A DNA stretch of 64,000 nt from a bacterium (GTDB taxonomy: Bacteria > Verrucomicrobiota > Kiritimatiellia > RFP12 > UBA1067), in contig JAUNMP010000001.1 in NCBI GenBank assembly GCA_030537465.1, positions 3,170-67,169 on the forward strand, in the 5' to 3' direction. Both the position numbers and the translations under genes were made by a program. Shown here piece by piece: positions 1 through 64,000 of the stretch; position 1 is the first letter of the stretch; each line of letters begins with the position of its first letter. The notes beneath the pieces were generated by a model. It was not told the DNA's origin. It worked only from the letters and a program-made list of their open reading frames with translations, and ran no database searches.

Positions 1-1
1 C

Positions 2-949
2 AACGGCGGCACGTTCCGCGGTACCAAGACCCACGCCACGGTCTTCGGCGACGGCGTGAACAAGGCGGACGCCGTGACGATCTTCGCCGGCGGCGCTACC
101 GTCGACGTCAACGGCAAGGTGCTCTCCAACGGCTCGGTTCCGTTCTCGAAGCCGGTGGGGAAGGGCGTTGCCTCGATCACGCTTCCGGTCGGCGCGAAGA
201 TCGATGGCTACATTGGGACGCCGAAAGTCTATATCACGGGCGGCGGCGGCGCGGGCGCGACGGCGCACTGTGCGTTCAATCCTCAGACCGGTCGGATTGG
301 ACCGATTACGGTCGTCTCGCCAGGCTGGGGCTACACGAGCACGCCGACGGTCACGGTCAAGAGCGGGGATCGAGCCAGCACGTTGACCTGCACGGCGACG
401 CTCACGGAGGGCGACGTTCCGTCGGGTGGACTGACGGTGACGGATTCGAGCGACGCGAAAAACGGTGTCTTCACGCTGACGGCCACCAATACCTACGCGG
501 GGCCGACGGTCGTCGCGGGCGGCACGCTCAAGATCGCCACGGTGGACGCCTTGCCGGCGAACGGCGAAGTCCGTTGCGCAGGGGGCACGCTTGACCTCAA
601 CAACCTCGGCACGCTGACTTTCGACGCGTTTGGCGGTTTCGGTTCCGTCATCAACGGCAATGTCGTTGCAAAATCGCTTGCGTTCACGGCCGAAGGCTGC
701 AGTCAGCCGCTGAACGTTTCCGGCACGCTGACGCTGTCCGACGCGGCGACGGTAAACGTCTCGGGCGTCACGCCGTCCTTTGAGACGAAGAAGTACGTGC
801 TGCTCACGGCGACCGGAGGCATCACCGGCTCCGTGGGCGAGGTGACGGGCTTCGAAGCCTTCGAGCATCCGAACCTCTGGCGTGTCTCGAAGAGCGGCAA
901 CTCCATCATTCTGACGTACTCGCGCGGTACCAACATCATTCTGCGTTAA
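2..949 (+). CDS. C-terminal fragment of a large surface protein with autotransporter-associated beta-strand (PATR) repeats; the 5' end lies upstream of the window
   Basis: The ORF is open from nt 2 in the same frame as the listed 56..949 ORF. Repeats of the form TLTATNTYAGPTVVAGGTLKIAT and GTLDLNNLGTLTF match the passenger-associated transport repeat. Composition is Gly/Thr-rich and codon usage matches the rest of the window. Confidence 0.5.
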   Translation, partial: NGGTFRGTKTHATVFGDGVNKADAVTIFAGGATVDVNGKVLSNGSVPFSKPVGKGVASITLPVGAKIDGYIGTPKVYITGGGGAGATAHCAFNPQTGRIGPITVVSPGWGYTSTPTVTVKSGDRASTLTCTATLTEGDVPSGGLTVTDSSDAKNGVFTLTATNTYAGPTVVAGGTLKIATVDALPANGEVRCAGGTLDLNNLGTLTFDAFGGFGSVINGNVVAKSLAFTAEGCSQPLNVSGTLTLSDAATVNVSGVTPSFETKKYVLLTATGGITGSVGEVTGFEAFEHPNLWRVSKSGNSIILTYSRGTNIILR

Positions 950-974
950 ATTTAAACAAGGAGAAATCCACATT

Positions 975-2717
975 ATGAAGACACGATTCCTCGGCGGCGT
1001 TCTACTCTCTCTTGCCGCGTCTGTCGGACTCCAGTCCGTCGCTGCACCCTACATCCCTGAACCTGTGCCCGTGCCGACAAAGGACGGCGTCGAGGTGACG
1101 GCCGTCTACTACCCCGGCACGGACTGGATGGCCGAGTGGGACATGGTCGACCAGGTCTATCCGCACATCAAGCCGACGCTCGGCTGGTATGACGAAGGCC
1201 ATCCAGAGAACATCGACTGGCAGATCAAGTGGGCCGTCGAGCACGGCGTGACGAGCTTCCTCGTGGACTGGTACTGGTGCAAGGGCGTGCAACGCCTCGA
1301 CCACTGGGTGAAGGCCTATCCGAAGGCGAAGTTCGCCAAGCATCTCAAATGGTACATGAACTGGTGCAACCACAACGAGCCGGGTGCACACAGCGTGGCG
1401 GACCAGATCGCGGTGACGAAGTGGTGGATCGACAACTACTTCAAGGAGGACTACTACTACAAGGACGCGAAGGGGCGTCCGCTCGTCGTGATCTGGGAAT
1501 GGACGAACCTCGAGCGCGACTTCCGCGCGATCGCCGAGAAGAACGGCGAGACGAATCTGCCGCCCGGCGAAGGACTCAAGCGCGCGCTCGACATCTCCCG
1601 CAAGCTGGCGAAGGAGGCGGGGCTGCCCGGCATCCAGTTCACGTGTTTCGGGAACGGAGGACGTCCGAAACCCGAGCAGATGAAGGCGCTGCACCATGCC
1701 GGCATCGAGGAGCTCTTCCAGTACAACGTCGCCTGGCCGCATCAGCTCCGGGAGTCCATGCCGCCCGAGACGCGGAAGCGTCTCGAGTCCACGCCGAACT
1801 GGTGGAAGTCGCCGTGGCGCTACGACTTCGCGCTGTCGCGCGAGGCGTCCTACAACTGGTGGAAGAAGAACTGGGACAAGGACGACATTCCGTTCTGGCC
1901 GACGCTCGCGACAGGCTGGAATTCCACGCCGCGCGATTTCGGCGCCGCAAACTACGTGACGAACCGCACGGTTGCAGAGTTCCGGAAGGTCTGCGAAGAG
2001 GCGAAGCGTTTCAGCGTCGACACGGGATGCAAGCGCATTGTGATCGGGCCGATGAACGAATGGCAGGAGGGCAGCTATGTCGAGCCGAACGCCGAATACG
2101 GGTTCGCGCTCTACGACCAGATCCGCGACGTCTTCTGCGCGAAGCCGGCGGCCGGCTGGCCGAAGAACCTGACACCGCAGGATATCAACCGCCCGAATCC
2201 GCAGTTCCCGCCGATGCCGTTCTATGACCGCACGAGCTGGGATTTTGCGGATGGCCATCAGGGCTGGTATCGGAATCCGTACGGTACACAGACAATCTGG
2301 CCGCATGACGGCGAGATCGAGTTCTTCCGTACGTGCGCGCAGCGTACGCCGGTCGCGATCCGGACGCGTCCGAAACCGTTTGCCGCTGCGCCGTTCACCT
2401 GCTTCAAGGTGATGATGCGTCTCAAGCCGAACCTCGGCCGCGGCGAGAAGTTCAAGCCGAAGGGCGACGAGGTCGTGCGCCTCATGTGGGGCCGCGTCGG
2501 ACATCCGATCCTCCGGAAGGACCCGGCGTCTCCGACGGTGAAGGCCGACATCTCCGCCCAGTCCTCCGCCAAGGCCGTGCTCGACGGCCAGTGGCACGAG
2601 TACACGCTGCCGCTCGCGGGCAATCCGAACTGGAACGGCACGGTCGACGATCTCTGGTTCGACCCGTCGGACCTGCTGTATGTGAACGCCGAGATCGACT
2701 GGATGCGCTTTGAGTAG
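975..2717 (+). CDS. Secreted WbsX-like / GH99-like domain protein with a C-terminal beta-sandwich extension (putative glycan-active enzyme)
   Basis: N-terminal signal peptide (MKTRFLGGVLLSLAASVGLQSVAA). VTAVYYPGTDWMAEWDMV resembles the WbsX/GH99-like start (FYLPQFHP..WW) and Trp-rich motifs (VDWYWCKG) are present. RBS AAGGAGAAA precedes the ATG at 975. The family assignment is by eye only. Confidence 0.45.
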   Translation: MKTRFLGGVLLSLAASVGLQSVAAPYIPEPVPVPTKDGVEVTAVYYPGTDWMAEWDMVDQVYPHIKPTLGWYDEGHPENIDWQIKWAVEHGVTSFLVDWYWCKGVQRLDHWVKAYPKAKFAKHLKWYMNWCNHNEPGAHSVADQIAVTKWWIDNYFKEDYYYKDAKGRPLVVIWEWTNLERDFRAIAEKNGETNLPPGEGLKRALDISRKLAKEAGLPGIQFTCFGNGGRPKPEQMKALHHAGIEELFQYNVAWPHQLRESMPPETRKRLESTPNWWKSPWRYDFALSREASYNWWKKNWDKDDIPFWPTLATGWNSTPRDFGAANYVTNRTVAEFRKVCEEAKRFSVDTGCKRIVIGPMNEWQEGSYVEPNAEYGFALYDQIRDVFCAKPAAGWPKNLTPQDINRPNPQFPPMPFYDRTSWDFADGHQGWYRNPYGTQTIWPHDGEIEFFRTCAQRTPVAIRTRPKPFAAAPFTCFKVMMRLKPNLGRGEKFKPKGDEVVRLMWGRVGHPILRKDPASPTVKADISAQSSAKAVLDGQWHEYTLPLAGNPNWNGTVDDLWFDPSDLLYVNAEIDWMRFE

Positions 2718-2840
2718 GTTGAGAGGGTTGATAAGGTTGAGTAGGTGAGAAAAATTGTAAAATAGTTGAGGAAGTACAGATTTTTGGAGTATCTTGTCGA
2801 TCACGTAGTGTTTTGATATACTTTTTTCCGATGGGAAAGA

Positions 2841-4082
2841 ATGAATGCGAACACTTTTTGTGGGATGAAAATGATAACTGAAGATATGCTTCCTCTTTTT
2901 AAGACGTCGGATCGTCTGGTCGAAGACGTTTCGATGGATTTCAAGCGCTACTTGATGCACGAGATCGACTGGAACAACCGGTTGATTTGCATCAAGGGCG
3001 CACGTGGTGTCGGCAAAACGACGATTCTGAAGCAGCATCTCAAAGAAGCGTTTGGTGTTGGGAGCGACAAGGCGCTGTATGTCAGCCTGGATGATCTTTG
3101 GTTTTCGCGCCATTCGATTCTGGATGTCGCGTCCTATCTGTATGATCACGGGTATACGCACCTCTATATCGACGAGATCCATCACTTCGGCAGGAACTGG
3201 CAGCTTCTCGTCAAGAACCTTTACGATCAGTTTCCCAAGCTCAATATCGTCTATTCGGGTTCGTCCCTGTTGAAGTTGGAGGAAGGCAAGGGTGACTTGT
3301 CGCGGCGGCTGATGACCTATGAGCTGAAAGGTCTGTCATTCCGCGAGTTCTTGGCTTTTGAAGGGGTGAAGGAGATTGAACCGATAGGCATGGACGAACT
3401 TCTGGTCGACCATCGCAAACTGGCTGCCCGGATTACGTCAGGAATCAAGATCATTCCGCTTTTTGAGCGATATCGGGAGTCTGGCTATTATCCGTTTTAT
3501 CGTGAACCGGGTTCGGGATACGGGTTGCGCGTGAAGGAGACGGTGAATAAGATCCTGGAGGTGGACTATCCTGCGGTTGAACAGGTCTCGCAGGAAACGA
3601 TCATGAAGGCCAAGAAGATGCTGATGGTCATTGCCGAGAGTGTGCCGCAGCAACCCAACATGAAGCGACTCTACACGGAGCTTGAAACGGACCGCAACCA
3701 GGGGCTGAGAATGCTTTCTGCGCTTGATCGGGCTGGACTGCTTGCGCTCGTTCCCCCCAAGGGAGAGACGCTGAAGAACCTGTCCAAGCCGGAGAAAATC
3801 TACTGTGGCAACGCCAATCTGATGTACGCGCTCGCGTCACGAGTTTCAATTGGGACTGTCCGTGAGACGCTTTTCTTCGATCAGGTGAGAAAAGACCATA
3901 AAGTTGCCTATTCGGGGGTCGGCGATTTTCTTGTGGACGGACAGTGGACCTTTGAAATCGGTGGTGCGGGCAAGGGATTTGAGCAGATTAAAGATGTCCC
4001 CAATAGTTTTGTCGCCTGCGATGATATGGAAATCGGGATCGGAAACAAGATTCCGCTTTGGCTCTTTGGATTTCTCTACTGA
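2841..4082 (+). CDS. AAA+ ATPase, DUF4143-type (AAA_14 + DUF4143), Bacteroidetes-like, located in a low-GC island
   Basis: Walker A motif GARGVGKTT and Walker B motif HLYIDEIH. The overall architecture is typical of the abundant ATP-binding DUF4143 proteins. Local GC is about 48% against about 64% in the flanks. The true start may be ATG 2868 (MKMITEDM). Confidence 0.75.
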   Translation: MNANTFCGMKMITEDMLPLFKTSDRLVEDVSMDFKRYLMHEIDWNNRLICIKGARGVGKTTILKQHLKEAFGVGSDKALYVSLDDLWFSRHSILDVASYLYDHGYTHLYIDEIHHFGRNWQLLVKNLYDQFPKLNIVYSGSSLLKLEEGKGDLSRRLMTYELKGLSFREFLAFEGVKEIEPIGMDELLVDHRKLAARITSGIKIIPLFERYRESGYYPFYREPGSGYGLRVKETVNKILEVDYPAVEQVSQETIMKAKKMLMVIAESVPQQPNMKRLYTELETDRNQGLRMLSALDRAGLLALVPPKGETLKNLSKPEKIYCGNANLMYALASRVSIGTVRETLFFDQVRKDHKVAYSGVGDFLVDGQWTFEIGGAGKGFEQIKDVPNSFVACDDMEIGIGNKIPLWLFGFLY

Positions 4083-4158
4083 AGGGGAATCCATGGCCTT
4101 CGATGGGTGATGGATGTCGAGTGCCGAATTTTGAATAGTGAAGAACGAAGGAGTTTCA

Positions 4159-6795
4159 ATGAAGCGTATTGTTGTGATGGCTGTCGGCCTGATCGGGATG
4201 GTTGCCTGTGGCGTGGAGATCAATTCGCTCACGCTCAAGGCCTCGTTCGACGATGCGGCGAAGGGGCGGTTGACGTCTCTGGAGGATGCGCATGGGCAGG
4301 AATACGTCTCGGCGCGGAACGTCGATTCTGCGCTCTGGAACGTCGAGGCCTGCCGGACGACGGACTTCACGCAGAAGCGTACCATCCGGGCCAACGAGGC
4401 GAAGAACTTCTTCGTCCAATGGACGGGCGAACGCGTGCTCCAGCTCGTCTGGGAGGATGTTGGGGACTGTGTGGCGCGCGCTGTCGCGACGTTTACCATC
4501 AAGCCGGACGATCCTGCCATCCGCTGCCGGATCGCGGTGACCCCCAAGGCGGGGTGGGCGCTCGTCGAGACGCAGTTTCCGCGCTTCGCGATGAATGAAT
4601 GCCTGGGGACGACGCCGACAGACGATGCGGTCGTAATGGGCACGGGGCATGGCGGACTCGTCCGCTATCCGATGAACCCGAACCGTGAGTACTGGCGCAG
4701 CCGCCATGTGGGGCATTCGCCAGGCAATCTCGTTGCACAGTTCGGCAGCTTCTTCGACGACCGCGGCGGTCTCTTTACGATGGCAGAGGACGCCGAGGGC
4801 AACGAGAAGGAGCTTCTGATGGACCGCTGGTGGCGGAAAGACCGTCCGGACGGCACATTCTACGGCGGCGACTTCCTCTTCCGCTGGAGCCGGTTCGAGT
4901 ATTCCGAAACCACGGACGAGCAGCCCTACGACATCCTCCTGCGCGGATTCTGGAATCCCGACGGCGAGGAGACGACCTGGTACGACGCGGCCGACCTCTA
5001 CAAGGCCTGGGCGAAGAAGCAGTTCTGGTGCGCGAAGACCTTCCTCGAAAAGTCCGAGTTGCCGGCCTGGACGCGCGAGGCGCCGGTGATGATGCGCTTC
5101 AACCGCGAGTGGTTCGACCGGCCAGCGTTCATGAAGGACTGGCTCGAGAACTACTGGACGAAGAACTTCCCGGGCGTTCCGCTTCTGGCAACGATGGAGG
5201 GCTGGGAGCATCATGGCGACTGGATCACCACGGAATACTTCCCAATGTATCCGAGCGAGGAGAAGTTCGCGGAAATCATGACATGGGTGAAGGCGGCGAA
5301 TGGACACTTCTGGCCCTGGCCGGGCGGACACCACTGGAATGTGCAGGTTGGGCTGAAGGACGACGGCACCTACCGGCTCGACTTCTCGAAGGGGTTCTGG
5401 CCGGAGGCCTCGAAGCACGCGGTGCTCAATCCCGACGGCAAGGTCCGCTTCGACAAGCTCGGCTGGCTGGGCGGCGGCAAGTCGGCATCAATGTGCCCGG
5501 GCGATCCCTGGAGCGTCGACTGGTGGAACCGCGACGTTGCGTGCGAGCTCGTGAAGCGCGGGGCCGATCTCGTGCAGGCCGACCAGGACGTCGGCGCGCG
5601 CGTGCCGACCTGCTGGTCACGCGAGCATGGCCACAAGCCGGGACCGGGCAAGTGGGCGATGGCGGCGCAGCGGCACCAGTTCGAGACAATGCTCGCGGAG
5701 ATGCGGAAGCTCAATCCCGGGGCGATGTTCTCCTTCGAGGAGATGCATGAGTTCTTCACCGACATCTACGCCTTCGCGGACTACCGCAACTGCCGGTGGC
5801 CGGGTCCGGAGTGGGCGAGCGTCTACAATTACCTCTACCATGAGTACACGGTCCAGTTCCAGAGCGGTGCAGAACAGTACACGCGTCCCTATTGGCTTGC
5901 GTTCTGCGCGGCTGATGGACAGATGCCGCGTCTGCCGGTGACGACCGGCTACTATGGGGAGAAGGGGGCGTCTCTGTTCCCCAATGGCGGCTTCGAGGCT
6001 TTGACCGAGGGCGGTCATGGGTTCGCCTTCTGGGAGAAGCCCGAAACGCATGACGTGGTGACGAACGACGTGAAGGAAGGACGGTATGCTCTCCGCGTGG
6101 CGACGACCGGCAAGCGGTCCCAGGTGGCGCGCAGCATCCCCGTCGACACGTTCTGGAAGCCGGGCACGGTGTATCGCGTGACGGCGTGGCTGAAGGGCGA
6201 GACCGACAATCCGGCGAACAACTTCGCCGCGAGCGCGATTGCGTCCGTCAACGGAAAGTACAAGGGATTCGGCGGCGTCGACTTCCGGGTACCGAAGGCT
6301 GCGGAGGGCTGGCGGAAGGTGTCCGCGACGTTTGAAATCAAGCAGGGGGCGCAGAATCTCCGCTTCATGCTGAACGCGAATGGCAAGACTTCGTTCCTCG
6401 TCGACGGCATCACGTTCGAGGAGAAGCAGTCCGACGGCACGTTCGCTCCCGTGGCCCGCAAGGCCGGCAATGCGGAGATTGTGCGCGACTTCTCCGAGCG
6501 GTGGATTCGTCTCTGGACGGGCGAGGGGCGCAAGTGGCTTGCCTATGGCCGCCAGCTGCACCCGCCGAAGATCGAGTGCGACTCGGTGGCCTACCATGAG
6601 AACTTCCGCGGTACGAACATCGACAATGTCAAGCCGGTCGTGTTTGGAACAGCTTGGGAGGCGGTCGACGGCACGCGGGCGCTCATGTTCGCCAACGCGA
6701 CGCCGTATGAACAGAAGATTGCCTACCGCTGGAACGGCAAATGGACGAGGACGACGTTCCTGCCATACGAACTCCGTCTCGTCCCGCAAAAGTGA
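4159..6795 (+). CDS. Secreted putative glycoside hydrolase (unknown family) with a C-terminal CBM4_9-like carbohydrate-binding module
   Basis: AAGGAG RBS at 4148-4153 with a 5-nt spacer to ATG 4159 (MKRIVVMAVGLIGMVACG signal or lipoprotein peptide). The C-terminal GGFEALTEGGHGFAFWEKP...YRVTAWLKGE...FLVDGITFEE matches a CBM_4_9 module. The catalytic region is Trp/aromatic-rich with no recognisable family. Confidence 0.55.
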   Translation: MKRIVVMAVGLIGMVACGVEINSLTLKASFDDAAKGRLTSLEDAHGQEYVSARNVDSALWNVEACRTTDFTQKRTIRANEAKNFFVQWTGERVLQLVWEDVGDCVARAVATFTIKPDDPAIRCRIAVTPKAGWALVETQFPRFAMNECLGTTPTDDAVVMGTGHGGLVRYPMNPNREYWRSRHVGHSPGNLVAQFGSFFDDRGGLFTMAEDAEGNEKELLMDRWWRKDRPDGTFYGGDFLFRWSRFEYSETTDEQPYDILLRGFWNPDGEETTWYDAADLYKAWAKKQFWCAKTFLEKSELPAWTREAPVMMRFNREWFDRPAFMKDWLENYWTKNFPGVPLLATMEGWEHHGDWITTEYFPMYPSEEKFAEIMTWVKAANGHFWPWPGGHHWNVQVGLKDDGTYRLDFSKGFWPEASKHAVLNPDGKVRFDKLGWLGGGKSASMCPGDPWSVDWWNRDVACELVKRGADLVQADQDVGARVPTCWSREHGHKPGPGKWAMAAQRHQFETMLAEMRKLNPGAMFSFEEMHEFFTDIYAFADYRNCRWPGPEWASVYNYLYHEYTVQFQSGAEQYTRPYWLAFCAADGQMPRLPVTTGYYGEKGASLFPNGGFEALTEGGHGFAFWEKPETHDVVTNDVKEGRYALRVATTGKRSQVARSIPVDTFWKPGTVYRVTAWLKGETDNPANNFAASAIASVNGKYKGFGGVDFRVPKAAEGWRKVSATFEIKQGAQNLRFMLNANGKTSFLVDGITFEEKQSDGTFAPVARKAGNAEIVRDFSERWIRLWTGEGRKWLAYGRQLHPPKIECDSVAYHENFRGTNIDNVKPVVFGTAWEAVDGTRALMFANATPYEQKIAYRWNGKWTRTTFLPYELRLVPQK

Positions 6796-6806
6796 GGAGT
6801 CTGAAC

Positions 6807-8084
6807 ATGGATCTTTCAAGACGTGGTTTCATTGGTGGTGCGGCGAGTCTGTTCGCCTTGTCGCAGTGCGTGGCCGAAGGGATGGTGGGACCGGATCCCA
6901 GGGTGTCCGAGGAATGTCGGGCGCGGGGCGGCGTGCCGAATGTGCTGGCGAAACTCAAGGCGGGGGAGACCGTCCGCATCGCCTATCTGGGCGGAAGCAT
7001 CACGGAGGCGAATCCCGGCTGGCGCGCAATGACGCTCGCGTGGTTTCGGGAGCGGTTCCCCCAGGCGAAAGTCGAGGAGATCAACGCGTCCATCTCGGGA
7101 ACGGGCAGCGACTACGGCGCCTGCCGTCTGCCGGGGGACGTTCTGGTGAAGAATCCAGACCTTCTCTTTGTCGAATTCCGCGTGAACGGATCCGCCGGCT
7201 ACGACTACCAGAGCGTGGAGGGCATCATCCGCCAGACTTGGGCGGCAAATCCCAGAATCGACATCTGCTTCATCTACACACTCTGCGAACCGATGCTGAA
7301 GGACCTCTCCGCCGGACGGCAGACCGGATTTGGCGTGGCGATGGAGAACCTCTGCAACCACTACGGGATCCCCTCGATCGACTACGGCCCCGAGATCACG
7401 AAGCGTCTCGCCGCGGGCGCGCTCCTCTTCAAGCCCACAAAGAATGCCCTCAAGCCCGAGGCGAACCAGCATGCGGACGCGAAACGGAACTACGAGGGGA
7501 ACGTACTTGTCTTCTCGCGCGATGGATGCCATCCTGTGAAGGAGGGGCATGAGATCTACCGTGACGTCGTCGCCCGTTCGATGGAGGGGAAGATATTCCC
7601 CGTGTCCGGACCGTCCGTCGCCCACATGATGCCGGCACCCCTCTCGAAGAGCCCGTGGCTGGCGGCCGAATTGGTCCCCAGCGCCGAGATGCTGAAGGGC
7701 GAGATCTGGAAGCCAGTTGATCTTGAGAAGGATCCTGTCTACCGCGCGACCTACGGGCGCACGCACCGGATGCTCCGCGGTGGCGTGTGGACCGATCGGG
7801 AGGGGACGTCGATCACGCTGAAGTGGACGGGCAACACGATCGGATTCAGCGACATCCCGCAGAGCCGCGAGGAGCCGATGGAGCTCGAGGTCTCCGTGGA
7901 TGGTGGCAAGCCGTTCACAATGACGCGTCGCCGCACGATGGAAGCGCACATCTATTCACGGTTCTGGTACCTCCCGGAGCAGGTCTGGGGCGAGCACATC
8001 GTGAAGGTGACGCTCAAGAAGCTTCCCGCGGGACAGCGCTGGATCGTGGGGCAGTTCCTGGTCGTCGGCAAGCTCACCCGCTGA
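6807..8084 (+). CDS. TAT-exported SGNH/GDSL-family hydrolase (probable carbohydrate esterase)
   Basis: TAT signal MDLSRRGFIGGAASLFALSQC. GDSL block IAYLGGSITE. GAGGAG RBS at 6794-6799 before ATG 6807. The listed 6741 start overlaps the upstream gene and is rejected. Confidence 0.7.
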   Translation: MDLSRRGFIGGAASLFALSQCVAEGMVGPDPRVSEECRARGGVPNVLAKLKAGETVRIAYLGGSITEANPGWRAMTLAWFRERFPQAKVEEINASISGTGSDYGACRLPGDVLVKNPDLLFVEFRVNGSAGYDYQSVEGIIRQTWAANPRIDICFIYTLCEPMLKDLSAGRQTGFGVAMENLCNHYGIPSIDYGPEITKRLAAGALLFKPTKNALKPEANQHADAKRNYEGNVLVFSRDGCHPVKEGHEIYRDVVARSMEGKIFPVSGPSVAHMMPAPLSKSPWLAAELVPSAEMLKGEIWKPVDLEKDPVYRATYGRTHRMLRGGVWTDREGTSITLKWTGNTIGFSDIPQSREEPMELEVSVDGGKPFTMTRRRTMEAHIYSRFWYLPEQVWGEHIVKVTLKKLPAGQRWIVGQFLVVGKLTR

Positions 8085-8092
8085 GAAGATAA

Positions 8093-8138
8093 AGCAGGCC
8101 TCGCACCGGGGTCGAGATGCGAGGCCTGCAGATTGTGT
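8093..8138. terminator. Bidirectional rho-independent-type hairpin between convergent genes
   Basis: Perfect 12-bp inverted repeat gcaggcctcgca ... tgcgaggcctgc with a 22-nt loop. It lies in the 72-bp gap between the stop of the + gene (8084) and the stop of the - gene (8157). Confidence 0.5.
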
Positions 8139-8156
8139 TGAATCGGTCTTTGGGGA

Positions 8157-8987
8157 TTAGAACGAGAACGTGCAGTTCACGCCGCCCCAGACCAGCTGGT
8201 CCTTGCCGCAGCCCATGTAGTCGAGATGACGCAGGGTGTGGGAGGGAATCCAGGTGTAGTTGATCTGCGCGCCGACGGAGATGTTGTCCGTGATGGCATA
8301 GGCCGCGGCGACACCGATCGTGGAGTCGGTCAGTTCCGTTCCGGCGTCCACGCCCGTGACGTATTCGCTCCAGGCGTTGTCGCCGAAGCCGAGCGAGGCG
8401 GACGGGGTGATCGTCAGCTTGTCGACCGGTTCGAACTCGTGGGAGATGCCGAACGTGAAGTAGACCACGGAGGGGTCGGCGTCATGCGCGGAGTTGTAGT
8501 TCCAGTACGCGGCGGCGCTCGGCGTGATGATGTCGTTGTTGTAGGCAACGGACGCGTAGAGGTCCTGGTCGGAGGAGCCGTTGTTCTTCGGGAACGTGTA
8601 GAAGATTTGCCCAAGCTCGAAGTCGAAGTCCTTCACGCTGATTGAATAGGTGAGCGTGTAGTCGATCTCCTGGAGTCCGCAGGCCTGACGGCTGTTCGTC
8701 GCCGTGCCACGCTTGTGTGTGAGGTCGTAGGACTGCCAGATGTTGGCGGCGAAGGCCCCGTAGTCGCCCGTGTCGTATCCGAGCGTGAGGGACGGCTGCC
8801 AGACGGGATTCCCGTTGCAGATCGTGCCACGCCACATGTAGTCGCTCAGCACGTCCATGGAGAACTCGACGGACAGTCCGGCGGAGTCCACCTCCTCGAG
8901 CTCGTTCGTGGTCGCCTCCGCGGCCTTGGCGCCGCACGCGCAGAGAAGTGCCGTTGCCGCCGCCAGTGTGAATCTTGTCGCATTCAT
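8157..8987 (-). CDS. TorF-family putative outer-membrane porin (Gcw_chp / TIGR02001-like beta-barrel)
   Basis: Signal peptide MNATRFTLAAATALLCACGA. The alternating beta-strand pattern with DYMWRGT and VWQPSLTLGYD matches the TorF/Gcw_chp family signature (DYvfRGiSqt). Ends in an aromatic residue (TFSF). Start chosen at ATG 8987 (8993 is also possible). It is divergent from the TRAP operon. Confidence 0.55.
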   Translation of the reverse strand: MNATRFTLAAATALLCACGAKAAEATTNELEEVDSAGLSVEFSMDVLSDYMWRGTICNGNPVWQPSLTLGYDTGDYGAFAANIWQSYDLTHKRGTATNSRQACGLQEIDYTLTYSISVKDFDFELGQIFYTFPKNNGSSDQDLYASVAYNNDIITPSAAAYWNYNSAHDADPSVVYFTFGISHEFEPVDKLTITPSASLGFGDNAWSEYVTGVDAGTELTDSTIGVAAAYAITDNISVGAQINYTWIPSHTLRHLDYMGCGKDQLVWGGVNCTFSF

Positions 8988-9308
8988 GGTCATTGTCCTT
9001 CTTTGTGTTTTGCAGTGTCGTTGGTTGGATTTTGAACGACGCCAGATATCTAGCACAAACCGTGCCAAATCCCCGAACAGGCTTTTTCGACTGTGGAAGA
9101 AGGGGGCCGGAAGGGGCTATATTACACATTTTGTTGGTTGCTTGAGCAACAGGTTTAAAAAGTGTTAAACCGCATGCTACAAGTTCTTGCAATGGGTTGC
9201 AGACTTTGTACATCCCGTGTAACGGGTCTTGAAAATCGCGTGCCGGAGCCGAAAATCGGCGGATTGGACGGGTGCAAGTGGAACTACGCACACGTGTACG
9301 CGAGACTT

Positions 9309-9324
9309 TGGCACGGTCCTTGCT
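9309..9324 (+). promoter_or_regulatory. sigma-54 (RpoN) -24/-12 promoter upstream of the TRAP-eut operon
   Basis: TGGCACggtccTTGCT is an exact match to the TGGCAC-N5-TTGCW consensus. It sits 67 nt upstream of the dctP-like ATG (9391). DctP-type transporters are classically sigma-54/NtrC-family regulated. Confidence 0.5.
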
Positions 9325-9390
9325 AAAAGTGGTGCGTCGTTCAAGGGCGTCCGATGTGCGGAGGCCGAACGACACAAGGAGAAAGACAAG

Positions 9391-10497
9391 ATGAAAGCGA
9401 AGACGAACAAAGTGGCACCGGCGGGCAACCGCCGTGAGTTTCTGAAACTTCTCGGCACGGGCGCGGCGGCCGCCGCGGTGGCTGGCTGCGGGAAGCCGAC
9501 GCCACAGGAGAAGAACGTCTCCGTCCCCCAGACGCACAAGATGATCAAGTGGCGTTTCCAGACCTACGCCGGAACAGCCCTTGCGCAGCACGTGTGCAAG
9601 CCCGCGATCGACGCGTTCAACAAGGTCGCCGGCAACCGCATGCACATCGACCTCTACTATGCGGACCAGCTCGTGCCGACGTCTGAACTCTTCAGCGCGC
9701 TGCAGGCGGGCACGATCGACGCCGTGCAGAGCGACGACGACTCGATGTCGTCCGCGGCGGACGTCCGCGTCTTCGGCGGCTACTTCCCGTTCGCGTCGCG
9801 CTATTCGCTGGACGTGCCGGTACTCTTCTCGAAGTATGGCCTCGACAAGATCTGGGCCGAGTCCTACAAGGAGGCCTCCAACGGCCAGGTCACTTGGCTC
9901 TCGGCAGGCTCCTGGGATCCCTGCCACTTCGCGACGAAGAAGCCGATCAACCACCTCTCCGACCTCAAGGGACTCAAGGTGTACACGTTTCCGACGGCGG
10001 GCAAGTTCCTCAGCCAGTTCGGCGTGGTGCCGGTGACGCTGCCGTACGAGGACGCCGAGATGGCGCTCCGCACGGGTACGCTGGACGGCGTCGCGTGGTC
10101 CGGCATCACCGAGGACTACACGGTTGGCTGGGCCGACGCCTGCAAGTACTTCCTCACGAACTCCCTTTCCGGTGCGTGGATCGGCTCCTACTTCGCCAAC
10201 ACGAAGAGCTGGGAGGCGGTTCCGGAGGACCTGAAGGAGCTCTTCAAGCTCTCGATGGACTCCTCGCACTACTATCGTCAGCACTGGTACTGGGGAGGCG
10301 AGGCCGACCTGCGCGTCAACGGCGGCAAGCTGCAGCTCTGCTCCATCCCCGAGGAGGAGTGGAAGACTGTCGAGGAGAAGGCCGTGCCGTTCTGGGAGGA
10401 GATCGCCAAGAGCTCCCCGCGTGCGAAACAGGTCGTCGAGGCCTTCCGCAAGTACAACGCCGTGATGGCGAAGGCCGGCAAGCCGTATCGGTACTAG
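9391..10497 (+). CDS. dctP: TRAP transporter substrate-binding protein (DctP family) with TAT/Sec signal
   Basis: RBS AAGGAGAAAG before the ATG. Signal MKAKTNKVAPAGNRREFLKLLGTGAAAAAVAGC. Family blocks SELFSALQAGTIDAV and LSDLKGLKVYT...LPYEDAEMALRTGTLDGV match the DctP/TIGR00787 pattern. Confidence 0.75.
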   Translation: MKAKTNKVAPAGNRREFLKLLGTGAAAAAVAGCGKPTPQEKNVSVPQTHKMIKWRFQTYAGTALAQHVCKPAIDAFNKVAGNRMHIDLYYADQLVPTSELFSALQAGTIDAVQSDDDSMSSAADVRVFGGYFPFASRYSLDVPVLFSKYGLDKIWAESYKEASNGQVTWLSAGSWDPCHFATKKPINHLSDLKGLKVYTFPTAGKFLSQFGVVPVTLPYEDAEMALRTGTLDGVAWSGITEDYTVGWADACKYFLTNSLSGAWIGSYFANTKSWEAVPEDLKELFKLSMDSSHYYRQHWYWGGEADLRVNGGKLQLCSIPEEEWKTVEEKAVPFWEEIAKSSPRAKQVVEAFRKYNAVMAKAGKPYRY

Positions 10498-10511
10498 GAA
10501 GTGAGGAAATG

Positions 10512-10546
10512 AGGAACTAGGAAATGAGGGAGAATTCCTAGTTCCT
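10512..10546 (+). promoter_or_regulatory. Intercistronic stem-loop between dctP and dctQ (11-bp perfect stem)
   Basis: aggaactagga (10512-10522) pairs with tcctagttcct (10536-10546) across a 13-nt loop, followed by a second agttcct copy. Typical position for SBP/permease differential-expression hairpins. Confidence 0.4.
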
Positions 10547-10579
10547 AGTTCCTGGTTCCTTTTAAAAGGGGTTTTTGAT

Positions 10580-11728
10580 ATGTTGAAATATGTCAGAATC
10601 GTGGAGGCGATGACCCGAGGGCTCGGTCTTGCCTCCATGTATTTGCTGTTGGTCGTGCTGGGAGTTCTGATGTTCCCCGTCTTTGCCCGGGGAGGGGACA
10701 TCTCCACGATCTGGGCACTGGAGGCGGCGCAGTTCGCCGTGGGCGCCTACTACATCCTCGGGGCGGGCTATTCGCTTCAGCAGGGCGCGCATGTGCGCAT
10801 GGACTTCCTCTATGCCAACTGGAAACCGCGGACGAAGGCGATCGTCGATTCGATCACCTCGTTCTTCGTGCTGTTCTACCTGGTGGTGATGATCCTGGGC
10901 GGCTGGGACAGCTGCGCATACGCGGTCGTCTCGAAGCAGATCAACCACACGGTGTGGGCGCCCTATATGGCCCCGATCAAGATCGCGATGCTCGTGGGCA
11001 TGTTCTTCATGTTCCTGCAGATGACGGCCGAGTTCGTCAAGTCGCTGATGATTGCGCTGAAGAAGCCGATCGAGCTTCCGGACGCGGAGGCAGAGGAGGA
11101 GAGGCTCTACGAAGGGCGCGCGACGCGCAAGGAGTACTGGAAGACCTTTGCGGGATGCGCCGCGCTGGCCCTCGCCGGTTCGGCCCTGCTCGTGGTGGGA
11201 TTGCCGCGCGTGACGCCGGGAGGCGGCTTCGGGCTACTGCTGACGATCATCGGCGGCGTTCTCTGCGTGGCGGCGCCGATCTGCTCGATTCCTGTCTCGA
11301 TTCGCCGTCTGCACGACCTCGACATGAGCGGCTGGTGGGCGGTCGCGCTCTGGTTTTTCGGACTGATTCCCGGCTTCGGCATTCTCGTGTTCATCGCCGC
11401 GGCGTTCCTCTTCAGCACCGATGGCGCGCCGGGCACGACCGGCTTCGGTCCGGATCCGAAGGGCCGTGACCTCATCAAGCTCTTCGATCCGCGTCTGCCC
11501 GCAAAGCAGAAGCCGATCCCCGAGGTTCCCGTGCCGTCGAATCCGGATGTCGAGCATGCCTACTGGACGCCGTATCTGGTCTTCGGCGTCGTCGGCCTGC
11601 TGGCGGCGCTGGGTGGCTACGGGCTCTCCGTGCTGACCTCCAATCCCACCTGGTTCGTCCAGGGCGTGGTCGTCTTCCTTCTCTCACTCATGGCCTTGGT
11701 GCGAGGTGTCGTATGTATGAATCGATGA
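10580..11728 (+). CDS. dctQ: TRAP transporter small permease (DctQ) fused to a C-terminal DUF805 (YhaH-like) membrane domain
   Basis: The N-terminal ~170 aa are a 4-TM DctQ-like protein. The C-terminal part carries RRLHDLDMSGWW...LIPGFGILVF...GFGPDP, the DUF805 signature. Overlaps the dctM start by 16 nt. Confidence 0.65.
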   Translation: MLKYVRIVEAMTRGLGLASMYLLLVVLGVLMFPVFARGGDISTIWALEAAQFAVGAYYILGAGYSLQQGAHVRMDFLYANWKPRTKAIVDSITSFFVLFYLVVMILGGWDSCAYAVVSKQINHTVWAPYMAPIKIAMLVGMFFMFLQMTAEFVKSLMIALKKPIELPDAEAEEERLYEGRATRKEYWKTFAGCAALALAGSALLVVGLPRVTPGGGFGLLLTIIGGVLCVAAPICSIPVSIRRLHDLDMSGWWAVALWFFGLIPGFGILVFIAAAFLFSTDGAPGTTGFGPDPKGRDLIKLFDPRLPAKQKPIPEVPVPSNPDVEHAYWTPYLVFGVVGLLAALGGYGLSVLTSNPTWFVQGVVVFLLSLMALVRGVVCMNR

Positions 11729-13155
11729 GTCTGATTGAGTTCCTGCAGGCGAGCCCGGGGATCATCATCTTCATGATGTTCTCCCTGCTGATGGCGCTGA
11801 TGCTCACAGGGCAGCGCGTGTTCGGCGTGATGGGCTTCGTGGGCGTGGTCTTCGCGCTGATCTTCGTGGACCGCGGTGCGCTGGGGTACGGCTTCAACGC
11901 GGCGATCAAGCTGTTCAACTGGTATCCGATGCTGACGCTGCCGATGTTCGTGTTCATGGGCTTCATGCTCAGCGAGTCCGGCATCGCCAACGACATGTAC
12001 CACATGTTCCACGTCTGGTTCGGCGGACTGCGGGGTGGACTCGCGGTCGGCACGCTCCTTGTGATGATCATGATCTCATGCATGAACGGCCTCTCGGTCG
12101 CCGGCATGGCGATTGGCTGCTCGGTGGCGCTCCCCGAACTGCTGAAGCGCAACTACGACAAACGAATGATCTCGGGCGTGATCCAGGCGGGATCGAGTCT
12201 GGGAATCCTGTTCCCGCCGTCGATCGTGCTCGTGCTCTACGGAATGATCGCGCGTGAGCAGGTGAAGGACCTCTGGCTCGCCGGCATTGGTCCGGCCATG
12301 CTGCTCTCGCTGCTCTTCTTCGGCTACGTGGTGATCCGCTGCCGGATCAATCCGAAGCTGGGTCCGGTGCTCCCGAAGGAGCAGCGCAACTTCAGCTGGG
12401 CCGAGAAGTTCAAGGTTCTGCGGGCGGGCATTCTGCCGATCATCCTGGTGCTCAGCGTCATCGGGTCGTTCTTCAGCGGACTCACCTCCCTGGAGGAGAG
12501 CTCGGCAGTGGGAGCGCTCGCAGCGTTCCTGATCGCGCTCTTCAAGAAGCGCCTCACGATGAAGGTCTTCACCAAGACCCTCAAGGAGACGCTACACAAC
12601 TCTGCGATGTTCCTGTGGATCATGATGGCGGCGCTGAGCTTCTCGGCTGTGTTCGACTCGCTCCACGCGGTCGATGTGCTGAAGCAGTTCTTCACCTCTG
12701 ACCTCGGACTTTCGCCCTGGTGCGTGCTCTTCATGATGCAGCTCGCGTTCATCGTCCTGGGCATCTTCCTGGACGACACGGCCATGCTGATCATCGTGGC
12801 GCCGCTGTTCATCCCGCTGGTGAAGGAGCTGGGCTTCTCCTCCATCTGGTTCGGCGTGCTCTACACGATCACCTGCCAGATCGCCTACATCACGCCGCCG
12901 TTCGGGTACAATCTGTTCATGATGCGCGCGATGAGTCCGGACTCGATCACGATCAAGGACATCTACTCCTCGATCATCCCGTTCCTGATTCTGATGGTAA
13001 TCGCCATCGTGCTGATCATGGTGTTCCCGAGCATCGCGCTCTGGTTCCCTGACTACGTTAACGGCAAGGTGGTCGGTCCCGTCGACTGGCTCATCGCGCA
13101 CTGCGGCTGGTTCAAGGACCTCTGCGCTTCGTCGTTCCACTATGTGCTGCCTTGA
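11713..13155 (+). CDS. dctM: TRAP transporter large permease (DctM family)
   Basis: 480-aa polytopic membrane protein with 12+ predicted TM helices and Gly-rich loops. Its position after dctP/dctQ supports the call. Its start overlaps the dctQ stop. Confidence 0.75.
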   Translation: MYESMSLIEFLQASPGIIIFMMFSLLMALMLTGQRVFGVMGFVGVVFALIFVDRGALGYGFNAAIKLFNWYPMLTLPMFVFMGFMLSESGIANDMYHMFHVWFGGLRGGLAVGTLLVMIMISCMNGLSVAGMAIGCSVALPELLKRNYDKRMISGVIQAGSSLGILFPPSIVLVLYGMIAREQVKDLWLAGIGPAMLLSLLFFGYVVIRCRINPKLGPVLPKEQRNFSWAEKFKVLRAGILPIILVLSVIGSFFSGLTSLEESSAVGALAAFLIALFKKRLTMKVFTKTLKETLHNSAMFLWIMMAALSFSAVFDSLHAVDVLKQFFTSDLGLSPWCVLFMMQLAFIVLGIFLDDTAMLIIVAPLFIPLVKELGFSSIWFGVLYTITCQIAYITPPFGYNLFMMRAMSPDSITIKDIYSSIIPFLILMVIAIVLIMVFPSIALWFPDYVNGKVVGPVDWLIAHCGWFKDLCASSFHYVLP

Positions 13156-13163
13156 GGTGACCG

Positions 13164-14558
13164 ATGAATCCTGTGACACTTGAGGTTGCCGGTCGGCATT
13201 GGACGTTCAACTCCCTGAAGGAGCTGATGGGCAAGGCGTCGCCGCTGCGAAGCGGCGACGTGGCGGCGGGCTGCGCCGCGAGTTGCGACGAGGAGCGTGT
13301 GGCGGCGCAGATGCTGCTCGCGGACGTGCCACTCGCGCAGTTCCTCGAGGAGCAGCTCATCCCCTACGAGAAGGACGAGGTGACGCGGCTGATCGTGGAC
13401 ACCCACGATGCCGCGGCCTTCGCCCCCGTCAAGAATCTCAGCGTAGGCGAGTTCCGCAACTGGCTGTTGCGCTACGAGACGGACGAGACCGTGCTCAAGG
13501 AGTTGGCGCCGGGATTGACACCGGAAATGGTCGCCGCCGTCTCCAAGGTCTGTTCCAATCAGGATCTGATCCTCATCGCTTCAAAGTGCCGTGTCGTCAC
13601 GGCCTTCCGCGACACAATCGGACTGAAGGGGTGCCTCTCGACGCGTCTCCAGCCCAACCATGCGACCGACGACCTCAAGGGCATCGCGGCGTCGATGCTG
13701 GAGGGGCTCCTCTACGGCTGCGGCGACGCGGTCATCGGCATCAATCCGGCGACGGATTCGGTGCCGATGATGCAGGAGCTCCTCAAGCTCATCGACGAAC
13801 TCATCCATCGCTACCACATCCCCACGCAGAGCTGCGTGCTCGCCCATGTGACGAACGCGATCGAGGTGATGCGGTCGGGGACGCCCGTGGACCTGGTCTT
13901 CCAGTCCATTTCCGGCACGGAAATCTCCAACAAGGTGTTCGGCATCAATCTCGGCATCCTGAAGGAGGCCTATGACGCCGCCTTGTCGCTCAAACGCGGC
14001 ACGGTGGGGCAGAACGTGATGTACTTCGAGACGGGGCAGGGGAGTGCGCTCTCCGGCCGCGGTGACTGGGGGGTGGACATGCAGACCTGCGAGGCGCGGG
14101 CCTACGCGGTGGCGCGTCCGTTCAAGCCACTGCTCGTGAACACGGTCGTCGGCTTCATCGGCCCCGAGTACCTCTACGACGGCAAGCAGATCATCCGCGC
14201 GGGACTAGAGGACCATTTCTGCGCCAAGCTGCTCGGGCTGCCGATGGGATGCGACATCTGCTACACGAACCACTGTGAAGCGGACCAGAACGACATGGAC
14301 ATCCTGATGACGCTTCTGGCGGCCGCAGGGCTCAACTACCAGATGGCCATCCCCGGAGGGGACGACGTCATGCTCGGCTACCAGACCACGAGCTACCACG
14401 ACATACACTACGTGAGACAGCTGCTGGGGAAGCGTCCAGCACCGGAGTTCGAGGCCTGGCTTGAGGAAATGGACCTGGTCGACGTGCGCCAGCGATTGAT
14501 CGCCCACAGAGGAGGAGAACATGCTCTTATCGACTACCAGCGCGGACTTGTCGCCTGA
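13164..14558 (+). CDS. eutB: Ethanolamine ammonia-lyase large subunit EutB
   Basis: Near-collinear match to EutB: ELRSGDVAAGCAAS..ERVAAQ, IPTQSCVLAHVT, NTVVGFIGPEYLYDGKQIIRAGLEDHF, CDICYTNH. It starts 8 nt after the dctM stop with RBS GAGGTGA. Confidence 0.95.
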   Translation: MNPVTLEVAGRHWTFNSLKELMGKASPLRSGDVAAGCAASCDEERVAAQMLLADVPLAQFLEEQLIPYEKDEVTRLIVDTHDAAAFAPVKNLSVGEFRNWLLRYETDETVLKELAPGLTPEMVAAVSKVCSNQDLILIASKCRVVTAFRDTIGLKGCLSTRLQPNHATDDLKGIAASMLEGLLYGCGDAVIGINPATDSVPMMQELLKLIDELIHRYHIPTQSCVLAHVTNAIEVMRSGTPVDLVFQSISGTEISNKVFGINLGILKEAYDAALSLKRGTVGQNVMYFETGQGSALSGRGDWGVDMQTCEARAYAVARPFKPLLVNTVVGFIGPEYLYDGKQIIRAGLEDHFCAKLLGLPMGCDICYTNHCEADQNDMDILMTLLAAAGLNYQMAIPGGDDVMLGYQTTSYHDIHYVRQLLGKRPAPEFEAWLEEMDLVDVRQRLIAHRGGEHALIDYQRGLVA

Positions 14559-15312
14559 TCCCTGGTCCGCCCTCAAGAACTTCACCACGGCCCGCATCGC
14601 CATGGGACGCGCGGGGGGGAGCCTGCGGACGGCGAATCTGCTCGACTTCCGTCTGGCCCACGCCCGTGCCCGAGATGCGGTGCATTCGGCGTTTCACGTC
14701 GAGACCATTCGCAGTCAGCTGTCGGAGGCGGGACTCGAGTACGTCGAGGTCCAGTCTCAGATCACGGACAAGCTCGACTACCTGCTGCATCCCGAGAAGG
14801 GACGTCTTCTGGCGGACGAATCGACGGAATTTCTGCGTGAAAAGGCGAAGAAATGGGGCATTCGCGACGTTTCTATCGTCATTTCGGACGGACTTTCCGC
14901 AATTGCCGCTGAATCGCACGCCGTCGCCGTCGCCAAGACGTTGCAGGCGGAACTACCCGAATGCACGTTCTACCCGGTCGTCGTCGTGCCGTTCGGCCGC
15001 GTGAAGATTGCCGACGCCATCTCGGACATTCTGCAGGCGAGGCTGGTGATTATCCTCCTGGGGGAACGTCCGGGACTCGGCTCCCCGGACTCCCTCAGTG
15101 CCTATTTCACCTACATGGCGCGGAACAGTTCGGTCGATTCGGACCGCAACTGCGTCTCGAACATCCGTCCCTTGGGAATGCCCATCCCGTGGGCCGTTCG
15201 CAAGCTTTCCGTGCTCATGCGTGAGTCCTTCCGCATCCGCCTGAGCGGAACGGGGCTCAAGGACCGCCTCACGCTTGACGATCTGCGCCGAATGTTGCCG
15301 CTTGCGGACTGA
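14521..15312 (+). CDS. eutC: Ethanolamine ammonia-lyase small subunit EutC (short N-terminus, no microcompartment-targeting peptide)
   Basis: NFTTARIAMGRAGGSLRTANLLDFRLAHARARDAV matches the EutC core. GGAGGAG RBS at 14511-14517. Overlaps the eutB 3' end by 38 nt. Confidence 0.9.
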   Translation: MLLSTTSADLSPDPWSALKNFTTARIAMGRAGGSLRTANLLDFRLAHARARDAVHSAFHVETIRSQLSEAGLEYVEVQSQITDKLDYLLHPEKGRLLADESTEFLREKAKKWGIRDVSIVISDGLSAIAAESHAVAVAKTLQAELPECTFYPVVVVPFGRVKIADAISDILQARLVIILLGERPGLGSPDSLSAYFTYMARNSSVDSDRNCVSNIRPLGMPIPWAVRKLSVLMRESFRIRLSGTGLKDRLTLDDLRRMLPLAD

Positions 15313-15331
15313 GTTGGGGATTGTGTATAAT
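15302..15331 (+). promoter_or_regulatory. Possible sigma-70-type internal promoter (TTGCGG-18-TATAAT) at the eutC 3' end
   Basis: A perfect TATAAT at 15326-15331 with a TTG-containing -35-like hexamer 18 nt upstream. It lies in the 69-bp gap region before the metallophosphoesterase gene. Confidence 0.25.
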
Positions 15332-15381
15332 GCGCCTGTCTTCCAATGTGGAGGGCATTTCCAAAAGATAGGCGCAGAGAC

Positions 15382-16869
15382 ATGAATCTTTCCAGACGTG
15401 GTTTCATTGGCGGTGCGGCGAGCTTTCTCGCGCTGTGCCAGGGGCGGGTTTTCGCTGCGAAACCGGGGGCCTTCACGGGTGGAACGCCGAGTTTGACATT
15501 TGGTGTTCTCTCGGACGTGCACATCTGCCTGGCGGCGGGTGGCAAGGCCCTCAAAAAGGGGTTCGAGACGGGTACCCTCGTGAAGGCCTTCGCCTGGTTC
15601 CGCGACAACGGCGCGGACGCTGTGGTGATTGCGGGCGACATGGCACATAGTGGCCTTGTCGGCGAACTGAAGGCTGTGGCAGATGCCTGGTTTCAGGTCT
15701 TCCCGGACGACAAGGCGCCGGACGGCCGCAAAGTCGAGCGGGTCTTCGTCTTCGGCAACCACGACTGGTCGAGTCCCGGACGTGCCAAGGAGGTCTTCCC
15801 CGACGAGGCCGAACGGAACGCGAATCTGCTCGTCAAGGATCCCCAGAAATGGTGGCAGGAGATCTTTCACGAACCGTGGACGCCGTTCTATCGGAAGACC
15901 GTGAAGGGGTATGACTTCATCGGCGCGCACTGGTGCAATGGCGGCTGCAACGGCAAGAAGGAAGTTTTCACCAAGGGAATGCGCGAATTCTACGCGGGGC
16001 AGAAATTCGATCCAGAGAAACCGTTCTTCCACATTCAGCATCCCCAGCCGAAGGGAACTGCCCATGGTGAAAACGTCTGGGGGCAAGACGACGGTGTGTC
16101 GACGGAGATTCTCTCCGCCCATCCGAACGCGGTGGCGTTTTCGGGGCACTCGCACACGTCGCTGACGGACGTCCGCAGCATCTGGCAGGGGGCGTTCACC
16201 AGCGTGGGCTGCGGGACGCTGCGTGATGTCAATCCGCTGCCGCCGTTGCCGCCTGGTACGACGACGTACGTGGGGGGCTGCGAGAACTACAAGTCGCCGA
16301 AGGGCGTGCCGGCCGAGAAGTTCGACGACCACAAGGCCCTGGCGATGATCGACAAGTACAATTGCCGTCAGGGACAGCTGGTCCGCGTCTATTCGGATCG
16401 CATGGTCTTCTCGCGGCGCGAGTTCGTGACGGGCGTTCAGCTGGGTCCGGACCTCGTGATGCCGCTGCCCGTCGGCGGCGAGAAGCCTTTCGCCTTCCCT
16501 GAGCGTCAGGCCAAGGCGAAACCGCCGGCCTTCCCGGCCGACGCGAAGCTCGCGGCGAAGAAGGTGATGGCCAAGCTGCGGCGCAAGAAGCCGAAGACGA
16601 AAGCCGAGTGCTGGGAGCTTGAATTCCCCGCGGCCAACGCCCAGAAGGGGGCGCGTCCGGCGCTCTACGAGATCAGCGCGCAGGGGGCGGACGGCAAGAC
16701 GTGCGCGTTCGGTCTGGCCTGCGAGGGATTTCGCTTCCCGCTCTCCGACAAGCGGGCGAAAAAGCCCCTCGTCTTCCGCGTCGACTGCAGCCGCGTGGCC
16801 GCGGAACCGATGTTCTCGGTTCGCGCCGTCTCCGCTTGGGGTAAATGGAGCGAACCGCTCAAGGCCTGA
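15382..16869 (+). CDS. TAT-exported metallophosphoesterase (calcineurin-like phosphoesterase)
   Basis: TAT signal MNLSRRGFIGGAASFLALCQG. Motifs GVLSDVHI, AGDMAHSG, GNHDW and GHSHT are present. It is paralogous (~45% identity) to the gene at 28289. Confidence 0.8.
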   Translation: MNLSRRGFIGGAASFLALCQGRVFAAKPGAFTGGTPSLTFGVLSDVHICLAAGGKALKKGFETGTLVKAFAWFRDNGADAVVIAGDMAHSGLVGELKAVADAWFQVFPDDKAPDGRKVERVFVFGNHDWSSPGRAKEVFPDEAERNANLLVKDPQKWWQEIFHEPWTPFYRKTVKGYDFIGAHWCNGGCNGKKEVFTKGMREFYAGQKFDPEKPFFHIQHPQPKGTAHGENVWGQDDGVSTEILSAHPNAVAFSGHSHTSLTDVRSIWQGAFTSVGCGTLRDVNPLPPLPPGTTTYVGGCENYKSPKGVPAEKFDDHKALAMIDKYNCRQGQLVRVYSDRMVFSRREFVTGVQLGPDLVMPLPVGGEKPFAFPERQAKAKPPAFPADAKLAAKKVMAKLRRKKPKTKAECWELEFPAANAQKGARPALYEISAQGADGKTCAFGLACEGFRFPLSDKRAKKPLVFRVDCSRVAAEPMFSVRAVSAWGKWSEPLKA

Positions 16870-16895
16870 TCTTCAAAGACAAAAGGAGTCAATCG

Positions 16896-17738
16896 ATGAA
16901 CAGACGTGAATTTCTCTTCAATTCCGCCACAGCCCTTGCGGCGATGGGGATGTCCGGATGTCTGTGCCCGCTCTGCGGCAAGACGAAGCATCCGATCGCA
17001 CTTCAGCTGTGGAGCATCAACAAAATCTTCTGGAAGACTCCCGAGAAGTGTCTGGCCGAGATCAAGGCGGCGGGATACGACGGGGTCGAGTTCGCCGGCT
17101 ATGACAAGCGCTCGGCCAGGGACCTGAGGAAGATGCTGGCGGATGCGGGACTTCGCGCCGCAGGCACGCACATTTCCGGCATGGCCAACTATCGGGGCGA
17201 CGGACTCAAGCGCAATCTCGACTTTTGCGCCGAAGCCGGCATCGAGGCGCTGGGCAACAGCTGGTTCGACGCGAACAAGAAGGAGGACTGGATCCGTTTC
17301 GGCGAGGAGATGAGCGAGGCGGCGGAAACCGCGGCCAAGTGGAACATCCCCGTGCAGATCCACAACCACGTGCAGGAGTTCAAGAAGACCTACGACGGCG
17401 TGCTGGCGTGGGATCTCATCTTCACGAAGGCTTCGCCGCGGCTCCTGCAGCAGATCGACACGAGCCAGGTGATCAACCCGGGCGGCGACATCGTCGCCAC
17501 GCTCAAAAAGTACCCGAACAGCCACTTCTCCATCCATATGAAGGAGAACGTGCCCTCGAAGGACGGCTATTTCGGCGTGGCACCGGATGACGGTGGCAAG
17601 ATCGTTCCATGGAAGGACACGGTCGACTACATCGAGACCGAGGCCGGCTTCAAGTGGTACATTGTCGAATGCGAACGCCGTCCCGACTCGCTCGAACCGG
17701 CCATCTACAATCTCAACTTCCTCAGGAAGCTCATCTAA
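16896..17738 (+). CDS. TAT-exported sugar phosphate isomerase/epimerase (xylose-isomerase-like TIM barrel)
   Basis: TAT signal MNRREFLFNSATALAAMGMSGC, then an AP-endonuclease-2/xylose-isomerase-like barrel (QLWSI, VEFAGYD, IHNHVQEF). Confidence 0.7.
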   Translation: MNRREFLFNSATALAAMGMSGCLCPLCGKTKHPIALQLWSINKIFWKTPEKCLAEIKAAGYDGVEFAGYDKRSARDLRKMLADAGLRAAGTHISGMANYRGDGLKRNLDFCAEAGIEALGNSWFDANKKEDWIRFGEEMSEAAETAAKWNIPVQIHNHVQEFKKTYDGVLAWDLIFTKASPRLLQQIDTSQVINPGGDIVATLKKYPNSHFSIHMKENVPSKDGYFGVAPDDGGKIVPWKDTVDYIETEAGFKWYIVECERRPDSLEPAIYNLNFLRKLI

Positions 17739-17756
17739 CAACAAAGGAAAAACAAA

Positions 17757-18719
17757 ATGAAGAAACTGATCTATCTCTCCGCCCTGGTCGCGCTGGTCGG
17801 TGGCGTCTCCGCCGCCGATGCGAAGAAGCCCGCCTGCACGTGCGAGAAGTGTCCATGCAAGCCCGCGTACGTCGTCTTTGAGGACACGACCGGACAGCGC
17901 GAATGGAAGATGCCGTTCCAGCTGGGTCTTGCTGGCTACACGATGAACAAGAAGAGCCTGGACGAGACCCTGGAGATCATGCAGTCGCTTGACCTGCACT
18001 TCCTCTGCGTCAAGGACTTCCATCTCAAGTACACGGCGACGGACGCCGAGATCGCCGCGTTCAAGGAGAAGTGCGCGAAGTACGGCGTGACGGGCTATGG
18101 TCTCGGACCGCTCTACACGAAGGACAACGCGGCCGTGCGCGCCTACTTTGAGTTCGCCAAGCGCTTCGGCACCAAAGTGATCGTCGGCGTGCCGTATGAC
18201 CCGACCGACGCGAAGGACAGCTGGGGCAAGCGCAAGGGCTCCCGCAAGCAGCTCGAGTACATCGACACGCTCGTGAAGGAATTCGACATCAAGTATGCGA
18301 TCCACAACCACGGCCCGAACTCGCCCGAGATGTTCCCGGACGTCGAGTACGGATACAACCTGATCAAGGATCTCGACAAACGCATCGGGTTCTGCATGGA
18401 CGTGGGTTGGGAGTTCGGTTGCGACCGCGATCCGGCCGAGACGATCCGCAAGTACGGCGACCGCATCTACGACATCCACCTCAAGAACTTCGCGGTCAAC
18501 GTCAAGGGCGCGCGCAAGATCGGCAAGAATAGCTTCACCACGGTCCCGATGCCGCGCGGCAAGCTCGACTATGCCTCGATCTTCAAGGCGCTCTCCGATG
18601 TCGGCTACAAGGGCGTCTGCTCGTTCGAGTACGAGCGCGACTTCACGAACAACCTGGGCGGCCTCGCCGAATCCGTCGGTTACGCGCGAGGAATCTGCGA
18701 CGCCGTGACGGCTAAGTAG
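17757..18719 (+). CDS. Secreted sugar phosphate isomerase/epimerase-like TIM barrel with a Cys-rich N-terminal motif
   Basis: Sec signal MKKLIYLSALVALVGGVSAA. CTCEKCPCK motif follows the signal. Barrel motifs AIHNHGPNS and MDVGWEF are present. Confidence 0.65.
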   Translation: MKKLIYLSALVALVGGVSAADAKKPACTCEKCPCKPAYVVFEDTTGQREWKMPFQLGLAGYTMNKKSLDETLEIMQSLDLHFLCVKDFHLKYTATDAEIAAFKEKCAKYGVTGYGLGPLYTKDNAAVRAYFEFAKRFGTKVIVGVPYDPTDAKDSWGKRKGSRKQLEYIDTLVKEFDIKYAIHNHGPNSPEMFPDVEYGYNLIKDLDKRIGFCMDVGWEFGCDRDPAETIRKYGDRIYDIHLKNFAVNVKGARKIGKNSFTTVPMPRGKLDYASIFKALSDVGYKGVCSFEYERDFTNNLGGLAESVGYARGICDAVTAK

Positions 18720-18726
18720 GCGACGC

Positions 18727-20136
18727 GTGGGTATGACGCTGAATCGCCGCGCATTCATGGGGACGCTCGCAGCCGCGGGCGCCGCCCCGTTCGCGTCCGC
18801 CGAGGGGAAACCTTCGGCGGCACCTCTTTCCGTGGGAACGGTGAACTTTGCCTCTGCGCTTCGCGTCGAGGCAGTCGTCGATGTGTTCGTCGCGGGCGGC
18901 GGTCCCGCGGGCATTTGCGCGGCCCTCGCCGCCGCGAGGTCTGGGAAGAAGGTCTATCTGGCCGAGGCGACGGGAGCCTTTGGCGGTGCGGCGACAGCGG
19001 CCTATGTACCGGCCTTCGCGCCGTTTGACGACGGCGTCCATCCCGTTGTGGGGGGGATTGGTCGCGAAATCCGCCAGCAGGTCTCGCAGGAGATTCCGAT
19101 CAATTCGTACTGGACGGCCATCGATCTCGAGGAACTCAAACGCGTCTACGACAGGATGATCACGGAGGCGGGCATCGGCTTCTCGTTCTTTACGTCGCTC
19201 GTGGCGGTGGAGGCGAAGGGGGGGCATGTCGACCATGTCGTGCTGGCAGGCAAGCGCGGCCTCTTCGCAGTGAAGGCGCGGATCTTCATCGACGCAACGG
19301 GTGACGCCGATCTGGTCGCCTTTGGCGGCGGAGCCTTCGAGATGGGCGACGAAGACGGCACGGTGATGCCGTGCACGCTTTGTACGCAATGGTGCGACAT
19401 CGACTTCTCGCAGAAGAATCCGCATCCCCAGTCGCTCCTGCCCAAGGCGATTGCGGACGGCGTCTTCTCCGTGCCCGATTTGCATCTGCCGGGGTTTTTC
19501 AAGGGCCCCTATAAGGATTCGTCGCTGGGGCGCGGCAACATCGGCCACGTCTTCAACGTCGATCCGACTGACGAGCGGTCGCTCACGCGTGCAATGGTCG
19601 ACGGTCGTCGGCGCATGCCGGAGTGGGGGCGATTCTACAAGGAATACCTCAAGGGCTACGAGAACATGCGCCTCGCTTCGACAGCGCCGCATCTCGGGGT
19701 GCGTGAAAGCCGGCGCGTGACCTGCGACTATACGCTGGGCGTGAAGGACTTTGTGGCGCGGGCGTCGTTTGCAGACGAAATCGGGCGCTACTGCTATCCA
19801 GTCGACGTCCACAACTCGAAGCCGGGCGACGCACAGGCGATGGCGGCATTTCTGAAGGAATACGAGAAAGACCTCAAATACAAGAAAGGCGAGAGCTACG
19901 GCATTCCCTATCGCTCGCTCATTCCGAAGAGCTTCTCGAACGTCCTCGTCGCCGGACGCTGCATGGGCGTCGACCGCAAGATGCAGGCCTCCATCCGCGT
20001 GATGCCGGGGGCCTTCATCACGGGGCAGGCCGTGGGGACGGCCGCCGCGCTGGCGGTCGGTTCGGACGATGTCCGCGCAGTCAAGAGCGACGACCTGCGT
20101 GCCGCGCTGCGCACGGCCGGGGCCTACATCGTCTAA
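18727..20136 (+). CDS. TAT-exported FAD-dependent oxidoreductase (FAD_oxidored family)
   Basis: TAT signal MTLNRRAFMGTLAAAGAAPFASA. Rossmann dinucleotide motif DVFVAGGGPAGICAALAAARSG. It belongs to the ~460-aa family commonly adjacent to glycan loci. Confidence 0.7.
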   Translation: MGMTLNRRAFMGTLAAAGAAPFASAEGKPSAAPLSVGTVNFASALRVEAVVDVFVAGGGPAGICAALAAARSGKKVYLAEATGAFGGAATAAYVPAFAPFDDGVHPVVGGIGREIRQQVSQEIPINSYWTAIDLEELKRVYDRMITEAGIGFSFFTSLVAVEAKGGHVDHVVLAGKRGLFAVKARIFIDATGDADLVAFGGGAFEMGDEDGTVMPCTLCTQWCDIDFSQKNPHPQSLLPKAIADGVFSVPDLHLPGFFKGPYKDSSLGRGNIGHVFNVDPTDERSLTRAMVDGRRRMPEWGRFYKEYLKGYENMRLASTAPHLGVRESRRVTCDYTLGVKDFVARASFADEIGRYCYPVDVHNSKPGDAQAMAAFLKEYEKDLKYKKGESYGIPYRSLIPKSFSNVLVAGRCMGVDRKMQASIRVMPGAFITGQAVGTAAALAVGSDDVRAVKSDDLRAALRTAGAYIV

Positions 20137-20156
20137 CAGTTGAAGGGGGGAGTTGT

Positions 20157-23100
20157 ATGAAACGAGTGGTATTGATTGCGGCGGCGTGTCTGTCGTTGGG
20201 CGTCTGGGCGGATGGTTGGCGTTTTGCAGATGGGACGTTGACCTATTCCAAGGATGGTTCGGATTCCTGGAAGATGGTACCATCCGTGAAGGGTACGACG
20301 GTGACCCTGACCTCGCTGGAATCGACGATTCCCGCGGACGGGGTGATCGATTTCGTCGGTGCGCTCGAGGCGTATGGCCTCACGGGGACGGGGTATTCGC
20401 TGGTCTTCGCCGAAGGGGAGGGACTTTCCGTTTTCGCTTCGGCTTTGGACGTGCGGCTGGCCGGCTGTCCGTGGCTGGGGCGGATGGACAAGGCTGCGGG
20501 CGCACCGTTCGCGGGCGTGACGAATCTGGTCGTCGGGACGCTGGGGACGGATCTGGATTTTGGTAGCGGCACGGGAAATACGCAGACCGTGCCGCTGGAA
20601 AACGCCGTGTTCAGTACGGCGGCGAATCTTGCGTCCGTGGAGATCTACGGTGGCAACCTCAAACTGGCGAATGCCTGTAGCGGATCCGGGAACTTGAGGA
20701 CCGTTCTCGTCCAGTCCTCCGGCACGTTGAACATGGGTTCCTGTTCGTTCAACTGCGGCACGAAGCGTCTGATGACGTCGGCGAAGGTCATCGCGGGTGG
20801 AGATCTGAATCTGGGGTCGCGGACGTTTCGGACGTCCCTTGCGACCGGGGCATCCGTGTATGTCGAAGCTCCGACCAAGGCATCCGTTGTGCTGGACGCG
20901 TTTCCGCTCTACGAAACGGAAACGAAATATTGGATCAACCTCTATTGGAACGCACCGGCGCCGAAGACCGTGAACACGAGCACGGATGCCTTTGTCGGCA
21001 ACACGATTGTCAATTGGTTCGTCTACAATACACCGGACGTGGTGGCGGCCTGGCCGAAGATGAACAAGACGTCCACGGTACAATCCGCGGCGAATTCCAG
21101 CATGTGGGTTCGACTTCCGGTCGATCCGACGGACTGCACGGGGGAGGGTTTTTGGCGGGTGCGTGGCACGGATGAGAATCCTTACCGTGGCAGTTCGTCC
21201 GGATGGGGCGGATATGGCGCATTGTACTGGTTCGACATGCGCACGGGAGATTGGTCCTATGCGGACGGCGTCCTGACCTCCGCGCATGGGTGGAAGCTCC
21301 GCCCGTCCTTCAGCGACACGACGGTGACATTGACGTCCGAGGCCTGCACACCGCCTGCGGATGGCGTCCTTGATCTCTCGGGTGCGCTTCAGTCGATGGG
21401 TTCGGCGGCGCCGGCACCCCTCGCTGACCTTTCCCTGGTTCTGACTGAAGGGGACGGACTGACGGTCTTCTCCCAGGTGAAGGTGTTCAAGGCCGCGCAC
21501 TGTCCATGGCTTGGAAAGATGGGGAAGGGAAGCGGCGCGCCGCTGACGAGCCTGGAGGCGTTTTCGGTGGGCATGCCGTTTCGGGATCTGGTCTTCGGCG
21601 ACAGCACGGCGAACACGGGGACGTTCGACACGCGTGCCAACAGTGTCTTCAGCGGAACCTCGACGCTTCGGGAGGGCACGATCCAGGGGCGCAACGTCTC
21701 GCTCAACAATGCCTGTTCGGGGCACAAGACGCTGAAGAGGATCTCCGTCCGCGCGACGGGTACGCTCGACACGGGCGTCTGCGCGTTCAACAGCGGGGGA
21801 TCGAACTTCAATCTCGAGAACGTCTCGTTCGTGGCGGGAGGCAACATCAAGATCGGCGGGCGGACGCTTCGCGCGTCGGTCGCCTCGAATGCGGTCGTCT
21901 ATGTCGAAGCGCCGGCTTCGGCGACGGTGACCCTGGATGAATGGGCGTTCTTCCAGTCCAATGAAAAGTCCCCATTCTCGCTTTATTGGAATGCAGCCGC
22001 GCCGCGTACGGTCGCGACGACGACGAAGCCGATGAACAACAAGACTGTGGCGACCTGGTACTTCTACAATACGCCGGAACTGGTGGCGACCTATCCGGCG
22101 ATGAGCGAGACGAGCAGCGTGCAGTCGGCGTCCAAGTCGTCCCTCTATCTGCGTCTGCCGGTCGATTCGTCTGATACGACGACGGAAGGTTTCTGGCGGA
22201 CGGGAAGCAACACGGATGCGAACCTGGTTCGGGGAGGCAACGAGACGGGATATGGCCCGGCCTATTGGCATGCGCCGTCTGCGATTTCTCCGGGAAATTG
22301 GACATATGCCCAGGGTGTGCTTAAGTTCGTTGACGGGGGCTCCGTGCAGTGGGAGATCGTCCCGTCGGTTTCGAAGAAGACGCTGACGCTGACGTCGAAG
22401 AACGGGACTGCGGCGGCGAACGGTGTTCTGGATCTTGCGGGGGCCGTCGAGGCGCTGAACCAGGGTGGCGTGGACGTGGTGCCGGGAACGGATTGGACGC
22501 TGGTCTTCAATGATGCGGGCGGGGCGTTCGCGAAGGTGAAGGATCTGTCGCTTTCGAACTGCCCGTGGCTCGGACGGATGGAAAAGCAGGCCGGCGCGGG
22601 CTTCTCCGCGCTGGAGCGGATTTCCGTGGGCATGCCGGATGTCGATCTGGTGTTCGGAAATGGCGCGTACAATGCCCAGAAGGTCGAGCCCTCGTACAGC
22701 GTATTCCCCGATTCGGCGAATCTGGGCGAGGTGACGATTCTGGGTGATCGGCTCGAGTTGGATGATGCCTTTGCGGGTCTGCCCAACATTTCAAACGTCT
22801 ACGTCAAGGCGACAAGATTGTTGAATCTGGGGAACTGTTCCTTCAACGACGGCGAAGCGCGCAAGTTGAAGCGGGTGTCGTTCATTTCGGGGGGTAACCT
22901 GAATATGGGCTGGCGGACGACGCGCAATGCGCTCGCGTCCGATGCCGTGATCTACGTCGAGGCGCCGGCGACGGCAACCGTGACGTTGCAGGAATACAGC
23001 TTCTACAATGGAACGGGGACGTCCTATCCTGTGTCAATGTACTGGAATGCGCCGAAACCCGTCATCGCGCAGAACTACGCCGCCGCCAGCATCATGCTGA

Positions 23101-26100
23101 CCTGGTATGTCTACAATACGCCGGAACTCGCCGCGACCTGGACGGGAATGGACGGCACGTTCCAGAACCTGGCGCGGGACTTCTACATGAAGCTACCGGC
23201 GGATTTCTCCGACACGACCACCGAGGGTGGCTGGGTTGTCGGCGATCCGGGAAATCCGGGGAATGCCTACAACAAGGGCTTCTACAAAGCCTTTTGGTAT
23301 GCGCCGACCGTCGGTGTGAACGGGTGGTCGGTCGATTTGGCGGGACAGACGCTCTCCCATACGAACGCTGCGGGACTGAGGGACTGGGAACTTGTCCCGA
23401 CAATCAGTGGAACGGCGTTGACGTTGTCGCCGAATGGCGTGGGTACGGAGGTCCTGGACCTCTGTGGCGCGATTGAGACGCTTGATTCGTCTTTGTCAGG
23501 GATGGTGTTGTCCTTTGATACGGGAACGGGCGCGTTTGCGAACGTGAAGGAGCTCTACATCACGAATGCTACGTGGTTGGCGAAGATGGTGCGTCAGTCC
23601 GGCGCGTCGTTCGGGGCTCTTGAAAAGTTCGTCGTGGATACGGATGGTAATGACCTTGTCTTCGGGGATGGCACGCAGAATGCGTTGAACGTGGCGCGGT
23701 CGTACAGCGTGTTCAGCGAAAGTACGGTGCTGGCGGATGCGACGATCTGCGGCGGCAACGTCAAACTGGGCAATGCGTGTTCGGGCCATACGACGTTGAC
23801 GCAGGTCTGCGTGCGGGCAACGGGAACGCTGGACATGGGGTACTGCTCGTTCAACTGCGGCGAGAAGGTGTACAACATCCAGAATGCGTCCGTGATTGCG
23901 GGCGGGGATCTCAAGATGGGCACGCGAACCTTCCGTACGTCTTTTGCCGCAAACGCCAGTCTGTACGTCGAGGCACCTCCGACGGCGACGGTGACCCTTC
24001 AGAATTGGACGTTCTATCAGTCGAATCTCTCCTGTCCCGTCAAGATGTACTGGAATGCTCCGGCACCGAAGACGGATCACGCCCAGGTGATGAATGGCAG
24101 TACGGATGTCCACTGGTATGTCTACAACACGCCCGAAATCGTCGACGCATGGCCGACGATGGACGGTACGACCTTCCAGCGGATGTCCGATGGGGCGACT
24201 CTGATGATCAGACTTCCGGCCGATTGCGAAAACCAGTCCGAAGAGGGGGTCTGGTGCAACGACGGCAATCAAAACAATGCCTCGCTTCGCCGTGACAGCA
24301 ACGACTGGGGGTGGGGACCTGCCTATTGGTACAATCCGCTGCCGACGACGGAAGACTGGACCTACGACGCGGAGAACGGTCTCGTCTTCGTCCGCAATGG
24401 CGTCGCCCGCTGGCGCTTCACGCCGGCTCTTGAGGGGGCGAAGCTGACGCTCACCTCGCAGGCGGGATCGAACGTGCCGATGGACGGTCGTCTCGACCTC
24501 GCGGGAGCGCTGGAGAAGTTCGGTGGTGCGCTCGCGGGTTGTTCGATTCGCTTTGTTGAGGGCGACGGTGCGGCTGTGCTTTCGCAGGTCCGTGAGCTCT
24601 ACCTGACGAACTGCACGTGGTTGACGCATCTCGACGCCAGTGACGGCGCGGTCTTTACGGCTCTCGAGAAGCTCGTCGTGGGAACAGAAGGGCAGGATCT
24701 GGTCTTTGGCAGCGGCGCGGCGAATTCGAAAGACGCGGATGCGACGACGAGCGTCTTTCCCGGTGCGGCGGCGACACTGCGCGATGTGGTGGTGTTCGGT
24801 GGAAACGTCCAGCTGAAGAACGCCTTTGTCGGCGCCGGTGCGTTGACGCAGGCCGTTGTGAAGGCGACGGGCACGTTGGACACGGGAACCTGCTCGTTCT
24901 CCTTGCCGAACATGACGTTGAAGCGTGCCGAGCTCCGCGCGGGCGGAAACCTGACGATGGGCGACCGGACGTTCCGGACGGCCTTCGCCAAGAACGGGAA
25001 GCTGTATGTCAGCGCGCCGACCAACGCCGTCGTGACGTTGAATGCCTATCCGCTTCATCAGCGTGCCCTCTCCAAGCCGATCAGCGTGTATTGGAGCGCA
25101 CCGCCGCCGACGGGAACGAGTCAGGCTTCGTGGTCCTATCTGGACATGACCTGGTACGTGGACGCTGCCTATGCGCCGTGCTTCCCGCCGATGGGCGGTG
25201 CCGCAGTGACGAACCAGCTGAACGGTGGTTCGATCCGTCTGTCGCTGCCGGCGAATCCGAAGAACACGACGACGGCGGGATTCTGGCGTTGCGACAATGG
25301 CACGGGGGCGCCGGCCAACGGCGACAACGACCACGGGTGCGGCGCGGCCTACTGGTGCAATCGCTGGGAGGTCGAGGGACGGCCGTGCCGCTTCCTCTCG
25401 ATCGGCAACAGCTTCTCGCAGCAGATGTTCTCCTCGAGTTATAAGTTTGCGGCTTCGGCGAAACTGCTGGGACATCCGCTTGACGCGGTGGGATTGGTGA
25501 AGGGCGGCTGCTCGCTCCTGACGCATTGGAACATGCGGGCTGACAAGGGAACCTACACGCTTTACAAGGACTTCACCTCGAAGGAGAATCCTCTTGCCGG
25601 TCTGTCAGGAACGGATGTCTGTCTCACGGACGTTCTGGCGGCCGTGGACTGGGATGTCATCGTGATCCAGCAGGTCTCGACCGATTCGCCGAATCCGGAA
25701 ACCTACGAACCCTACATGGGCAATCTGGTTGCCCTATTCAGAGAGTTGGCGCCAAACGCCGAGCTCCGTTTCCAGCAGACCTGGGCCTATGACCGCGACT
25801 GTGCCATCAACTCCTCCTTCAAGTTCGGCGGCGACGTGGCGAAGCGCGATGCGATGTATGACAACATCCGCGATACAGTGGCGGAGGTCTGTGAACGCTA
25901 TGGCATGGGAATCATTCCGACGGGCTACGCCATTCAGCTCTATCGCTACGGACTTCCTGTCCGGACTGCCGCGCAGGACTTCTGCAGCGCCGACCACCGC
26001 CATATGAGCAATGGACAGGGCGGCAACTACCTCCAGATGCTGACCTGGTGCATGGCCGCCTTCGGCGAGATGCCGACGAAGACGCAGATTGCGCCGCCGA

Positions 26101-26444
26101 CGACGCCGACGGGCTTCGATGCCGATCTCGCCTGGATCTGTGCATCCAACGCCGTGATGTCCGTCGACCATCGCGACTATGGCCAGGGGACGGTCGACTT
26201 CAGCTACGACGTGACCTTCAAGGGACTCAAGGGCGAAGATCTGATGGTGCAGTCCGTGACGAACGGCGCCTTCGCCCTGCCGCCGGAAGGGAAGGCCTAC
26301 GGCCTGCGCATCACGGGATGGACGACGGAGGATGGGAGCGTGACCAATACGCCCGCCCAGATCCAAACGACGCCGGTCTATGACTGGCGAACCTGGTATC
26401 CCGTCGGAGGGGTGATTCCCGGCACGATGATTCTCTTCCAATAG
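20157..26444 (+). CDS. Giant secreted protein (2095 aa): five tandem ~345-aa repeats of an uncharacterised Cys/Trp-rich module plus a C-terminal DUF4886/SGNH-like esterase domain
   Basis: RBS AAGGGGGG precedes the ATG; signal MKRVVLIAAACLSLGVWA. Five repeats share the ordered motifs TLTS ... CPWLGRM ... NACSG ... CSFNCG ... GGDLNLGSRTFRTS ... YVEAP ... LYWNAPAPKT ... WYVYNTPE ... TEGFWR. The C-terminal FLSIGNSFS motif is DUF4886/SGNH-like. Confidence 0.8.
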   Translation: MKRVVLIAAACLSLGVWADGWRFADGTLTYSKDGSDSWKMVPSVKGTTVTLTSLESTIPADGVIDFVGALEAYGLTGTGYSLVFAEGEGLSVFASALDVRLAGCPWLGRMDKAAGAPFAGVTNLVVGTLGTDLDFGSGTGNTQTVPLENAVFSTAANLASVEIYGGNLKLANACSGSGNLRTVLVQSSGTLNMGSCSFNCGTKRLMTSAKVIAGGDLNLGSRTFRTSLATGASVYVEAPTKASVVLDAFPLYETETKYWINLYWNAPAPKTVNTSTDAFVGNTIVNWFVYNTPDVVAAWPKMNKTSTVQSAANSSMWVRLPVDPTDCTGEGFWRVRGTDENPYRGSSSGWGGYGALYWFDMRTGDWSYADGVLTSAHGWKLRPSFSDTTVTLTSEACTPPADGVLDLSGALQSMGSAAPAPLADLSLVLTEGDGLTVFSQVKVFKAAHCPWLGKMGKGSGAPLTSLEAFSVGMPFRDLVFGDSTANTGTFDTRANSVFSGTSTLREGTIQGRNVSLNNACSGHKTLKRISVRATGTLDTGVCAFNSGGSNFNLENVSFVAGGNIKIGGRTLRASVASNAVVYVEAPASATVTLDEWAFFQSNEKSPFSLYWNAAAPRTVATTTKPMNNKTVATWYFYNTPELVATYPAMSETSSVQSASKSSLYLRLPVDSSDTTTEGFWRTGSNTDANLVRGGNETGYGPAYWHAPSAISPGNWTYAQGVLKFVDGGSVQWEIVPSVSKKTLTLTSKNGTAAANGVLDLAGAVEALNQGGVDVVPGTDWTLVFNDAGGAFAKVKDLSLSNCPWLGRMEKQAGAGFSALERISVGMPDVDLVFGNGAYNAQKVEPSYSVFPDSANLGEVTILGDRLELDDAFAGLPNISNVYVKATRLLNLGNCSFNDGEARKLKRVSFISGGNLNMGWRTTRNALASDAVIYVEAPATATVTLQEYSFYNGTGTSYPVSMYWNAPKPVIAQNYAAASIMLTWYVYNTPELAATWTGMDGTFQNLARDFYMKLPADFSDTTTEGGWVVGDPGNPGNAYNKGFYKAFWYAPTVGVNGWSVDLAGQTLSHTNAAGLRDWELVPTISGTALTLSPNGVGTEVLDLCGAIETLDSSLSGMVLSFDTGTGAFANVKELYITNATWLAKMVRQSGASFGALEKFVVDTDGNDLVFGDGTQNALNVARSYSVFSESTVLADATICGGNVKLGNACSGHTTLTQVCVRATGTLDMGYCSFNCGEKVYNIQNASVIAGGDLKMGTRTFRTSFAANASLYVEAPPTATVTLQNWTFYQSNLSCPVKMYWNAPAPKTDHAQVMNGSTDVHWYVYNTPEIVDAWPTMDGTTFQRMSDGATLMIRLPADCENQSEEGVWCNDGNQNNASLRRDSNDWGWGPAYWYNPLPTTEDWTYDAENGLVFVRNGVARWRFTPALEGAKLTLTSQAGSNVPMDGRLDLAGALEKFGGALAGCSIRFVEGDGAAVLSQVRELYLTNCTWLTHLDASDGAVFTALEKLVVGTEGQDLVFGSGAANSKDADATTSVFPGAAATLRDVVVFGGNVQLKNAFVGAGALTQAVVKATGTLDTGTCSFSLPNMTLKRAELRAGGNLTMGDRTFRTAFAKNGKLYVSAPTNAVVTLNAYPLHQRALSKPISVYWSAPPPTGTSQASWSYLDMTWYVDAAYAPCFPPMGGAAVTNQLNGGSIRLSLPANPKNTTTAGFWRCDNGTGAPANGDNDHGCGAAYWCNRWEVEGRPCRFLSIGNSFSQQMFSSSYKFAASAKLLGHPLDAVGLVKGGCSLLTHWNMRADKGTYTLYKDFTSKENPLAGLSGTDVCLTDVLAAVDWDVIVIQQVSTDSPNPETYEPYMGNLVALFRELAPNAELRFQQTWAYDRDCAINSSFKFGGDVAKRDAMYDNIRDTVAEVCERYGMGIIPTGYAIQLYRYGLPVRTAAQDFCSADHRHMSNGQGGNYLQMLTWCMAAFGEMPTKTQIAPPTTPTGFDADLAWICASNAVMSVDHRDYGQGTVDFSYDVTFKGLKGEDLMVQSVTNGAFALPPEGKAYGLRITGWTTEDGSVTNTPAQIQTTPVYDWRTWYPVGGVIPGTMILFQ
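20211..25370 (+). repeat. Five in-frame tandem coding repeats (period about 1030-1045 bp) inside the giant ORF
   Basis: Repeat starts at about 20211, 21247, 22293, 23320 and 24351 (the D/W-x-Y-A-x-G-x-L motif). The repeats are ~40% identical at protein level, indicating ancient duplication rather than recent slippage. Confidence 0.7.
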
Positions 26445-26455
26445 CGTAGCCTTTT

Positions 26456-28279
26456 ATGAAGATTCATCGTCAGATTGTTTGCTGGCTGGTGGTTTCCGCG
26501 GTCTCGGCGACAGCTGAGACAATTGACGTAAAGTTCAACTACGGGGGACCTCGGGGAAAGCCGAAGATTGAATCGCGCAAGGTTGAACTGAAGCCTCTGG
26601 AAACGGGCGGCTGGCGTTATACGCTGCCGTCCACGGAGATTCCGGAACGGGCCCTCTCCGTGGAGGCGACTGTCCCCGCGCTGCTTTCGGCGCAGAAGGG
26701 CGAGGATGGATTCTGGGTGCTGCCGGATGGACGATATGGCGCGTTCAATCAGGAGAACGGCGTGTGTCTGGAGCGTCCGCGGCGGTCCATTCTGCCATTT
26801 GCCGGCTTCAAGTCGCCTCGGGGCTGCTGGATGGTCATCGTTCGAGGGCTCCGTCTGGAGTGCGACTTCGGCGTGACGGCGACGAATGGACTCTACCGGA
26901 TGTCCGTCTTTCTGCGGACGGGGGAACTGGATCGTCCTGCCTACGAGGGCGGCGTCATCGACATTCTGCCGATGCCGACGGATGCGACCTATGTCGATTT
27001 GGCGAAACGCTACCGCGACGAACAGCTGGCGGCCGGCGTGGTGCGTCCGCTCGCCGATCGGGCGAAGGAGCGTCCCGAACTCGCCTACACGGCCGAGTCG
27101 ATTTTCGTGCGCGTCAAGCACGGATGGAAGGCGCTCAACACCGACCACGAGCAGAAAGCGAAATGGGAGCACCAGACGCCGTCGAACCAGCCGCCGATCC
27201 ACTGCGCGATTTCGTTCGACCGGTTCAAGGACATCATGCGCCGGATGAAGGAGCAGGGTATCGACAAGGCCGAGGTCTGCTCGGTTGGCGGGACGGCGGG
27301 CGGCTTCGACGGACAGTTCCCCGACGTGCTGCCGATTCCTGAAGAGTTTGGCGGCGAACGGAAATTACGCGAGGCCGTCGCCTACGGGAAGTCGCTCGGT
27401 TACCAGGTGGTCACGCATTTCGCGACCACGGCGATGTTCGAGTGCTCGAAGGAGTGGAATCCCGACTTCATCTGCCACACGAAGTCGGGTGAACTGCTGA
27501 AGAGCGGCATTGTCGCGGGCGGACGGACGCATCGGCTGTGTCCGCGCGTCTATCTCGATCACTTCATCAAGCGTGACTGGGCGACGTTCCGCGATCTCGG
27601 CTTCCGCGGTACGCACCACATCGACGTGATTTCCTGCATCCCGCCGTATGCGTGCTTCAATCCGAAGCATCCGCTCACCCGCCGCGAGAGCGCCGACTGC
27701 ATGCGGGAAATCGGTCGCTATTCTCAGCAGACGTTTGGCGGTTTTGGCTCCGAGGCGAGTTTCGACTGGATGGCGCCGTCTCTCGATTTCGCGCTCTACG
27801 TCAGCTGGTATCCCGGGTCCAAGAACGCCGAGGCGACGTCCCTCGTCGATCGCGTCGTGCCGCTTTGGCAGATCGTCTACCACGGCATCATCGTGTCGAA
27901 CCCGTTCTACGCGACGATCGACGCCTACATTGATCGCGCGGCGGGGAAGAAGGGCCTTTCGGATGATCCGTTCGGACGCTTCAGCTATCTCGGGAGCGCG
28001 GCGAACCGGATTCTCAAGGTCCACGAGTTCGGTGGCCGTCCGGTCTTCTACTACACGCTCTACGAGGACGTTGCGCCGCTCAAGCGTGCCTATGACGACT
28101 ATCGGCGCTTGTCGCATCTCCAGTATGCGTTCATGGAGGACCATCGTGAGCTTGCGAGAGATGTTTTCCTGACCCGCTACTCTACGGGAGAGGAGACGGT
28201 CGCGAACTATTCTGAAAGGCCATTCGCCTGGCGAGGACGGAGTGTGGCCTCGAAGCAGTTTGAACTTTTCACGAAATGA
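26456..28279 (+). CDS. Secreted hypothetical protein (607 aa), possibly a glycan-active enzyme
   Basis: Signal MKIHRQIVCWLVVSAVSATA. No recognisable catalytic family. Aromatic-rich, with codon usage consistent with coding and an 11-bp gap to the upstream gene. Confidence 0.5.
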   Translation: MKIHRQIVCWLVVSAVSATAETIDVKFNYGGPRGKPKIESRKVELKPLETGGWRYTLPSTEIPERALSVEATVPALLSAQKGEDGFWVLPDGRYGAFNQENGVCLERPRRSILPFAGFKSPRGCWMVIVRGLRLECDFGVTATNGLYRMSVFLRTGELDRPAYEGGVIDILPMPTDATYVDLAKRYRDEQLAAGVVRPLADRAKERPELAYTAESIFVRVKHGWKALNTDHEQKAKWEHQTPSNQPPIHCAISFDRFKDIMRRMKEQGIDKAEVCSVGGTAGGFDGQFPDVLPIPEEFGGERKLREAVAYGKSLGYQVVTHFATTAMFECSKEWNPDFICHTKSGELLKSGIVAGGRTHRLCPRVYLDHFIKRDWATFRDLGFRGTHHIDVISCIPPYACFNPKHPLTRRESADCMREIGRYSQQTFGGFGSEASFDWMAPSLDFALYVSWYPGSKNAEATSLVDRVVPLWQIVYHGIIVSNPFYATIDAYIDRAAGKKGLSDDPFGRFSYLGSAANRILKVHEFGGRPVFYYTLYEDVAPLKRAYDDYRRLSHLQYAFMEDHRELARDVFLTRYSTGEETVANYSERPFAWRGRSVASKQFELFTK

Positions 28280-28288
28280 GGATATACC

Positions 28289-29734
28289 ATGACGACGAGA
28301 CGACAGTTTCTTGACCGGGCGCTGGCCCTGGCGGCGTTGACGGGCGTTCCCGCGAAGATGTGGGGCGCCGCGGAGGCTCTAGGCGAGCCGGATCTGCGCA
28401 TTGGCGTGTTGAGCGACATCCACCTGAGCCATGAACACGATGTCCGTTCAAAGACAAGCCCGACAAAGGAGATGTTCATCCACGCGCTTGAGTATTTCCG
28501 CGATCGGAAGGTCCATGGCGTGCTCGTCTGCGGAGACCTTGCGAATGCCGGTCTGGTCGACGAGCTGGAGATGGTGTCGGACGCCTGGTTCAAGGTCTTC
28601 CCGGACGGGAAACTTCCCGATGGCACGCCCGTGGCCAACCTCATGCACTATGGCGACCACGATACGGAAAGGCGGTTCTACAGGAAGGATCGTTTCGAGC
28701 CGATGTACGCGAAGAAGGGGCTTCCGATCCCCGAAAGCCTGAGCGAGGGCGAGAACCGGAAGATCTATTGGGAGAAATACTTCAAGGAGCCCTGGTCGCC
28801 CATCCGCCACGTGAAGGTGCGGGGGTATGATTTCGTGCTGGGGAACTTCATGCGGGAGTGTCCGGGGACGACGCCGGGCCTCGCGGACTTCCTGGCGAAG
28901 CTGAACCCCGATCCGAAGAAGCCGTTTTTCTACAGCCAGCACCGCTGGATCTGCGGAACCTATCTCGCGGACGAGGAGATGTGGGGCGGGGACAGCGGCA
29001 AGAACGGTCCCGTGCTCATGAAGTTCCCGAACGCCGTGGCGTTCACGGGGCACACCCACTACATGCTGACGGACGATCGGATCGTCTGGCAGGACGGCTA
29101 CACGCAGATCAACGCTGGATCCCTGCTCAACGCCCCCTGCGGACGTCAGCGGGAGAACGGCATCGACATCTCGTGGTATAAGAACGACTATATGCGCGAC
29201 ACGCAGATGAAGTCTCTGAACGCGCACCAGGGGCACCATGGTATGGTGTTCAGCCTGAAGGGAGACTCCGCGGTCATCGAACGTCGTGATTTCGGCTGCG
29301 ATCTCCCGGTGGGGCCCGATCTCGTGTTTTCGCTTTCGTCCAAATCCCATACTCGTGCAAACTGCGAGCCGGCGAGCGTCGCGCCCGAATTTCCGCAGGG
29401 GGGGGCTGTGTCCGCCGTGGCCCGAGCGGGAAAGAACCGCAAGGGAGAGGCCGTCGACCAGATCGTCGTGACGTTCCCCGTGGCGGCACCGACGAAGGAC
29501 ACGCCGCGCGCGCTCGACTACGAAGTCCGAGCCGAGAAGGCGGATGGTACGTTGCTGAAGGCTAAACGCGTCTATTCACCGGGGATCAATCTGCCGCCGG
29601 AGAAGGACGCAGCCAAGGCGGTCTGTGTCTTCGCCAGATCCGAAGTCGGGGCCGGTCCCGTGCGCTTCGTGGTCCATCCCGCGAACTGCTGGCGCAAGGC
29701 CGGAAAGCCGATCTCGGTTGCTTTTGAAGGTTGA
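28289..29734 (+). CDS. TAT-exported metallophosphoesterase (paralog of 15382..16869)
   Basis: TAT signal MTTRRQFLDRALALAALTG. Motifs GVLSDIHL, CGDLANAG, GDHD and GHTHY. Confidence 0.75.
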   Translation: MTTRRQFLDRALALAALTGVPAKMWGAAEALGEPDLRIGVLSDIHLSHEHDVRSKTSPTKEMFIHALEYFRDRKVHGVLVCGDLANAGLVDELEMVSDAWFKVFPDGKLPDGTPVANLMHYGDHDTERRFYRKDRFEPMYAKKGLPIPESLSEGENRKIYWEKYFKEPWSPIRHVKVRGYDFVLGNFMRECPGTTPGLADFLAKLNPDPKKPFFYSQHRWICGTYLADEEMWGGDSGKNGPVLMKFPNAVAFTGHTHYMLTDDRIVWQDGYTQINAGSLLNAPCGRQRENGIDISWYKNDYMRDTQMKSLNAHQGHHGMVFSLKGDSAVIERRDFGCDLPVGPDLVFSLSSKSHTRANCEPASVAPEFPQGGAVSAVARAGKNRKGEAVDQIVVTFPVAAPTKDTPRALDYEVRAEKADGTLLKAKRVYSPGINLPPEKDAAKAVCVFARSEVGAGPVRFVVHPANCWRKAGKPISVAFEG

Positions 29735-29741
29735 GGAAAGG

Positions 29742-31943
29742 ATGACGACGATGAAGAGCGTGGCTGCATTGGGGCTTTGTGGATGTCTGGCTCTTGCCTG
29801 CCTGGCGGACGAGCGTCCGATTGGCGTGTTCGATTCGGGACTGGGTGGTCTGACCGTGCTCGAGCGCTTGCTGGATTGTGACCGCGTCAACAATGAAACG
29901 GGAGCTCCGGGAGCGGATGGCATTCCGGATTTCGCGCACGAGCGATTCGTCTATCTCGGCGACCAGGCGAACATGCCCTATGGCGATTACGCGGCCGAGA
30001 AGAAGAGCGACCTCCTGAAGGAGCTGATCGTCGACGACGCAAAATTTCTGTTGGGGACGTCGTTCCACCGCTCGGCCCAGGAGAAGGTGCCGACGGGGAA
30101 GAAGGACCGCGCGAAGATTCTCGTCATCGCCTGCAACACGGCGACGGCGTGGGGGCTTGAGGAGGTTCGGAACCGTCTCAAGGCCGCGGGCGACGACACC
30201 CAGGTCGTGGGGGTGATCGAGGCTGGCGTGCGGGCGACGCTGGACTTGCTGAAGGCGGACAAGGCCAGCCCGTCCTTCGCAGTTGGCGTGCTTGCGACGC
30301 CGGGCACGATCGCTTCGGGAGCCTATACGAAGACGCTGAGGATCGAACTGGCCGCCCGTGGCATCGACTGCGAGGTGCCCGTCTACGGGCAGGGCTGTGC
30401 GGGTTTGGCCGACGCGGTCGAGGCCTGTTCTCCGACGGCTGACCAGATCGCCGTCGACAACCTCCGGAAGATGCTGGAGCAGCACCGCGCATCAGGAGCG
30501 AAGGCACCGCTGCGCGCGGTCATTCTCGGCTGTACGCATTTCCCGTTCGTTCAGTCCGCCCTCGAGAAGGCATTGGCCGAAGAGCGTGCGAAGGGCGCGA
30601 ACATCGCTGCCGATTGCTGCTTCGTCGATCCGGCCATCTACACGGCCGCGGAGTGCTATCGTCTGCTGAAGAAGAACGGACTGCTGGCGAAGACCCTGCA
30701 GCCGGCTCCGTCCGCGGCCTTCCTTTCCGTGGCCAATCCCGATCTGGCGAAGGAGCATCTCATGGACGACGGACAGCTGACGCGCGCCTTCAAGTACGGC
30801 CGCTCGATCGACGGGCGCGTCGGCACGACCAAGCCGATTCCGTTTACGCACGCCAATTTCAAGCCCGAGGTCTTCGCGCAGGTCGGCCGTCTGCTACCGC
30901 GCACGGCGGCGTTGCTTGAGGCCGTTCCGTCGTTCACCATGCGGATTGACGACAATCACTCTCCGGCCGAGTGGAAGCGCGTCGCGGAGATCTTTGAAAG
31001 CCGCGGCATGCGCGTCTCCTTTGCCATCGTACCCAGTTCGCTTTCGGATGCGCAGGGGGCCTGCTTGAAGGAACTTTCCGACCGCGGACATGTCATTATG
31101 GACCATACGCCGAACCATACGTTCTATCGGGCGACGTATCATGACATTGAGGCTTTCAACTCCGCCAAGACAAAACCGTTTGTCCTGGAAGTGGACGAAA
31201 AGGGCAAAATTCTCTTCTTCAGACCCACGGTTGACGACGCCCACCCGCAAAACTGCCGCGTCAAGGCGAAGATCGAGAAGAACGTCCTCACGTTCACCGA
31301 TGCGAAAGCCCCCAAGCGCACCTACTACACGTTCATCAAAATTCCGGGGCGTTCGGAGGTTTTCGGATTGGCCAGTCGGAACGGCGTGTATGATCTGCGT
31401 GACTTCTGGCGTCGACCGTTGAAGGAGCAGATTGATTTGGCCAAGACGGAGGTTCTGCTCTACGACCAGGCGGCAATTCAGCCCTGTGACGACATCCTCC
31501 GCGAACTCGCGCGTGTCTCGCGCGAACGCTTCGCCCACTTCAATTTGCCGTTGCCCACCATCTGGGTGCGTCCCGGCGGCTGGGATCCAGGTGTGCAATG
31601 GGAACGGCTGGAACGGATCTATGGACGCGAGTTCGGCTACATCGGCGCGGATTCCAGCGTCGGTGGCGTCTGGGGCGGCAGCCGCTGGACGACGGGCTAC
31701 GACGCGATGTACTTCTTCGACCAGGGGGCGGACATCACTCCCGAACAGCTAGTCGACCAGATCGAGAAGCGCCTCGCGGCCGGCAAGTACCATGTGACGC
31801 TTTCGCACATGTGGAACAACAAGCTTCCGGGACGGATGGATGAATACTATCAGAAGACCGAGCGCTTTGCCCAATTGCTGGTTGATCGAAAAATCCCGTT
31901 CCTGACGATGAAGGGAACGCTGGATGCACGATTTGGGAAGTAA
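29742..31943 (+). CDS. Exported fusion protein: MurI-like glutamate racemase (Asp/Glu racemase) domain + NodB-like polysaccharide deacetylase (CE4) domain
   Basis: Signal MTTMKSVAALGLCGCLALACLA. All three MurI blocks are present: IGVFDSGLGGLTV, LVIACNTATA, ILGCTHFPF. The C-terminal half has RIDDNH and DHTPNHT, which match the NodB motifs (TFDD / HxxxH). Confidence 0.65.
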   Translation: MTTMKSVAALGLCGCLALACLADERPIGVFDSGLGGLTVLERLLDCDRVNNETGAPGADGIPDFAHERFVYLGDQANMPYGDYAAEKKSDLLKELIVDDAKFLLGTSFHRSAQEKVPTGKKDRAKILVIACNTATAWGLEEVRNRLKAAGDDTQVVGVIEAGVRATLDLLKADKASPSFAVGVLATPGTIASGAYTKTLRIELAARGIDCEVPVYGQGCAGLADAVEACSPTADQIAVDNLRKMLEQHRASGAKAPLRAVILGCTHFPFVQSALEKALAEERAKGANIAADCCFVDPAIYTAAECYRLLKKNGLLAKTLQPAPSAAFLSVANPDLAKEHLMDDGQLTRAFKYGRSIDGRVGTTKPIPFTHANFKPEVFAQVGRLLPRTAALLEAVPSFTMRIDDNHSPAEWKRVAEIFESRGMRVSFAIVPSSLSDAQGACLKELSDRGHVIMDHTPNHTFYRATYHDIEAFNSAKTKPFVLEVDEKGKILFFRPTVDDAHPQNCRVKAKIEKNVLTFTDAKAPKRTYYTFIKIPGRSEVFGLASRNGVYDLRDFWRRPLKEQIDLAKTEVLLYDQAAIQPCDDILRELARVSRERFAHFNLPLPTIWVRPGGWDPGVQWERLERIYGREFGYIGADSSVGGVWGGSRWTTGYDAMYFFDQGADITPEQLVDQIEKRLAAGKYHVTLSHMWNNKLPGRMDEYYQKTERFAQLLVDRKIPFLTMKGTLDARFGK

Positions 31944-31997
31944 GGGGATTGGGAACCCAAAAACAGGAACTAGGAATTGGGAGAAAGGACGATTTTC

Positions 31998-33938
31998 GTG
32001 AAGGCGGTATTGTTTGCTGGGGTGGGGGTTGTTGCGGGATGCGTCTGGGGGGCGATGCCAAAGGGCGGCATCTGCGCGCACCGTGGAGACCGGGCGTCCT
32101 TCCCTGAAAACACGGTGGCGGCATTCAAGTCCGCCGTGGAGAAGGGGGCGGCGATGGTGGAGTTCGATGTCCATCGCTGCAAGACGGGCGAGCTGATCGT
32201 CATGCACGACAACACCATCGACCGCACGACGACGGGGCATGGCCGCTGGGCGGACTGCACGTTCGAGTACCTTCGTAGCGTGGATGCGGGCGTCAAGCGT
32301 GGACCGCAGTTCGCCGGCACGAAGATCCCGACGTTCGACGAGGCGATCGACTGCTTCCCGAAAGACGGCGTGTGGCTGAACGTCCACTGCGATGATTCGG
32401 TCACGGACGAAGTCGCCCGCAAGATCAAGGAGAAGGGGCGTCTCCATCAGGCCTTCATCGCGGCGACGGCGCCGGGGGTGGCACGGGCGCGCGCCGTCGT
32501 GCCGGAGATCAAGGTCTGCCTCTTCTCCCTTCCCAAGGACTGCTGGGGGCATTCCTGGACGGCCGAGGAGCGTGCGGCGTCGATTGCCGAGGTAATGGCG
32601 GCGAAGGCCGAGTTCACGCAGCCGAACAATGCTGACTTCACGCAGGACGAGCTCTACAAGTACCACGCGGCAGGAGGCAAGGTCAACTATTTCTGGTGCA
32701 ACAAGCCATCCCGCCTGCCGGCGCTTCTCGCCCGCGGCATCGACTTCCCGTTGACGGACAATCTGGTGCCGATGGTCGAAGCGTATCGCGCCTGTGTCGA
32801 GAGGCCCTGGTCGCCGGCGGACCCCGAACGCGGACGTGGCTACCTGCCGGACGCAGAGCCCGTGGTCGGACGGCTCTCGCCGCTGCGCAGAGGATACCTG
32901 CGGGCGGATCGCAGATTCGCAGGCATCCCGTCGCTTGCCATCTCCCCGAAGAATGGCCGCCAGTGGCGGACATTCTATGCGGGCCCTACGGATGGTGAGG
33001 ATTCCAACAACTTCATCGTGCTGGCGACGCGCGCAGACGCCACCGCGTCCTGGCAGGAGGTCCTCTACTACGATCCCGACGGGGATGGCCCGCGTCGTGC
33101 CTTCGATCCGGAACTGTGGGTGAGCCCGGACGGAAAGCTCCAGTGGACATGGACCGAACGGTCCGTGCCGTTGCGGGATGGCGATCTCAACCGCTTCACG
33201 CATCGTGACGAGGCGCAGAAGGAACAGCTGATGGCGGTTACGCTGAATGCCGAGGACGTACCGACGCCCCCCTATCCGGCGCTCCGCGTACTGCTGGGCG
33301 GTGGCGTGATGATGTGCAAGCCGATCGCCGCAAAGGATGGTCGCTGGCTGTATCCGGTGTCGTTCTGGGATGATGATTTCAGTGCCCGCATCTACGCATC
33401 GACGGACAGGGGACAGACACTCTCCCTCGTCGGAAGCGCGTCGCTGCCGGAGAAGTTCCGCGAATTCGATGAGCACAATGTGGTCGAACTCAAGGACGGC
33501 ACGCTCCGCGTCTACATGCGGACGAAGAACAATCCGGGATGGAACGCCTGGCAGGCGGATTCTCGCGACGGCGGCCGGACCTGGGAGCCTTCGAAGCCGT
33601 GTCCGTTCCCGCACACCAATTCGCGGCTCTTCGTCCGCCGTCTGCAGAGTGGCGCCCTGCTGCTGGTGAAGAATGGTCCGCTTGACAGGCCTCTTGCCAC
33701 CCAGAACTACCGTGGGCGTGCGGACATGACGGCCTACGTCTCCGACGACGAGGGGGCGACCTGGACGGGAGGCTTGCTCTTGCAGGCGGGGGCCTGCGCC
33801 TACCCGGATGGCGATCAGGCGCCGGATGGCACGATCCATGTCACCTGCGACGGCGACCGCTTCACGAAGCAGGAGATCTTCGACGCCGCCTTCACCGAAG
33901 CCGATGTCCGCCGTGCGCAGAGTCCGTCCCGTAAATGA
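31998..33938 (+). CDS. Lipoprotein fusion: glycerophosphodiester phosphodiesterase (GDPD) domain + BNR-repeat sialidase-like beta-propeller
   Basis: GTG 31998 sits 8 nt after AAAGGA; lipobox VVAGC. GDPD block ICAHRGDRASFPENTVAAFKSAVEKGAAMVEFDVHRCKTGELIVMHDNTIDRTT. Three BNR motifs in the C-terminal propeller: STDRGQTL, SRDGGRTW, SDDEGATW. The listed ORF starts at TTG 31977. Confidence 0.7.
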   Translation: MKAVLFAGVGVVAGCVWGAMPKGGICAHRGDRASFPENTVAAFKSAVEKGAAMVEFDVHRCKTGELIVMHDNTIDRTTTGHGRWADCTFEYLRSVDAGVKRGPQFAGTKIPTFDEAIDCFPKDGVWLNVHCDDSVTDEVARKIKEKGRLHQAFIAATAPGVARARAVVPEIKVCLFSLPKDCWGHSWTAEERAASIAEVMAAKAEFTQPNNADFTQDELYKYHAAGGKVNYFWCNKPSRLPALLARGIDFPLTDNLVPMVEAYRACVERPWSPADPERGRGYLPDAEPVVGRLSPLRRGYLRADRRFAGIPSLAISPKNGRQWRTFYAGPTDGEDSNNFIVLATRADATASWQEVLYYDPDGDGPRRAFDPELWVSPDGKLQWTWTERSVPLRDGDLNRFTHRDEAQKEQLMAVTLNAEDVPTPPYPALRVLLGGGVMMCKPIAAKDGRWLYPVSFWDDDFSARIYASTDRGQTLSLVGSASLPEKFREFDEHNVVELKDGTLRVYMRTKNNPGWNAWQADSRDGGRTWEPSKPCPFPHTNSRLFVRRLQSGALLLVKNGPLDRPLATQNYRGRADMTAYVSDDEGATWTGGLLLQAGACAYPDGDQAPDGTIHVTCDGDRFTKQEIFDAAFTEADVRRAQSPSRK

Positions 33939-33949
33939 GGAGACCGAGG

Positions 33950-34201
33950 ATGAATCCAGAAATGAAGTTTCCCGTTGTCGCCCACCACCGCGTGATCATC
34001 ACCGCCGCATCGCGGGATGACGCCACGGTGCAGGCCCTCTTCAAGTCGTTTGATCTGGTCGAGCCGATCGCAGTCGGCAACACCTCTTCGTGCGGAAAGT
34101 ACCTTTCGTACGGCATTTCCGTGCGGTTTGGAACCCCTGACGAGATGGCCCGCTTCGACGAGGTCCTCAAGCTGGTGCCTGGACTGAAGATGGTTCTTTG
34201 A
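33950..34201 (+). CDS. ybeD: YbeD-like DUF493 (UPF0250) small protein
   Basis: MKFPVVAHHRVI ... NTSSCGKYLSYGISV ... LKMVL parallels E. coli YbeD (EFPTPFTYKVMG ... KPSSKGNYHSVSITI ... VRMVL). Confidence 0.6.
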   Translation: MNPEMKFPVVAHHRVIITAASRDDATVQALFKSFDLVEPIAVGNTSSCGKYLSYGISVRFGTPDEMARFDEVLKLVPGLKMVL

Positions 34202-34259
34202 TTGGGGTTGTGGAAATGTCCGGGCCGGATGCAGACCCGTGTGTATGGAGGATTTTTCG

Positions 34260-36338
34260 ATGAAGTTCGTGCCAGTCGTTCTCGCGGGGCTTGTCAGCCT
34301 TGCTGCCGCCGCCCGGCCTGCCCGCATCGAGTGGGGAAAGGCGTTCGAGAGGGATACGCTTGAGCAGGGCGCGAAGATCTTCTCGGATCGCAACTACACC
34401 TTCAATCTGCCGCCGGAATCGTTGAAGGGGGCACATTTTCTGCGCGGGTCGATCATGGGGACACGTTTCCGCGTGGTGGCGGACGGTGAACTCGTCGTGC
34501 TCACGCCGATGTTCGTCCCCGCCCGGAACGGGCATCCACCGGCGGCCTCACAGGGCGAGGCCCTGGCGAAGGTCGGTTTCAAGAAGGACGACGGACCACT
34601 TTTCCAATTGTGGGGGAAAGGCGAGATCGAGCAGGGCGAAATCTGGCGGAAGAGCGTGAAGGCCGGCGAAAGCTACGCATTCGGCAAGTTCGCGATTCCC
34701 GTGGGATTCGATGCTTCAAGTGGACTCCGCGCAACATCAAGTGTGGCGATGGAGACGCTTTACAACGGCATTCGGTTGGAGTCGGATCCGCGCGACCGCA
34801 GCGATATGACCGCGTATCGGAACTATCCGCTGCCGGTGCCGTATCTGGACAATCCCCCGGCGGTGATTCCTGTGGATGTGGGGCGGCAGCTGTTCATAGA
34901 CGACTTCCTGATCGCCGAGACGACGATGGCGCGGACCTGGCACAAGGCGCAGAAGGATTCGCGCAATCCCGTGATGGTGCCGACGACGCCGCTCGAGAAG
35001 GGCGAGCTCTCGGGGTTCGCCAAGCCAACCGAGCCGATGGCGGCGCCGTTCTCCGGCGGCGTGTGGTTCGACGGCACGGACAACCTGTTCAAGTGCTGGT
35101 ATTGTGCAGGGTGGTTCGACGGGACGGGGTACGCCTATTCGAAGGACGGCTACGACTGGATTCGTCCGAACCTCAGGGCGGTGCCGGGCACGAACCGCGT
35201 CGTGCCGCCGGCGGTCGTCGACGGCAAGCGGTCGCGCCGCGATTCGGCCGCCGTCATCCTCGATCCGGACTGCACGGGCGGGTCGCGATTCAAGATGCTG
35301 ATCTGGTCGCGTCCGCAGGGCGGTGAGTTGTTCGTTTCGGACAATGGGCTCGACTGGGGGAAGTCGACGGTCTGGGCTCCCACGGGGGATCGGTCGACGA
35401 TCTTCTACAATCCGTTCCGCAAGGTCTGGGTCTACTCGATCCGCAGTGGTTGGCATGACCGCTCGCGCGAGTATGCGGAGTCGCGCGACTTCCTGGGCGG
35501 CGCAGGACTCGAGAACCGCGTGAGGTGGCTGCGGGCGGATAGTCGCGACCAGCCGGAGACGAGCTGGATCTACAGCGAACCAGGCAACTTCGACACCGAT
35601 GCCCGCGCGGCGTCGCTCTACAACTTCGACGCCGTTGCCTATGAGTCGCTGATGCTCGGCGCGTTCACGCTGATGACGGGCGCGGACAATGGTGATTGCA
35701 GCAAGCGTGACCACCCGAAGATGACCGACATCCACCTTGGCTTCAGCCGCGACGGATTCCATTTCTCCCGCGCCGAGGACCGTTCGCCGTTCATTGTCGC
35801 CTCGCGGAAGGCGGGCACGTGGGACCGCGGCTATCTGCATTCGAACGCGGCGCTGTGCCTGGTGGACGGCGATGAACTGAAATTCTACTATACGGGCTTC
35901 GCGGGCAAGACGGGCGAGTACAAGGACCGAGCTCACAACGGCATCTATTCGAACGCCTCGATGGGTATCGCCCGCCTGCGCCGGGACGGTTTCGCGTCAA
36001 TGGATGCAGGTTCGTGCGGCGGAACGCTTGTGACGCGTCCGATCAAGTTCACGCAGGGCGACCGTCTGTTCGTCAACGCGAACGCGGCGGGTGGTTCGCT
36101 CAAGGCCGAGATTCTGGACGAGAAGGGGGCCGTGCTCTCCGTGTCGAAGGACTGGTCCGGCAACGCGACAAAGGCCGAAATCCTCGGCGGACTCGCCACG
36201 TTGGCGGGGCGGACGATTCGTCTGCGGTTCACGGCGAAGGAGGCGCAGCTCTACGCGTTCTGGTTTTCGGACGCCTCGGGCCGTAGCCGTGGCTATTTGG
36301 CTGGCGGTTCGCCGCAGCACGCCACGCTTCGTGACTAA
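34260..36338 (+). CDS. Secreted beta-propeller glycoside hydrolase-like protein (GH32/43/130-superfamily-like; family uncertain)
   Basis: GGAGGA RBS with a 7-nt spacer to ATG 34260; signal MKFVPVVLAGLVSLAAAA. WYCAGWFDGTGYAYSKDGYDW-type propeller blades are present. Confidence 0.45.
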   Translation: MKFVPVVLAGLVSLAAAARPARIEWGKAFERDTLEQGAKIFSDRNYTFNLPPESLKGAHFLRGSIMGTRFRVVADGELVVLTPMFVPARNGHPPAASQGEALAKVGFKKDDGPLFQLWGKGEIEQGEIWRKSVKAGESYAFGKFAIPVGFDASSGLRATSSVAMETLYNGIRLESDPRDRSDMTAYRNYPLPVPYLDNPPAVIPVDVGRQLFIDDFLIAETTMARTWHKAQKDSRNPVMVPTTPLEKGELSGFAKPTEPMAAPFSGGVWFDGTDNLFKCWYCAGWFDGTGYAYSKDGYDWIRPNLRAVPGTNRVVPPAVVDGKRSRRDSAAVILDPDCTGGSRFKMLIWSRPQGGELFVSDNGLDWGKSTVWAPTGDRSTIFYNPFRKVWVYSIRSGWHDRSREYAESRDFLGGAGLENRVRWLRADSRDQPETSWIYSEPGNFDTDARAASLYNFDAVAYESLMLGAFTLMTGADNGDCSKRDHPKMTDIHLGFSRDGFHFSRAEDRSPFIVASRKAGTWDRGYLHSNAALCLVDGDELKFYYTGFAGKTGEYKDRAHNGIYSNASMGIARLRRDGFASMDAGSCGGTLVTRPIKFTQGDRLFVNANAAGGSLKAEILDEKGAVLSVSKDWSGNATKAEILGGLATLAGRTIRLRFTAKEAQLYAFWFSDASGRSRGYLAGGSPQHATLRD

Positions 36339-38978
<2,640 letters not shown>

Positions 38979-38986
38979 CAAAATTG

Positions 38987-38995
38987 TGATATAAT
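38987..38995 (+). promoter_or_regulatory. Extended -10 promoter element (TGaTATAAT) for purC, flanked by an 8-bp inverted repeat
   Basis: tgatataat lies 36 nt upstream of the purC ATG. It is flanked by aaaattgt (38982-38989) and acaatttt (39010-39017). Confidence 0.4.
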
Positions 38996-39030
38996 ATCTG
39001 GACAATTTTCCAAACAAAGGATGTATCCAA

Positions 39031-39933
39031 ATGAAGTATGACAAGAACCACGCGCTGCTGGAGACCTCGATCCCCGGCTTGCCTGCCCCCAAGTGCGGCA
39101 AGGTGCGCGATGTCTTCGATCTCGGCGACAAGCTTTTGATGGTCGTGACGGACCGCATCAGCGCGTTCGACGTGATTCTTCCCTGTGGTGTGCCGGACAA
39201 GGGCAAGGTGCTCAACCAGCTCTCTCTCTTCTGGATGGAGTTCCTGGGCATGAAGAACCACCTGATCACTGCCGACGTTGATCAGTATCCGGCGGAGCTC
39301 CAGTGCGTGAAGGAGGACCTGCGCGGTCGCTCCATGCTGGTGAAGAAGGTGAATATGGTCGAGGTCGAGTGCATCGCCCGCGGCTACCTTACCGGCAGCG
39401 GCTGGAAGGAATACCAGAAGAGCGGCACTGTCAACGGCCAGAAGCTGCGCGAGGGCTACCAGAACGCGTCGAAGATCGACGAGGTGCTGTTCACGCCCAC
39501 GACGAAGGCGGCGATCGGCGATCACGACGAGGCGATCAACTACGAGCAGACCGAAGCGCTCGTCGGGGCCGACATGGCGAAGGCCCTCAAGGATGCGACG
39601 ATTGGACTCTACACGAAGGCGGCCGACTATGCCCGCCAGCACGGCATCATCATCGCCGACACGAAGTTCGAGTTCGGCAAGGACGTCGATGGCTCCCTCA
39701 TCCTCGCGGACGAGGTGCTTACGCCCGACAGCTCGCGCTTCTGGCCGGAGAGTTCCTACGCGGTCGGCGCGAATCCTCCTTCGCTCGACAAGCAGTATGT
39801 GCGCGACTGGCTTGACTCGATCAACTTCAACCATCAGCCGCCGGGTCCGGTGCTGCCGGACGACGTGATCCTCCGCACGCGGGAGATCTACGTGAAGGCG
39901 TACGAGGAGCTGAGTGGAAAGAAGCTGGTCTGA
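39031..39933 (+). CDS. purC: Phosphoribosylaminoimidazole-succinocarboxamide synthase (SAICAR synthetase, long form)
   Basis: GKVRDVFDLGDKLLMVVTDRISAFD and the downstream ATP-grasp-like blocks. ~300 aa is typical of the long form. Confidence 0.9.
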   Translation: MKYDKNHALLETSIPGLPAPKCGKVRDVFDLGDKLLMVVTDRISAFDVILPCGVPDKGKVLNQLSLFWMEFLGMKNHLITADVDQYPAELQCVKEDLRGRSMLVKKVNMVEVECIARGYLTGSGWKEYQKSGTVNGQKLREGYQNASKIDEVLFTPTTKAAIGDHDEAINYEQTEALVGADMAKALKDATIGLYTKAADYARQHGIIIADTKFEFGKDVDGSLILADEVLTPDSSRFWPESSYAVGANPPSLDKQYVRDWLDSINFNHQPPGPVLPDDVILRTREIYVKAYEELSGKKLV

Positions 39934-40303
39934 GGCCGCGCTCGCGGCGCTTGATGCCTATCCCTGGAGTGATCCGGTGGCGAAGGCGAAGGCACGCGAG
40001 GAGGCCGAGCTCGTCTCCTTCGGCGAACGTGTCGAAGTCGGCGACCTGCCACTGGCCGTGCGGAGATGGCTGCGGGAGCGGTCAAAAGGACCGCTCTCCG
40101 GCTGGATCTGGCGCGGGGAGAGCTGGAAGGAGCTGACCGAGGGCTTTGAGAAGGTGATTCTCGAACAGGCTCTTTCCGCCCACGGTGGGTTTGCGACCAA
40201 GGCCGCACGGGCCCTCAAGACCACGCCGAGGGTCGTCTCCTACAAGGCCCGCAAATACGGCCTCGCCGTCCGAACCCGGGAACCTCGGCCGGACGCCCCT
40301 TAA
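39914..40303 (+). CDS. Small Fis-family DNA-binding protein (C-terminal HTH_8)
   Basis: C-terminal EKVILEQALSAHGGFATKAARALKTTPRVVSYKARKYGL parallels Fis (ELVLAEVEQPLL...GNQTRAA.MGINRGTLRKKLKKYG). Overlaps the purC 3' end by 20 nt; the start is uncertain. Confidence 0.5.
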   Translation: MERSWSEAALAALDAYPWSDPVAKAKAREEAELVSFGERVEVGDLPLAVRRWLRERSKGPLSGWIWRGESWKELTEGFEKVILEQALSAHGGFATKAARALKTTPRVVSYKARKYGLAVRTREPRPDAP

Positions 40304-40358
40304 TCACTCAACCATTTAACCATCAACCACTTATTTCTCTTAACGAAAGGACAATGTC

Positions 40359-40676
40359 ATGGGTATTTTCGATCAGGTCAAGCAGGCTATGCAGATGCGC
40401 AACGAGGCCAAGCGGATTCAGGCGGAGATCGAGAAGATCAGCGTCGAGTACGCCAACGGCGGCATCTCCGTCACGGCGCGTGGCGACTTCTCAATTTCGT
40501 CGATCAAGATTACGCCCGAGGCCTGGGATGAAGCGGCCAAGGGTGGTCATGAGCGCTTCGAGACGATGCTCTTCAACGTGGTCAACGGCGCGCTCAAGAA
40601 CGTCAAGAAGACGACGCAGGAGCAGATGATGGCCGCCATGAAGGCTGGTAACATGCCGAACCTCTTCGGCAAGTGA
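40359..40676 (+). CDS. ybaB: Nucleoid-associated protein YbaB/EbfC
   Basis: ~105 aa with MQ-rich termini (QMQ...MMAAMKAGNMPNLFGK). Its conserved position directly upstream of recR supports the call. Confidence 0.8.
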   Translation: MGIFDQVKQAMQMRNEAKRIQAEIEKISVEYANGGISVTARGDFSISSIKITPEAWDEAAKGGHERFETMLFNVVNGALKNVKKTTQEQMMAAMKAGNMPNLFGK

Positions 40677-40680
40677 GTCG

Positions 40681-41292
40681 ATGCTCGCGCCGATTGACAC
40701 GCTCGAGCGCGCGCTCGCCCGCCTGCCAGGCCTTGGTCGCCGCAGTGCGGGACGCGCCGCGCTCGCGCTTCTGCGTGATCCCGAGCGACTGCTCGAACCA
40801 CTCGTTCTCGCGCTGCGCGACGCACGCGAGAACGTTTGTTGTTGTCCGCGCTGCGGTGCGTTCACCGTGCGGGGCGTTGAACCGTGCGCCCTCTGTTCCG
40901 ATGCGACGCGCGACGGGGCAAGTGTCTGCGTCGTCGAGGAGCCGGCGGACGTCGTCACGATCGAGGCCGCCGGGGCTTTCCATGGACGCTTCCACGTGCT
41001 GGGCGGAAAGTTGTCGCCGGCCCGGCGGGTCGGTCCCGACAAGCTACGCCTCGGTGAACTCAAGGACCGCATTGCCCGCGAAGGTTTTTCCGAGGTTCTG
41101 CTCGCGCTTTCGACTGACATGGAAGGTGATGCGACGGCGGGATTCGTCGCCGAATCCCTGCGCGACTGGCCGTCCGCTGCCGCGCCCGTGAAGGTGACCC
41201 GACTCGCCTTTGGACTCCCCGCCGATTCGGGGGTTGCCTATTCCGATCCGTTGACGCTGCGTCGCGCGATCATCCATCGTTGTTCTGTCTAA
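40681..41292 (+). CDS. recR: Recombination protein RecR
   Basis: HhH motif LPGLGRRSAGR. C4 zinc finger CCCPRCG...CALC. Toprim domain. ~200 aa. Lies 4 nt after ybaB. Confidence 0.9.
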   Translation: MLAPIDTLERALARLPGLGRRSAGRAALALLRDPERLLEPLVLALRDARENVCCCPRCGAFTVRGVEPCALCSDATRDGASVCVVEEPADVVTIEAAGAFHGRFHVLGGKLSPARRVGPDKLRLGELKDRIAREGFSEVLLALSTDMEGDATAGFVAESLRDWPSAAAPVKVTRLAFGLPADSGVAYSDPLTLRRAIIHRCSV

Positions 41293-41308
41293 TGGGATTG
41301 AAACGTCT

Positions 41309-44029
41309 ATGAAGAGACTTCTCTGTGGTGCTGCTTTGGTGTCCTGTTCGCTGGTATGGGCGGTGGATGCAACGCTCTCCGGGGATGGCAAGATTTCGCT
41401 TCCCGAATTGGGTGTCGAGATGGGGGTCAAGATCCACTCCGAGGGGTGGCGCGGTAGCCTCCGCGGCTTTTGCCTCCCGAAGCAGCGCTTCCCCGACGCC
41501 GAGACGGGGGTTGCGAAGTGGCGTGCCATGGCTTCGGCGAAGGACGCCACGACAAGGGCGCATGGCACGGTGGAGTTTCGTCCTGGTGCGGATGGGTCGG
41601 CGACAGTGAAGGCCGTTGCAGTTTCCGACGTGGACCAGAAGCCCGAAGCGGTGGTCTGGAGTCTGGATCTCCCGACGAGCCGCTTCGCCGGCGGATCCTG
41701 GTCGACGGAGTCCAAGAAGGGGACCTTGCCGGAAACCTTCAACGTGAAGCGGTCGGCCCTTTTCAGCGGGAAGTGTTCGCGCCTGACCTTGACGGACAAG
41801 AACGGGCGGAGCCTGACCGTTCAGTTCTCGGGGGCCACGTCGGTGCTCGTCCAGGATGGACGTCGTTGGAGCGAGACGATCACCGTGCGTCTGTTCAACA
41901 ACAAGCCCGTCTTCACGAAGGGGGCGAAGTGCGCGTTCGATTTCACTCTCGCCGCGTCCGACGGGGTGACGGTGAAGTACACGCACCCAACCATTGTCTC
42001 CGCCGGAACCGACTGGATTCCCGTCGACTATAAGAAGAACATTGTGGCGGGCAGTGCGCTCGACTTCTCGAACCAGGGACTGCAGGACGCCCCAGCCGGC
42101 AAATACGGTTGGCTGAAGAACGTCGGTGGACACTTCGAGTTCGAGGGACGCCCTGGCGTGCCGCAGCGCTTCTACGGTGTGAACCTCTGCTTCGGGGCCA
42201 ACGTGCCCGAGCACGCGGTAGCCGATGAGCTGGTGACGCGTCTCGTCCGCCTGGGCTACAACACGGTTCGCGTGCACCACTACGAACGCGACCTGCTGAC
42301 GAAGGGATACAAGGGAGGGCTTGATTTCAACGCCGAGGCCTTCGACCGATTTGACTATCTGATGGCGAAGTGCGTGGAGGCGGGTCTTTATGTGACGACG
42401 GACATCTTCGTGTCGCGTCCGGTTCGCTGGGCCGACATCGGCCGTCCCGAGCTCAAGGGCGTCGTGGAGGAGAAGGCCCTCTACAAGTGTCTGGTCGCGG
42501 TGGACGATGCCGCGTTCGCGGATTGGTGCAAGTTCGCGAAGCTCTTCCTCGAGCATATCAATCCCTATACGAAGCGGCGCTATCTGGACGAGCCTGCTCT
42601 GCCGCTCATCTCCCTGGTCAACGAGGGACAGCTCACCATGGGCTGGAGCCGTGGCGGGAAGGAGGACCCCGCGGTGCAGAAGGCCTATGCGGCGTGGCTC
42701 GCGGAGAAGCGTGCCGCCGATCCGCACTTCTGCCCCACGGCGCCGGCGACGTCCGACAAGCTTTCCGTCTACGGCAAGGACGGCAACGTGATGGCGCTCT
42801 TCATGACTGACATCGAGCGTCGGAGCGCGTCGCGGATGATCGCCTACCTGAAGGGCCTGGGCTCGAAGGCGCAGTTCACGAATGCGAACAACGGTCCGCA
42901 CCCCGTCGGCATGCAGAACGTGCGCGCAGACGTCTACGACTATGTCGACGACCACTTCTACGTCGACCATCCGCACTTCCTCGAGAAGAGGTGGCAGCTG
43001 CCGTCGAAGATCGGCAACCTCAATCCCGTGCTCGACAAGAACCTCGCGTTGATCAACCCCGCGTACGTGCGCCTGGCGGACAAGCCGTTCTGCATCACGG
43101 AGTGGAACTTCTCGGGTCCGGGCATGTACCGGGGCGTGGGCGGCATCATGACGGGGGCGCTCTCGGCACTGCAGGACTGGGACGGTCTCTGGAGGTTCGC
43201 TTATTCGCACAATGCGAAGGATCTCGTGGACGGTCCCTGCATGCCGGGCTACTTCAACGTGGGCACGGACCCGCTCGGACAGGCCTCGGATCGTGCGAGC
43301 ATCTGTCTCTTCCTGCGTCGCGATCTCGAGTCGCTGGAAGGGGGCGTTGCGCTGCGTGTGACTGACGAGGCGATTGCGGGGTCGACGAACCTCAACCGCG
43401 CGGTGATGGTGCGTCCGAAGTGGAGCGATGTGGCCTGGCGCTGTCGCGTCGCGACGGCGGGGCGTACGACGCGCATTCCAGCTGGAATGAAGGAGTTGTC
43501 GCTGACCGAGGCGCTTGCGCAGACGGAAGCGGCACCTGTTCCGACTCCCGAGTCACAGGCTTTTTCGCTGAATCGCGAGACGGGGTCGTTCATGATTTGC
43601 ACACCGCGCACGGCGGGCGGTTTTGTCCTGAACGGAACGCTTACCTGCGGCCCCGTCACCTTCACCGTCATTGACACGCCGGCGACGGTCTGGGCGAGCA
43701 GCGTGGACGCGGAGAAGTCCGATCTGCGTCATGCAAAGCGGATCCTCGTGACGCATCTCACCGACGTTCAGGCCGATGGGAACGTCTATGCGGACGAAAC
43801 CAAGACCGTGCTTCTGAAGTGGGGCCGTTCCCAACCGATCGCGCGCCGTGGCAAGGCGGAGGTCCGTCTCGCCCACGCGACGCCCGAGAAACTCGAGGTC
43901 TGGGTGCTCGACACGGCGGGCAACCGTCTGGATCTGGTTCCCTCGCGCGTGCAGGATGGGATGGTCGCCTTCACCGCCGAAATCGCCGCGCCCTTGGCAC
44001 GCATGAACTACGAGGTCGTCCTTCACTGA
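41309..44029 (+). CDS. Secreted glycoside hydrolase family 5-like enzyme (906 aa, with extra N- and C-terminal domains)
   Basis: Signal peptide. FYGVNLCFGANVPEHAVADELVTRLVRLGYNTVRVHHYE matches a GH5 TIM-barrel start. Conserved NEG (NEGQ) is present. Confidence 0.6.
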   Translation: MKRLLCGAALVSCSLVWAVDATLSGDGKISLPELGVEMGVKIHSEGWRGSLRGFCLPKQRFPDAETGVAKWRAMASAKDATTRAHGTVEFRPGADGSATVKAVAVSDVDQKPEAVVWSLDLPTSRFAGGSWSTESKKGTLPETFNVKRSALFSGKCSRLTLTDKNGRSLTVQFSGATSVLVQDGRRWSETITVRLFNNKPVFTKGAKCAFDFTLAASDGVTVKYTHPTIVSAGTDWIPVDYKKNIVAGSALDFSNQGLQDAPAGKYGWLKNVGGHFEFEGRPGVPQRFYGVNLCFGANVPEHAVADELVTRLVRLGYNTVRVHHYERDLLTKGYKGGLDFNAEAFDRFDYLMAKCVEAGLYVTTDIFVSRPVRWADIGRPELKGVVEEKALYKCLVAVDDAAFADWCKFAKLFLEHINPYTKRRYLDEPALPLISLVNEGQLTMGWSRGGKEDPAVQKAYAAWLAEKRAADPHFCPTAPATSDKLSVYGKDGNVMALFMTDIERRSASRMIAYLKGLGSKAQFTNANNGPHPVGMQNVRADVYDYVDDHFYVDHPHFLEKRWQLPSKIGNLNPVLDKNLALINPAYVRLADKPFCITEWNFSGPGMYRGVGGIMTGALSALQDWDGLWRFAYSHNAKDLVDGPCMPGYFNVGTDPLGQASDRASICLFLRRDLESLEGGVALRVTDEAIAGSTNLNRAVMVRPKWSDVAWRCRVATAGRTTRIPAGMKELSLTEALAQTEAAPVPTPESQAFSLNRETGSFMICTPRTAGGFVLNGTLTCGPVTFTVIDTPATVWASSVDAEKSDLRHAKRILVTHLTDVQADGNVYADETKTVLLKWGRSQPIARRGKAEVRLAHATPEKLEVWVLDTAGNRLDLVPSRVQDGMVAFTAEIAAPLARMNYEVVLH

Positions 44030-44086
44030 TTTTTGCGCTTGTCACCTGCCTCAAACAGGAGTATTATATTCACTTTCAAGGAGAAG

Positions 44087-45835
44087 ATAGTTAAAATGGA
44101 CATCACTGAAGAAATGCGTCGTCATTCGGCCGCCCATCTCGTGGCGCGGGCCGTGTGCAATCTGTTCCCCGGCACCCAGACGGACATCGGGCCCGCCACG
44201 GACGACGGCTTCTACTATGATTTTGATCTTGAGCACCGCCTTGCCCCCGAAGATTTTCCGGCCATCGAGAAGGAGGTCGCGCGCCTGATTGCGCTCGACG
44301 AGCCGTTCGTGCAGGCCAACATGACACAGGACGAGGTTGCGGCGAAGCTTGCCGGACAGAAGTACAAGCTCGAGCGTCTGGCGGACGTCGCCGCCTCCGG
44401 CGAGGCGATCAGCACCTATACGGTGGGCGACTACTTTGAGATGTGCATCGGTCCCCACGTGGAGCACAGCGCGCAGATTGGCGCGGTCAAGCTCATGAAG
44501 GTGGCCGGCAGCTACTATCGCGGCGACGAAAAGAACAAGATGCTCCAGCGCGTCTACGGCATCGTCGGCAAGGACCAGGCGGACCTCGACGCGAAGCTCG
44601 CCCAGATCGAGGAGGCCAAGAAGCGCGACCACCGTGTGCTCGGCAAGGACCTCGCGCTCTTCACGATCAATGACACCGTCGGCCCGGGCCTTGCCCACTG
44701 GCTGCCCCGCGGCGCCCGTGTGCGCGTCGCCATCGAGAACTACTGGCGCCAGAAGCACTACGAGGCCGGCTACGAGATCGTCTACACGCCCCACGTCGGC
44801 AAGTCCAATCTCTGGGAGACCTCCGGCCACCTCGGCTTCTACAAGGAGGGCATGTTCCCGGTGATGAAGGTGCAGGAGGGCGAGGGCAAGGACGCGTATG
44901 TTCAGGACTACTACGTGAAGCCCATGAACTGCCCGTTCCACATCCAGTGCTACCAGTTCAACAAGCATTCCTACCGCGACCTGCCTGTCCGCTACGCCGA
45001 GCTCGGCACGGTGTACCGCTACGAGAAGGACGGCGTGCGCCACGGCATGTTCCGCGTGCGCGGCTTCACGCAGGACGATGCGCACATCTTCTGCACGCCC
45101 GAGCAGATCGTCCAGGAAATCAAGGACACGGTCGAGTTCGCGAAGAAGATGCTCGGCAAGTTCGGCTTCCACGAAATCCAGGCCTACCTCTCCACCAAGC
45201 CGGAGAAGGCCGTGGGCGACCCCGCCCGCTGGGAGCAGGCGACGCAGTCCCTGCGCGACGCCCTTGAGCAGGAGGGGATGAGCTATGAGGTCGACGAGGG
45301 CGGCGGCGCGTTCTACGGCCCGAAGATCGACATGAAGATCAAGGACGCCCTGGGCCGTCCGTGGCAGCTCGGTACCGTGCAGTTCGACTTCAATCTGCCG
45401 GAGCGCTTCAATCTGACCTACGTCGGACCCGACGGCAAGGAGCACCAGCCCTACATGGTGCACCGCGCGCTGCTCGGCTCCATCGAGCGTTTCTTCGGCA
45501 TCCTCATCGAGCACTACGCCGGCGCGTTCCCGCTGTGGCTCGCCCCCGAGCAGGTGCGCGTGCTGCCGATCACCGACAAGCAGCTTGACTACGCGAAGAA
45601 GATCCAGGCCGCGCTCCGCGCCAAGGGTTTCCGCGTCGAAGTGGACACCGGCGCCGAGAAGCTCGGCGCGAAGATCCGCAACGCGCAGCTCTGGAAGGTT
45701 CCGTACATGGTGGTGGTGGGCGGACGCGACGAGGCCGCGGAGCAGATCTCCGTGCGTTCCCGCGTGGACGGCGACCTGGGGGCCATGAAGCTCGACGATT
45801 TCGCGGCCAAGCTCTCCGCAGAGCTGGACGCGTAA
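44087..45835 (+). CDS. thrS: Threonyl-tRNA synthetase lacking the N-terminal TGS domain
   Basis: Begins at the editing-domain HSAAHL motif. Class II motifs, a zinc site and the anticodon-binding domain are present (FRVRGFTQDDAHIFC, RALLGSIERF). AAGGAG precedes the ATG. Confidence 0.9.
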   Translation: MVKMDITEEMRRHSAAHLVARAVCNLFPGTQTDIGPATDDGFYYDFDLEHRLAPEDFPAIEKEVARLIALDEPFVQANMTQDEVAAKLAGQKYKLERLADVAASGEAISTYTVGDYFEMCIGPHVEHSAQIGAVKLMKVAGSYYRGDEKNKMLQRVYGIVGKDQADLDAKLAQIEEAKKRDHRVLGKDLALFTINDTVGPGLAHWLPRGARVRVAIENYWRQKHYEAGYEIVYTPHVGKSNLWETSGHLGFYKEGMFPVMKVQEGEGKDAYVQDYYVKPMNCPFHIQCYQFNKHSYRDLPVRYAELGTVYRYEKDGVRHGMFRVRGFTQDDAHIFCTPEQIVQEIKDTVEFAKKMLGKFGFHEIQAYLSTKPEKAVGDPARWEQATQSLRDALEQEGMSYEVDEGGGAFYGPKIDMKIKDALGRPWQLGTVQFDFNLPERFNLTYVGPDGKEHQPYMVHRALLGSIERFFGILIEHYAGAFPLWLAPEQVRVLPITDKQLDYAKKIQAALRAKGFRVEVDTGAEKLGAKIRNAQLWKVPYMVVVGGRDEAAEQISVRSRVDGDLGAMKLDDFAAKLSAELDA

Positions 45836-45871
45836 GCAGACAAAACAACAATCCAAACCGAGAGGTGACTT

Positions 45872-46483
45872 ATCGCTAACTTCACTCGTGTCAACTTCAA
45901 GATCCGCGTACCTTCGGTTCGCGTTCTTGACCAGAACGGCGCCATGCTGGGCGTCATGCCCACCAGCCAGGCCCAGCGCCTTGCCGACAGCCAGGGGCTT
46001 GATCTCGTCGAGATCACGCCGAACGCAGTGCCGCCCGTGTGCAAGATCATGGACTACGGCAAGTTCCGCTACGAGGAGTCCATCCGCGCGAAGAAGGCCC
46101 GCAAGGCCCAGAAGTCGACGCAGGTGAAGGAGATCAAGTTCCATCCCGGCACGGACATCGGGGATCTTCAGCACAAGCTGAAGCAGATCCGCGAGTTCCT
46201 CGGCGAAGGCAACAAGGTTCGTCTCTCGCTCCAGTTCCGCGGTCGCGAGAACGCGCACCGCGACATCGGCGAGGACAAGATCGCCGAAGTTCTGGAGATG
46301 CTGAAGGACGAGTGCTTCGTCGAGCAGGCGCCGAAGACCGATGGCCGAGTGCACTTCTGCCTGATCGGGCCGCCGCGCGCCAAGAAGGGCGGCGCCCCCG
46401 CCAAGCCCCAGATCGCAGTTGGATCTGCCGCCCCTGCGGGTGGAATCCAGATTTCGGTCGGTGCGCGTCCGCCGCAGGCGTAA
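45872..46483 (+). CDS. infC: Translation initiation factor IF-3 with a non-AUG (AUC) start codon
   Basis: The IF-3 N-terminal homology (NFTRVNFKIRVPSVRVLDQNGAMLGV) extends upstream of the first ATG (45944) to an in-frame ATC at 45872. An in-frame TGA lies at 45866-45868, and RBS AGAGGTGA precedes the ATC. infC classically uses AUU/AUC/AUA. Confidence 0.8.
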   Translation: MANFTRVNFKIRVPSVRVLDQNGAMLGVMPTSQAQRLADSQGLDLVEITPNAVPPVCKIMDYGKFRYEESIRAKKARKAQKSTQVKEIKFHPGTDIGDLQHKLKQIREFLGEGNKVRLSLQFRGRENAHRDIGEDKIAEVLEMLKDECFVEQAPKTDGRVHFCLIGPPRAKKGGAPAKPQIAVGSAAPAGGIQISVGARPPQA

Positions 46484-46578
46484 TTGTCAGGATCGCCGCA
46501 TCTGGCGACATGTGGAGAGGCCATGTGGCCTCTCCTTCTCTTTTGACTGAAACGGCCAGTTTTAGTACACTATCCGCC

Positions 46579-47937
46579 ATGGAAATGAACGTCTACAATT
46601 CGCTTTCCCGCCGCGTCGAGCCGCTCGCCCCGCTGGCGGACAACACGATCCGCCTCTACACGTGCGGACCGACCGTCTACAATTTCGCCCACATCGGCAA
46701 TTTCCGCGCCTACACCTTCGAGGACATCCTCCGCCGCGTGATCCAGTTCAACGGCATGAAGGTCAAGCAGGTGATGAACCTCACGGACGTCGACGACAAG
46801 ACGATCCGCGGCGCGAACGGCGCCGGCGTGAAGCTCACCGACTACACGAAGACCTACAAGGACGCGTTCTTCGCCGACCTGAAGCAGCTCAACGTGCAGC
46901 CGGCCGAGGTCTATCCCGCCGCGACGGACCACATCCCCGAGATGATCGCCCTCGTCCAGAAACTCGTCGAGAAGGGGATCGCCTACCAGAGCGAGGACGG
47001 CAGCGTCTACTTCTCCGTCACGAAGTTCCCCGGCTACGGCAAGCTTGCGCACATCGACTTCGACAACCAGCGCACGGGCGCGCGCTGCGCGGCCGACGAG
47101 TACGACAAGGAGAACGTCGGCGACTTCGCGCTCTGGAAAGCGTGGGAGGAGAGCGACGGTCCGGTGGGCTGGGACTCCCCGTGGGGCCGTGGACGTCCGG
47201 GCTGGCACATCGAGTGCTCCGCGATGTCGATGAAGTACCTCGGCGAGACGTTCGATCTTCACACCGGCGGCATCGACAACCTCTTTCCGCACCACGAGAA
47301 CGAGATCGCCCAGGCCGAGGCCGCGACGGGCAAGCCCTTCGTCAACACGTGGATGCACTGCGCCCACCTGCGCGTGAACGGCGAGAAGATGTCCAAGAGC
47401 CTTGGCAATTTCTTCACGCTCCGCGATCTGATCGAGAAGGGCTGGACGGGCCGCGAGATCCGCTACGTGCTCATCAACGCGCATTACCGCAGCGGACTCA
47501 ACTTCGCCTTCACCGCGCTTGAGGACGCCCGCAAGTCCCTCGCCCGCATCGACGCCTGCGTCGAGACGGCGACGGAAGGCCCCGTGCCCGAATGGGCCCA
47601 GAAGCATCTGGACGACTTCACGGCGGCCGTCAACGACGACCTGAACATCCCGAAGGCCTTCGCGGCGCTTTTCGAGCTCGTGCGCGACACGAACGGCAAG
47701 GGTGGCGCGGGGACGCTCGGTGTCTTCAAGCGCATGGACGAGGTGTTGGGCGTGATCTTCTTCGGCAAGGCGGAGAAGGCCGAGGTCCCCGCGGAGATCC
47801 AGGCGATGCTCGACGAGCGCGCCGCGGCCCGCGCCGCGAAGAACTGGGCCGAGTCCGACCGTCTCCGCGATGCGATCGCGGCGGCCGGCTGGCTGGTGAA
47901 GGATTCAAAGGCCGGACAGACGGTCACGAAGAAATGA
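46579..47937 (+). CDS. cysS: Cysteinyl-tRNA synthetase
   Basis: HIGN (HIGH) and KMSKS motifs. TCGPTVYNFAHIGN. The ~450-aa length is typical. Confidence 0.95.
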   Translation: MEMNVYNSLSRRVEPLAPLADNTIRLYTCGPTVYNFAHIGNFRAYTFEDILRRVIQFNGMKVKQVMNLTDVDDKTIRGANGAGVKLTDYTKTYKDAFFADLKQLNVQPAEVYPAATDHIPEMIALVQKLVEKGIAYQSEDGSVYFSVTKFPGYGKLAHIDFDNQRTGARCAADEYDKENVGDFALWKAWEESDGPVGWDSPWGRGRPGWHIECSAMSMKYLGETFDLHTGGIDNLFPHHENEIAQAEAATGKPFVNTWMHCAHLRVNGEKMSKSLGNFFTLRDLIEKGWTGREIRYVLINAHYRSGLNFAFTALEDARKSLARIDACVETATEGPVPEWAQKHLDDFTAAVNDDLNIPKAFAALFELVRDTNGKGGAGTLGVFKRMDEVLGVIFFGKAEKAEVPAEIQAMLDERAAARAAKNWAESDRLRDAIAAAGWLVKDSKAGQTVTKK

Positions 47938-48569
47938 GGGGAAAGTTCATCACCTTCGAAGGGCCGGAGGGCGGCGGCAAGTCCACGCACGTGCGTGAGC
48001 TTGCCGAGCAGCTCCGAGCCGAAGGCAAGACGGTTCTTGTGACGCGCGAACCCGGCGGGACGCGCCTTGCGGAGCTGATCCGCGGACTCGTGCGCGAGGA
48101 GGTGGAGGATCCGCCCGTCACACGCTGCGAGGTGCTGCTCTTCATCGCCGCGCGCGCGCAGGTTGTCTCCGAGGTGATTCGTCCCGCGCTCGCTCGTGGC
48201 GAATGGGTCATCTGCGATCGCTTCGCGGACTCCACGTTCGCCTACCAGGGCTATGGCCGCGGCATCGACGTGGGGTTGCTGAAAAACTTCAACGACTTCG
48301 CGACTGAAGGGCTTGTTCCCGACCTCACGATCCTTCTCGATGTTCCGCCGGAAACTTCCAAGGCGCGTTTGGCCGAACGCCAGGCGGCGACGGCGACTTC
48401 GGCAGATCGGATCGAGCAGGCCGGTGACATGTTCCACCGCCGTCTGCGCGACGGGTTCCTCGAACTCGCCAAAGCGGAGCCCGACCGGTTCGTGGTGATC
48501 GATTCCTCGGGTCCCCGCGAAGAGGTCTCCGACAGGGTCTGGACGGCGGTGCGGAATCTTCAGGCATGA
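47934..48569 (+). CDS. tmk: Thymidylate kinase
   Basis: P-loop FITFEGPEGGGKST; DRF motif ICDRFADS. ATGA overlap with the cysS stop. Confidence 0.9.
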   Translation: MRGKFITFEGPEGGGKSTHVRELAEQLRAEGKTVLVTREPGGTRLAELIRGLVREEVEDPPVTRCEVLLFIAARAQVVSEVIRPALARGEWVICDRFADSTFAYQGYGRGIDVGLLKNFNDFATEGLVPDLTILLDVPPETSKARLAERQAATATSADRIEQAGDMFHRRLRDGFLELAKAEPDRFVVIDSSGPREEVSDRVWTAVRNLQA

Positions 48570-49549
48570 CGGTCGACGAGGCATACGCGCAGATCGAGAA
48601 GGCGGTCCAGCTTGGCCGTCCCGCAAACGGCTATCTTGTCGTCGGCGGAGTACGTGGTATGGCGGCCGAACTCGCCGATCGTGTGCTCAAGTTGCTCTTC
48701 GGCGAAGGCGATCTTCGCTCGCATCCCGACATCCATCGTCTGGCTCCGGAGAAAAAGAGCCGCATCATTTCGGTGGAGGCGATGCGGACGCGTCTGATCG
48801 ATCCAATGGGAGAGACCGCGTTTCAGGGTGGCTGGAAGGCCGGCGTCGTCTATGGTGCGGATCGCCTGAAAACTGAGAGCGCGAACGCGTTCCTCAAGAC
48901 TCTTGAAGAGCCACCGCCGCATACGCTCTTCCTGTTGCTGACGGACCAGCCCGAGCAATTGCTTCCGACAATCATTTCGCGCTGCCAGCGGATCGACTTG
49001 CCCGACGCGCGTGCCCGGACACTGGCCGAGCCTTTTCGGAATGGCGTGTTGAGTGTTCTGGCAAGCGAGCGTCTGAAAGGCGTGACGGCCCGTGCGGCGG
49101 CAGCGGGAAAACTCTGCGCGATTCTCGAGGGGTTGAAGGACCACGCCAAGGAGGAGGTCGACGCGGAGACCGACGCGGCAGACGACGGTCCCGGCGAGGA
49201 GACGGGCAAGGATGCCTATGAGGCGCTGGTCGCCTCGCGCTACAAGGATTTCCGCCGCGATTTCACGGCGACGCTGATGAGCTGGTTTCGCGATCTGATG
49301 GCCGTGGTGGCGGCTCCGCCGTCGCACTCGAGCTACGATGAAGGTGGCGACGCGGTGCCGCTCGTCAACGAGTCGAAGCGCGGCGTGCTGGAGACGCGTG
49401 CTGCGAAGCTCTCCCTGGCGTCGGCGATGTACAACATCGAGGCGATCGAGGAATTCGCCACATCCGTCGACGAGCGCAACATGAACGAGGAGTCGGCCCT
49501 CCTGTTCCTGATGGACAGGCTCCGGTTCGGCGTGGAGGTGGCCAAGTGA
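48566..49549 (+). CDS. holB: DNA polymerase III subunit delta-prime
   Basis: AAA+ clamp-loader-like blocks: AFLKTLEEPP, sensor II region and ISRCQ. ATGA overlap with tmk. Confidence 0.8.
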   Translation: MTVDEAYAQIEKAVQLGRPANGYLVVGGVRGMAAELADRVLKLLFGEGDLRSHPDIHRLAPEKKSRIISVEAMRTRLIDPMGETAFQGGWKAGVVYGADRLKTESANAFLKTLEEPPPHTLFLLLTDQPEQLLPTIISRCQRIDLPDARARTLAEPFRNGVLSVLASERLKGVTARAAAAGKLCAILEGLKDHAKEEVDAETDAADDGPGEETGKDAYEALVASRYKDFRRDFTATLMSWFRDLMAVVAAPPSHSSYDEGGDAVPLVNESKRGVLETRAAKLSLASAMYNIEAIEEFATSVDERNMNEESALLFLMDRLRFGVEVAK

Positions 49550-50223
49550 CGGAGATGCCCGTCGTCGCGCAGGTGGTGATGCCTGAGAAGGGGCTCTTCC
49601 TGGTGCGCTGCAATTGCGAGCCTCCGCGCTATGGCGCACAGGTTCTGGTTTCCCTCGACTATGGGCAGGACCTTGGCATGGTGACCGAGAGTGGCGAGTA
49701 CGATCCCGACCGTCATGGCTCCCGCCTGCCGGGATTCCAGCTCCTGCGTCTGAAGGCTCCCGAGGACGAGGCTGTGCTGGCCGAGAACGAAAAAATCTCG
49801 CTTGCCATGCGCACGACCTTCATGAAGGCCGCGCAGCCGATGGTTCCCGATCTGCGCGTGCCCTATGCGCGTCTGTCTTTTGCGCGCACTCGGCTTTTCA
49901 TTCGCTTTGTCTGCGGCGCGCAGCGTCCGGATCTCTCAAAGCCCATTGCCGAGATCCGTCGGCTTTTCGGGGTCTCGGTGAATGCCTGGCAGATGGGGCC
50001 TCGTGATGAGGTGAGCGTCATGGGCGGACTGGGCCCCTGTGGTCGCGCCTGCTGCTGTGCAACCTGGCAGAAGCGCTACCCGGCACGTCTTGCCGCTGAA
50101 CGCTTCAAGGGAGGCAACCCGGCAATGCTGAACGGCACATGTGGACGCTTCAAGTGCTGTCTTGCGTTCGAGAATGACGAAGTTGATGAACTTTCAATCA
50201 AAAAAGACTCAGAGAGGGAATGA
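49546..50223 (+). CDS. ricT: PSP1 C-terminal domain protein (RicT/YaaT-like)
   Basis: PSP1 Cys cluster GPCGRACCC...CGRFKCC. Conserved synteny after holB, as in Bacillus tmk-holB-yaaT. GTG start overlapping the holB stop. Confidence 0.7.
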   Translation: MTEMPVVAQVVMPEKGLFLVRCNCEPPRYGAQVLVSLDYGQDLGMVTESGEYDPDRHGSRLPGFQLLRLKAPEDEAVLAENEKISLAMRTTFMKAAQPMVPDLRVPYARLSFARTRLFIRFVCGAQRPDLSKPIAEIRRLFGVSVNAWQMGPRDEVSVMGGLGPCGRACCCATWQKRYPARLAAERFKGGNPAMLNGTCGRFKCCLAFENDEVDELSIKKDSERE

Positions 50224-50227
50224 GACG

Positions 50228-51640
50228 ATGAAAGTTTCGAGAAGAGGATTTCTTGGCGGCCTGGCGGCGGCGCCGTTCTTCGTTGGCGGATGCTTTGGTG
50301 GCGGGTATGCCGCTCCGCGCAGAGTGAATGCGAGCGATCGCATCAACGTCGCCATCATTGGATGCGGTACGCAGGCCTATGGAAATGTGAACCAGCTCCT
50401 GCAGGATCCGCGGGCGCGCATCACCGTCGTCTGCGACCCCGTCCACGAGGCGAAGACGGGGTACAGCTATGATGCGAAGAAGCCTGGCGGTTGCGTGCCG
50501 TTCAAGCAGAAGGTCGATGCGTGGTACAAGGACGTGTCCTGTCGGATGGTCGCGGACTGGCGCGATGTCATCGCCGACCCGACGATCGATGCTGTCGTCA
50601 TCTGCACGCCGGATCATTGGCACGCCATCATTTCGATCGCCGCGATGCGCGCGGGCAAGCATGTCTACTGCCAGAAGCCGCTCATGCTCTCCATCGAGGA
50701 GGGCATTGTGATGACGCGCATCGCGAAGGAGTGCGGCGTCACGTTCCAGGTCGGCAACCAGGGACGGAGCAATCCGGCGCGTCGGACGGCGAGCGAAATC
50801 ATCCGCAACAACGTGCTCGGCAAGGCGAAGAGCTGCATTGTCGGACTCCCTGGCGGCAGCGGCGGCAAGTGGGGACATCCCCTCGACACGACGCCGGTGC
50901 CGATTCCGGCCTACTTCACGAAGGAAATGTGGGATCTCTGGCAGGGGCCTGCGGCGCATTGGAAGGACAACGCCTTCATCCCCGGCATCCACGAGCCCAT
51001 GGCCTGGCGTTGGAACAAGCGCTATGGAAACGGCATGATCGCCGACTTCTCCCCGCACGAAGTCGATACGATGCACTGGGCGATGGGCCTCGAGCGTACC
51101 GGCCCCGTCGCCATCTCCAACATGGTCGCCGGCGAGTTCCAGGAGAATCGCGACATCTTCACCTGGGCGGGTTCGTTTGAGTACGACATGGAATACGCGA
51201 CCGGTTTCACCGCGCACGTGGTGAGCATGCGTCCCGGGGTGCCGCGCGGGCTGCTCTACCAGTGCGAGGAGGGAACGCTGGGACTCTACAGCAGCAAGAT
51301 CGAGATCCGCGACAAGAACGGCAAGGACATCGCCAAGGATGTGCTGCGCGACTGGAAGGCCGCCTACCGCAAGGAAGACTCGAAGATCACGCGCCTCTAT
51401 GCGCCAAAGGATGGACACTCCCATGAGAGTGACTTCCTGGACGGCATCTACGAGGGACGCCAGGTCTGCAGCGAGTGCGAGTTTGGCCACCGCACGACCA
51501 CGACGGCGCTACTGGCGAACATCTGCATCGTCGAGGGCAGAAAGGGCCTCAAGTGGGATCCGGTGGCGGAAAAGTTCGCCGACCCGACTCTGAACCGTCA
51601 TCTGTCCTGCGAATACCACAATGGCTGGAAGCTCGTCTGA
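50228..51640 (+). CDS. TAT-exported Gfo/Idh/MocA-family oxidoreductase
   Basis: TAT signal MKVSRRGFLGGLAAAPFFVGGC. Rossmann INVAIIGCGTQAYGN. The EKP-like motif CQKP follows. Confidence 0.8.
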   Translation: MKVSRRGFLGGLAAAPFFVGGCFGGGYAAPRRVNASDRINVAIIGCGTQAYGNVNQLLQDPRARITVVCDPVHEAKTGYSYDAKKPGGCVPFKQKVDAWYKDVSCRMVADWRDVIADPTIDAVVICTPDHWHAIISIAAMRAGKHVYCQKPLMLSIEEGIVMTRIAKECGVTFQVGNQGRSNPARRTASEIIRNNVLGKAKSCIVGLPGGSGGKWGHPLDTTPVPIPAYFTKEMWDLWQGPAAHWKDNAFIPGIHEPMAWRWNKRYGNGMIADFSPHEVDTMHWAMGLERTGPVAISNMVAGEFQENRDIFTWAGSFEYDMEYATGFTAHVVSMRPGVPRGLLYQCEEGTLGLYSSKIEIRDKNGKDIAKDVLRDWKAAYRKEDSKITRLYAPKDGHSHESDFLDGIYEGRQVCSECEFGHRTTTTALLANICIVEGRKGLKWDPVAEKFADPTLNRHLSCEYHNGWKLV

Positions 51641-51665
51641 CGCGCCGACGTGGAGGTCTGCAAAT

Positions 51666-52499
51666 ATGAACAATCCGATTTCCGTCTGTTCCTGGTCGTT
51701 TCAGAAGCCCATTCGGGCTGTGGCCGATGAAATGGAAAAGCTGGGCGTCCAGCATGTCCACCTCGCGCTGCAGCCGTTCCTCGAGGGTGATGCCCGTCAT
51801 GGTGCCGCCGAGGGTGCGCTCGCGAAGGGCTATGTCGAGGGGTTGATCGACGGTGGGAAGTGGAAGGTCTCGGCGTCCATGCTGTCCTTCTCCTACGAGG
51901 ACTACACGACGCCGGTCACCATCCGCAAGACCGGTGGCATCGTCCCCGACGAGCATTGGGAGGCGAACAGGAAGCTGATCCGCGAGGCGGCGAAGCTTGC
52001 CGTGCAGTTCAAGACGCCCTATCTCACGCTCCATGCCGGCTATCTTGACGAGAAGAGTCCCTCCGCCGTCGCGAAGTTCACGGACCGCGTGAAGTTCATG
52101 GCCGACGTCTGTGGCGAGAATGGACTCAAGCTGCTTCTTGAAACTGGGCAGGAGACCGCGGACGATCTGGTTCGTTTTCTCGGTACGGTGAAGAACGTCT
52201 GGGTCAATTTCGATCCGGCGAACATGCTCCTCTATGGGATGGGGGACCCTGTCGCGGCCGTTGCGAAGTTGGCGCCCTGGATCCTTCACGTCCATGCCAA
52301 AGACGCTCTGCCTTCACCTAAGCCTGGCATGGAGTGGGGAACGGAGGTCCCGTGGGGAGAGGGCAAGGTCAACGCGAAGGCTTTTCTTGCCGCACTTGAA
52401 GAAATGGGCTACAAGGGGGCGATCGCCGTTGAACGTGAGGGCGGGTCACAGCGGGCGGCCGACATCGCGCTTGCCGTGTCCCGCCTCAAAAACTCGTAA
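51666..52499 (+). CDS. Sugar phosphate isomerase/epimerase (xylose-isomerase-like TIM barrel), cytoplasmic
   Basis: No signal peptide. AP_endonuc_2-like barrel blocks (LTLHAG, LLLETGQE). Co-operonic with the Gfo/Idh/MocA gene. Confidence 0.65.
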   Translation: MNNPISVCSWSFQKPIRAVADEMEKLGVQHVHLALQPFLEGDARHGAAEGALAKGYVEGLIDGGKWKVSASMLSFSYEDYTTPVTIRKTGGIVPDEHWEANRKLIREAAKLAVQFKTPYLTLHAGYLDEKSPSAVAKFTDRVKFMADVCGENGLKLLLETGQETADDLVRFLGTVKNVWVNFDPANMLLYGMGDPVAAVAKLAPWILHVHAKDALPSPKPGMEWGTEVPWGEGKVNAKAFLAALEEMGYKGAIAVEREGGSQRAADIALAVSRLKNS

Positions 52500-52597
52500 G
52501 GGCGTCGGTTGGTTGTTCGAAAGTCCGTTATTTGATAAAATACGGTTCGGTTTTCCAGCTGATTGTTTTTGTTTCGGGAAGAAAAGATTTGACCGCT

Positions 52598-54436
52598 GTG
52601 GCCACAGACTGGCAGAATGCGCGGGAGGTCCTTGAAGGGGGCCTCCTAAGCGTCATTATGCCCGTCTACCATCTGGCGGACACGATTGAGTCCAACCTGG
52701 AATCCGTTGTCGCGTGTCTGGATGCGGGTGGCATTCCATATGAACTCGTTCCCGTTGATGACGGGAGTGGCGACGGCACTGCTGATGCCATCCGCCGTGC
52801 GGCCGCGAAGCGTCCCGAGATCATTCGCCCGATTCTGCTGGAAAAGAACGCGGGCAAGGGCAATGCGCTCAAGGTCGGTTTCCGTGCCTCGCGGGGAAGC
52901 TATGTACTGCTGCTCGACGGCGATCTCGATATCGCTCCGCGGATGCTGCCGAAGTTCTTCGACTCGATGGTCGCGAACAAGAGCGACATCGTCGTGGGAT
53001 CGAAGCGGCATCCTGAATCTTCCGTACAGTACCCGTGGCACCGCCGTCTGGCAAGTGGGATCTACTTTGGACTGGTTCATCTGTTCATTGGCCTGCCCGT
53101 CACCGACACGCAGACGGGCATGAAACTCTTCAGGCGCGGTCCTCTCGGCGAGGCCCTCGACCGCATGCTTGTGAAGACCTATGCCTTCGACCTCGAATTG
53201 TTGTCGATCGCGTTCGAACGCGGGGCGAAGATCAGCGAGGCGCCGGTTGAGATCCGCTTCGGCTCGAAGTTCGGCGCGCTCAAGGTTCGAACAGTGCGCG
53301 AGATGTCGCATGACACGCTTGCAGTCTTCTATCGGCTTCGCCTGCTCCATTACTACGCAAAGGTCGAGGTGCCGCCGGCGTTGGAACGCCCTCCGTTGGT
53401 GAGCGTCGTCATTGCGTGTCCCAGCGGAAGTTGGATGCTTGACGAGTGCCTAAGGGCTCTTTCCGAACAGACCTACCGAGATCTCGAGGTCATCGTTCTG
53501 CCAGACTCCGAAATCGAGGGATTGGACTCTTCTTTCCCCTCGGTTCGCCAGATTCCCACGGGGAAGGTGCGTCCCGCCGAGAAGCGCAACGTCGGCATCG
53601 AAGCCGCGAAGGGCGAAGTCGTCGCCTTCATCGACGACGACGCCTACCCCGAGTCCCATTGGATCGAGAACGCCGTCAAGTATTTCGGCAATCCCGAGAT
53701 TGGCGCAGTGGGAGGACCTGGCGTGACGCCTCCAGGAGACTCTTTCCTCGCGAAGATCGGCGGACGAGTTTACGAGAATTTCTTCGTAAGCGGCACCTAT
53801 CGGTATCGCTATGTCGGCGGACGCGTCCTGCGTGACGTCGACGATTATCCGAGCTGCAATCTCTTCGTGCGCACGGACCTGCTGCGGTCCTTTGGTGGCT
53901 ACCGCACGGATTTCTGGCCGGGGGAGGATACGCTGCTCTGCCGGTCTATCGTCTGCGAAGGGAAGAAGCGCATTGTCTACGATCCCTGGACGATCGTGTA
54001 CCACCATCGTCGTCCGCTCTTCGCGCCGCATCTGCGCCAGCTGGGGCGCTACGGTTTCCATCGCGGCTATTTCGTGAAGCGCTTCCCTGAGAATTCGTTC
54101 CATCTGGCCTATTTCGCGCCGTCTGCTTTTTCCATCTACACGGTGCTTCTTGCGGTCCTGTGGGGAGCGGCTCTGCTCTATCCCGTGACTTCGGAACGTG
54201 AAGTCGCGCTTATTGTCCCGTGCCTCTTCCTCCTCACTTTGCCGATGGCGCTTTATCTGCTGTTGACGGGGCTGAGTTCCTTCGCCTGGAATCCCGTCCG
54301 ATGGCTGTTGACCTGGCTGGGGGTCTTTCTCTCCCATGTCTGGTATGGAATTCGTTTCATGCAGGGGCTTTGTGCGCGCAAGGCGCCTTGTGAGTATATT
54401 GGCAAGGACCATGGTTCGTCAAAGGGGGCGAAGTGA
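52598..54436 (+). CDS. Membrane glycosyltransferase with two tandem GT2 domains and C-terminal TM helices
   Basis: Domain 1 has LSVIMPVYH...DDGSGDGT...DGDLD (DxD). Domain 2 has VSVVIACPS...VIVLPDSE...FIDDDA. 4-5 C-terminal TM helices. The start is uncertain (GTG 52598 or ATG 52658; the ORF is open from 52532). Confidence 0.7.
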   Translation: MATDWQNAREVLEGGLLSVIMPVYHLADTIESNLESVVACLDAGGIPYELVPVDDGSGDGTADAIRRAAAKRPEIIRPILLEKNAGKGNALKVGFRASRGSYVLLLDGDLDIAPRMLPKFFDSMVANKSDIVVGSKRHPESSVQYPWHRRLASGIYFGLVHLFIGLPVTDTQTGMKLFRRGPLGEALDRMLVKTYAFDLELLSIAFERGAKISEAPVEIRFGSKFGALKVRTVREMSHDTLAVFYRLRLLHYYAKVEVPPALERPPLVSVVIACPSGSWMLDECLRALSEQTYRDLEVIVLPDSEIEGLDSSFPSVRQIPTGKVRPAEKRNVGIEAAKGEVVAFIDDDAYPESHWIENAVKYFGNPEIGAVGGPGVTPPGDSFLAKIGGRVYENFFVSGTYRYRYVGGRVLRDVDDYPSCNLFVRTDLLRSFGGYRTDFWPGEDTLLCRSIVCEGKKRIVYDPWTIVYHHRRPLFAPHLRQLGRYGFHRGYFVKRFPENSFHLAYFAPSAFSIYTVLLAVLWGAALLYPVTSEREVALIVPCLFLLTLPMALYLLLTGLSSFAWNPVRWLLTWLGVFLSHVWYGIRFMQGLCARKAPCEYIGKDHGSSKGAK

Positions 54437-54486
54437 GCGTCCCAAGGCGACCAATGGAATACTAAGGACAATCTAGGAGACTAATC

Positions 54487-55089
54487 ATGGACGACAAGAT
54501 CATCATCGCAATCTGGATTCTGGCTGCCTATCTGATCGGCGGCATCCCCTTTGGCTTCATCATCGGCAAGATGCGTGGCGTCGATGTGCGGACCGTTGGA
54601 TCTAAGAACATCGGCGCCACCAATGTCTATCGCACCGTGGGGCACAAGTGGGGCTTTCTGGCTTTCTTCTGTGACTTCCTCAAGGGACTTCTTCCGACGC
54701 TGGCCGCGATTCACTGGATGCCAACGGGTTTCGACCCAGTCTACGTCGGCCTTGCCTGTGTCATTGGCCACACGCTTACCCCCTACATGAAGTTCAAGGG
54801 GGGGAAGGGCGTGGCGACGGCCTTCGGCATGCTGATGGCGCTGATTCCCTGGTTGGTGCTGATCGCCTTCGCGTTGTTCGTCGTGACGGTCTGGGTGAGT
54901 CACTACATCTCGCTCGGCAGTTGTCTGGCCGCGCTCTTCCTCGCGGTGGCGATCTGGATTCCGATGCCCATCGTCCATCCCTCGCTGCCTCTGCAGATTG
55001 TGATGACTCTGCTCGGCCTGTTCGTCGTGATCAAGCACAAGAGCAACATCGTGCGCCTCGTGAAGGGCTGCGAGAACAAGATCTACTGA
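54487..55089 (+). CDS. plsY: Glycerol-3-phosphate acyltransferase PlsY
   Basis: GSKNIGATN motif. ~200 aa with 5-6 TM helices. Confidence 0.9.
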   Translation: MDDKIIIAIWILAAYLIGGIPFGFIIGKMRGVDVRTVGSKNIGATNVYRTVGHKWGFLAFFCDFLKGLLPTLAAIHWMPTGFDPVYVGLACVIGHTLTPYMKFKGGKGVATAFGMLMALIPWLVLIAFALFVVTVWVSHYISLGSCLAALFLAVAIWIPMPIVHPSLPLQIVMTLLGLFVVIKHKSNIVRLVKGCENKIY

Positions 55090-55098
55090 GGTCGTGGC

Positions 55099-58000
55099 AT
55101 GAAGAACCCGTCCGTCGCCAAGATTCACATTCTGTTCTCCGGAATCCTGCTCCTCTCGGTGGCGTGCCTGGGTGGGAAGGATTTTGGAGATTTCTACACC
55201 CGGGCCTGGTACCTGGTGGTGGACAACCCCGGTCCGGCCAAGTCCCTTTCCTGGAAGGTCTTCAACGTCGCGCCGCCTGGAACCTACGGGAATAATGTCG
55301 AGGACAAAAAATACGGGTACGAAGTCCGTCGCGAGACGGCTCCTCGGCGGATCGATACGCCCTGGATGGAGGTCTGCTTCAAGACGAATCTCCCCATTTC
55401 GTCGATTCGGATTCGTCCCTCCGTTGTCCCCGGAGAGGAGTTCGACCTCTACGGCGCGCGCCTCTATCTGCTCGACAAGGATCGTCGGATCGTCTGGCAT
55501 CACCGCGTATGGAATGCCGATGGACAGGTTGACTACGATGCCGGCATCGAGTTCTCCGACCGTGACCAGCTGGGGCAGATTCTCCCACGGCGCGAATTCC
55601 GTTCCGGTCTCGTGTCGGCGCCTGAACCTCCGAAACCTGCGAACATGCGCATGCACTTGGCGAAGGCGCTGTTCAACCCCGAGGCCCTTGAACGCGCCAT
55701 CAAGGCTTATGCCGCGCAGCATCCCGATCTGTACACAGATCAGGAGGAGCTGCTGCGGGAGCTGTCCGCCGTCCAGGCCAATCGTGATGAGAAGGCCATT
55801 GATGATCTCTCGCGCAAGGTCTTCCTGCGGCTTCCCGCGTTTCGCCGCTTCTCGGACTTTCTGGCGATTCGTCGTGGTGATGCCAATGCCATGGGAATGC
55901 CGGCGAACTGGCAGGGCAATTCGTCTGTCCCGGTCTGCGGCTATTCGAATGCCCTTGTCCGCGTGAAGCTTCTCGGCGATCAGACGAAACTGCTCGAGAG
56001 CGACTCGTTCATCGGCGATCTCGCATTGGACTACGATCTGACGAAGGTGGCGTTCTCCACCCGCAAGCCGGAGGAGGCGAAGAAGGGACCCGCCGTCAAG
56101 AATGGTTCGCATGGCGGCATCGGCGAGAGCGGCTGGTGCGTGGCCGAGATGGATCTTGACCGTCCCGGCATCATCCGCGAGCTGACGCCGACCAACACGC
56201 CGGACATCGACTACTATGACCCGATGTACCTTCCCGATGGCAAGATGTTCCTCGTCGGCACGGTGGGTTTTCAGGGAGTCCCCTGCGTGGGCGGCGCGGA
56301 CCAGGTCGGAAATCTGATGCTCCGCTACACGGATGGCCGTCTACGTCGGTTGAGCTTCGATCAGGACAACAACTGGAATCCGGTCATGCTCCCGAACGGG
56401 CGCTGCCTCTATCTGCGCTGGGAATATACGGACAGCGCGCACTACTTCGCGCGCATTCTCATGACGATGAATCCTGACGGCAGCGATCAGCAGGAGTTCT
56501 ACGGTTCCAACTCCTATTGGCCCAATTCCCTGTTCTTCACGAAGCCGGTGCCGGGATCGTCGACCAAGTTCTTCGGAATCGTCACCGGACACCATGGCGT
56601 TCGCAGGAAGGGCGAACTCGTCCTCTTCGATGTCGCCAAGGGACGCCGCGAGGAGAAGGGCGCCGTCCAGCGTCTGCCGGGCTGGGGTAAGCCGGTCACG
56701 CCAGTGACGGCAGACCGGCTTGTCAACGACGCGCGTCAGTTCTTCCTCCACCCCTATCCGCTCTCGGAGGAGGGCGTGCTGGTGGCGATGCAGGACTACG
56801 CGCACGCGAAGCACTTCTTCATCGCCTACGTGGACATCTACGACAACCAGTGGCCGATTCTTGTCTCGGAAGACGACTCGTTCAACTATCTGCAGCCGCT
56901 GCCGATCGAGAAGCGCGAGAAACCGTTCGAGGTTGCGCAGCGTGTGGATGAAACGAAGAAGACGGCATTGGTCAACCTCGTCAACATCTACGACGGTCCG
57001 GGATTGGCCGGTGTGCCGAAGGGGACCGTCAAGAAACTCCGGGTGTTCAACTACGAGTACTGCCCCCGCAAGAGCGGCAAGAAGAACTGCGGTGGTCATT
57101 ATCTGATTGGCATGGAGGGCCCCTGGGACTGCCGTGTGATGATCGGCGAAGTCGACGTCGAGGCCGACGGCAGCGCGCTCTTCGAAGCCCCCGCCAATGT
57201 GCCGCTTGTCCTGCAGCCTCTCGACGCCGAGGGAAAGCACCTTCAGGAGATGCGCAGCTGGTTTGCCGCGATGCCGGGCGAAACGGTGTCTTGCCTCGGC
57301 TGCCATCAGGACCAGAATGCCGCGCCGCCGGCGGGACGGCGGACGATTGCCTCCCAGAAGGCTCCGCAGCAGATCAATTCCTGGTATGGCCCTCGCCGCA
57401 ACTTCGATTTCGCCCGCGAAGTCGCGAATGTCGTCGAGCGTCGCTGCAGTGGATGCCACGATGGTACGCCGGAGAAGAAGAACGTCCTCGGTCAGCTTCT
57501 CCCCAAATTGAATGGCACGCCTCGTGAGATCTACGACAACCTCCATCCCTATGTCCGCCGCAACGGACCCGAGGGCGACTACCATCTGCTGACGCCGGCC
57601 GAGTTCCATGCGGACACCAGTGAACTCTGGCAGCGCCTTGCAGTAGGTCACCACGGGGTTCGGTTGACGCAGGAAGAAAAAGACCGTCTTCTGGCGTGGA
57701 TGAACCTCAATGTGCCATTCTACGGAACCTGGAGCGAAACGGGATGCCCCGATCCGCAGATGATCAGGCGTCGCCGCGAGCTTGAACGCCAGGTCGCGAA
57801 CATCACCTTTGATCCAGAGACCGTCTATAAGCCCTACGTGAAGGCTGCGTTTGAACTGCCGACCTCCGTGGACGTGCCTGCGGACCGTGTCATGTCTTCG
57901 TCTCCCGCCGACTCGGCGTTGAAGACGCCCCGCACGCTCTCCTTGCAGCTCACGGCAACGTCGGCGATTCGACTCCGCGCTGTCCCCGGTGGTATTTACA

Positions 58001-58668
58001 TGGGTGAGACGGAGGTGACGCTCGGCCAGATGCGGGCCTTTGATCCAACGTTCGACAACGGCGTCTATGACATGCACTACAAGGACCAGGTCAAGCGGGG
58101 CTACTATATGAACGACGACCCCGTCTTCGGAAAGCCCGAAAACGTCAATCTTCCGGCGGTGCGCGTCTCGTACGAACAGGCCACGGCCTTCTGCCGCTGG
58201 CTCTCCGAAAAGACCGGTCGCAAGGTGCGCCTGCCGACGGAGACCGAGTGGGAACGTGCGAGCGGTGTGCAGAAGGATAAACCGTTCCATTGGGGCGGTT
58301 TCGACGTCGATTTCTCGCCCTACGCAAATCTCGCGGACGTCACGCGCCGCGAGCTGGCCGTGACGGGAATCAATCCCAAGCCGATTCCCAATCCAGGGAA
58401 GGACATCGATTTCGAATTGAAGGATGACCGTTTCGACGACGGGGTGCTTCATCTCGCTCTGGTTGGGTCGTATAAACCCAACACCTATGGTCTGTATGAC
58501 ATGGTCGGCAATGCCTCAGAATGGACCTCGACAGATTTTGGGGAAGGGCGCAAGGTCACCAAGGGTGGGAGCTTCAACGATCGTCCGCACAAGGCGCTTC
58601 TTCGTTGGGGGTATCCAACGTGGATGCGGCCTTTTGATGTCGGGTTCCGTGTTGTCGTCGAGGAGTAG
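55099..58668 (+). CDS. Large exported multidomain protein: N-terminal discoidin-like region, PD40/TolB-like beta-propeller, two CxxCH heme-c-type motifs, C-terminal formylglycine-generating-enzyme (FGE/SUMF1) domain
   Basis: Signal MKNPSVAKIHILFSGILLLSVAC. Propeller blades LPDGKMFLVG, MLPNGRCLYLRW, MNPDGSDQQEFYG. CxxCH motifs SCLGCHQ and RCSGCHDG. FGE blocks VRLPTETEWERASG, YGLYDMVGNASEWT and KGGSFND. Confidence 0.75.
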   Translation: MKNPSVAKIHILFSGILLLSVACLGGKDFGDFYTRAWYLVVDNPGPAKSLSWKVFNVAPPGTYGNNVEDKKYGYEVRRETAPRRIDTPWMEVCFKTNLPISSIRIRPSVVPGEEFDLYGARLYLLDKDRRIVWHHRVWNADGQVDYDAGIEFSDRDQLGQILPRREFRSGLVSAPEPPKPANMRMHLAKALFNPEALERAIKAYAAQHPDLYTDQEELLRELSAVQANRDEKAIDDLSRKVFLRLPAFRRFSDFLAIRRGDANAMGMPANWQGNSSVPVCGYSNALVRVKLLGDQTKLLESDSFIGDLALDYDLTKVAFSTRKPEEAKKGPAVKNGSHGGIGESGWCVAEMDLDRPGIIRELTPTNTPDIDYYDPMYLPDGKMFLVGTVGFQGVPCVGGADQVGNLMLRYTDGRLRRLSFDQDNNWNPVMLPNGRCLYLRWEYTDSAHYFARILMTMNPDGSDQQEFYGSNSYWPNSLFFTKPVPGSSTKFFGIVTGHHGVRRKGELVLFDVAKGRREEKGAVQRLPGWGKPVTPVTADRLVNDARQFFLHPYPLSEEGVLVAMQDYAHAKHFFIAYVDIYDNQWPILVSEDDSFNYLQPLPIEKREKPFEVAQRVDETKKTALVNLVNIYDGPGLAGVPKGTVKKLRVFNYEYCPRKSGKKNCGGHYLIGMEGPWDCRVMIGEVDVEADGSALFEAPANVPLVLQPLDAEGKHLQEMRSWFAAMPGETVSCLGCHQDQNAAPPAGRRTIASQKAPQQINSWYGPRRNFDFAREVANVVERRCSGCHDGTPEKKNVLGQLLPKLNGTPREIYDNLHPYVRRNGPEGDYHLLTPAEFHADTSELWQRLAVGHHGVRLTQEEKDRLLAWMNLNVPFYGTWSETGCPDPQMIRRRRELERQVANITFDPETVYKPYVKAAFELPTSVDVPADRVMSSSPADSALKTPRTLSLQLTATSAIRLRAVPGGIYMGETEVTLGQMRAFDPTFDNGVYDMHYKDQVKRGYYMNDDPVFGKPENVNLPAVRVSYEQATAFCRWLSEKTGRKVRLPTETEWERASGVQKDKPFHWGGFDVDFSPYANLADVTRRELAVTGINPKPIPNPGKDIDFELKDDRFDDGVLHLALVGSYKPNTYGLYDMVGNASEWTSTDFGEGRKVTKGGSFNDRPHKALLRWGYPTWMRPFDVGFRVVVEE

Positions 58669-58676
58669 GCTGCCGC

Positions 58677-58967
58677 GTGGAAATTGTCGAAGTCCAGGGT
58701 GTTCAGGCCGAGGTCGCTCGCACGCTCTTTGCGCGGATGCGAGGGCTCATTGGCCGCAGCGGACTTCCGCCTGGTGTGGGAATGTTGATTCTCAAGTGCA
58801 ACGCCATCCATACGTTCTTCATGCGCTTCCCCATTGATGCCGTCTTTCTGGACCGCAATGATCAGGTTGTGAAGGTGGTCCGTGACATCCGCCCCTGGCG
58901 TCCTTTTGTCTGGGGCGGATGGCGGGCGAAGAAGGTCCTTGAATTGGATAGTCGAAACAGAGCATGA
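58677..58967 (+). CDS. DUF192 domain protein (COG1430)
   Basis: ARMRGLIGRSGLPPGVGMLILKCNAIHTFFMRFPIDAVFLDRNDQVVKV matches the DUF192 core (GLMgr..l..gmlF...iwMkntliplD.iFld). GTG start. Confidence 0.55.
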   Translation: MEIVEVQGVQAEVARTLFARMRGLIGRSGLPPGVGMLILKCNAIHTFFMRFPIDAVFLDRNDQVVKVVRDIRPWRPFVWGGWRAKKVLELDSRNRA

Positions 58968-58978
58968 TGGGAGGAATT

Positions 58979-60010
58979 ATGCAGGAGCGAAATGTGAAGA
59001 GACTTGCCGTTCTCATTGATGCGGACAACGTGAGTCCGGCGCAGGCGAGTGAGATTTTCAAGACCGTTTCCACGCTAGGCGAGCCGATTGTCCGTCGCGC
59101 CTATGGAATGGTCAACTGCTTCTCGGTCAGCGGCGGCTGGAATGTCGCTCAACGGGAATATGGCATTGTGTCCAAACCGCAGGTGAGCAACGTCTCGGGC
59201 AAGAACGTCGCCGACATCGCCCTGGTGATTGATGCGATGGAAATGCTTTACAAGAGTTCTGTAGACGGCATTTGCATTGTGTCCAGCGACAGCGATTTCA
59301 CGGCGCTGGCGGCAAAGATCCGCGAGGGAGGGAAACATGTCTTCGGTGTCGGCAGCAAGAAGACCCCCGCGAGCTTCCGGACAGCCTGCACGCGTTTCTT
59401 CGAATTGGTGCAAGTCAAGAAGCCGTCCAAGGAAAAGACTCCTAGCGGTTCAAGTGTCTGCCCCCGGTGTGGCGGAAAACTTGAGATGTCCCATACTAAG
59501 TCCCGTCAGGTGTGCCGTTCCTGTCCTTCGTGTGGGGGGATGACGGCGAAGATCTCGACCTTGAGGAAGTCCTTCGCGCCCGAAAGCCTGCAGCTTGTCG
59601 TGGAGAGCGCGAAGCGTCACGAGGTCTCAGGGTGCATTTGTCCAGACTGTGGATCGTCGATGAGCATCGTCAAGGTCGCTGCGGGAAAGCGCCAGGTTGA
59701 GATCGACGTCTGCGGGAAGTGTCAGACAGTCTGGTATGACAAAGACGAATTCGAGGCCCTGGTGCCGACGGATGGTGTGCTGCAGGCGACGGTTTCCGCG
59801 GGCAAGGCCTATCGAAGGGATCTCGTGGTGGCGGTGGCGGCAGATCTGCGGACAGGGCGCTGCAAAGTCTCCGACATTGGAGCTTTGAAGACGGTTCTCA
59901 AAAAGGTCTACTTCGCTCCGAATCCGGACGTTCAACCCATCATTGACGCGTTACGGTGTCAAAAGGTCATCTCTCTCGATAAAACGGGAAAGATCACTGT
60001 GCTTCAGTGA
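58979..60010 (+). CDS. NYN-domain (PIN-like RNase) protein with two zf-TFIIB-type zinc ribbons and a C-terminal possible OST-HTH/LOTUS-like tail
   Basis: NYN blocks RLAVLIDADNVSP, KNVADIALVIDAMEMLY and ICIVSSDSDFTALAAKIREGGKHVFGVG. Zinc ribbons CPRCGGKLE...CRSCPSCGG and CPDCGSSMS...IDVCGKCQTVWYDKDEFEAL (zf-TFIIB, PF13453-like). Confidence 0.65.
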   Translation: MQERNVKRLAVLIDADNVSPAQASEIFKTVSTLGEPIVRRAYGMVNCFSVSGGWNVAQREYGIVSKPQVSNVSGKNVADIALVIDAMEMLYKSSVDGICIVSSDSDFTALAAKIREGGKHVFGVGSKKTPASFRTACTRFFELVQVKKPSKEKTPSGSSVCPRCGGKLEMSHTKSRQVCRSCPSCGGMTAKISTLRKSFAPESLQLVVESAKRHEVSGCICPDCGSSMSIVKVAAGKRQVEIDVCGKCQTVWYDKDEFEALVPTDGVLQATVSAGKAYRRDLVVAVAADLRTGRCKVSDIGALKTVLKKVYFAPNPDVQPIIDALRCQKVISLDKTGKITVLQ

Positions 60011-60025
60011 TTTGGGATTAATCTA

Positions 60026-60691
60026 ATGAAGCGACTGGTGTCTTTTTTCCTGCTGTCGTTGGCGTTGGGCATAGCCCCGGGGCCGGATATCCTCTTTGTC
60101 CTCGCACAGTCGCTCGCGCATGGCTGGGGGGCAGGATCCCTGGTGACGCTTGGACTCTGTACGGGACTGGTCTTTCATGTCTCGATGGCCGCCTTTGGCA
60201 TTGCCGCCGTTCTGCGGAAATACCCCTGGGTGTTTCAGCTTGTCACCTGGGGTGGTGCCGCCTATCTGCTCTATTTGGGAATCGGTGCCTGGCAGTCCGC
60301 CTCGGTGGTCACGGTCTCCTCTTCGGGCGATGCGGTGACGGAGGCGCTTCCCCGCCTGCAGCTCTACACGCGGGGCATCGTGATGAATATGCTCAACCCC
60401 AAGGTCATGCTGTTCTTCCTTGCGCTGATGCCGCGTTTCGTCGAGCCGGAGAAGGGGCGGGTGGCAGGACAGTTCCTGGTCCTCGGTTTTGTCTTCGCGT
60501 TGGCGACGATTCTCGTGTTTCATGCCGTGGCGTTCTGTGGCGGCCTTGTTTCCGGATTGCTTGATTCTTCGTCGCGGGCTTCAGTCTATCTCAAGTACTT
60601 CTCCGCGATCGTCATGTTCGGCATCGCGTCTTGGATCGGCTGGCAGAACTTTCATGAGATGATCGCACCTGGAAAGCGGAATACGAACTGA
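60026..60691 (+). CDS. LysE/RhtB-family amino-acid translocator
   Basis: ~220 aa with 6 TM helices. LysE signature GIAPGPDILFVLAQSL. Confidence 0.8.
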   Translation: MKRLVSFFLLSLALGIAPGPDILFVLAQSLAHGWGAGSLVTLGLCTGLVFHVSMAAFGIAAVLRKYPWVFQLVTWGGAAYLLYLGIGAWQSASVVTVSSSGDAVTEALPRLQLYTRGIVMNMLNPKVMLFFLALMPRFVEPEKGRVAGQFLVLGFVFALATILVFHAVAFCGGLVSGLLDSSSRASVYLKYFSAIVMFGIASWIGWQNFHEMIAPGKRNTN

Positions 60692-60693
60692 CT

Positions 60694-62790
60694 ATGCAGA
60701 ATAAAGTGCTTTGCTCGTTGCTCCTGGTCTGGGTCACAGGTTTGACCACCACTTCGGCGTTCGGACTCGACTGGAACTATCCCGCGGAAGGTGTTTCGAT
60801 TGAAACTACACCAGTCTTCACGCTGGAACGCGTTGCCGGGAAGCGGGAATCGTTGAGTCTCGTTCCCTGTCCCGAGGGGTTTCCCGTGAATAGGTCAGCG
60901 TTCATGAGTGCGCGGGGCGAGGTGTGCGGCTATTTGACGGAACAGAGGGACGGGTCTCGTCGAAACATATACATCCATCAGGTCGGAAGTGGTGGGGCGA
61001 AGCCTTCTCTCTGTGGACATTTCCTCCTGGAGGCAATGGTGTCCTGTCCTCCCGACGCCATCCCCTGCCGAGTGAAGGCACCGAAGGGAACGCGCGTCTT
61101 CACCTGCGCGACACCGGGAGCGGACACTCTGCTCAACAACGCGATCTTTCTGCGCGAGTCGGATACGCTGGTTGAATTCTCCGCGGAGGGGCGCGTCACG
61201 ATTGAGACGATTGCGGCTGGACGTTTTCGGGTGAAGCTCGAAGGTGAGAACGATGGCGACTATTCCGTTCGGGTGACGAAGGACTACTTCCGCAATCGGA
61301 ACATTCCCCACTACGCTCCCATCAACCGCAGTCGTGCGCCCCATGCGCCGACGGGGTGGATGGCCTGGAACATCTATTTCGACCAGGCGACGGCTGAGGA
61401 CAATCTCCGCGAGGCGCGGGTGGCGTCGAAGCTGCTCAGACCGTATGGACTTGAATACTGGTCCGTCGAGTCCTGGCAGGGCAATTCGGACGTGCTTCCC
61501 GTGGCCGCATTCCACAATCTCGATCTCTCCTGCAATAAAGGCCAGTTCCCCCGGGGTATGAAGGCTGTTGCGGACGAGATTCGTTCCTTGGGTTTCAAGC
61601 CGGGACTCTGGATCGTCCCGTGGGGAACGGGTGACAGGTCCTTCTACGAAGCTCATCGAGATTGGTTCGTCCACGAGCCGAATGGACAGCCCATGAGTGC
61701 CTGGCCGGGACGCTACATCCTTGACGTCACCAATGATGAGGCCTACGAGCATGTGCGGAAGATGATTCGTACCTATGTGGAGGACTGGGGGTACGAATTC
61801 TTCAAGATCGACGGCATGGGTGCAGGATTCGGCTGGCCCTCTCTGAAGATGATGCGTCCGGAGATCCGCAAATCCCTTGCGCAGCCGGGAATGAAGGACC
61901 CGATCTATCGTTGGACGCATATGTTCCGAGAGGCAATGGGCGAAAAGAGCTATTTCCTCGCCTGTGGAGCGGCGGCGACCGCGCCTGGAATCGAGGACTG
62001 CGATGCCACACGCATCGGGGGAGATATTGTTCACCCGAACAAGCCCGTCCTGTGGGAGAACGTGCTCAATCAGGCGGGAATGTCCCTAAGGCGCTACTAC
62101 CACCACAACATCGTCGCCTGGAACGATCCCGATACGCTGATGGTCGATCCGAAGGCCCTTTCGCTGGAGGAGGCGCGCGTCACGACGACTGTCGTGGGAT
62201 TGCCCGGGCAGGTCATGTTCGCGGGCGATAAGATCGCCGAACTGCCACCGGAACGAGTGGCGCTCGTTCGGACAGACCTCCCCGTCGCGCAGACGTGTCC
62301 AACGGAATTGAGTCCCGTCAATGACCTGCGTCCTATTTGGAACCTCCTGGTCAAGACGCCGTATCAGTCCTGGAACGTGGTGGCGCTTTTCAACTGGGGA
62401 GAAGAGGACGTGGAGGTCGGGTTTGACTTCGCGGAGCTTGGGCTTGACGCCTCGCGGGAGTATGCCATCTATGAGACCTGGACGGAGAGCTGGCAGGGCT
62501 TCGCGCGGAATTCATTCTCGATGAAGGTGCCGCGCCATGCGGTTCGCCTGCTGACTGTTCATCCTCGGAGCGACAAGCCGATCCTGCTTGCCTCGGACCG
62601 TCATATCACCCGTGGATTCGAGGATGTCGTGGACTTCAAATATGTCGAAGGAACGGTCAAAATGCAGGTGAAGTGCGTAGCGGGACACAGGACAACCGTT
62701 CGTGTTCTCCACCCAGATGGTCGCATTGAATCATTTGTTGTTGAATCCCCGCGTTCGGAGATCGTGGAAGTGACAGGAGAATGCAAATGA
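60694..62790 (+). CDS. Secreted melibiase-family (GH27/GH36-like) alpha-galactosidase-like glycoside hydrolase
   Basis: Signal peptide. PTGWMAWNIY (GH27 GWNSWN-like), FFKIDGMG and AWNDPD. The C-terminal beta-sandwich is consistent with the family. The family call is approximate. Confidence 0.45.
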   Translation: MQNKVLCSLLLVWVTGLTTTSAFGLDWNYPAEGVSIETTPVFTLERVAGKRESLSLVPCPEGFPVNRSAFMSARGEVCGYLTEQRDGSRRNIYIHQVGSGGAKPSLCGHFLLEAMVSCPPDAIPCRVKAPKGTRVFTCATPGADTLLNNAIFLRESDTLVEFSAEGRVTIETIAAGRFRVKLEGENDGDYSVRVTKDYFRNRNIPHYAPINRSRAPHAPTGWMAWNIYFDQATAEDNLREARVASKLLRPYGLEYWSVESWQGNSDVLPVAAFHNLDLSCNKGQFPRGMKAVADEIRSLGFKPGLWIVPWGTGDRSFYEAHRDWFVHEPNGQPMSAWPGRYILDVTNDEAYEHVRKMIRTYVEDWGYEFFKIDGMGAGFGWPSLKMMRPEIRKSLAQPGMKDPIYRWTHMFREAMGEKSYFLACGAAATAPGIEDCDATRIGGDIVHPNKPVLWENVLNQAGMSLRRYYHHNIVAWNDPDTLMVDPKALSLEEARVTTTVVGLPGQVMFAGDKIAELPPERVALVRTDLPVAQTCPTELSPVNDLRPIWNLLVKTPYQSWNVVALFNWGEEDVEVGFDFAELGLDASREYAIYETWTESWQGFARNSFSMKVPRHAVRLLTVHPRSDKPILLASDRHITRGFEDVVDFKYVEGTVKMQVKCVAGHRTTVRVLHPDGRIESFVVESPRSEIVEVTGECK

Positions 62791-64000
62791 GGCGGCTATT
62801 GATTGGTTTGGCACTGATTGCTTCCTTGGTTGCACAGGGGGCGAATGCCTGGATGCAGAATGCCCGGAGGAGTCCGGCGTGGTTCACGCAGGGGGTCATG
62901 TACCAGATCCAGCCACGGGCGTTCACGCCCGAGGGGACGCTGAAGGCGGCGAAGGCGAAGCTTCCCTACCTGAAGGACCTCGGGGTGACGATCGCCTATC
63001 TCGTCCCTGTGATGAAGATGGACGCGGACGCCAACCATGACTTCTGGAGTCCGCGTCAGATCCGCAGTGGGTTCAACAATCCGAAGAACCAGTATCGCAT
63101 TGCCGACTATTTCCACGTGGACGAGGAGTATGGCACGGACCAGGACCTGAAGGACTTCTGCGGCGAGGCCCACCGTCTCGGACTCAAAGTCGTCTTCGAT
63201 CTCGTGTATCTGCACTGTGGTCCGACGGCGCCGTTCTTGAGGGATCACCCGGAGTTCACCTGGTGGAACGCCGACGGTTCGGTGAAGAAGGGACCGTGGC
63301 GCTTCCCCAAGCTCAACTTCGCCGTGCCGGAACTTCGGACCTATCTGATCGGGAACATCAAGTATCTCGTTTCCGAATATGGCGCGGACGGCTTTCGCTG
63401 TGATGTGGGGGACGGCATCCCGCTTGATTTCTGGTGCGATGCGCATGACGCGATGGACGCGCAGTCGAAGGGCGAGACGATTCTCCTCTGCGAGGGGTTC
63501 ACGGTCTGCAATCAGTACAAGGGGTTCGACGCGGACTACGGATGGTTCCCTGGTCTGAACGCAAAGTCCGTGCGGTCGGCCTGGATTGGCCGCGAGCGGG
63601 AGTGCCCCCGGGGCTCGAAGTTCGTCAACCACTACGAGAACCACGACATCGCCACAGACGCCCGTCCCCGTCGCGAGAAGGCCTGGGGACATATGGCCGT
63701 CGATCAGGTCCTCACCTGGATGTTCACCATAGATGGTGTGCCAATGCTCTTCACCGGCAACGAGCTTGCCGATGCCGATGAGCGGCATTCCATGTTTGGT
63801 AAGACACCGATGGACTGGTCCCAGCTTACGCGCGAGCCTGGCGCGTCCCGCCATGTGCTTGTCAGGAGCCTGGCAGAGCTCCGCCGTTCACATCCCGCCT
63901 TCACCGCCGTCAATGGGCGTGATGGACTGATCTGGCTCGATACGACTGCCCCAGACTCGGTGAGTGCCTTCGCACGTCGTGGTGGAGGTGAGACGGTGAT
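62787..64000 (+). CDS. Secreted GH13 alpha-amylase-family enzyme (5' part; continues past the window end)
   Basis: ATGA overlap with the upstream stop; signal MRRLLIGLALIASLVAQGANA. GH13 regions: GVMYQIQPRAF...LPYLKDLGVTIAYLVPV, GLKVVFDLVYLH, DGFRCDVGD, EGFT, FVNHYENHDI. No stop before nt 64000. Confidence 0.65.
   Translation, partial: MRRLLIGLALIASLVAQGANAWMQNARRSPAWFTQGVMYQIQPRAFTPEGTLKAAKAKLPYLKDLGVTIAYLVPVMKMDADANHDFWSPRQIRSGFNNPKNQYRIADYFHVDEEYGTDQDLKDFCGEAHRLGLKVVFDLVYLHCGPTAPFLRDHPEFTWWNADGSVKKGPWRFPKLNFAVPELRTYLIGNIKYLVSEYGADGFRCDVGDGIPLDFWCDAHDAMDAQSKGETILLCEGFTVCNQYKGFDADYGWFPGLNAKSVRSAWIGRERECPRGSKFVNHYENHDIATDARPRREKAWGHMAVDQVLTWMFTIDGVPMLFTGNELADADERHSMFGKTPMDWSQLTREPGASRHVLVRSLAELRRSHPAFTAVNGRDGLIWLDTTAPDSVSAFARRGGGETV

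What the first reader, a model, noticed from the sequence alone, without database searches (positions are those of the whole stretch)
29742..31943. Exported fusion of a MurI-type glutamate racemase domain with a NodB-like polysaccharide deacetylase domain
All three MurI signature blocks are present (IGVFDSGLGGLTV, VIACNTATA, LGCTHFPF). They are preceded by a cleavable signal peptide, so the racemase domain is predicted to be periplasmic or extracellular. Canonical MurI is cytoplasmic. It is fused to a domain with NodB-like D-D and H-x-x-x-H motifs. The architecture suggests action on D/L-Glu-containing polymers, such as peptidoglycan stem peptides or poly-gamma-glutamate, coupled to de-N-acetylation. 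It may instead be a different Asp/Glu-racemase-superfamily activity. I know of no described equivalent.
Basis: partly seen in the sequence, partly recalled or inferred. Interest (0 to 1): 0.6.

Follow-up and report, generated by a model that had tools for sequence, protein, structure and literature searches.

The report
Exported glutamate racemase fused to deacetylase
This gene encodes a secreted protein that joins a glutamate-racemase-type domain, normally a cytoplasmic cell-wall-synthesis enzyme, to a distant polysaccharide-deacetylase-type domain; the racemase part belongs to a large family of exported racemases, with no paper found describing it, that probably recycle D-glutamate from bacterial cell-wall debris.

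Summary
One 733-aa ORF (29742-31943, +) encodes a signal peptide, a MurI-type domain with every catalytic motif, and a distant CE4/NodB-like domain.

The racemase domain is not a one-off.
- It belongs to a family of at least 254 clusters at 50% identity, and at least 600 genomic loci.
- Members occur in Kiritimatiellae, Bacteroidota, Verrucomicrobiota, Planctomycetota and other phyla.
- 117 of the 120 closest homologues have a signal peptide or lipobox.
- The catalytic Asp-Ser, Cys-Asn-Thr and Cys-Thr-His residues are invariant.

In other members the module is fused to gamma-glutamyltranspeptidase, peptidase C26, a Na+/glutamate symporter, a D-glutamate-cyclase-like domain, DD-carboxypeptidases, D-aminoacylase-family amidohydrolases and dipeptidase C69. 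This points to periplasmic D-/L-glutamate interconversion during scavenging of peptidoglycan or gamma-glutamyl compounds. That function is inferred, not shown.

The CE4-like half is usually a standalone exported protein of about 365 aa in glycan-degrading loci. The racemase+CE4 fusion occurs in only two protein clusters. Close strain variants lack the racemase module, so chemical coupling of the two domains is unsupported.

I found no literature on exported MurI-type racemases. Verdict: a new variant of a known kind, of moderate to high interest.

The parts
29733..29741 (+). Shine-Dalgarno-like GAGGAAAGG, overlapping the TGA stop (29732-29734) of the upstream gene
   Evidence: Read directly from the sequence. 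The 7-nt gap to the upstream gene suggests operon-like coupling.
29742..31943 (+). Whole gene: 733-aa exported two-domain protein. NCBI's call (P0001, 730 aa) starts at ATG 29751.
29742..29807 (+). Predicted Sec signal peptide, residues 1-22 (MTTMKSVAALGLCGCLALACLA | DERP)
   Evidence: Hydropathy. Low-confidence N-terminal helix in the model, pLDDT 52-57. Orthologues P0002 and P0005 keep the hydrophobicity but not the sequence. SP-like N-termini are family-wide. SignalP was not available.
29811..30896 (+). MurI-type (Asp/Glu racemase fold) domain, residues 24-385. It includes a family-specific C-terminal extension (about residues 315-385).
   Evidence: Pfam Asp_Glu_race 34.6 bits against GA 31. 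NCBIfam glutamate racemase E 6e-30, below the equivalog cut-offs. PDB profile hits are only MurI. Model pLDDT 91 and Foldseek E 4.5e-18, TMt 0.75-0.78 to MurI.
29829..29840 (+). FDSG motif, residues 30-33 (Asp31, Ser32)
   Evidence: Invariant in 47 family members. Equivalent to H. pylori D7/S8 (PMC6927343).
29874..29939 (+). Family-specific insert D-x-NN-x-TG-xx-G-x-DG-x-PDF, residues 45-66, absent from canonical MurI
   Evidence: Alignment A2. The PDB alignments skip this segment.
30129..30143 (+). ACNTA motif, residues 130-134, with the first catalytic Cys131 (plus Asn132, Thr133)
   Evidence: Equivalent to C70/T72 of H. pylori MurI.
30528..30539 (+). GCTH motif, residues 263-266, with the second catalytic Cys264 (plus Thr265, His266)
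   Evidence: Equivalent to C181/T182/H183.
30924..31940 (+). Divergent CE4/NodB-like metal-hydrolase domain, residues 395-733. It starts exactly where mature standalone homologues start (A/V-PSFTMRIDD).
30948..30953 (+). CE4 motif-1 equivalent: Asp403-Asp404 (RIDDNH)
   Evidence: Invariant in 56 of 56 sequences. Aligned to the TFDD motif of 2c71.
31104..31118 (+). CE4 motif-2 equivalent: His455-x-x-x-His459 (HTPNH)
   Evidence: Both His residues invariant in 56 of 56. Aligned to HEIGNH of 2c71.
31182..31463 (+). All-beta subdomain of about 95 residues inserted in the barrel (protein residues about 481-574). Not present in classical CE4 domains of about 200 aa.
   Evidence: Secondary structure of the model. 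TMq about 0.4 against TMt 0.6-0.76.
31569..31583 (+). CE4 motif-3 equivalent: R610-P-G-G-W
   Evidence: R in 49 of 56; P, G and W in 56 of 56. The assignment to motif 3 is inferred from order and pattern.
31806..31808 (+). CE4 motif-5 equivalent: His689 (L-S-H), the putative catalytic acid
   Evidence: Invariant in 56 of 56. The role is inferred.
28289..29734 (+). Upstream neighbour: 481-aa metallophosphoesterase with a twin-arginine-like N-terminus (MTTRRQFLDRALALAAL)
   Evidence: In a strain variant it is fused in frame to the CE4-like domain.
31977..33938 (+). Downstream neighbour: exported GDPD phosphodiesterase + BNR_2 (sialidase-like) protein
26456..28279 (+). Neighbour: DUF5696 protein related to GH129 alpha-N-acetylgalactosaminidase

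Best explanation
The gene encodes a Sec-exported, two-module catabolic enzyme of a ruminant-gut Kiritimatiellae-type bacterium.

Module 1 (residues about 24-385) is a cofactor-independent, two-cysteine racemase of the MurI type. It works outside the cytoplasm. It interconverts D- and L-glutamate released in the periplasm from peptidoglycan stem peptides or other gamma-glutamyl compounds, so that D-Glu becomes usable L-Glu.

Module 2 (residues 395-733) is a distant, metal-dependent CE4-type deacetylase or esterase with an extra beta subdomain. It removes acetyl groups from a glycan handled by the surrounding exported glycosidase and phosphodiesterase cluster.

The two modules probably act independently. 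The fusion reflects co-localisation, not a coupled reaction.

Shown here: homology, the intact catalytic motifs, the export signal (by sequence features and family conservation), the folds, and the fusion and neighbour statistics.

Inferred: the substrate (free Glu), the direction (D to L, catabolic), and the substrate of the deacetylase.
For: MurI identity:
- Only glutamate racemases are hit in the PDB, by profile (E 1e-24) and by fold (47 top hits, E down to 4.5e-18, then Asp racemase).
- NCBIfam's best models are glutamate racemase (105 and 98 bits, against 36 for CuyB and 18 for Asp racemase).
- D31, S32, C131, N132, T133, C264, T265 and H266 are invariant in 47 family members. Together with E160 (Glu in this protein, Asn in the Bacteroidales consensus) they match the residues listed for H. 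pylori MurI in PMC6927343.

Export:
- N-terminal hydrophobic signal.
- 117 of 120 homologues have SP-like N-termini and 68 have lipobox-like motifs.
- 66 genomic loci from several phyla show the same.
- Canonical MurI structures start 1-5 residues before the first strand.

Glutamate and peptidoglycan link (Rosetta-stone fusions of the same module):
- gamma-glutamyltranspeptidase (L065, 532 bits), peptidase C26, GATase1-like, peptidase C69.
- Na+/glutamate symporter GltS, D-glutamate-cyclase-like domain, PF00144 DD-peptidase family, S11 DD-carboxypeptidase, Amidohydro_3.

Neighbours of standalone members:
- D-aminoacylase-family amidohydrolase plus an AmpH-like lipoprotein.
- PBP4/S13 in Bacteroidales.
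- An M14 carboxypeptidase in Pedobacter.

CE4 module:
- Fold hits are all CE4.
- 45 of 56 family members hit PF01522.
- The D-D, H-x3-H, R-P and L-x-H equivalents are invariant or nearly so.
- Standalone homologues are exported and sit in CAZyme loci.

Independence of the modules:
- The fusion is seen only in P0001 and P0002.
- Variants P0003, P0004 and L092 lack the racemase module.
Against: - No enzymatic data exist for any member of the family.
- The protein scores far below the curated MurI equivalog cut-offs (105 against 328, and 98 against 146.65). It carries a family-specific insert and a C-terminal extension that could change the substrate.
- Some fusion partners do not fit a glutamate story: GH5, CE15, SGNH, EEP, beta-helix.
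- In Bacteroidales and in one Kiritimatiellae contig the gene sits among housekeeping genes. That could point to a cell-wall maintenance role, not a catabolic one.
- Export was not tested with a trained predictor or by experiment.
- One fusion, MatE + racemase (P0260), would place the domain in the cytoplasm if the transporter has 12 helices. It may be a gene-call merge.
- I could not check whether the genome has a separate cytoplasmic murI.
Confidence: 0.55

Rival explanations
1. The exported MurI-like module is an epimerase acting on bound glutamate, not free glutamate. Candidate substrates are L-Ala-D-Glu, gamma-D-Glu-mDAP, intact stem peptides, poly-gamma-glutamate and N-acyl-D-Glu. Epimerisation would make D-Glu linkages cleavable by L-specific peptidases, analogous in logic to the YcjG L-Ala-D/L-Glu epimerase.
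For: The family-specific insert (residues 45-66) and the roughly 70-residue C-terminal extension are absent from canonical MurI and could open the pocket. Fusions to dipeptidase C69, C26, GGT, DD-peptidases and D-aminoacylase-family enzymes fit a peptide substrate equally well.
Against: The Asp-Ser pair and the C-N-T and C-T-H residues are all invariant. From my knowledge of MurI structures, not tested here, these residues contact the free alpha-amino and alpha-carboxylate of glutamate. Fusions to a glutamate symporter and a D-glutamate-cyclase-like domain point to the free amino acid.
Confidence: 0.2
2. The module makes D-glutamate from L-glutamate in the periplasm for cell-envelope editing or signalling. 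This would be a cofactor-independent counterpart of the periplasmic PLP-dependent broad-spectrum racemases (BsrV, P. putida Alr).
For: Periplasmic amino-acid racemases have precedent (PMC7890096; PMC6034422). In Bacteroidales there is housekeeping-type conserved synteny next to PBP4. In a Kiritimatiellae contig the gene lies next to PrmC/RF1.
Against: The fusion partners are overwhelmingly hydrolases and an uptake transporter, which suggests catabolism. In this window the gene lies in a degradative cluster, and close strains dispense with the module.
Confidence: 0.12
3. The racemase-like module is a non-catalytic binding or anchoring domain for D-Glu-containing cell-wall peptides. It would target diverse exported hydrolases to peptidoglycan, in the manner of a carbohydrate-binding module.
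For: The same module, at 60-80% identity, is attached to many unrelated catalytic partners, on either side of them. This is typical of targeting modules.
Against: Both catalytic cysteines and all auxiliary residues are strictly invariant across members that are 45-69% identical to this domain. Most members are standalone proteins.
Confidence: 0.06
4. This is an ordinary cytoplasmic MurI with a mis-called start or an N-terminal membrane anchor. The apparent signal peptide would be irrelevant, and the fusion a gene-call or assembly artefact.
For: The protein has full MurI catalytic machinery. I could not show that a second murI exists in this genome (one search covers only the 64-kb window).
Against: No alternative start removes the hydrophobic segment. 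The ORF is continuous and is reproduced in independent assemblies (P0001 from NCBI and Logan; P0002 from ENA at 87% identity). Signal peptides or lipoboxes are conserved across several phyla. The positive charge lies N-terminal of the hydrophobic core, which favours an outward-facing C-terminus. The partner CE4-like family and both neighbouring genes are exported too.
Confidence: 0.04

Closest known systems
MurI / RacE glutamate racemase (EC 5.1.1.3; TIGR00067; PDB 2gzm, 1zuw, 2jfx, 1b73)
   Same: Same two-domain Asp/Glu-racemase fold (Foldseek E 4.5e-18, TMt 0.75-0.78). Same FDSG, D-x-x-x-x-PYG, ACNTA and GCTH motifs with both catalytic cysteines.
   Different: It has an export signal, whereas MurI is cytoplasmic. 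It has a 22-residue insert after helix 1 and a C-terminal extension of about 70 residues; Bacteroidales members carry a further insert of about 90 residues. It scores below the curated equivalog cut-offs. It is fused or adjacent to degradative and periplasmic enzymes, not to cell-wall precursor synthesis genes.
CE4 / NodB-homology polysaccharide deacetylases and acetylxylan esterases (PF01522; e.g. C. thermocellum CE4 2c71, B. subtilis PdaC 6h8l, S. pneumoniae PgdA 2c1g, V. cholerae COD 4ny2)
   Same: Fold (Foldseek probability 1.0, TMt 0.6-0.76). Equivalents of the Asp-His-His metal triad and of the motif 1, 2, 3 and 5 residues are conserved.
   Different: Sequence identity is about 9%. This protein is below Pfam's gathering score. 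It is about 340 residues with an inserted all-beta subdomain of about 95 residues. It forms a small separate family (74 proteins) that also weakly matches DUF2334.
Periplasmic broad-spectrum amino-acid racemases (V. cholerae BsrV; P. putida KT2440 Alr)
   Same: The concept is the same: an amino-acid racemase exported to the periplasm. For P. putida Alr the role is catabolic (PMC6034422; PMC7890096).
   Different: Those enzymes are PLP-dependent with the alanine-racemase fold. This one is a cofactor-independent two-thiol enzyme of the Asp/Glu racemase superfamily. Specificity probably differs as well (Glu here, Lys/Arg and others there).
Cytoplasmic murein-peptide catabolism (MpaA M14 amidase, YcjG L-Ala-D/L-Glu epimerase, PepD) and the DgcN-DgcA D-glutamate pathway
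   Same: The logic is the same: D-Glu from peptidoglycan must be stereo-inverted before use. An M14 carboxypeptidase neighbours the family member in Pedobacter. The DgcN-DgcA route from D-Glu to L-Glu is mentioned in PMC10845958.
   Different: Those pathways are cytoplasmic and, to my knowledge (not tested here), use unrelated epimerase folds. Here the inversion step appears to be placed outside the cytoplasm.

Membership tests
MurI glutamate racemase (Asp/Glu racemase superfamily) | Two-domain alpha/beta Asp/Glu-racemase fold | tested here: met
   AF2 model pLDDT 91.4. The top 47 Foldseek PDB hits are glutamate racemases. Pfam PF01177 scores 34.6, above GA 31.
MurI glutamate racemase (Asp/Glu racemase superfamily) | Two catalytic cysteines in the ACNTA and GCTH motifs | tested here: met
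   Cys131 and Cys264 are present and invariant in 47 family members.
MurI glutamate racemase (Asp/Glu racemase superfamily) | Auxiliary active-site residues (H. pylori D7, S8, T72, E150, T182, H183) | tested here: met
   D31, S32, T133, E160, T265 and H266 are present. The residue list comes from PMC6927343. E160 is Asn in the Bacteroidales consensus.
MurI glutamate racemase (Asp/Glu racemase superfamily) | Score above the curated equivalog cut-offs (TIGR00067, NF002035) | tested here: not met
   98.5 against 146.65, and 104.8 against 328. The protein is therefore a divergent relative and not an equivalog.
MurI glutamate racemase (Asp/Glu racemase superfamily) | Cytoplasmic enzyme supplying D-Glu to MurD | tested here: not met
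   A signal peptide is predicted from sequence features and is conserved family-wide. This is a prediction only, with no experiment.
MurI glutamate racemase (Asp/Glu racemase superfamily) | D/L-glutamate racemase activity | not testable with these tools
   Needs an enzyme assay.
CE4 / NodB polysaccharide deacetylase | PF01522 NodB homology domain at the gathering score | tested here: not met
   18.8-20.4 bits against 23.1. At family level, 45 of 56 members match at E<=0.01, with a best E of 3.2e-7.
CE4 / NodB polysaccharide deacetylase | Distorted (beta/alpha) barrel fold of CE4 | tested here: met
   Model pLDDT 94.6. Nearly all PDB hits at E<=1e-3, and all of the top 18, are CE4 enzymes, with probability 1.0 and TMt up to 0.76.
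CE4 / NodB polysaccharide deacetylase | Asp-His-His metal triad (motif 1 second Asp; motif 2 H-x-x-x-H) | tested here: met
   D404, H455 and H459 are invariant in 56 of 56. They align to the corresponding motifs of 2c71. The geometry was not measured.
CE4 / NodB polysaccharide deacetylase | Catalytic base Asp (motif 1) and catalytic acid His (motif 5), with Arg of motif 3 | tested here: inconclusive
   D403, H689 and R610 are conserved (56/56, 56/56 and 49/56). Their assignment rests on motif order, not on a residue-level structural superposition.
CE4 / NodB polysaccharide deacetylase | Metal-dependent de-N- or de-O-acetylase activity | not testable with these tools
   Needs an enzyme assay.
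Sec/lipoprotein-exported protein | N-terminal n-, h- and c-region signal peptide | tested here: met
   Lys5, a 17-residue hydrophobic core and a C-L-A|D site. Orthologues conserve the hydrophobicity. 117 of 120 homologues are SP-like. SignalP was not available.
Broad-spectrum periplasmic racemases (Bsr) | PLP-dependent alanine-racemase fold | tested here: not met
   No alanine-racemase-family Pfam or NCBIfam hit was found. The fold is MurI-type.

The most novel reading that the evidence does not exclude
The exported MurI-like module does not act on free glutamate. It epimerises glutamate while it is still part of a polymer or peptide in the cell envelope, either gamma-D-Glu in peptidoglycan stem peptides or poly-gamma-glutamate. 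This would be an undescribed extracytoplasmic 'peptidoglycan glutamate epimerase'. It would either open D-Glu linkages to L-specific peptidases during necromass digestion or edit the cell's own wall.
Probability: 0.12. Interest if true: 0.85.

Novelty: new variant of a known kind. Interest (0 to 1): 0.62.

Why it matters
MurI-type glutamate racemases are treated as strictly cytoplasmic, essential cell-wall-synthesis enzymes and as antibiotic targets. The only exported amino-acid racemases I could find described are PLP enzymes.

A large exported, thiol-based MurI-like family would add a missing extracytoplasmic step to D-glutamate and peptidoglycan recycling. The family occurs in the main polymer-degrading phyla of guts, rumen, soils and waters. 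D-glutamate is a sizeable and poorly understood pool of organic nitrogen.

The fusions to GGT, GltS, a D-glutamate-cyclase-like domain and DD-peptidases give directly testable hypotheses. Isolates such as Pedobacter africanus carry the gene. The finding also warns that automatic 'glutamate racemase' annotations in these phyla may not mark the biosynthetic murI.

Tried and rejected
1. A downstream cytoplasmic start. Rejected because no in-frame start removes the hydrophobic segment.

2. Conserved gene neighbourhood across 66 genomic loci. Only Bacteroidales show synteny: an RNase-D-like exonuclease, an RlmI-like methyltransferase, RluA, PBP4, a PLP aminotransferase, GSIII and a PurM-like protein. 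This looks like lineage gene order and gives only a weak PBP4 hint. Verrucomicrobia and Planctomycetes show no conserved neighbours.

3. The idea that the racemase and the CE4-like gene are habitual neighbours. Rejected because standalone CE4-like genes sit beside GH3, GH31, beta-helix, SASA and CBM genes, never beside a racemase.

4. Looking for a second, canonical murI. None was found in the 64-kb window or in any fetched locus. The whole genome could not be searched.

5. Literature searches. Five searches for exported, periplasmic or lipoprotein glutamate racemases, or for Kiritimatiellae racemases, found nothing relevant.

7. PDB sequence searches of the neighbouring genes. The 699-aa protein and the metallophosphoesterase gave no hits. 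Only the DUF5696 protein matched, to GH129.

8. The MatE-racemase fusion (P0260) as topological evidence. Set aside as ambiguous and possibly a merged gene call.

Full report
**1. Observation**

The + strand carries one uninterrupted ORF.
- The longest version starts at GTG 29625. That start overlaps the upstream gene, which stops at 29732-29734.
- The credible starts are ATG 29742 and ATG 29751, preceded by GAGGAAAGG. NCBI's call of the identical protein (P0001, 730 aa) uses 29751.
- From 29742 the product is 733 aa.
- All quoted motifs are present: IGVFDSGLGGLTV (from residue 27), VIACNTATA (from 128), LGCTHFPF (from 262), RIDDNH (D403, D404) and HTPNH (455-459).
- Residues 1-22 form a typical signal peptide: Lys5, a 17-residue hydrophobic core, then C-L-A|D-E-R-P. 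The first racemase strand begins four residues later.
- The only other in-frame start codons (V7, L10) keep the hydrophobic segment.

**2. N-terminal domain**

- Pfam Asp_Glu_race is just above its threshold (34.6 against 31).
- The best NCBIfam models are glutamate-racemase equivalogs (105 and 98 bits), far ahead of cysteate (36) and aspartate (18) racemases. They remain well below the curated cut-offs.
- A profile of 47 relatives hits only glutamate racemases in the PDB (E 2.6e-24 and weaker). It aligns the FDSG, PYG, ACNTA and GCTH regions and skips a family-specific insert.
- The AlphaFold model (pLDDT 91.4; residues 1-20 at 52-57, as expected for a signal peptide) has 47 MurI chains as its best Foldseek hits, followed by an archaeal aspartate racemase.
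- D31, S32, C131, N132, T133, C264, T265 and H266 are invariant in the family alignment.
- Together with E160 they correspond to the D7, S8, C70, T72, E150, C181, T182 and H183 residues listed for H. pylori MurI (PMC6927343).

The domain is therefore a divergent but catalytically intact MurI relative. It has a 22-residue insert (residues 45-66) and a C-terminal extension of about 70 residues.

**3. It belongs to a large exported family**

- The closest 120 proteins are mostly standalone proteins of about 400 aa (Kiritimatiellae) or about 500 aa (Bacteroidales), annotated only as 'aspartate/glutamate racemase family protein'.
- 117 of the 120 have a signal-peptide-like N-terminus and 68 have a lipobox-like motif.
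- A scan of one genome per species found at least 600 matching stretches. They came from Kiritimatiellae, many Bacteroidales, Sediminibacterium, Pedobacter africanus (an isolate), Flavobacteriaceae, Verrucomicrobiales (Prosthecobacter, Brevifollis, an Akkermansia MAG), Planctomycetota, KSB1 and Vulcanimicrobiota.
- In the 66 loci where I could delimit the ORF, a signal peptide or lipobox precedes the GVFDSG motif.
- A profile search of 1.84 billion cluster representatives gives 254 clusters at E<=1e-30. The 2,604 at E<=1e-10 include ordinary MurI.
- Five literature searches found nothing on exported MurI-type racemases.
- The exported racemases found in the literature searches are PLP enzymes: BsrV, and P. 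putida Alr, which has a catabolic role.

**4. What the module does: evidence from fusions and neighbours**

The same module is fused in single ORFs to the following partners.
- gamma-glutamyltranspeptidase (Pirellulales L065, 532 bits, with an intact signal peptide and the HTTHF processing site).
- Peptidase C26 and GATase1-like domains, and dipeptidase C69.
- A Na+/glutamate symporter GltS, arranged as signal peptide, racemase, then about 10 membrane helices.
- A D-glutamate-cyclase-like domain (209 bits).
- PF00144 DD-peptidase/beta-lactamase-family domains (twice), an S11 D-Ala-D-Ala carboxypeptidase and an Amidohydro_3 domain of the D-aminoacylase family.

Neighbours of standalone members point the same way.
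- One Kiritimatiellae member overlaps the start of an Amidohydro_3 gene and lies near an AmpH-like lipoprotein.
- Bacteroidales members lie next to PBP4/S13.
- The Pedobacter member lies next to an M14 carboxypeptidase.

Other partners do not fit this pattern: SGNH esterases, CE15, GH5, EEP and beta-helix. The enrichment for glutamate-, gamma-glutamyl- and D-peptide-handling envelope proteins is still striking.

I infer a periplasmic D-/L-glutamate racemase that serves scavenging of peptidoglycan and gamma-glutamyl compounds. Free Glu as the substrate and D-to-L as the physiological direction are inferences.

**5. C-terminal domain**

- The query scores just below Pfam's thresholds for Polysacc_deac_1 and DUF2334.
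- 45 of 56 family members match PF01522 at E<=0.01.
- The profile aligns its D-D and H-x3-H motifs to the CE4 esterase 2c71 and to a PgdA-type enzyme.
- The model is very confident (pLDDT 94.6).
- Its PDB hits at E<=1e-3 are nearly all CE4 enzymes, including the whole top 18: acetylxylan esterases, PdaC, PgdA, Bc1960 and Vibrio chitin deacetylase. Probability is 1.0 at about 9% identity.
- D403, D404, H455, H459 and H689 are invariant, and R610 and D637 nearly so.
- An all-beta subdomain of about 95 residues is inserted in the barrel.
- The family is small (74 proteins). Members are almost always standalone proteins of about 365 aa, and 65 of 73 have signal peptides. Their mature N-terminus (A/V-PSFTMRIDD) is exactly where the fusion's second domain begins.
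- They sit in CAZyme contexts, never next to a racemase.

The second refutation criterion is therefore half met at the single-sequence HMM level. It is overruled by the family-level HMM, fold and motif evidence. The domain is a distant CE4-like metal hydrolase of unknown substrate.

**6. The fusion and its locus**

- The window region 9.2-39 kb is one co-directional cluster. In order it encodes:
  - a TRAP transporter;
  - EutBC;
  - a metallophosphoesterase;
  - two xylose-isomerase-like TIM proteins;
  - an FAD oxidoreductase;
  - a 2,095-aa DUF4886 protein;
  - a GH129-like DUF5696 protein;
  - a second metallophosphoesterase with a Tat-like N-terminus;
  - the target gene;
  - GDPD+BNR_2;
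  - DUF493;
  - an unknown 699-aa protein;
  - GH2.
- This looks like a locus for digesting phosphodiester- and GalNAc/Gal-containing envelope or host glycans and phospholipid head groups. That reading is inference.
- The racemase+CE4 architecture is seen only in P0001 and P0002 (87% identity).
- P0005, whose racemase domain is 82% identical, carries a different C-terminal domain.
- A related contig (L092) is a mosaic of window segments at 89-100% identity. In it the upstream metallophosphoesterase is joined in frame to the CE4-like domain, and the signal peptide and racemase module are absent. The junction shows GTTGCTT..GAGG microhomology, and the protein cluster P0004 has 122 member sequences.
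- P0003 joins the signal peptide directly to the CE4-like domain.

The racemase module is therefore mobile and dispensable at this locus. Nothing supports a coupled racemase-deacetylase reaction.

**7. Verdict**

- The protein fails two MurI membership tests (the curated score and the cytoplasmic location) but passes the fold and catalytic-residue tests. It 'works like' MurI but is not the biosynthetic MurI equivalog.
- Whether the genome has a separate cytoplasmic murI could not be tested. None occurs in the window or in any fetched locus.
- Novelty: a new variant of a known kind, namely an exported MurI-type racemase family of which this fusion is a rare member.
- Interest is about 0.6. A cell-wall or D-amino-acid specialist would be surprised by extracytoplasmic MurI-type racemases. 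The fusions make a D-glutamate salvage route directly testable. The function remains unproven, and the specific fusion looks incidental.

Noticed in passing
L092:1-4202 versus window 15283-15375, 17666-18719, 28204-29727, 30916-31992, 33939-34216: A Logan contig from another sample is a five-piece mosaic of the window at 89-100% identity, with each junction at a gene or domain boundary. It lacks the FAD oxidoreductase, the 2,095-aa gene, DUF5696, the racemase module and GDPD-BNR, and it fuses the metallophosphoesterase to the CE4-like domain. It is either a streamlined strain variant or an assembly artefact. The protein cluster P0004 has 122 member sequences.
   Followed up: partly
P0003 (739 aa) and P0005 (669 aa), relatives of window 29742-33938: P0003 joins the target's signal peptide directly to the CE4-like domain and then to the BNR domain of the downstream gene, with the racemase and GDPD modules missing. 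P0005 keeps the racemase (82% identity) but carries a different, unannotated C-terminal domain. Closely related Kiritimatiellae therefore show extensive domain shuffling.
   Followed up: partly
window 9229-15312: TRAP transporter genes (DctP with a Tat-like motif, a DctQ-DUF805 fusion, DctM) lie directly upstream of ethanolamine ammonia-lyase EutB/EutC. They are co-directional with the phosphodiesterase and glycosidase cluster. This suggests catabolism of phosphoethanolamine or glycerophosphoethanolamine head groups.
   Followed up: no
window 20157-26444: A 2,095-aa ORF whose only Pfam match is a DUF4886 domain near the C-terminus (residues 1746-1983). The remaining roughly 1,700 residues are unannotated.
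   Followed up: no
window 34239-36338 and 41309-44029: Two large proteins (699 aa and 906 aa) have no Pfam match. The 699-aa protein has a signal-peptide-like N-terminus and also has no PDB sequence match.
   Followed up: partly
window 26456-28279: The DUF5696 protein matches GH129 alpha-N-acetylgalactosaminidase (5wzn, E 1e-15) and, more weakly, a 3,6-anhydro-D-galactosidase. This hints at a GalNAc-containing substrate for the cluster.
   Followed up: partly
L004, L005, L006, L008 and 14 further Bacteroidales loci (L016-L062): In Bacteroidales the racemase-like lipoprotein of about 500 aa has conserved synteny. An RNase-D-like exonuclease and an RlmI-like methyltransferase lie downstream. PBP4 (S13), a PRK07568-type PLP aminotransferase, type III glutamine synthetase and a PurM-like gene lie upstream. 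This is a housekeeping-like setting, unlike the degradative setting in the window.
   Followed up: partly
window 46039-47937: The cysteinyl-tRNA synthetase ORF is 632 aa, and its catalytic domain starts only at residue 197. It may have an N-terminal extension of about 195 residues, or the ORF start may be over-extended.
   Followed up: no
P0260 (813 aa), and L002:8583-11218: A MatE transporter gene overlaps the start of the racemase-like gene by 4 nt in a Kiritimatiellae contig. In another cluster representative the two are one ORF. If that is real, the topology of the racemase domain there is unclear.
   Followed up: partly

Follow-up and report, generated by a model that had tools for sequence, protein, structure and literature searches.

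An exported protein of a Kiritimatiellia bacterium with a hydrazine synthase alpha-like core, two putative c-type haem sites and an FGE-like domain lacking the copper-binding cysteines

What may be the function of a protein which carries a beta-propeller, two CxxCH motifs and an FGE-like domain in one exported chain? The question is raised by a gene in a 64-kb (64,000-nucleotide) stretch of DNA from a bacterium of the Kiritimatiellia, referred to here as the window. A preliminary description, based on the sequence alone, had suggested either a haem-coupled periplasmic modifying enzyme or a new use of the FGE fold as a binding domain. The 1189-amino-acid open reading frame is real (55099-58668, + strand), and its ATG is the first start codon past an in-frame stop. 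The Pfam matches of the neighbours, plsY (PF02660, 54487-55089), DUF192 (58677-58967) and NYN (58964-60010), agree with the described placement of the gene between plsY and the DUF192/NYN genes, but the gap to plsY measures 9 nt instead of 10 bp. Since this short gap contains no terminator, plsY and the gene may be co-transcribed here, as was proposed; however, the linkage is not conserved, being absent even from an orthologue of 88% identity. Housekeeping genes, among them plsY, adk, map and rpsA, surround the gene in gut Kiritimatiellia, and they vary between close relatives.

The export signal, MKNPSVAKIHILFSGILLLSVAC, matches the PROSITE-type lipobox pattern, although the residue at position -3 is Ser, not the most canonical one. 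The pattern was positive in the window protein and in 11 of its 120 homologues, while the other homologues have no lipobox-like Cys and appear to possess ordinary signal peptides, judged from the N-termini of 28 aligned sequences. The window protein is exported and probably lipid-anchored, with a signal that is predicted to be processed. The features of the gene are collected in Table 1.

Table 1. Features of the 1189-amino-acid protein and their positions in the window.
Feature	Residues	Position	Strand	Basis
Signal peptide with lipobox-like end (...LLLSVA-C23)	1-23	55099..55167	+	Sequence and lipobox pattern test
N-terminal beta-sandwich, degenerate F-type lectin	~30-150	55186..55548	+	AlphaFold2 strands, pLDDT ~80; profile comparison
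Helical linker, conserved (FNPEALERAIKAYA...)	183-250	55645..55848	+	AlphaFold2 helices, pLDDT >90; A196, A200 and P209 conserved
TolB/PD40-like beta-propeller	~253-640	55855..57018	+	Foldseek to 5c2v_A/D and TolB; invariant columns
HZS_alpha middle domain	642-737	57022..57309	+	Pfam PF18582, E 2.8e-28, profile positions 1-98 of 98
Haem-1 attachment motif	C732-L-G-C735-H736	57292..57306	+	Aligned with CSGCH (haem alpha-I) of 5c2v_A; invariant
Helical cytochrome c-type domain	~765-900	57391..57798	+	AlphaFold2 helices; Foldseek to HZS-alpha over whole chain
Haem-2 attachment motif	C783-S-G-C786-H787	57445..57459	+	Aligned with CAMCH (haem alpha-II) of 5c2v_A; invariant
FGE-fold domain without Cu-binding Cys pair	946-1189 + stop codon	57934..58668	+	Pfam PF03781

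Residues ~250-900 constitute a full-length homologue of HZS-alpha, the alpha subunit of hydrazine synthase (PDB 5C2V chain A). When the AlphaFold2 model, which is cofactor-free and of moderate quality (mean pLDDT 73.5, pTM 0.65), was compared with known structures by Foldseek, it matched 5c2v_D/A with E 1.6e-23 over ~820 columns and a TM of 0.55 on the target. The sole PDB match of the family core profile was likewise 5c2v_A (E 2.2e-15, five colinear stretches), and the phmmer alignment to this chain takes in both CxxCH motifs. The middle domain was aligned to chain residues 453-590 by phmmer and to 498-562 by the profile. The PD40/TolB-like propeller proposed earlier is borne out by the model, which matches TolB with E ~5e-9, and the motifs that are best conserved in the family, WEYTDSAHYF..MTMNPDGSDQQEFYGSNSYWPN, GHHG and LHP, lie within it. 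The most conserved loops (aa 442-471, 666-676, 734-743 and 822-832) are low-pLDDT parts of the model; since the model is cofactor-free, this is consistent with loops that fold around haem.

The order of a beta-propeller, a haem-containing middle domain and a C-terminal cytochrome c domain with the second haem is that of HZS-alpha of Kuenenia stuttgartiensis; both proteins are exported, their CxxCH pairs occupy homologous positions, and relatives of the window protein have a beta-gamma-like partner alongside. Unlike HZS-alpha, the window protein has additional N-terminal lectin-like and C-terminal FGE-like domains, and there is neither an adjacent hzsB or hzsC (beta, gamma) in the window nor an anammox context. 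The preliminary description had missed that the ~650 central residues are homologous to HZS-alpha, which defines the protein, and that HZS-beta-gamma-like partners are associated with it across the family.

The window protein was compared with 120 homologues of 44-94% identity. All 121 sequences contain exactly two CxxCH motifs about 50 residues apart, thus the motifs are not there by chance. Their alignment to the two haem-attachment motifs of a solved HZS-alpha puts them in genuine c-type haem contexts, and two invariant motifs behind an N-terminal signal are what an exported c-type cytochrome displays. The second motif lies in a class-I-like cytochrome c domain, whose Cytochrome_CBB3 Pfam match is weak (aa 772-815). 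No other open reading frame of at least 150 aa in the window has CxxCH motifs, and no ccm/ccs cytochrome c maturation genes were detected among the open reading frames scanned there. The phylum does make c-type cytochromes: in Pontiella desulfatans, a cultured relative and strict anaerobe, NrfA and NrfH adjoin an HZS-like cluster.

The surroundings of the haems would differ from those in HZS. There the proximal ligand of haem alpha-I is Tyr591, located four residues past the CxxCH His (PMC12607021). The corresponding residue of the window protein is Asn740; in the family Q739 is invariant and N740 is conserved to at least 90%. Since the Tyr591 ligand is absent, the Tyr/Zn arrangement of HZS is not expected here. 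The regions of the HZS Zn site (Cys303 and His587) and of the distal His772 did not align with the window protein, either by phmmer or by the profile. In the case of the second motif, the invariant H851 may provide the distal ligand. For every member of the family, haem binding, distal ligation and catalysis are predicted.

The C-terminal domain has the FGE fold (PF03781, aa 967-1186, E 2.3e-27), its PDB matches include the human, S. coelicolor and T. curvata FGEs, and it shares the motifs RLPTE.EWE, GN..EWT and GGS[FW] with FGE/SUMF1. In FGE, two cysteines that follow the GGS[YW] motif (C336 and C341 in the human enzyme) bind Cu(I) and are catalytic. The last 62 residues of the window protein are free of Cys, and the alignment with human FGE stops after 'EWT'. 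Two Cys following GGS[WFY] were found in none of the 121 sequences (zero Cys in 117, one in 4). The domain can therefore not be called canonical, as it was at first, and the FGE chemistry attributed to it lacks its two-Cys Cu site; since the catalytic cysteines are missing, the protein is very probably not a sulfatase-maturing enzyme. Thus the domain is a pseudo-FGE, an outcome which the preliminary description had itself considered, whereas the non-haem contexts it had considered for the CxxCH motifs did not materialize. The alternative it had offered, a new use of the FGE fold for binding, is consistent with the data.

The sequence relatives of the domain are, best first, PorK/GldK, then PvdO, ToxD and FGE. 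None of the scores reached the level of an equivalog: GldK TIGR03525 gave 63.7 bits against a cutoff of 350, with the match confined to aa ~1010-1150, PvdO gave 43.7 against 500 and EgtB 23.3 against 360. An FGE fold without the Cys pair is also present in PorK/GldK (a ring lipoprotein of T9SS), PvdO and the C-domains of EgtB/OvoA; of these, PorK and PvdO reside in the periplasm, PorK as a lipoprotein, and PorK/GldK and PvdO are the top sequence scores of the domain. Unlike the window protein, these proteins have no haem/propeller module attached, and unlike FGE/SUMF1 the domain forms the C-terminus of a 1189-aa exported cytochrome. It contains an insertion not seen in FGE, with the invariant aromatic/His residues Y990, H993, Y1002 and W1175, and it is present in almost all close relatives. 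Sulfatase linkage was not found: the window has no sulfatase, and the flanks of 80 related loci (~1.03 Mb) contain 9 sulfatase open reading frames, with a sulfatase within 10 kb in 7 of the 80 loci. FGE and anSME work on the unfolded sulfatase, before or during export, which counts against a haem-coupled enzyme of this kind in the periplasm.

The N-terminus, described earlier as discoidin-like, gave no significant Pfam or PDB sequence match alone, and only profile comparison identified it as a degenerate F-type (fucose) lectin. The N-domain profile of the family matches fucolectins, namely FBP32 (3CQO, E 1.3e-27), S. mitis Sm-hPAF and the Anguilla agglutinin AAA (1K12), and the N-domain of the window clade was aligned by hhalign to the lectin-type one with a probability of 98% (E 2e-13). 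The xTH[TS] motif is present in 92 of the 121 sequences, and most other members share the H...R.D....R type fucose triad of these lectins. The domain of the window clade is homologous to theirs, but 22 residues are deleted from it and the His/Arg/Arg triad has been substituted or lost, therefore fucose binding is not expected in this clade. This makes the glycan argument weaker for the window protein itself.

Members of the family were found in at least 594 species genomes, which belong to the Kiritimatiellia, Lentisphaerae, Verrucomicrobiota and Planctomycetota. All domains are under purifying selection; with dS saturated, the propeller and haem domains have a dN of ~0.10 (lowest in the propeller), the N-terminal and FGE-like domains one of 0.19-0.23. 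An F-type lectin forms the N-terminus of most members, and Laminin_G_3, SASA esterase, NPCBM or F5/8C modules are found in this place in other relatives; such N-termini, carbohydrate-binding or carbohydrate-active, are interchangeable.

Within 10 kb of the gene, a fused HZS-beta-gamma-like dihaem gene (~620 aa) is found in 14 of the 80 related loci. This propeller/MauG-CCP type dihaem protein has its best PDB matches in HZS-beta (E 2.7e-20) and HZS-gamma (E 4.2e-20), and its best NCBIfam match is the HZS beta-gamma fusion. The core, the FGE domain and the beta-gamma-like module are even united in single chains, P0159 (3230 aa) and P0184 (2831 aa), and residues 2131-2727 of P0159 align end to end with the ~620-aa neighbour (E 3e-91). 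Rid/FkbO-like (imine-handling) genes adjoin the alpha/beta-gamma-like pair in 5 loci. A ketose module is present in 18 of the 80 loci, often behind an IclR regulator, and comprises a D-lyxose-isomerase-like cupin, DhaK, DhaL and an LsrF-type thiolase, which scores 450 bits with the LsrF equivalog (cutoff 297). This cytoplasmic module could be a separately functioning neighbour operon. Neither the beta-gamma-like gene nor the ketose module was found in the window, which takes in 55 kb on the upstream side of the gene and 5 kb on its downstream side. Since in gut Kiritimatiellia the gene sits among varying housekeeping genes, the reasoning based on the partner is transferred from relatives of 40-55% identity.

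Hagglund et al. (2025, Genome Biol Evol; PMC12758564) described homologues of HZS-alpha that are co-localised with fused beta-gamma homologues in Planctomycetota and further anaerobes. These non-anammox homologues (clades I-IV) and the window family form one superfamily; Novipirellula artificiosorum, whose 'cytochrome c peroxidase' is a close relative of the beta-gamma-like partner, is one species of clades I and IV (PMC12758564). Clades II-III are devoid of haem alpha-II (PMC12758564), whereas the window family has both haem sites. That study makes no mention of an FGE/SUMF domain, lectin modules or ketose-catabolism neighbours, and among the matches listed in the part of its supplementary hit table that was available, FGE-annotated proteins occur only in the low-score tail (PMC12758564).

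With moderate confidence, we favour the interpretation that the protein is an exported, probably lipid-anchored dihaem c-type cytochrome with an HZS-alpha-homologous core and a non-catalytic FGE-like domain, probably a glycan-directed periplasmic redox subunit. Haem 1, conventionally ligated by His736, would be the reaction centre, facing a pocket formed by the invariant propeller and middle-domain motifs. Haem 2, with His787 and probably His851 as ligands, would exchange electrons with a partner. The FGE-like domain may serve as an integral non-redox part, a substrate- or partner-binding wall or a scaffold, as do its counterparts in PorK, PvdO and EgtB.

Could the protein instead be a non-catalytic envelope scaffold, in which a TolB-like propeller and a PorK/GldK-like lipoprotein organise an outer-membrane or periplasmic assembly and the haems are structural or simple relays? 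The propeller does match TolB, the FGE part matches the T9SS ring lipoprotein PorK best, the signal is lipobox-like and the Kiritimatiellia neighbourhoods are of the housekeeping type. However, the peak of conservation lies in loops of the propeller and the middle domain that surround the haem-1 motif, a pattern typical of active sites, the relatives vary their carbohydrate-binding modules in the manner of CAZymes, a MauG/CCP-type enzyme module occurs both linked and fused to the family, and the GldK score is far below its cutoff; this explanation is therefore unlikely.

In another scheme the dihaem partner would oxidise a residue of the alpha/FGE-like protein, generating a protein-derived cofactor, and the mature protein would bind a metal or act as a quinoprotein. 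MauG modifies MADH and MbnH modifies MbnP in a comparable manner. The partner weakly matches the MauG, MbnH and His-Xaa-Ser-associated MauG-like NCBIfam families, P0159 and P0184 join it to the alpha module in one chain, and the four invariant residues of the FGE-like insertion would suit such a target. We regard this scheme as very unlikely, since the partner is nearer to HZS-beta and HZS-gamma than to MauG, the window has no partner gene and an FGE fold with such cofactors is without precedent.

Nitrogen-oxide or hydroxylamine chemistry of the HZS kind, with NH2OH or NO reacting at haem 1 in detoxification or in N-N/N-C bond formation together with the beta-gamma-like partner, deserves very little credence. 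The homology of the whole alpha module to HZS-alpha and of the partner to HZS-beta and HZS-gamma, the Rid/FkbO-like genes and the NrfAH genes of Pontiella point in its direction; against it stand the Tyr591 to Asn replacement, the lack of conservation of key HZS residues in non-anammox homologues (PMC12758564), and hosts that are glycan-degrading heterotrophs with carbohydrate-related fused modules. The NCBIfam hydrazine_alpha equivalog (NF052339) gave 41.7 bits against a cutoff of 800.

The least credible is the main idea of the preliminary description, a haem-coupled periplasmic formylglycine-generating enzyme in which the two c-type haems would replace copper when exported sulfatases have their Cys oxidised. 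The FGE fold is unmistakable, the hosts belong to sulfatase-rich PVC lineages, strict anaerobes of the phylum have many unexplained FGE-domain genes (PMC6388578) and a few loci do have a sulfatase nearby, but the pair of Cu-ligand/catalytic cysteines is missing in all 121 sequences, the domain scores higher with the non-FGE proteins PorK/GldK and PvdO, and the raw sulfatase counts do not look like enrichment for genomes rich in sulfatases.

The dihaem cytochrome with an HZS-alpha-like core thus represents a large, uncharacterised family of the glycan-degrading bacteria of the PVC group (Planctomycetota, Verrucomicrobiota and allied phyla). Because of the association of its relatives with the partner, the ketose module and carbohydrate-binding N-termini, its most likely role would be neither sulfatase maturation nor hydrazine synthesis but a periplasmic redox step on a carbohydrate-derived substrate.

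The window gene was found exactly as previously described, i.e. as a reading frame of 1189 aa (55099-58668) whose ATG is preceded by an in-frame stop. The long ORFs that run antisense within the gene most likely arise from the high GC content, since the GC3 of the annotated frame is 0.76, matching the other real genes of the window (approx. 61% GC), as compared with 0.53-0.66 in several large ORFs on the minus strand of other window regions, which have no Pfam match. Scanning for promoters and terminators gave no signal beyond the shuffled expectation. The N-terminus of the protein, MKNPSVAKIHILFSGILLLSVAC, is a signal peptide with a lipobox-like end (SVAC). Pfam assigned the middle domain of hydrazine synthase alpha (HZS_alpha, PF18582) to aa 642-737 (E 2.8e-28), and weak cytochrome c matches were seen around aa 728-815. 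CxxCH occurs twice, as CLGCH (732-736) and CSGCH (783-787); no CxxCH could be found in any other window ORF of at least 150 aa. Exactly two such motifs were present in all of the 121 sequences examined (the window protein and 120 homologues). The haems are very probably real.

The relationship of the core (aa ~250-945) to the alpha subunit of hydrazine synthase (HZS) of anammox bacteria was obtained by several comparisons. With phmmer, aa ~638-790 aligned with HZS-alpha (PDB 5C2V chain A), placing CLGCH onto CSGCH of haem alpha-I and CSGCH onto CAMCH of haem alpha-II; the two haem-binding motifs of the preliminary description are invariant in the family and counterparts of the HZS haem sites. 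A profile of 35 family cores had a single match in the whole PDB, 5c2v_A (E 2.2e-15), in five colinear stretches running from the propeller through the second haem motif. The AlphaFold2 model of the window protein (mean pLDDT 73.5, pTM 0.65) matched 5c2v_D/A in Foldseek with E 1.6e-23 over ~820 columns, covering the entire HZS-alpha chain, and TolB followed for the propeller (E ~5e-9); the beta-propeller reported before is borne out by both matches. In this cofactor-free model the loops of the lowest confidence (aa 442-471, 666-676, 734-743 and 822-832) are the most conserved blocks of the protein (WEYTDSAHYF...GSNSYWPN, GGHY..GPWD, the haem-1 motif and RRNGPEGDYH), and they may fold around haem or substrate.

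At haem alpha-I of HZS-alpha the His587 of the CxxCH binds zinc and the iron ligand is Tyr591 (PMC12607021). In the window protein the corresponding +4 position is occupied by Asn740, within the conserved CxGCH-x-x-Q-N motif, instead of a tyrosine, thus conventional His ligation would be expected at haem 1. His851, invariant in the family, is a candidate for the sixth ligand of haem 2. The HZS-alpha regions holding Cys303 and His772 had no aligned counterpart in these comparisons. When a 138-aa stretch of the K. stuttgartiensis HZS-alpha was compared with 5.8 billion proteins, the only matches were five short fragments (83-153 aa); that a full-length HZS-alpha of anammox bacteria was absent among them is unexpected.

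The C-terminal domain had been regarded as a canonical FGE domain. Its fold was recovered (PF03781, aa 967-1186, E 2.3e-27), but its catalytic Cys pair was not. Past GNASEWT and KGGSF the sequence NDRPHKALLRWGYPTWMRPFDVGFRVVVEE has no cysteine, and the alignment with human FGE ends right past 'EWT'. After the last GGS[WFY] no Cys was present in 117 of the 121 sequences, one was present in 4 and two in none. It is exactly in this segment that FGE has its two catalytic, Cu(I)-binding cysteines (human Cys336/Cys341). Since the pair is missing from the segment where FGE carries it, FGE chemistry is not supported in any of the 121 sequences and the domain is a pseudo-FGE without the FGE active site. 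The best scores of the domain were obtained with PorK/GldK, then with PvdO, ToxD and FGE, all far under the family cutoffs, and, as in PorK, PvdO and EgtB, a non-redox role is proposed for it. Nor was a link to sulfatases found: the window contains no sulfatase genes, and in the ~1.03 Mb flanking 80 related loci only 9 sulfatase ORFs were detected. The observation of very probable haems and an FGE fold in a new context stands, but the FGE chemistry and the sulfatase connection are not supported.

The N-terminal region had been called discoidin-like. A beta-sandwich is predicted there; the domain of the window protein alone gave no significant match to Pfam or to PDB sequences, and it was by profile comparison that the F-type lectins emerged. 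The family profile matched the fucose-binding F-type lectins FBP32 (E 1.3e-27), Sm-hPAF, the pneumococcal fucolectin-related protein and eel agglutinin, and most members keep the context of the His...Arg...Arg triad (xTH[TS] in 92 of the 121). A profile-profile comparison of the clade of the window protein (window clade) with the lectin-type profile gave 98% probability (E 2e-13); the alignment of this clade has a 22-residue deletion and the triad positions are replaced. The domain would therefore be described best as a degenerate, still conserved, lectin-like beta-sandwich. The window protein is an exported protein composed of an HZS-alpha-type propeller/dihaem core, a Cys-less FGE fold and a degenerate lectin domain.

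The search of 5.8 billion proteins gave 1546 matches to the window protein, the best 120 of which are full-length, 44-94% identical, and share the same Pfam architecture (F5/8-type-C or F-type lectin, HZS_alpha, FGE-sulfatase). In other relatives Laminin_G_3, a SASA sialate-O-acetylesterase domain, NPCBM or F5/8C modules replace the lectin. In a scan of one genome per species, relatives were encoded by at least 594 species from Kiritimatiellia, Lentisphaerae, Verrucomicrobiota (including Akkermansiaceae) and Planctomycetota (including the cultured Novipirellula herctigrandis), the closest genomes being gut Kiritimatiellia MAGs from horse faeces and goat omasum (71-76% identity). With the core alone (aa 250-945) as the query, 4477 cluster representatives (clusters of 50% identity) were matched at E <= 1e-3, and 1067 of them reached E <= 1e-30. 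In 108 of the best 150 core matches the chain continues for at least 300 residues past the last CxxCH, and 92 of these 108 carry FGE motifs; the FGE-like domain is nearly always kept beside the core. Comparison with two orthologues gave a dN of 0.16-0.17, dS being saturated. Constraint is strongest in the propeller and in the haem domains (dN ~0.10), and purifying selection is also clear in the N-terminal and FGE-like domains (dN ~0.2).

The placement of the gene between plsY and the DUF192/NYN genes was found as described, except that the gap to plsY is 9 nt and not 10 bp. The DUF192 and NYN genes are probably translationally coupled, and the pair has no relation to the window gene as far as tested. 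The genes around are plsY, a double GT2 glycosyltransferase, DUF192, NYN, LysE and a melibiase-like hydrolase. An orthologue of 88% identity has adk-map upstream and rpsA-rpmB downstream, and the neighbourhood differs again in relatives of 75% and 45% identity; the plsY/DUF192/NYN operon was ruled out as a functional clue, since the neighbours change among these relatives. The remaining window is that of a typical glycan degrader (GH2, amylase, GDSL esterase, DUF6259+CBM4_9, GDPD-BNR). Upstream of the window gene by 2.6 kb, a GFO/IDH/MocA oxidoreductase gene overlaps by 20 nt with that of a xylose-isomerase-like TIM-barrel protein, a pairing typical of oxidative (keto-sugar) glycoside-processing systems. 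A large ORF (GC3 0.77), whose sole match is a C-terminal DUF4886 and which is followed by a DUF5696 protein, probably encodes a large uncharacterised, glycan-related protein. Two further long ORFs, whose GC3 (0.81) is that of genes, matched nothing in Pfam at E <= 1e-4, and elsewhere EutB is encoded directly after a DctM TRAP-transporter membrane component.

Locations of the window gene, its surroundings and the related genes in other loci (L-numbers: related loci with flanks; all other positions: window)
Feature	Position	Strand	Remarks
Window gene	55099-58668	+	1189 aa; ATG is the first start codon past the in-frame stop
Antisense ORF inside the gene (example)	56341-58452	-	703 aa
plsY	54487-55089		PF02660; stop 9 nt before window gene start
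DUF192 gene	58677-58967		start 8 nt past window gene
NYN/zinc-ribbon gene	58964-60010		several zinc-ribbon motifs; 4-nt overlap with DUF192 gene
GFO/IDH/MocA oxidoreductase	50141-51640		
Xylose-isomerase-like TIM-barrel protein	51621-52499		
Large ORF with DUF4886	20157-26444		2095 aa
DUF5696 protein	26456-28279		
ORF without Pfam match	34239-36338		699 aa
ORF without Pfam match	41309-44029		906 aa
DctM, EutB	11713-14558		EutB: ethanolamine ammonia-lyase large subunit, E 9e-213
Partner gene	L067:11445-13307		also in L062, L077, L036, L046, L039, L060, L080, L035 and others
Paralogues in N. herctigrandis CA13	L039:4119-7679, L039:9779-13399		
Pontiella desulfatans F1 cluster	L085:2668-11788		
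Pontiella NrfA/NrfH	L085:19171-21106		
Ketose module	L036:13148-18907, L046:13042-19844, L039:157-4027, L060:7567-12671, L004:12641-16181		
Module: IclR regulator			often upstream
Module: D-lyxose/mannose-isomerase-like cupin			profile against 7NZO, E 3.6e-22
Module: 105-aa protein			unannotated
Module: DhaK, DhaL			
Module: LsrF equivalog			450 bits against a cutoff of 297
Module: Rid/FkbO-like, Mala s 1-like, Pta-like genes			sometimes present

In 14 of the 80 loci a ~620-aa beta-propeller/dihaem CCP/MauG-like protein is encoded within 10 kb of the family gene, often directly adjacent to it. Among PDB sequences it comes closest to HZS-beta (E 2.7e-20) and HZS-gamma (E 4.2e-20), and among NCBIfam families to the HZS beta-gamma fusion; it is in effect a partner of the fused HZS-beta-gamma type, found here in PVC bacteria that are not anammox organisms. 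In two homologous proteins, P0159 (3230 aa) and P0184 (2831 aa), a single chain contains PATR repeats, an alpha-like core, the FGE domain, PKD repeats and a beta-gamma-like module (propeller/CCP_MauG/cytochrome c), and residues 2131-2727 of P0159 align end to end with the partner (E 3e-91). These chains represent a Rosetta-stone link between the alpha-like and the beta-gamma-like component.

Two paralogues of the family flank the partner gene in Novipirellula herctigrandis CA13, a cultured planctomycete that would be a good experimental system; tandem or double copies of the family gene occur also in L002, L022 and L057. In Pontiella desulfatans F1 two tandem ~820-aa HZS_alpha proteins are encoded beside a beta-gamma-like gene, an Fe-ADH and an aldo-keto reductase, and NrfA/NrfH lie 8 kb off in this strict anaerobe. 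The one Pontiella protein that was compared lacks an FGE domain, carries the first haem motif alone and is 27% identical to the window core. The cluster shows that c-type cytochromes are made in this phylum and that there are variants without FGE.

Parts of a same-strand ketose-catabolism module were present in 18 of the 80 loci. Partner and module occur together in 7 loci and either of them in 25; these loci are from Verrucomicrobiota, Planctomycetota and Kiritimatiellia, and L004 and L005 (52-53% identical), the nearest outgroups of the window clade, are among them. No homologue of the partner or of the ketose-module genes could be found in the 64-kb window. The window gene is a stand-alone copy, and the partner evidence is borrowed from its relatives.

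With an invariant core and carbohydrate-binding N-termini that vary from member to member, the family is built in modules, much as carbohydrate-active enzymes are. This layout, together with the neighbour and fusion link to the MauG/CCP-like partner and with the ketose kinase/thiolase module, argues with moderate confidence for a periplasmic redox step on a carbohydrate-derived substrate. In such a step haem 2 would serve as the electron-transfer site, haem 1 and the invariant propeller loops would form the reaction centre, and the FGE-like domain would be an integral non-redox wall or binding domain. A wider proposal, which we consider tentative and rather improbable as a whole, is that the FGE-fused proteins are the alpha subunit of an unrecognised HZS-like haem complex with a fused beta-gamma-like MauG/CCP subunit. 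It would perform periplasmic redox chemistry on glycans or glycan-derived sugars in PVC bacteria and deliver the product into a DhaKL/LsrF-type ketose pathway, and from the same pool of proteins the anammox HZS would have been recruited. Rival explanations are a purely structural envelope protein of the TolB/PorK type and a role as the substrate or carrier of a MauG-like maturase. Nitrogen chemistry of the HZS kind is a further rival, against which speak the missing key residues and the wrong ecology. A haem-driven FGE is very unlikely, the active site being missing.

Hydrazine synthase was long believed to be without relatives. Hagglund et al. 2025 described distant homologues of HZS-alpha and of a fused beta-gamma in non-anammox bacteria (clades I-IV), which are co-localised, lack key HZS residues and have no known function (PMC12758564). 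FGE, SUMF or sulfatase are not mentioned in that paper; FGE-annotated proteins appear only at the tail among the supplementary matches listed, and the alignment covers clades I-III only (PMC12758564). The partner family includes a 'cytochrome c peroxidase' (P0377) of Novipirellula artificiosorum, one of the species of that study, thus the family of the window protein may overlap clade IV (PMC12758564). The window gene encodes a non-anammox HZS-alpha-like cytochrome, set apart by its pseudo-FGE domain and carbohydrate-binding modules. Literature searches for HZS/formylglycine, FGE-sulfatase/lectin/cytochrome or LsrF/DhaK/lyxose isomerase combinations gave nothing relevant.

Strictly anaerobic Kiritimatiellales carry 11-20 FGE-domain genes, for which van Vliet et al. 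2019 speculated on an alternative function (PMC6388578). The present family accounts for at least some of these genes, and as it has no active site of the FGE kind and belongs instead with HZS-alpha as a homologue with two haems, part of the FGE-gene 'paradox' in the strictly anaerobic Kiritimatiellota is removed (PMC6388578). A family with both haem sites, in many cases encoded next to or fused with a beta-gamma-like partner and present in at least 594 species of four PVC lineages, makes the ancestral pool much broader than the few homologues of 2025 (PMC12758564). The window gene itself is of less value: it stands alone, its lectin domain is degenerate and no partner is seen in the window. 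For the family, the carbohydrate modules, the invariant haem/propeller/FGE-like core, the MauG/CCP-like partner and the ketose module provide a testable lead to a new redox step of periplasmic glycan degradation; if the wider proposal is true, these proteins would constitute a new class of carbohydrate-active redox enzyme.
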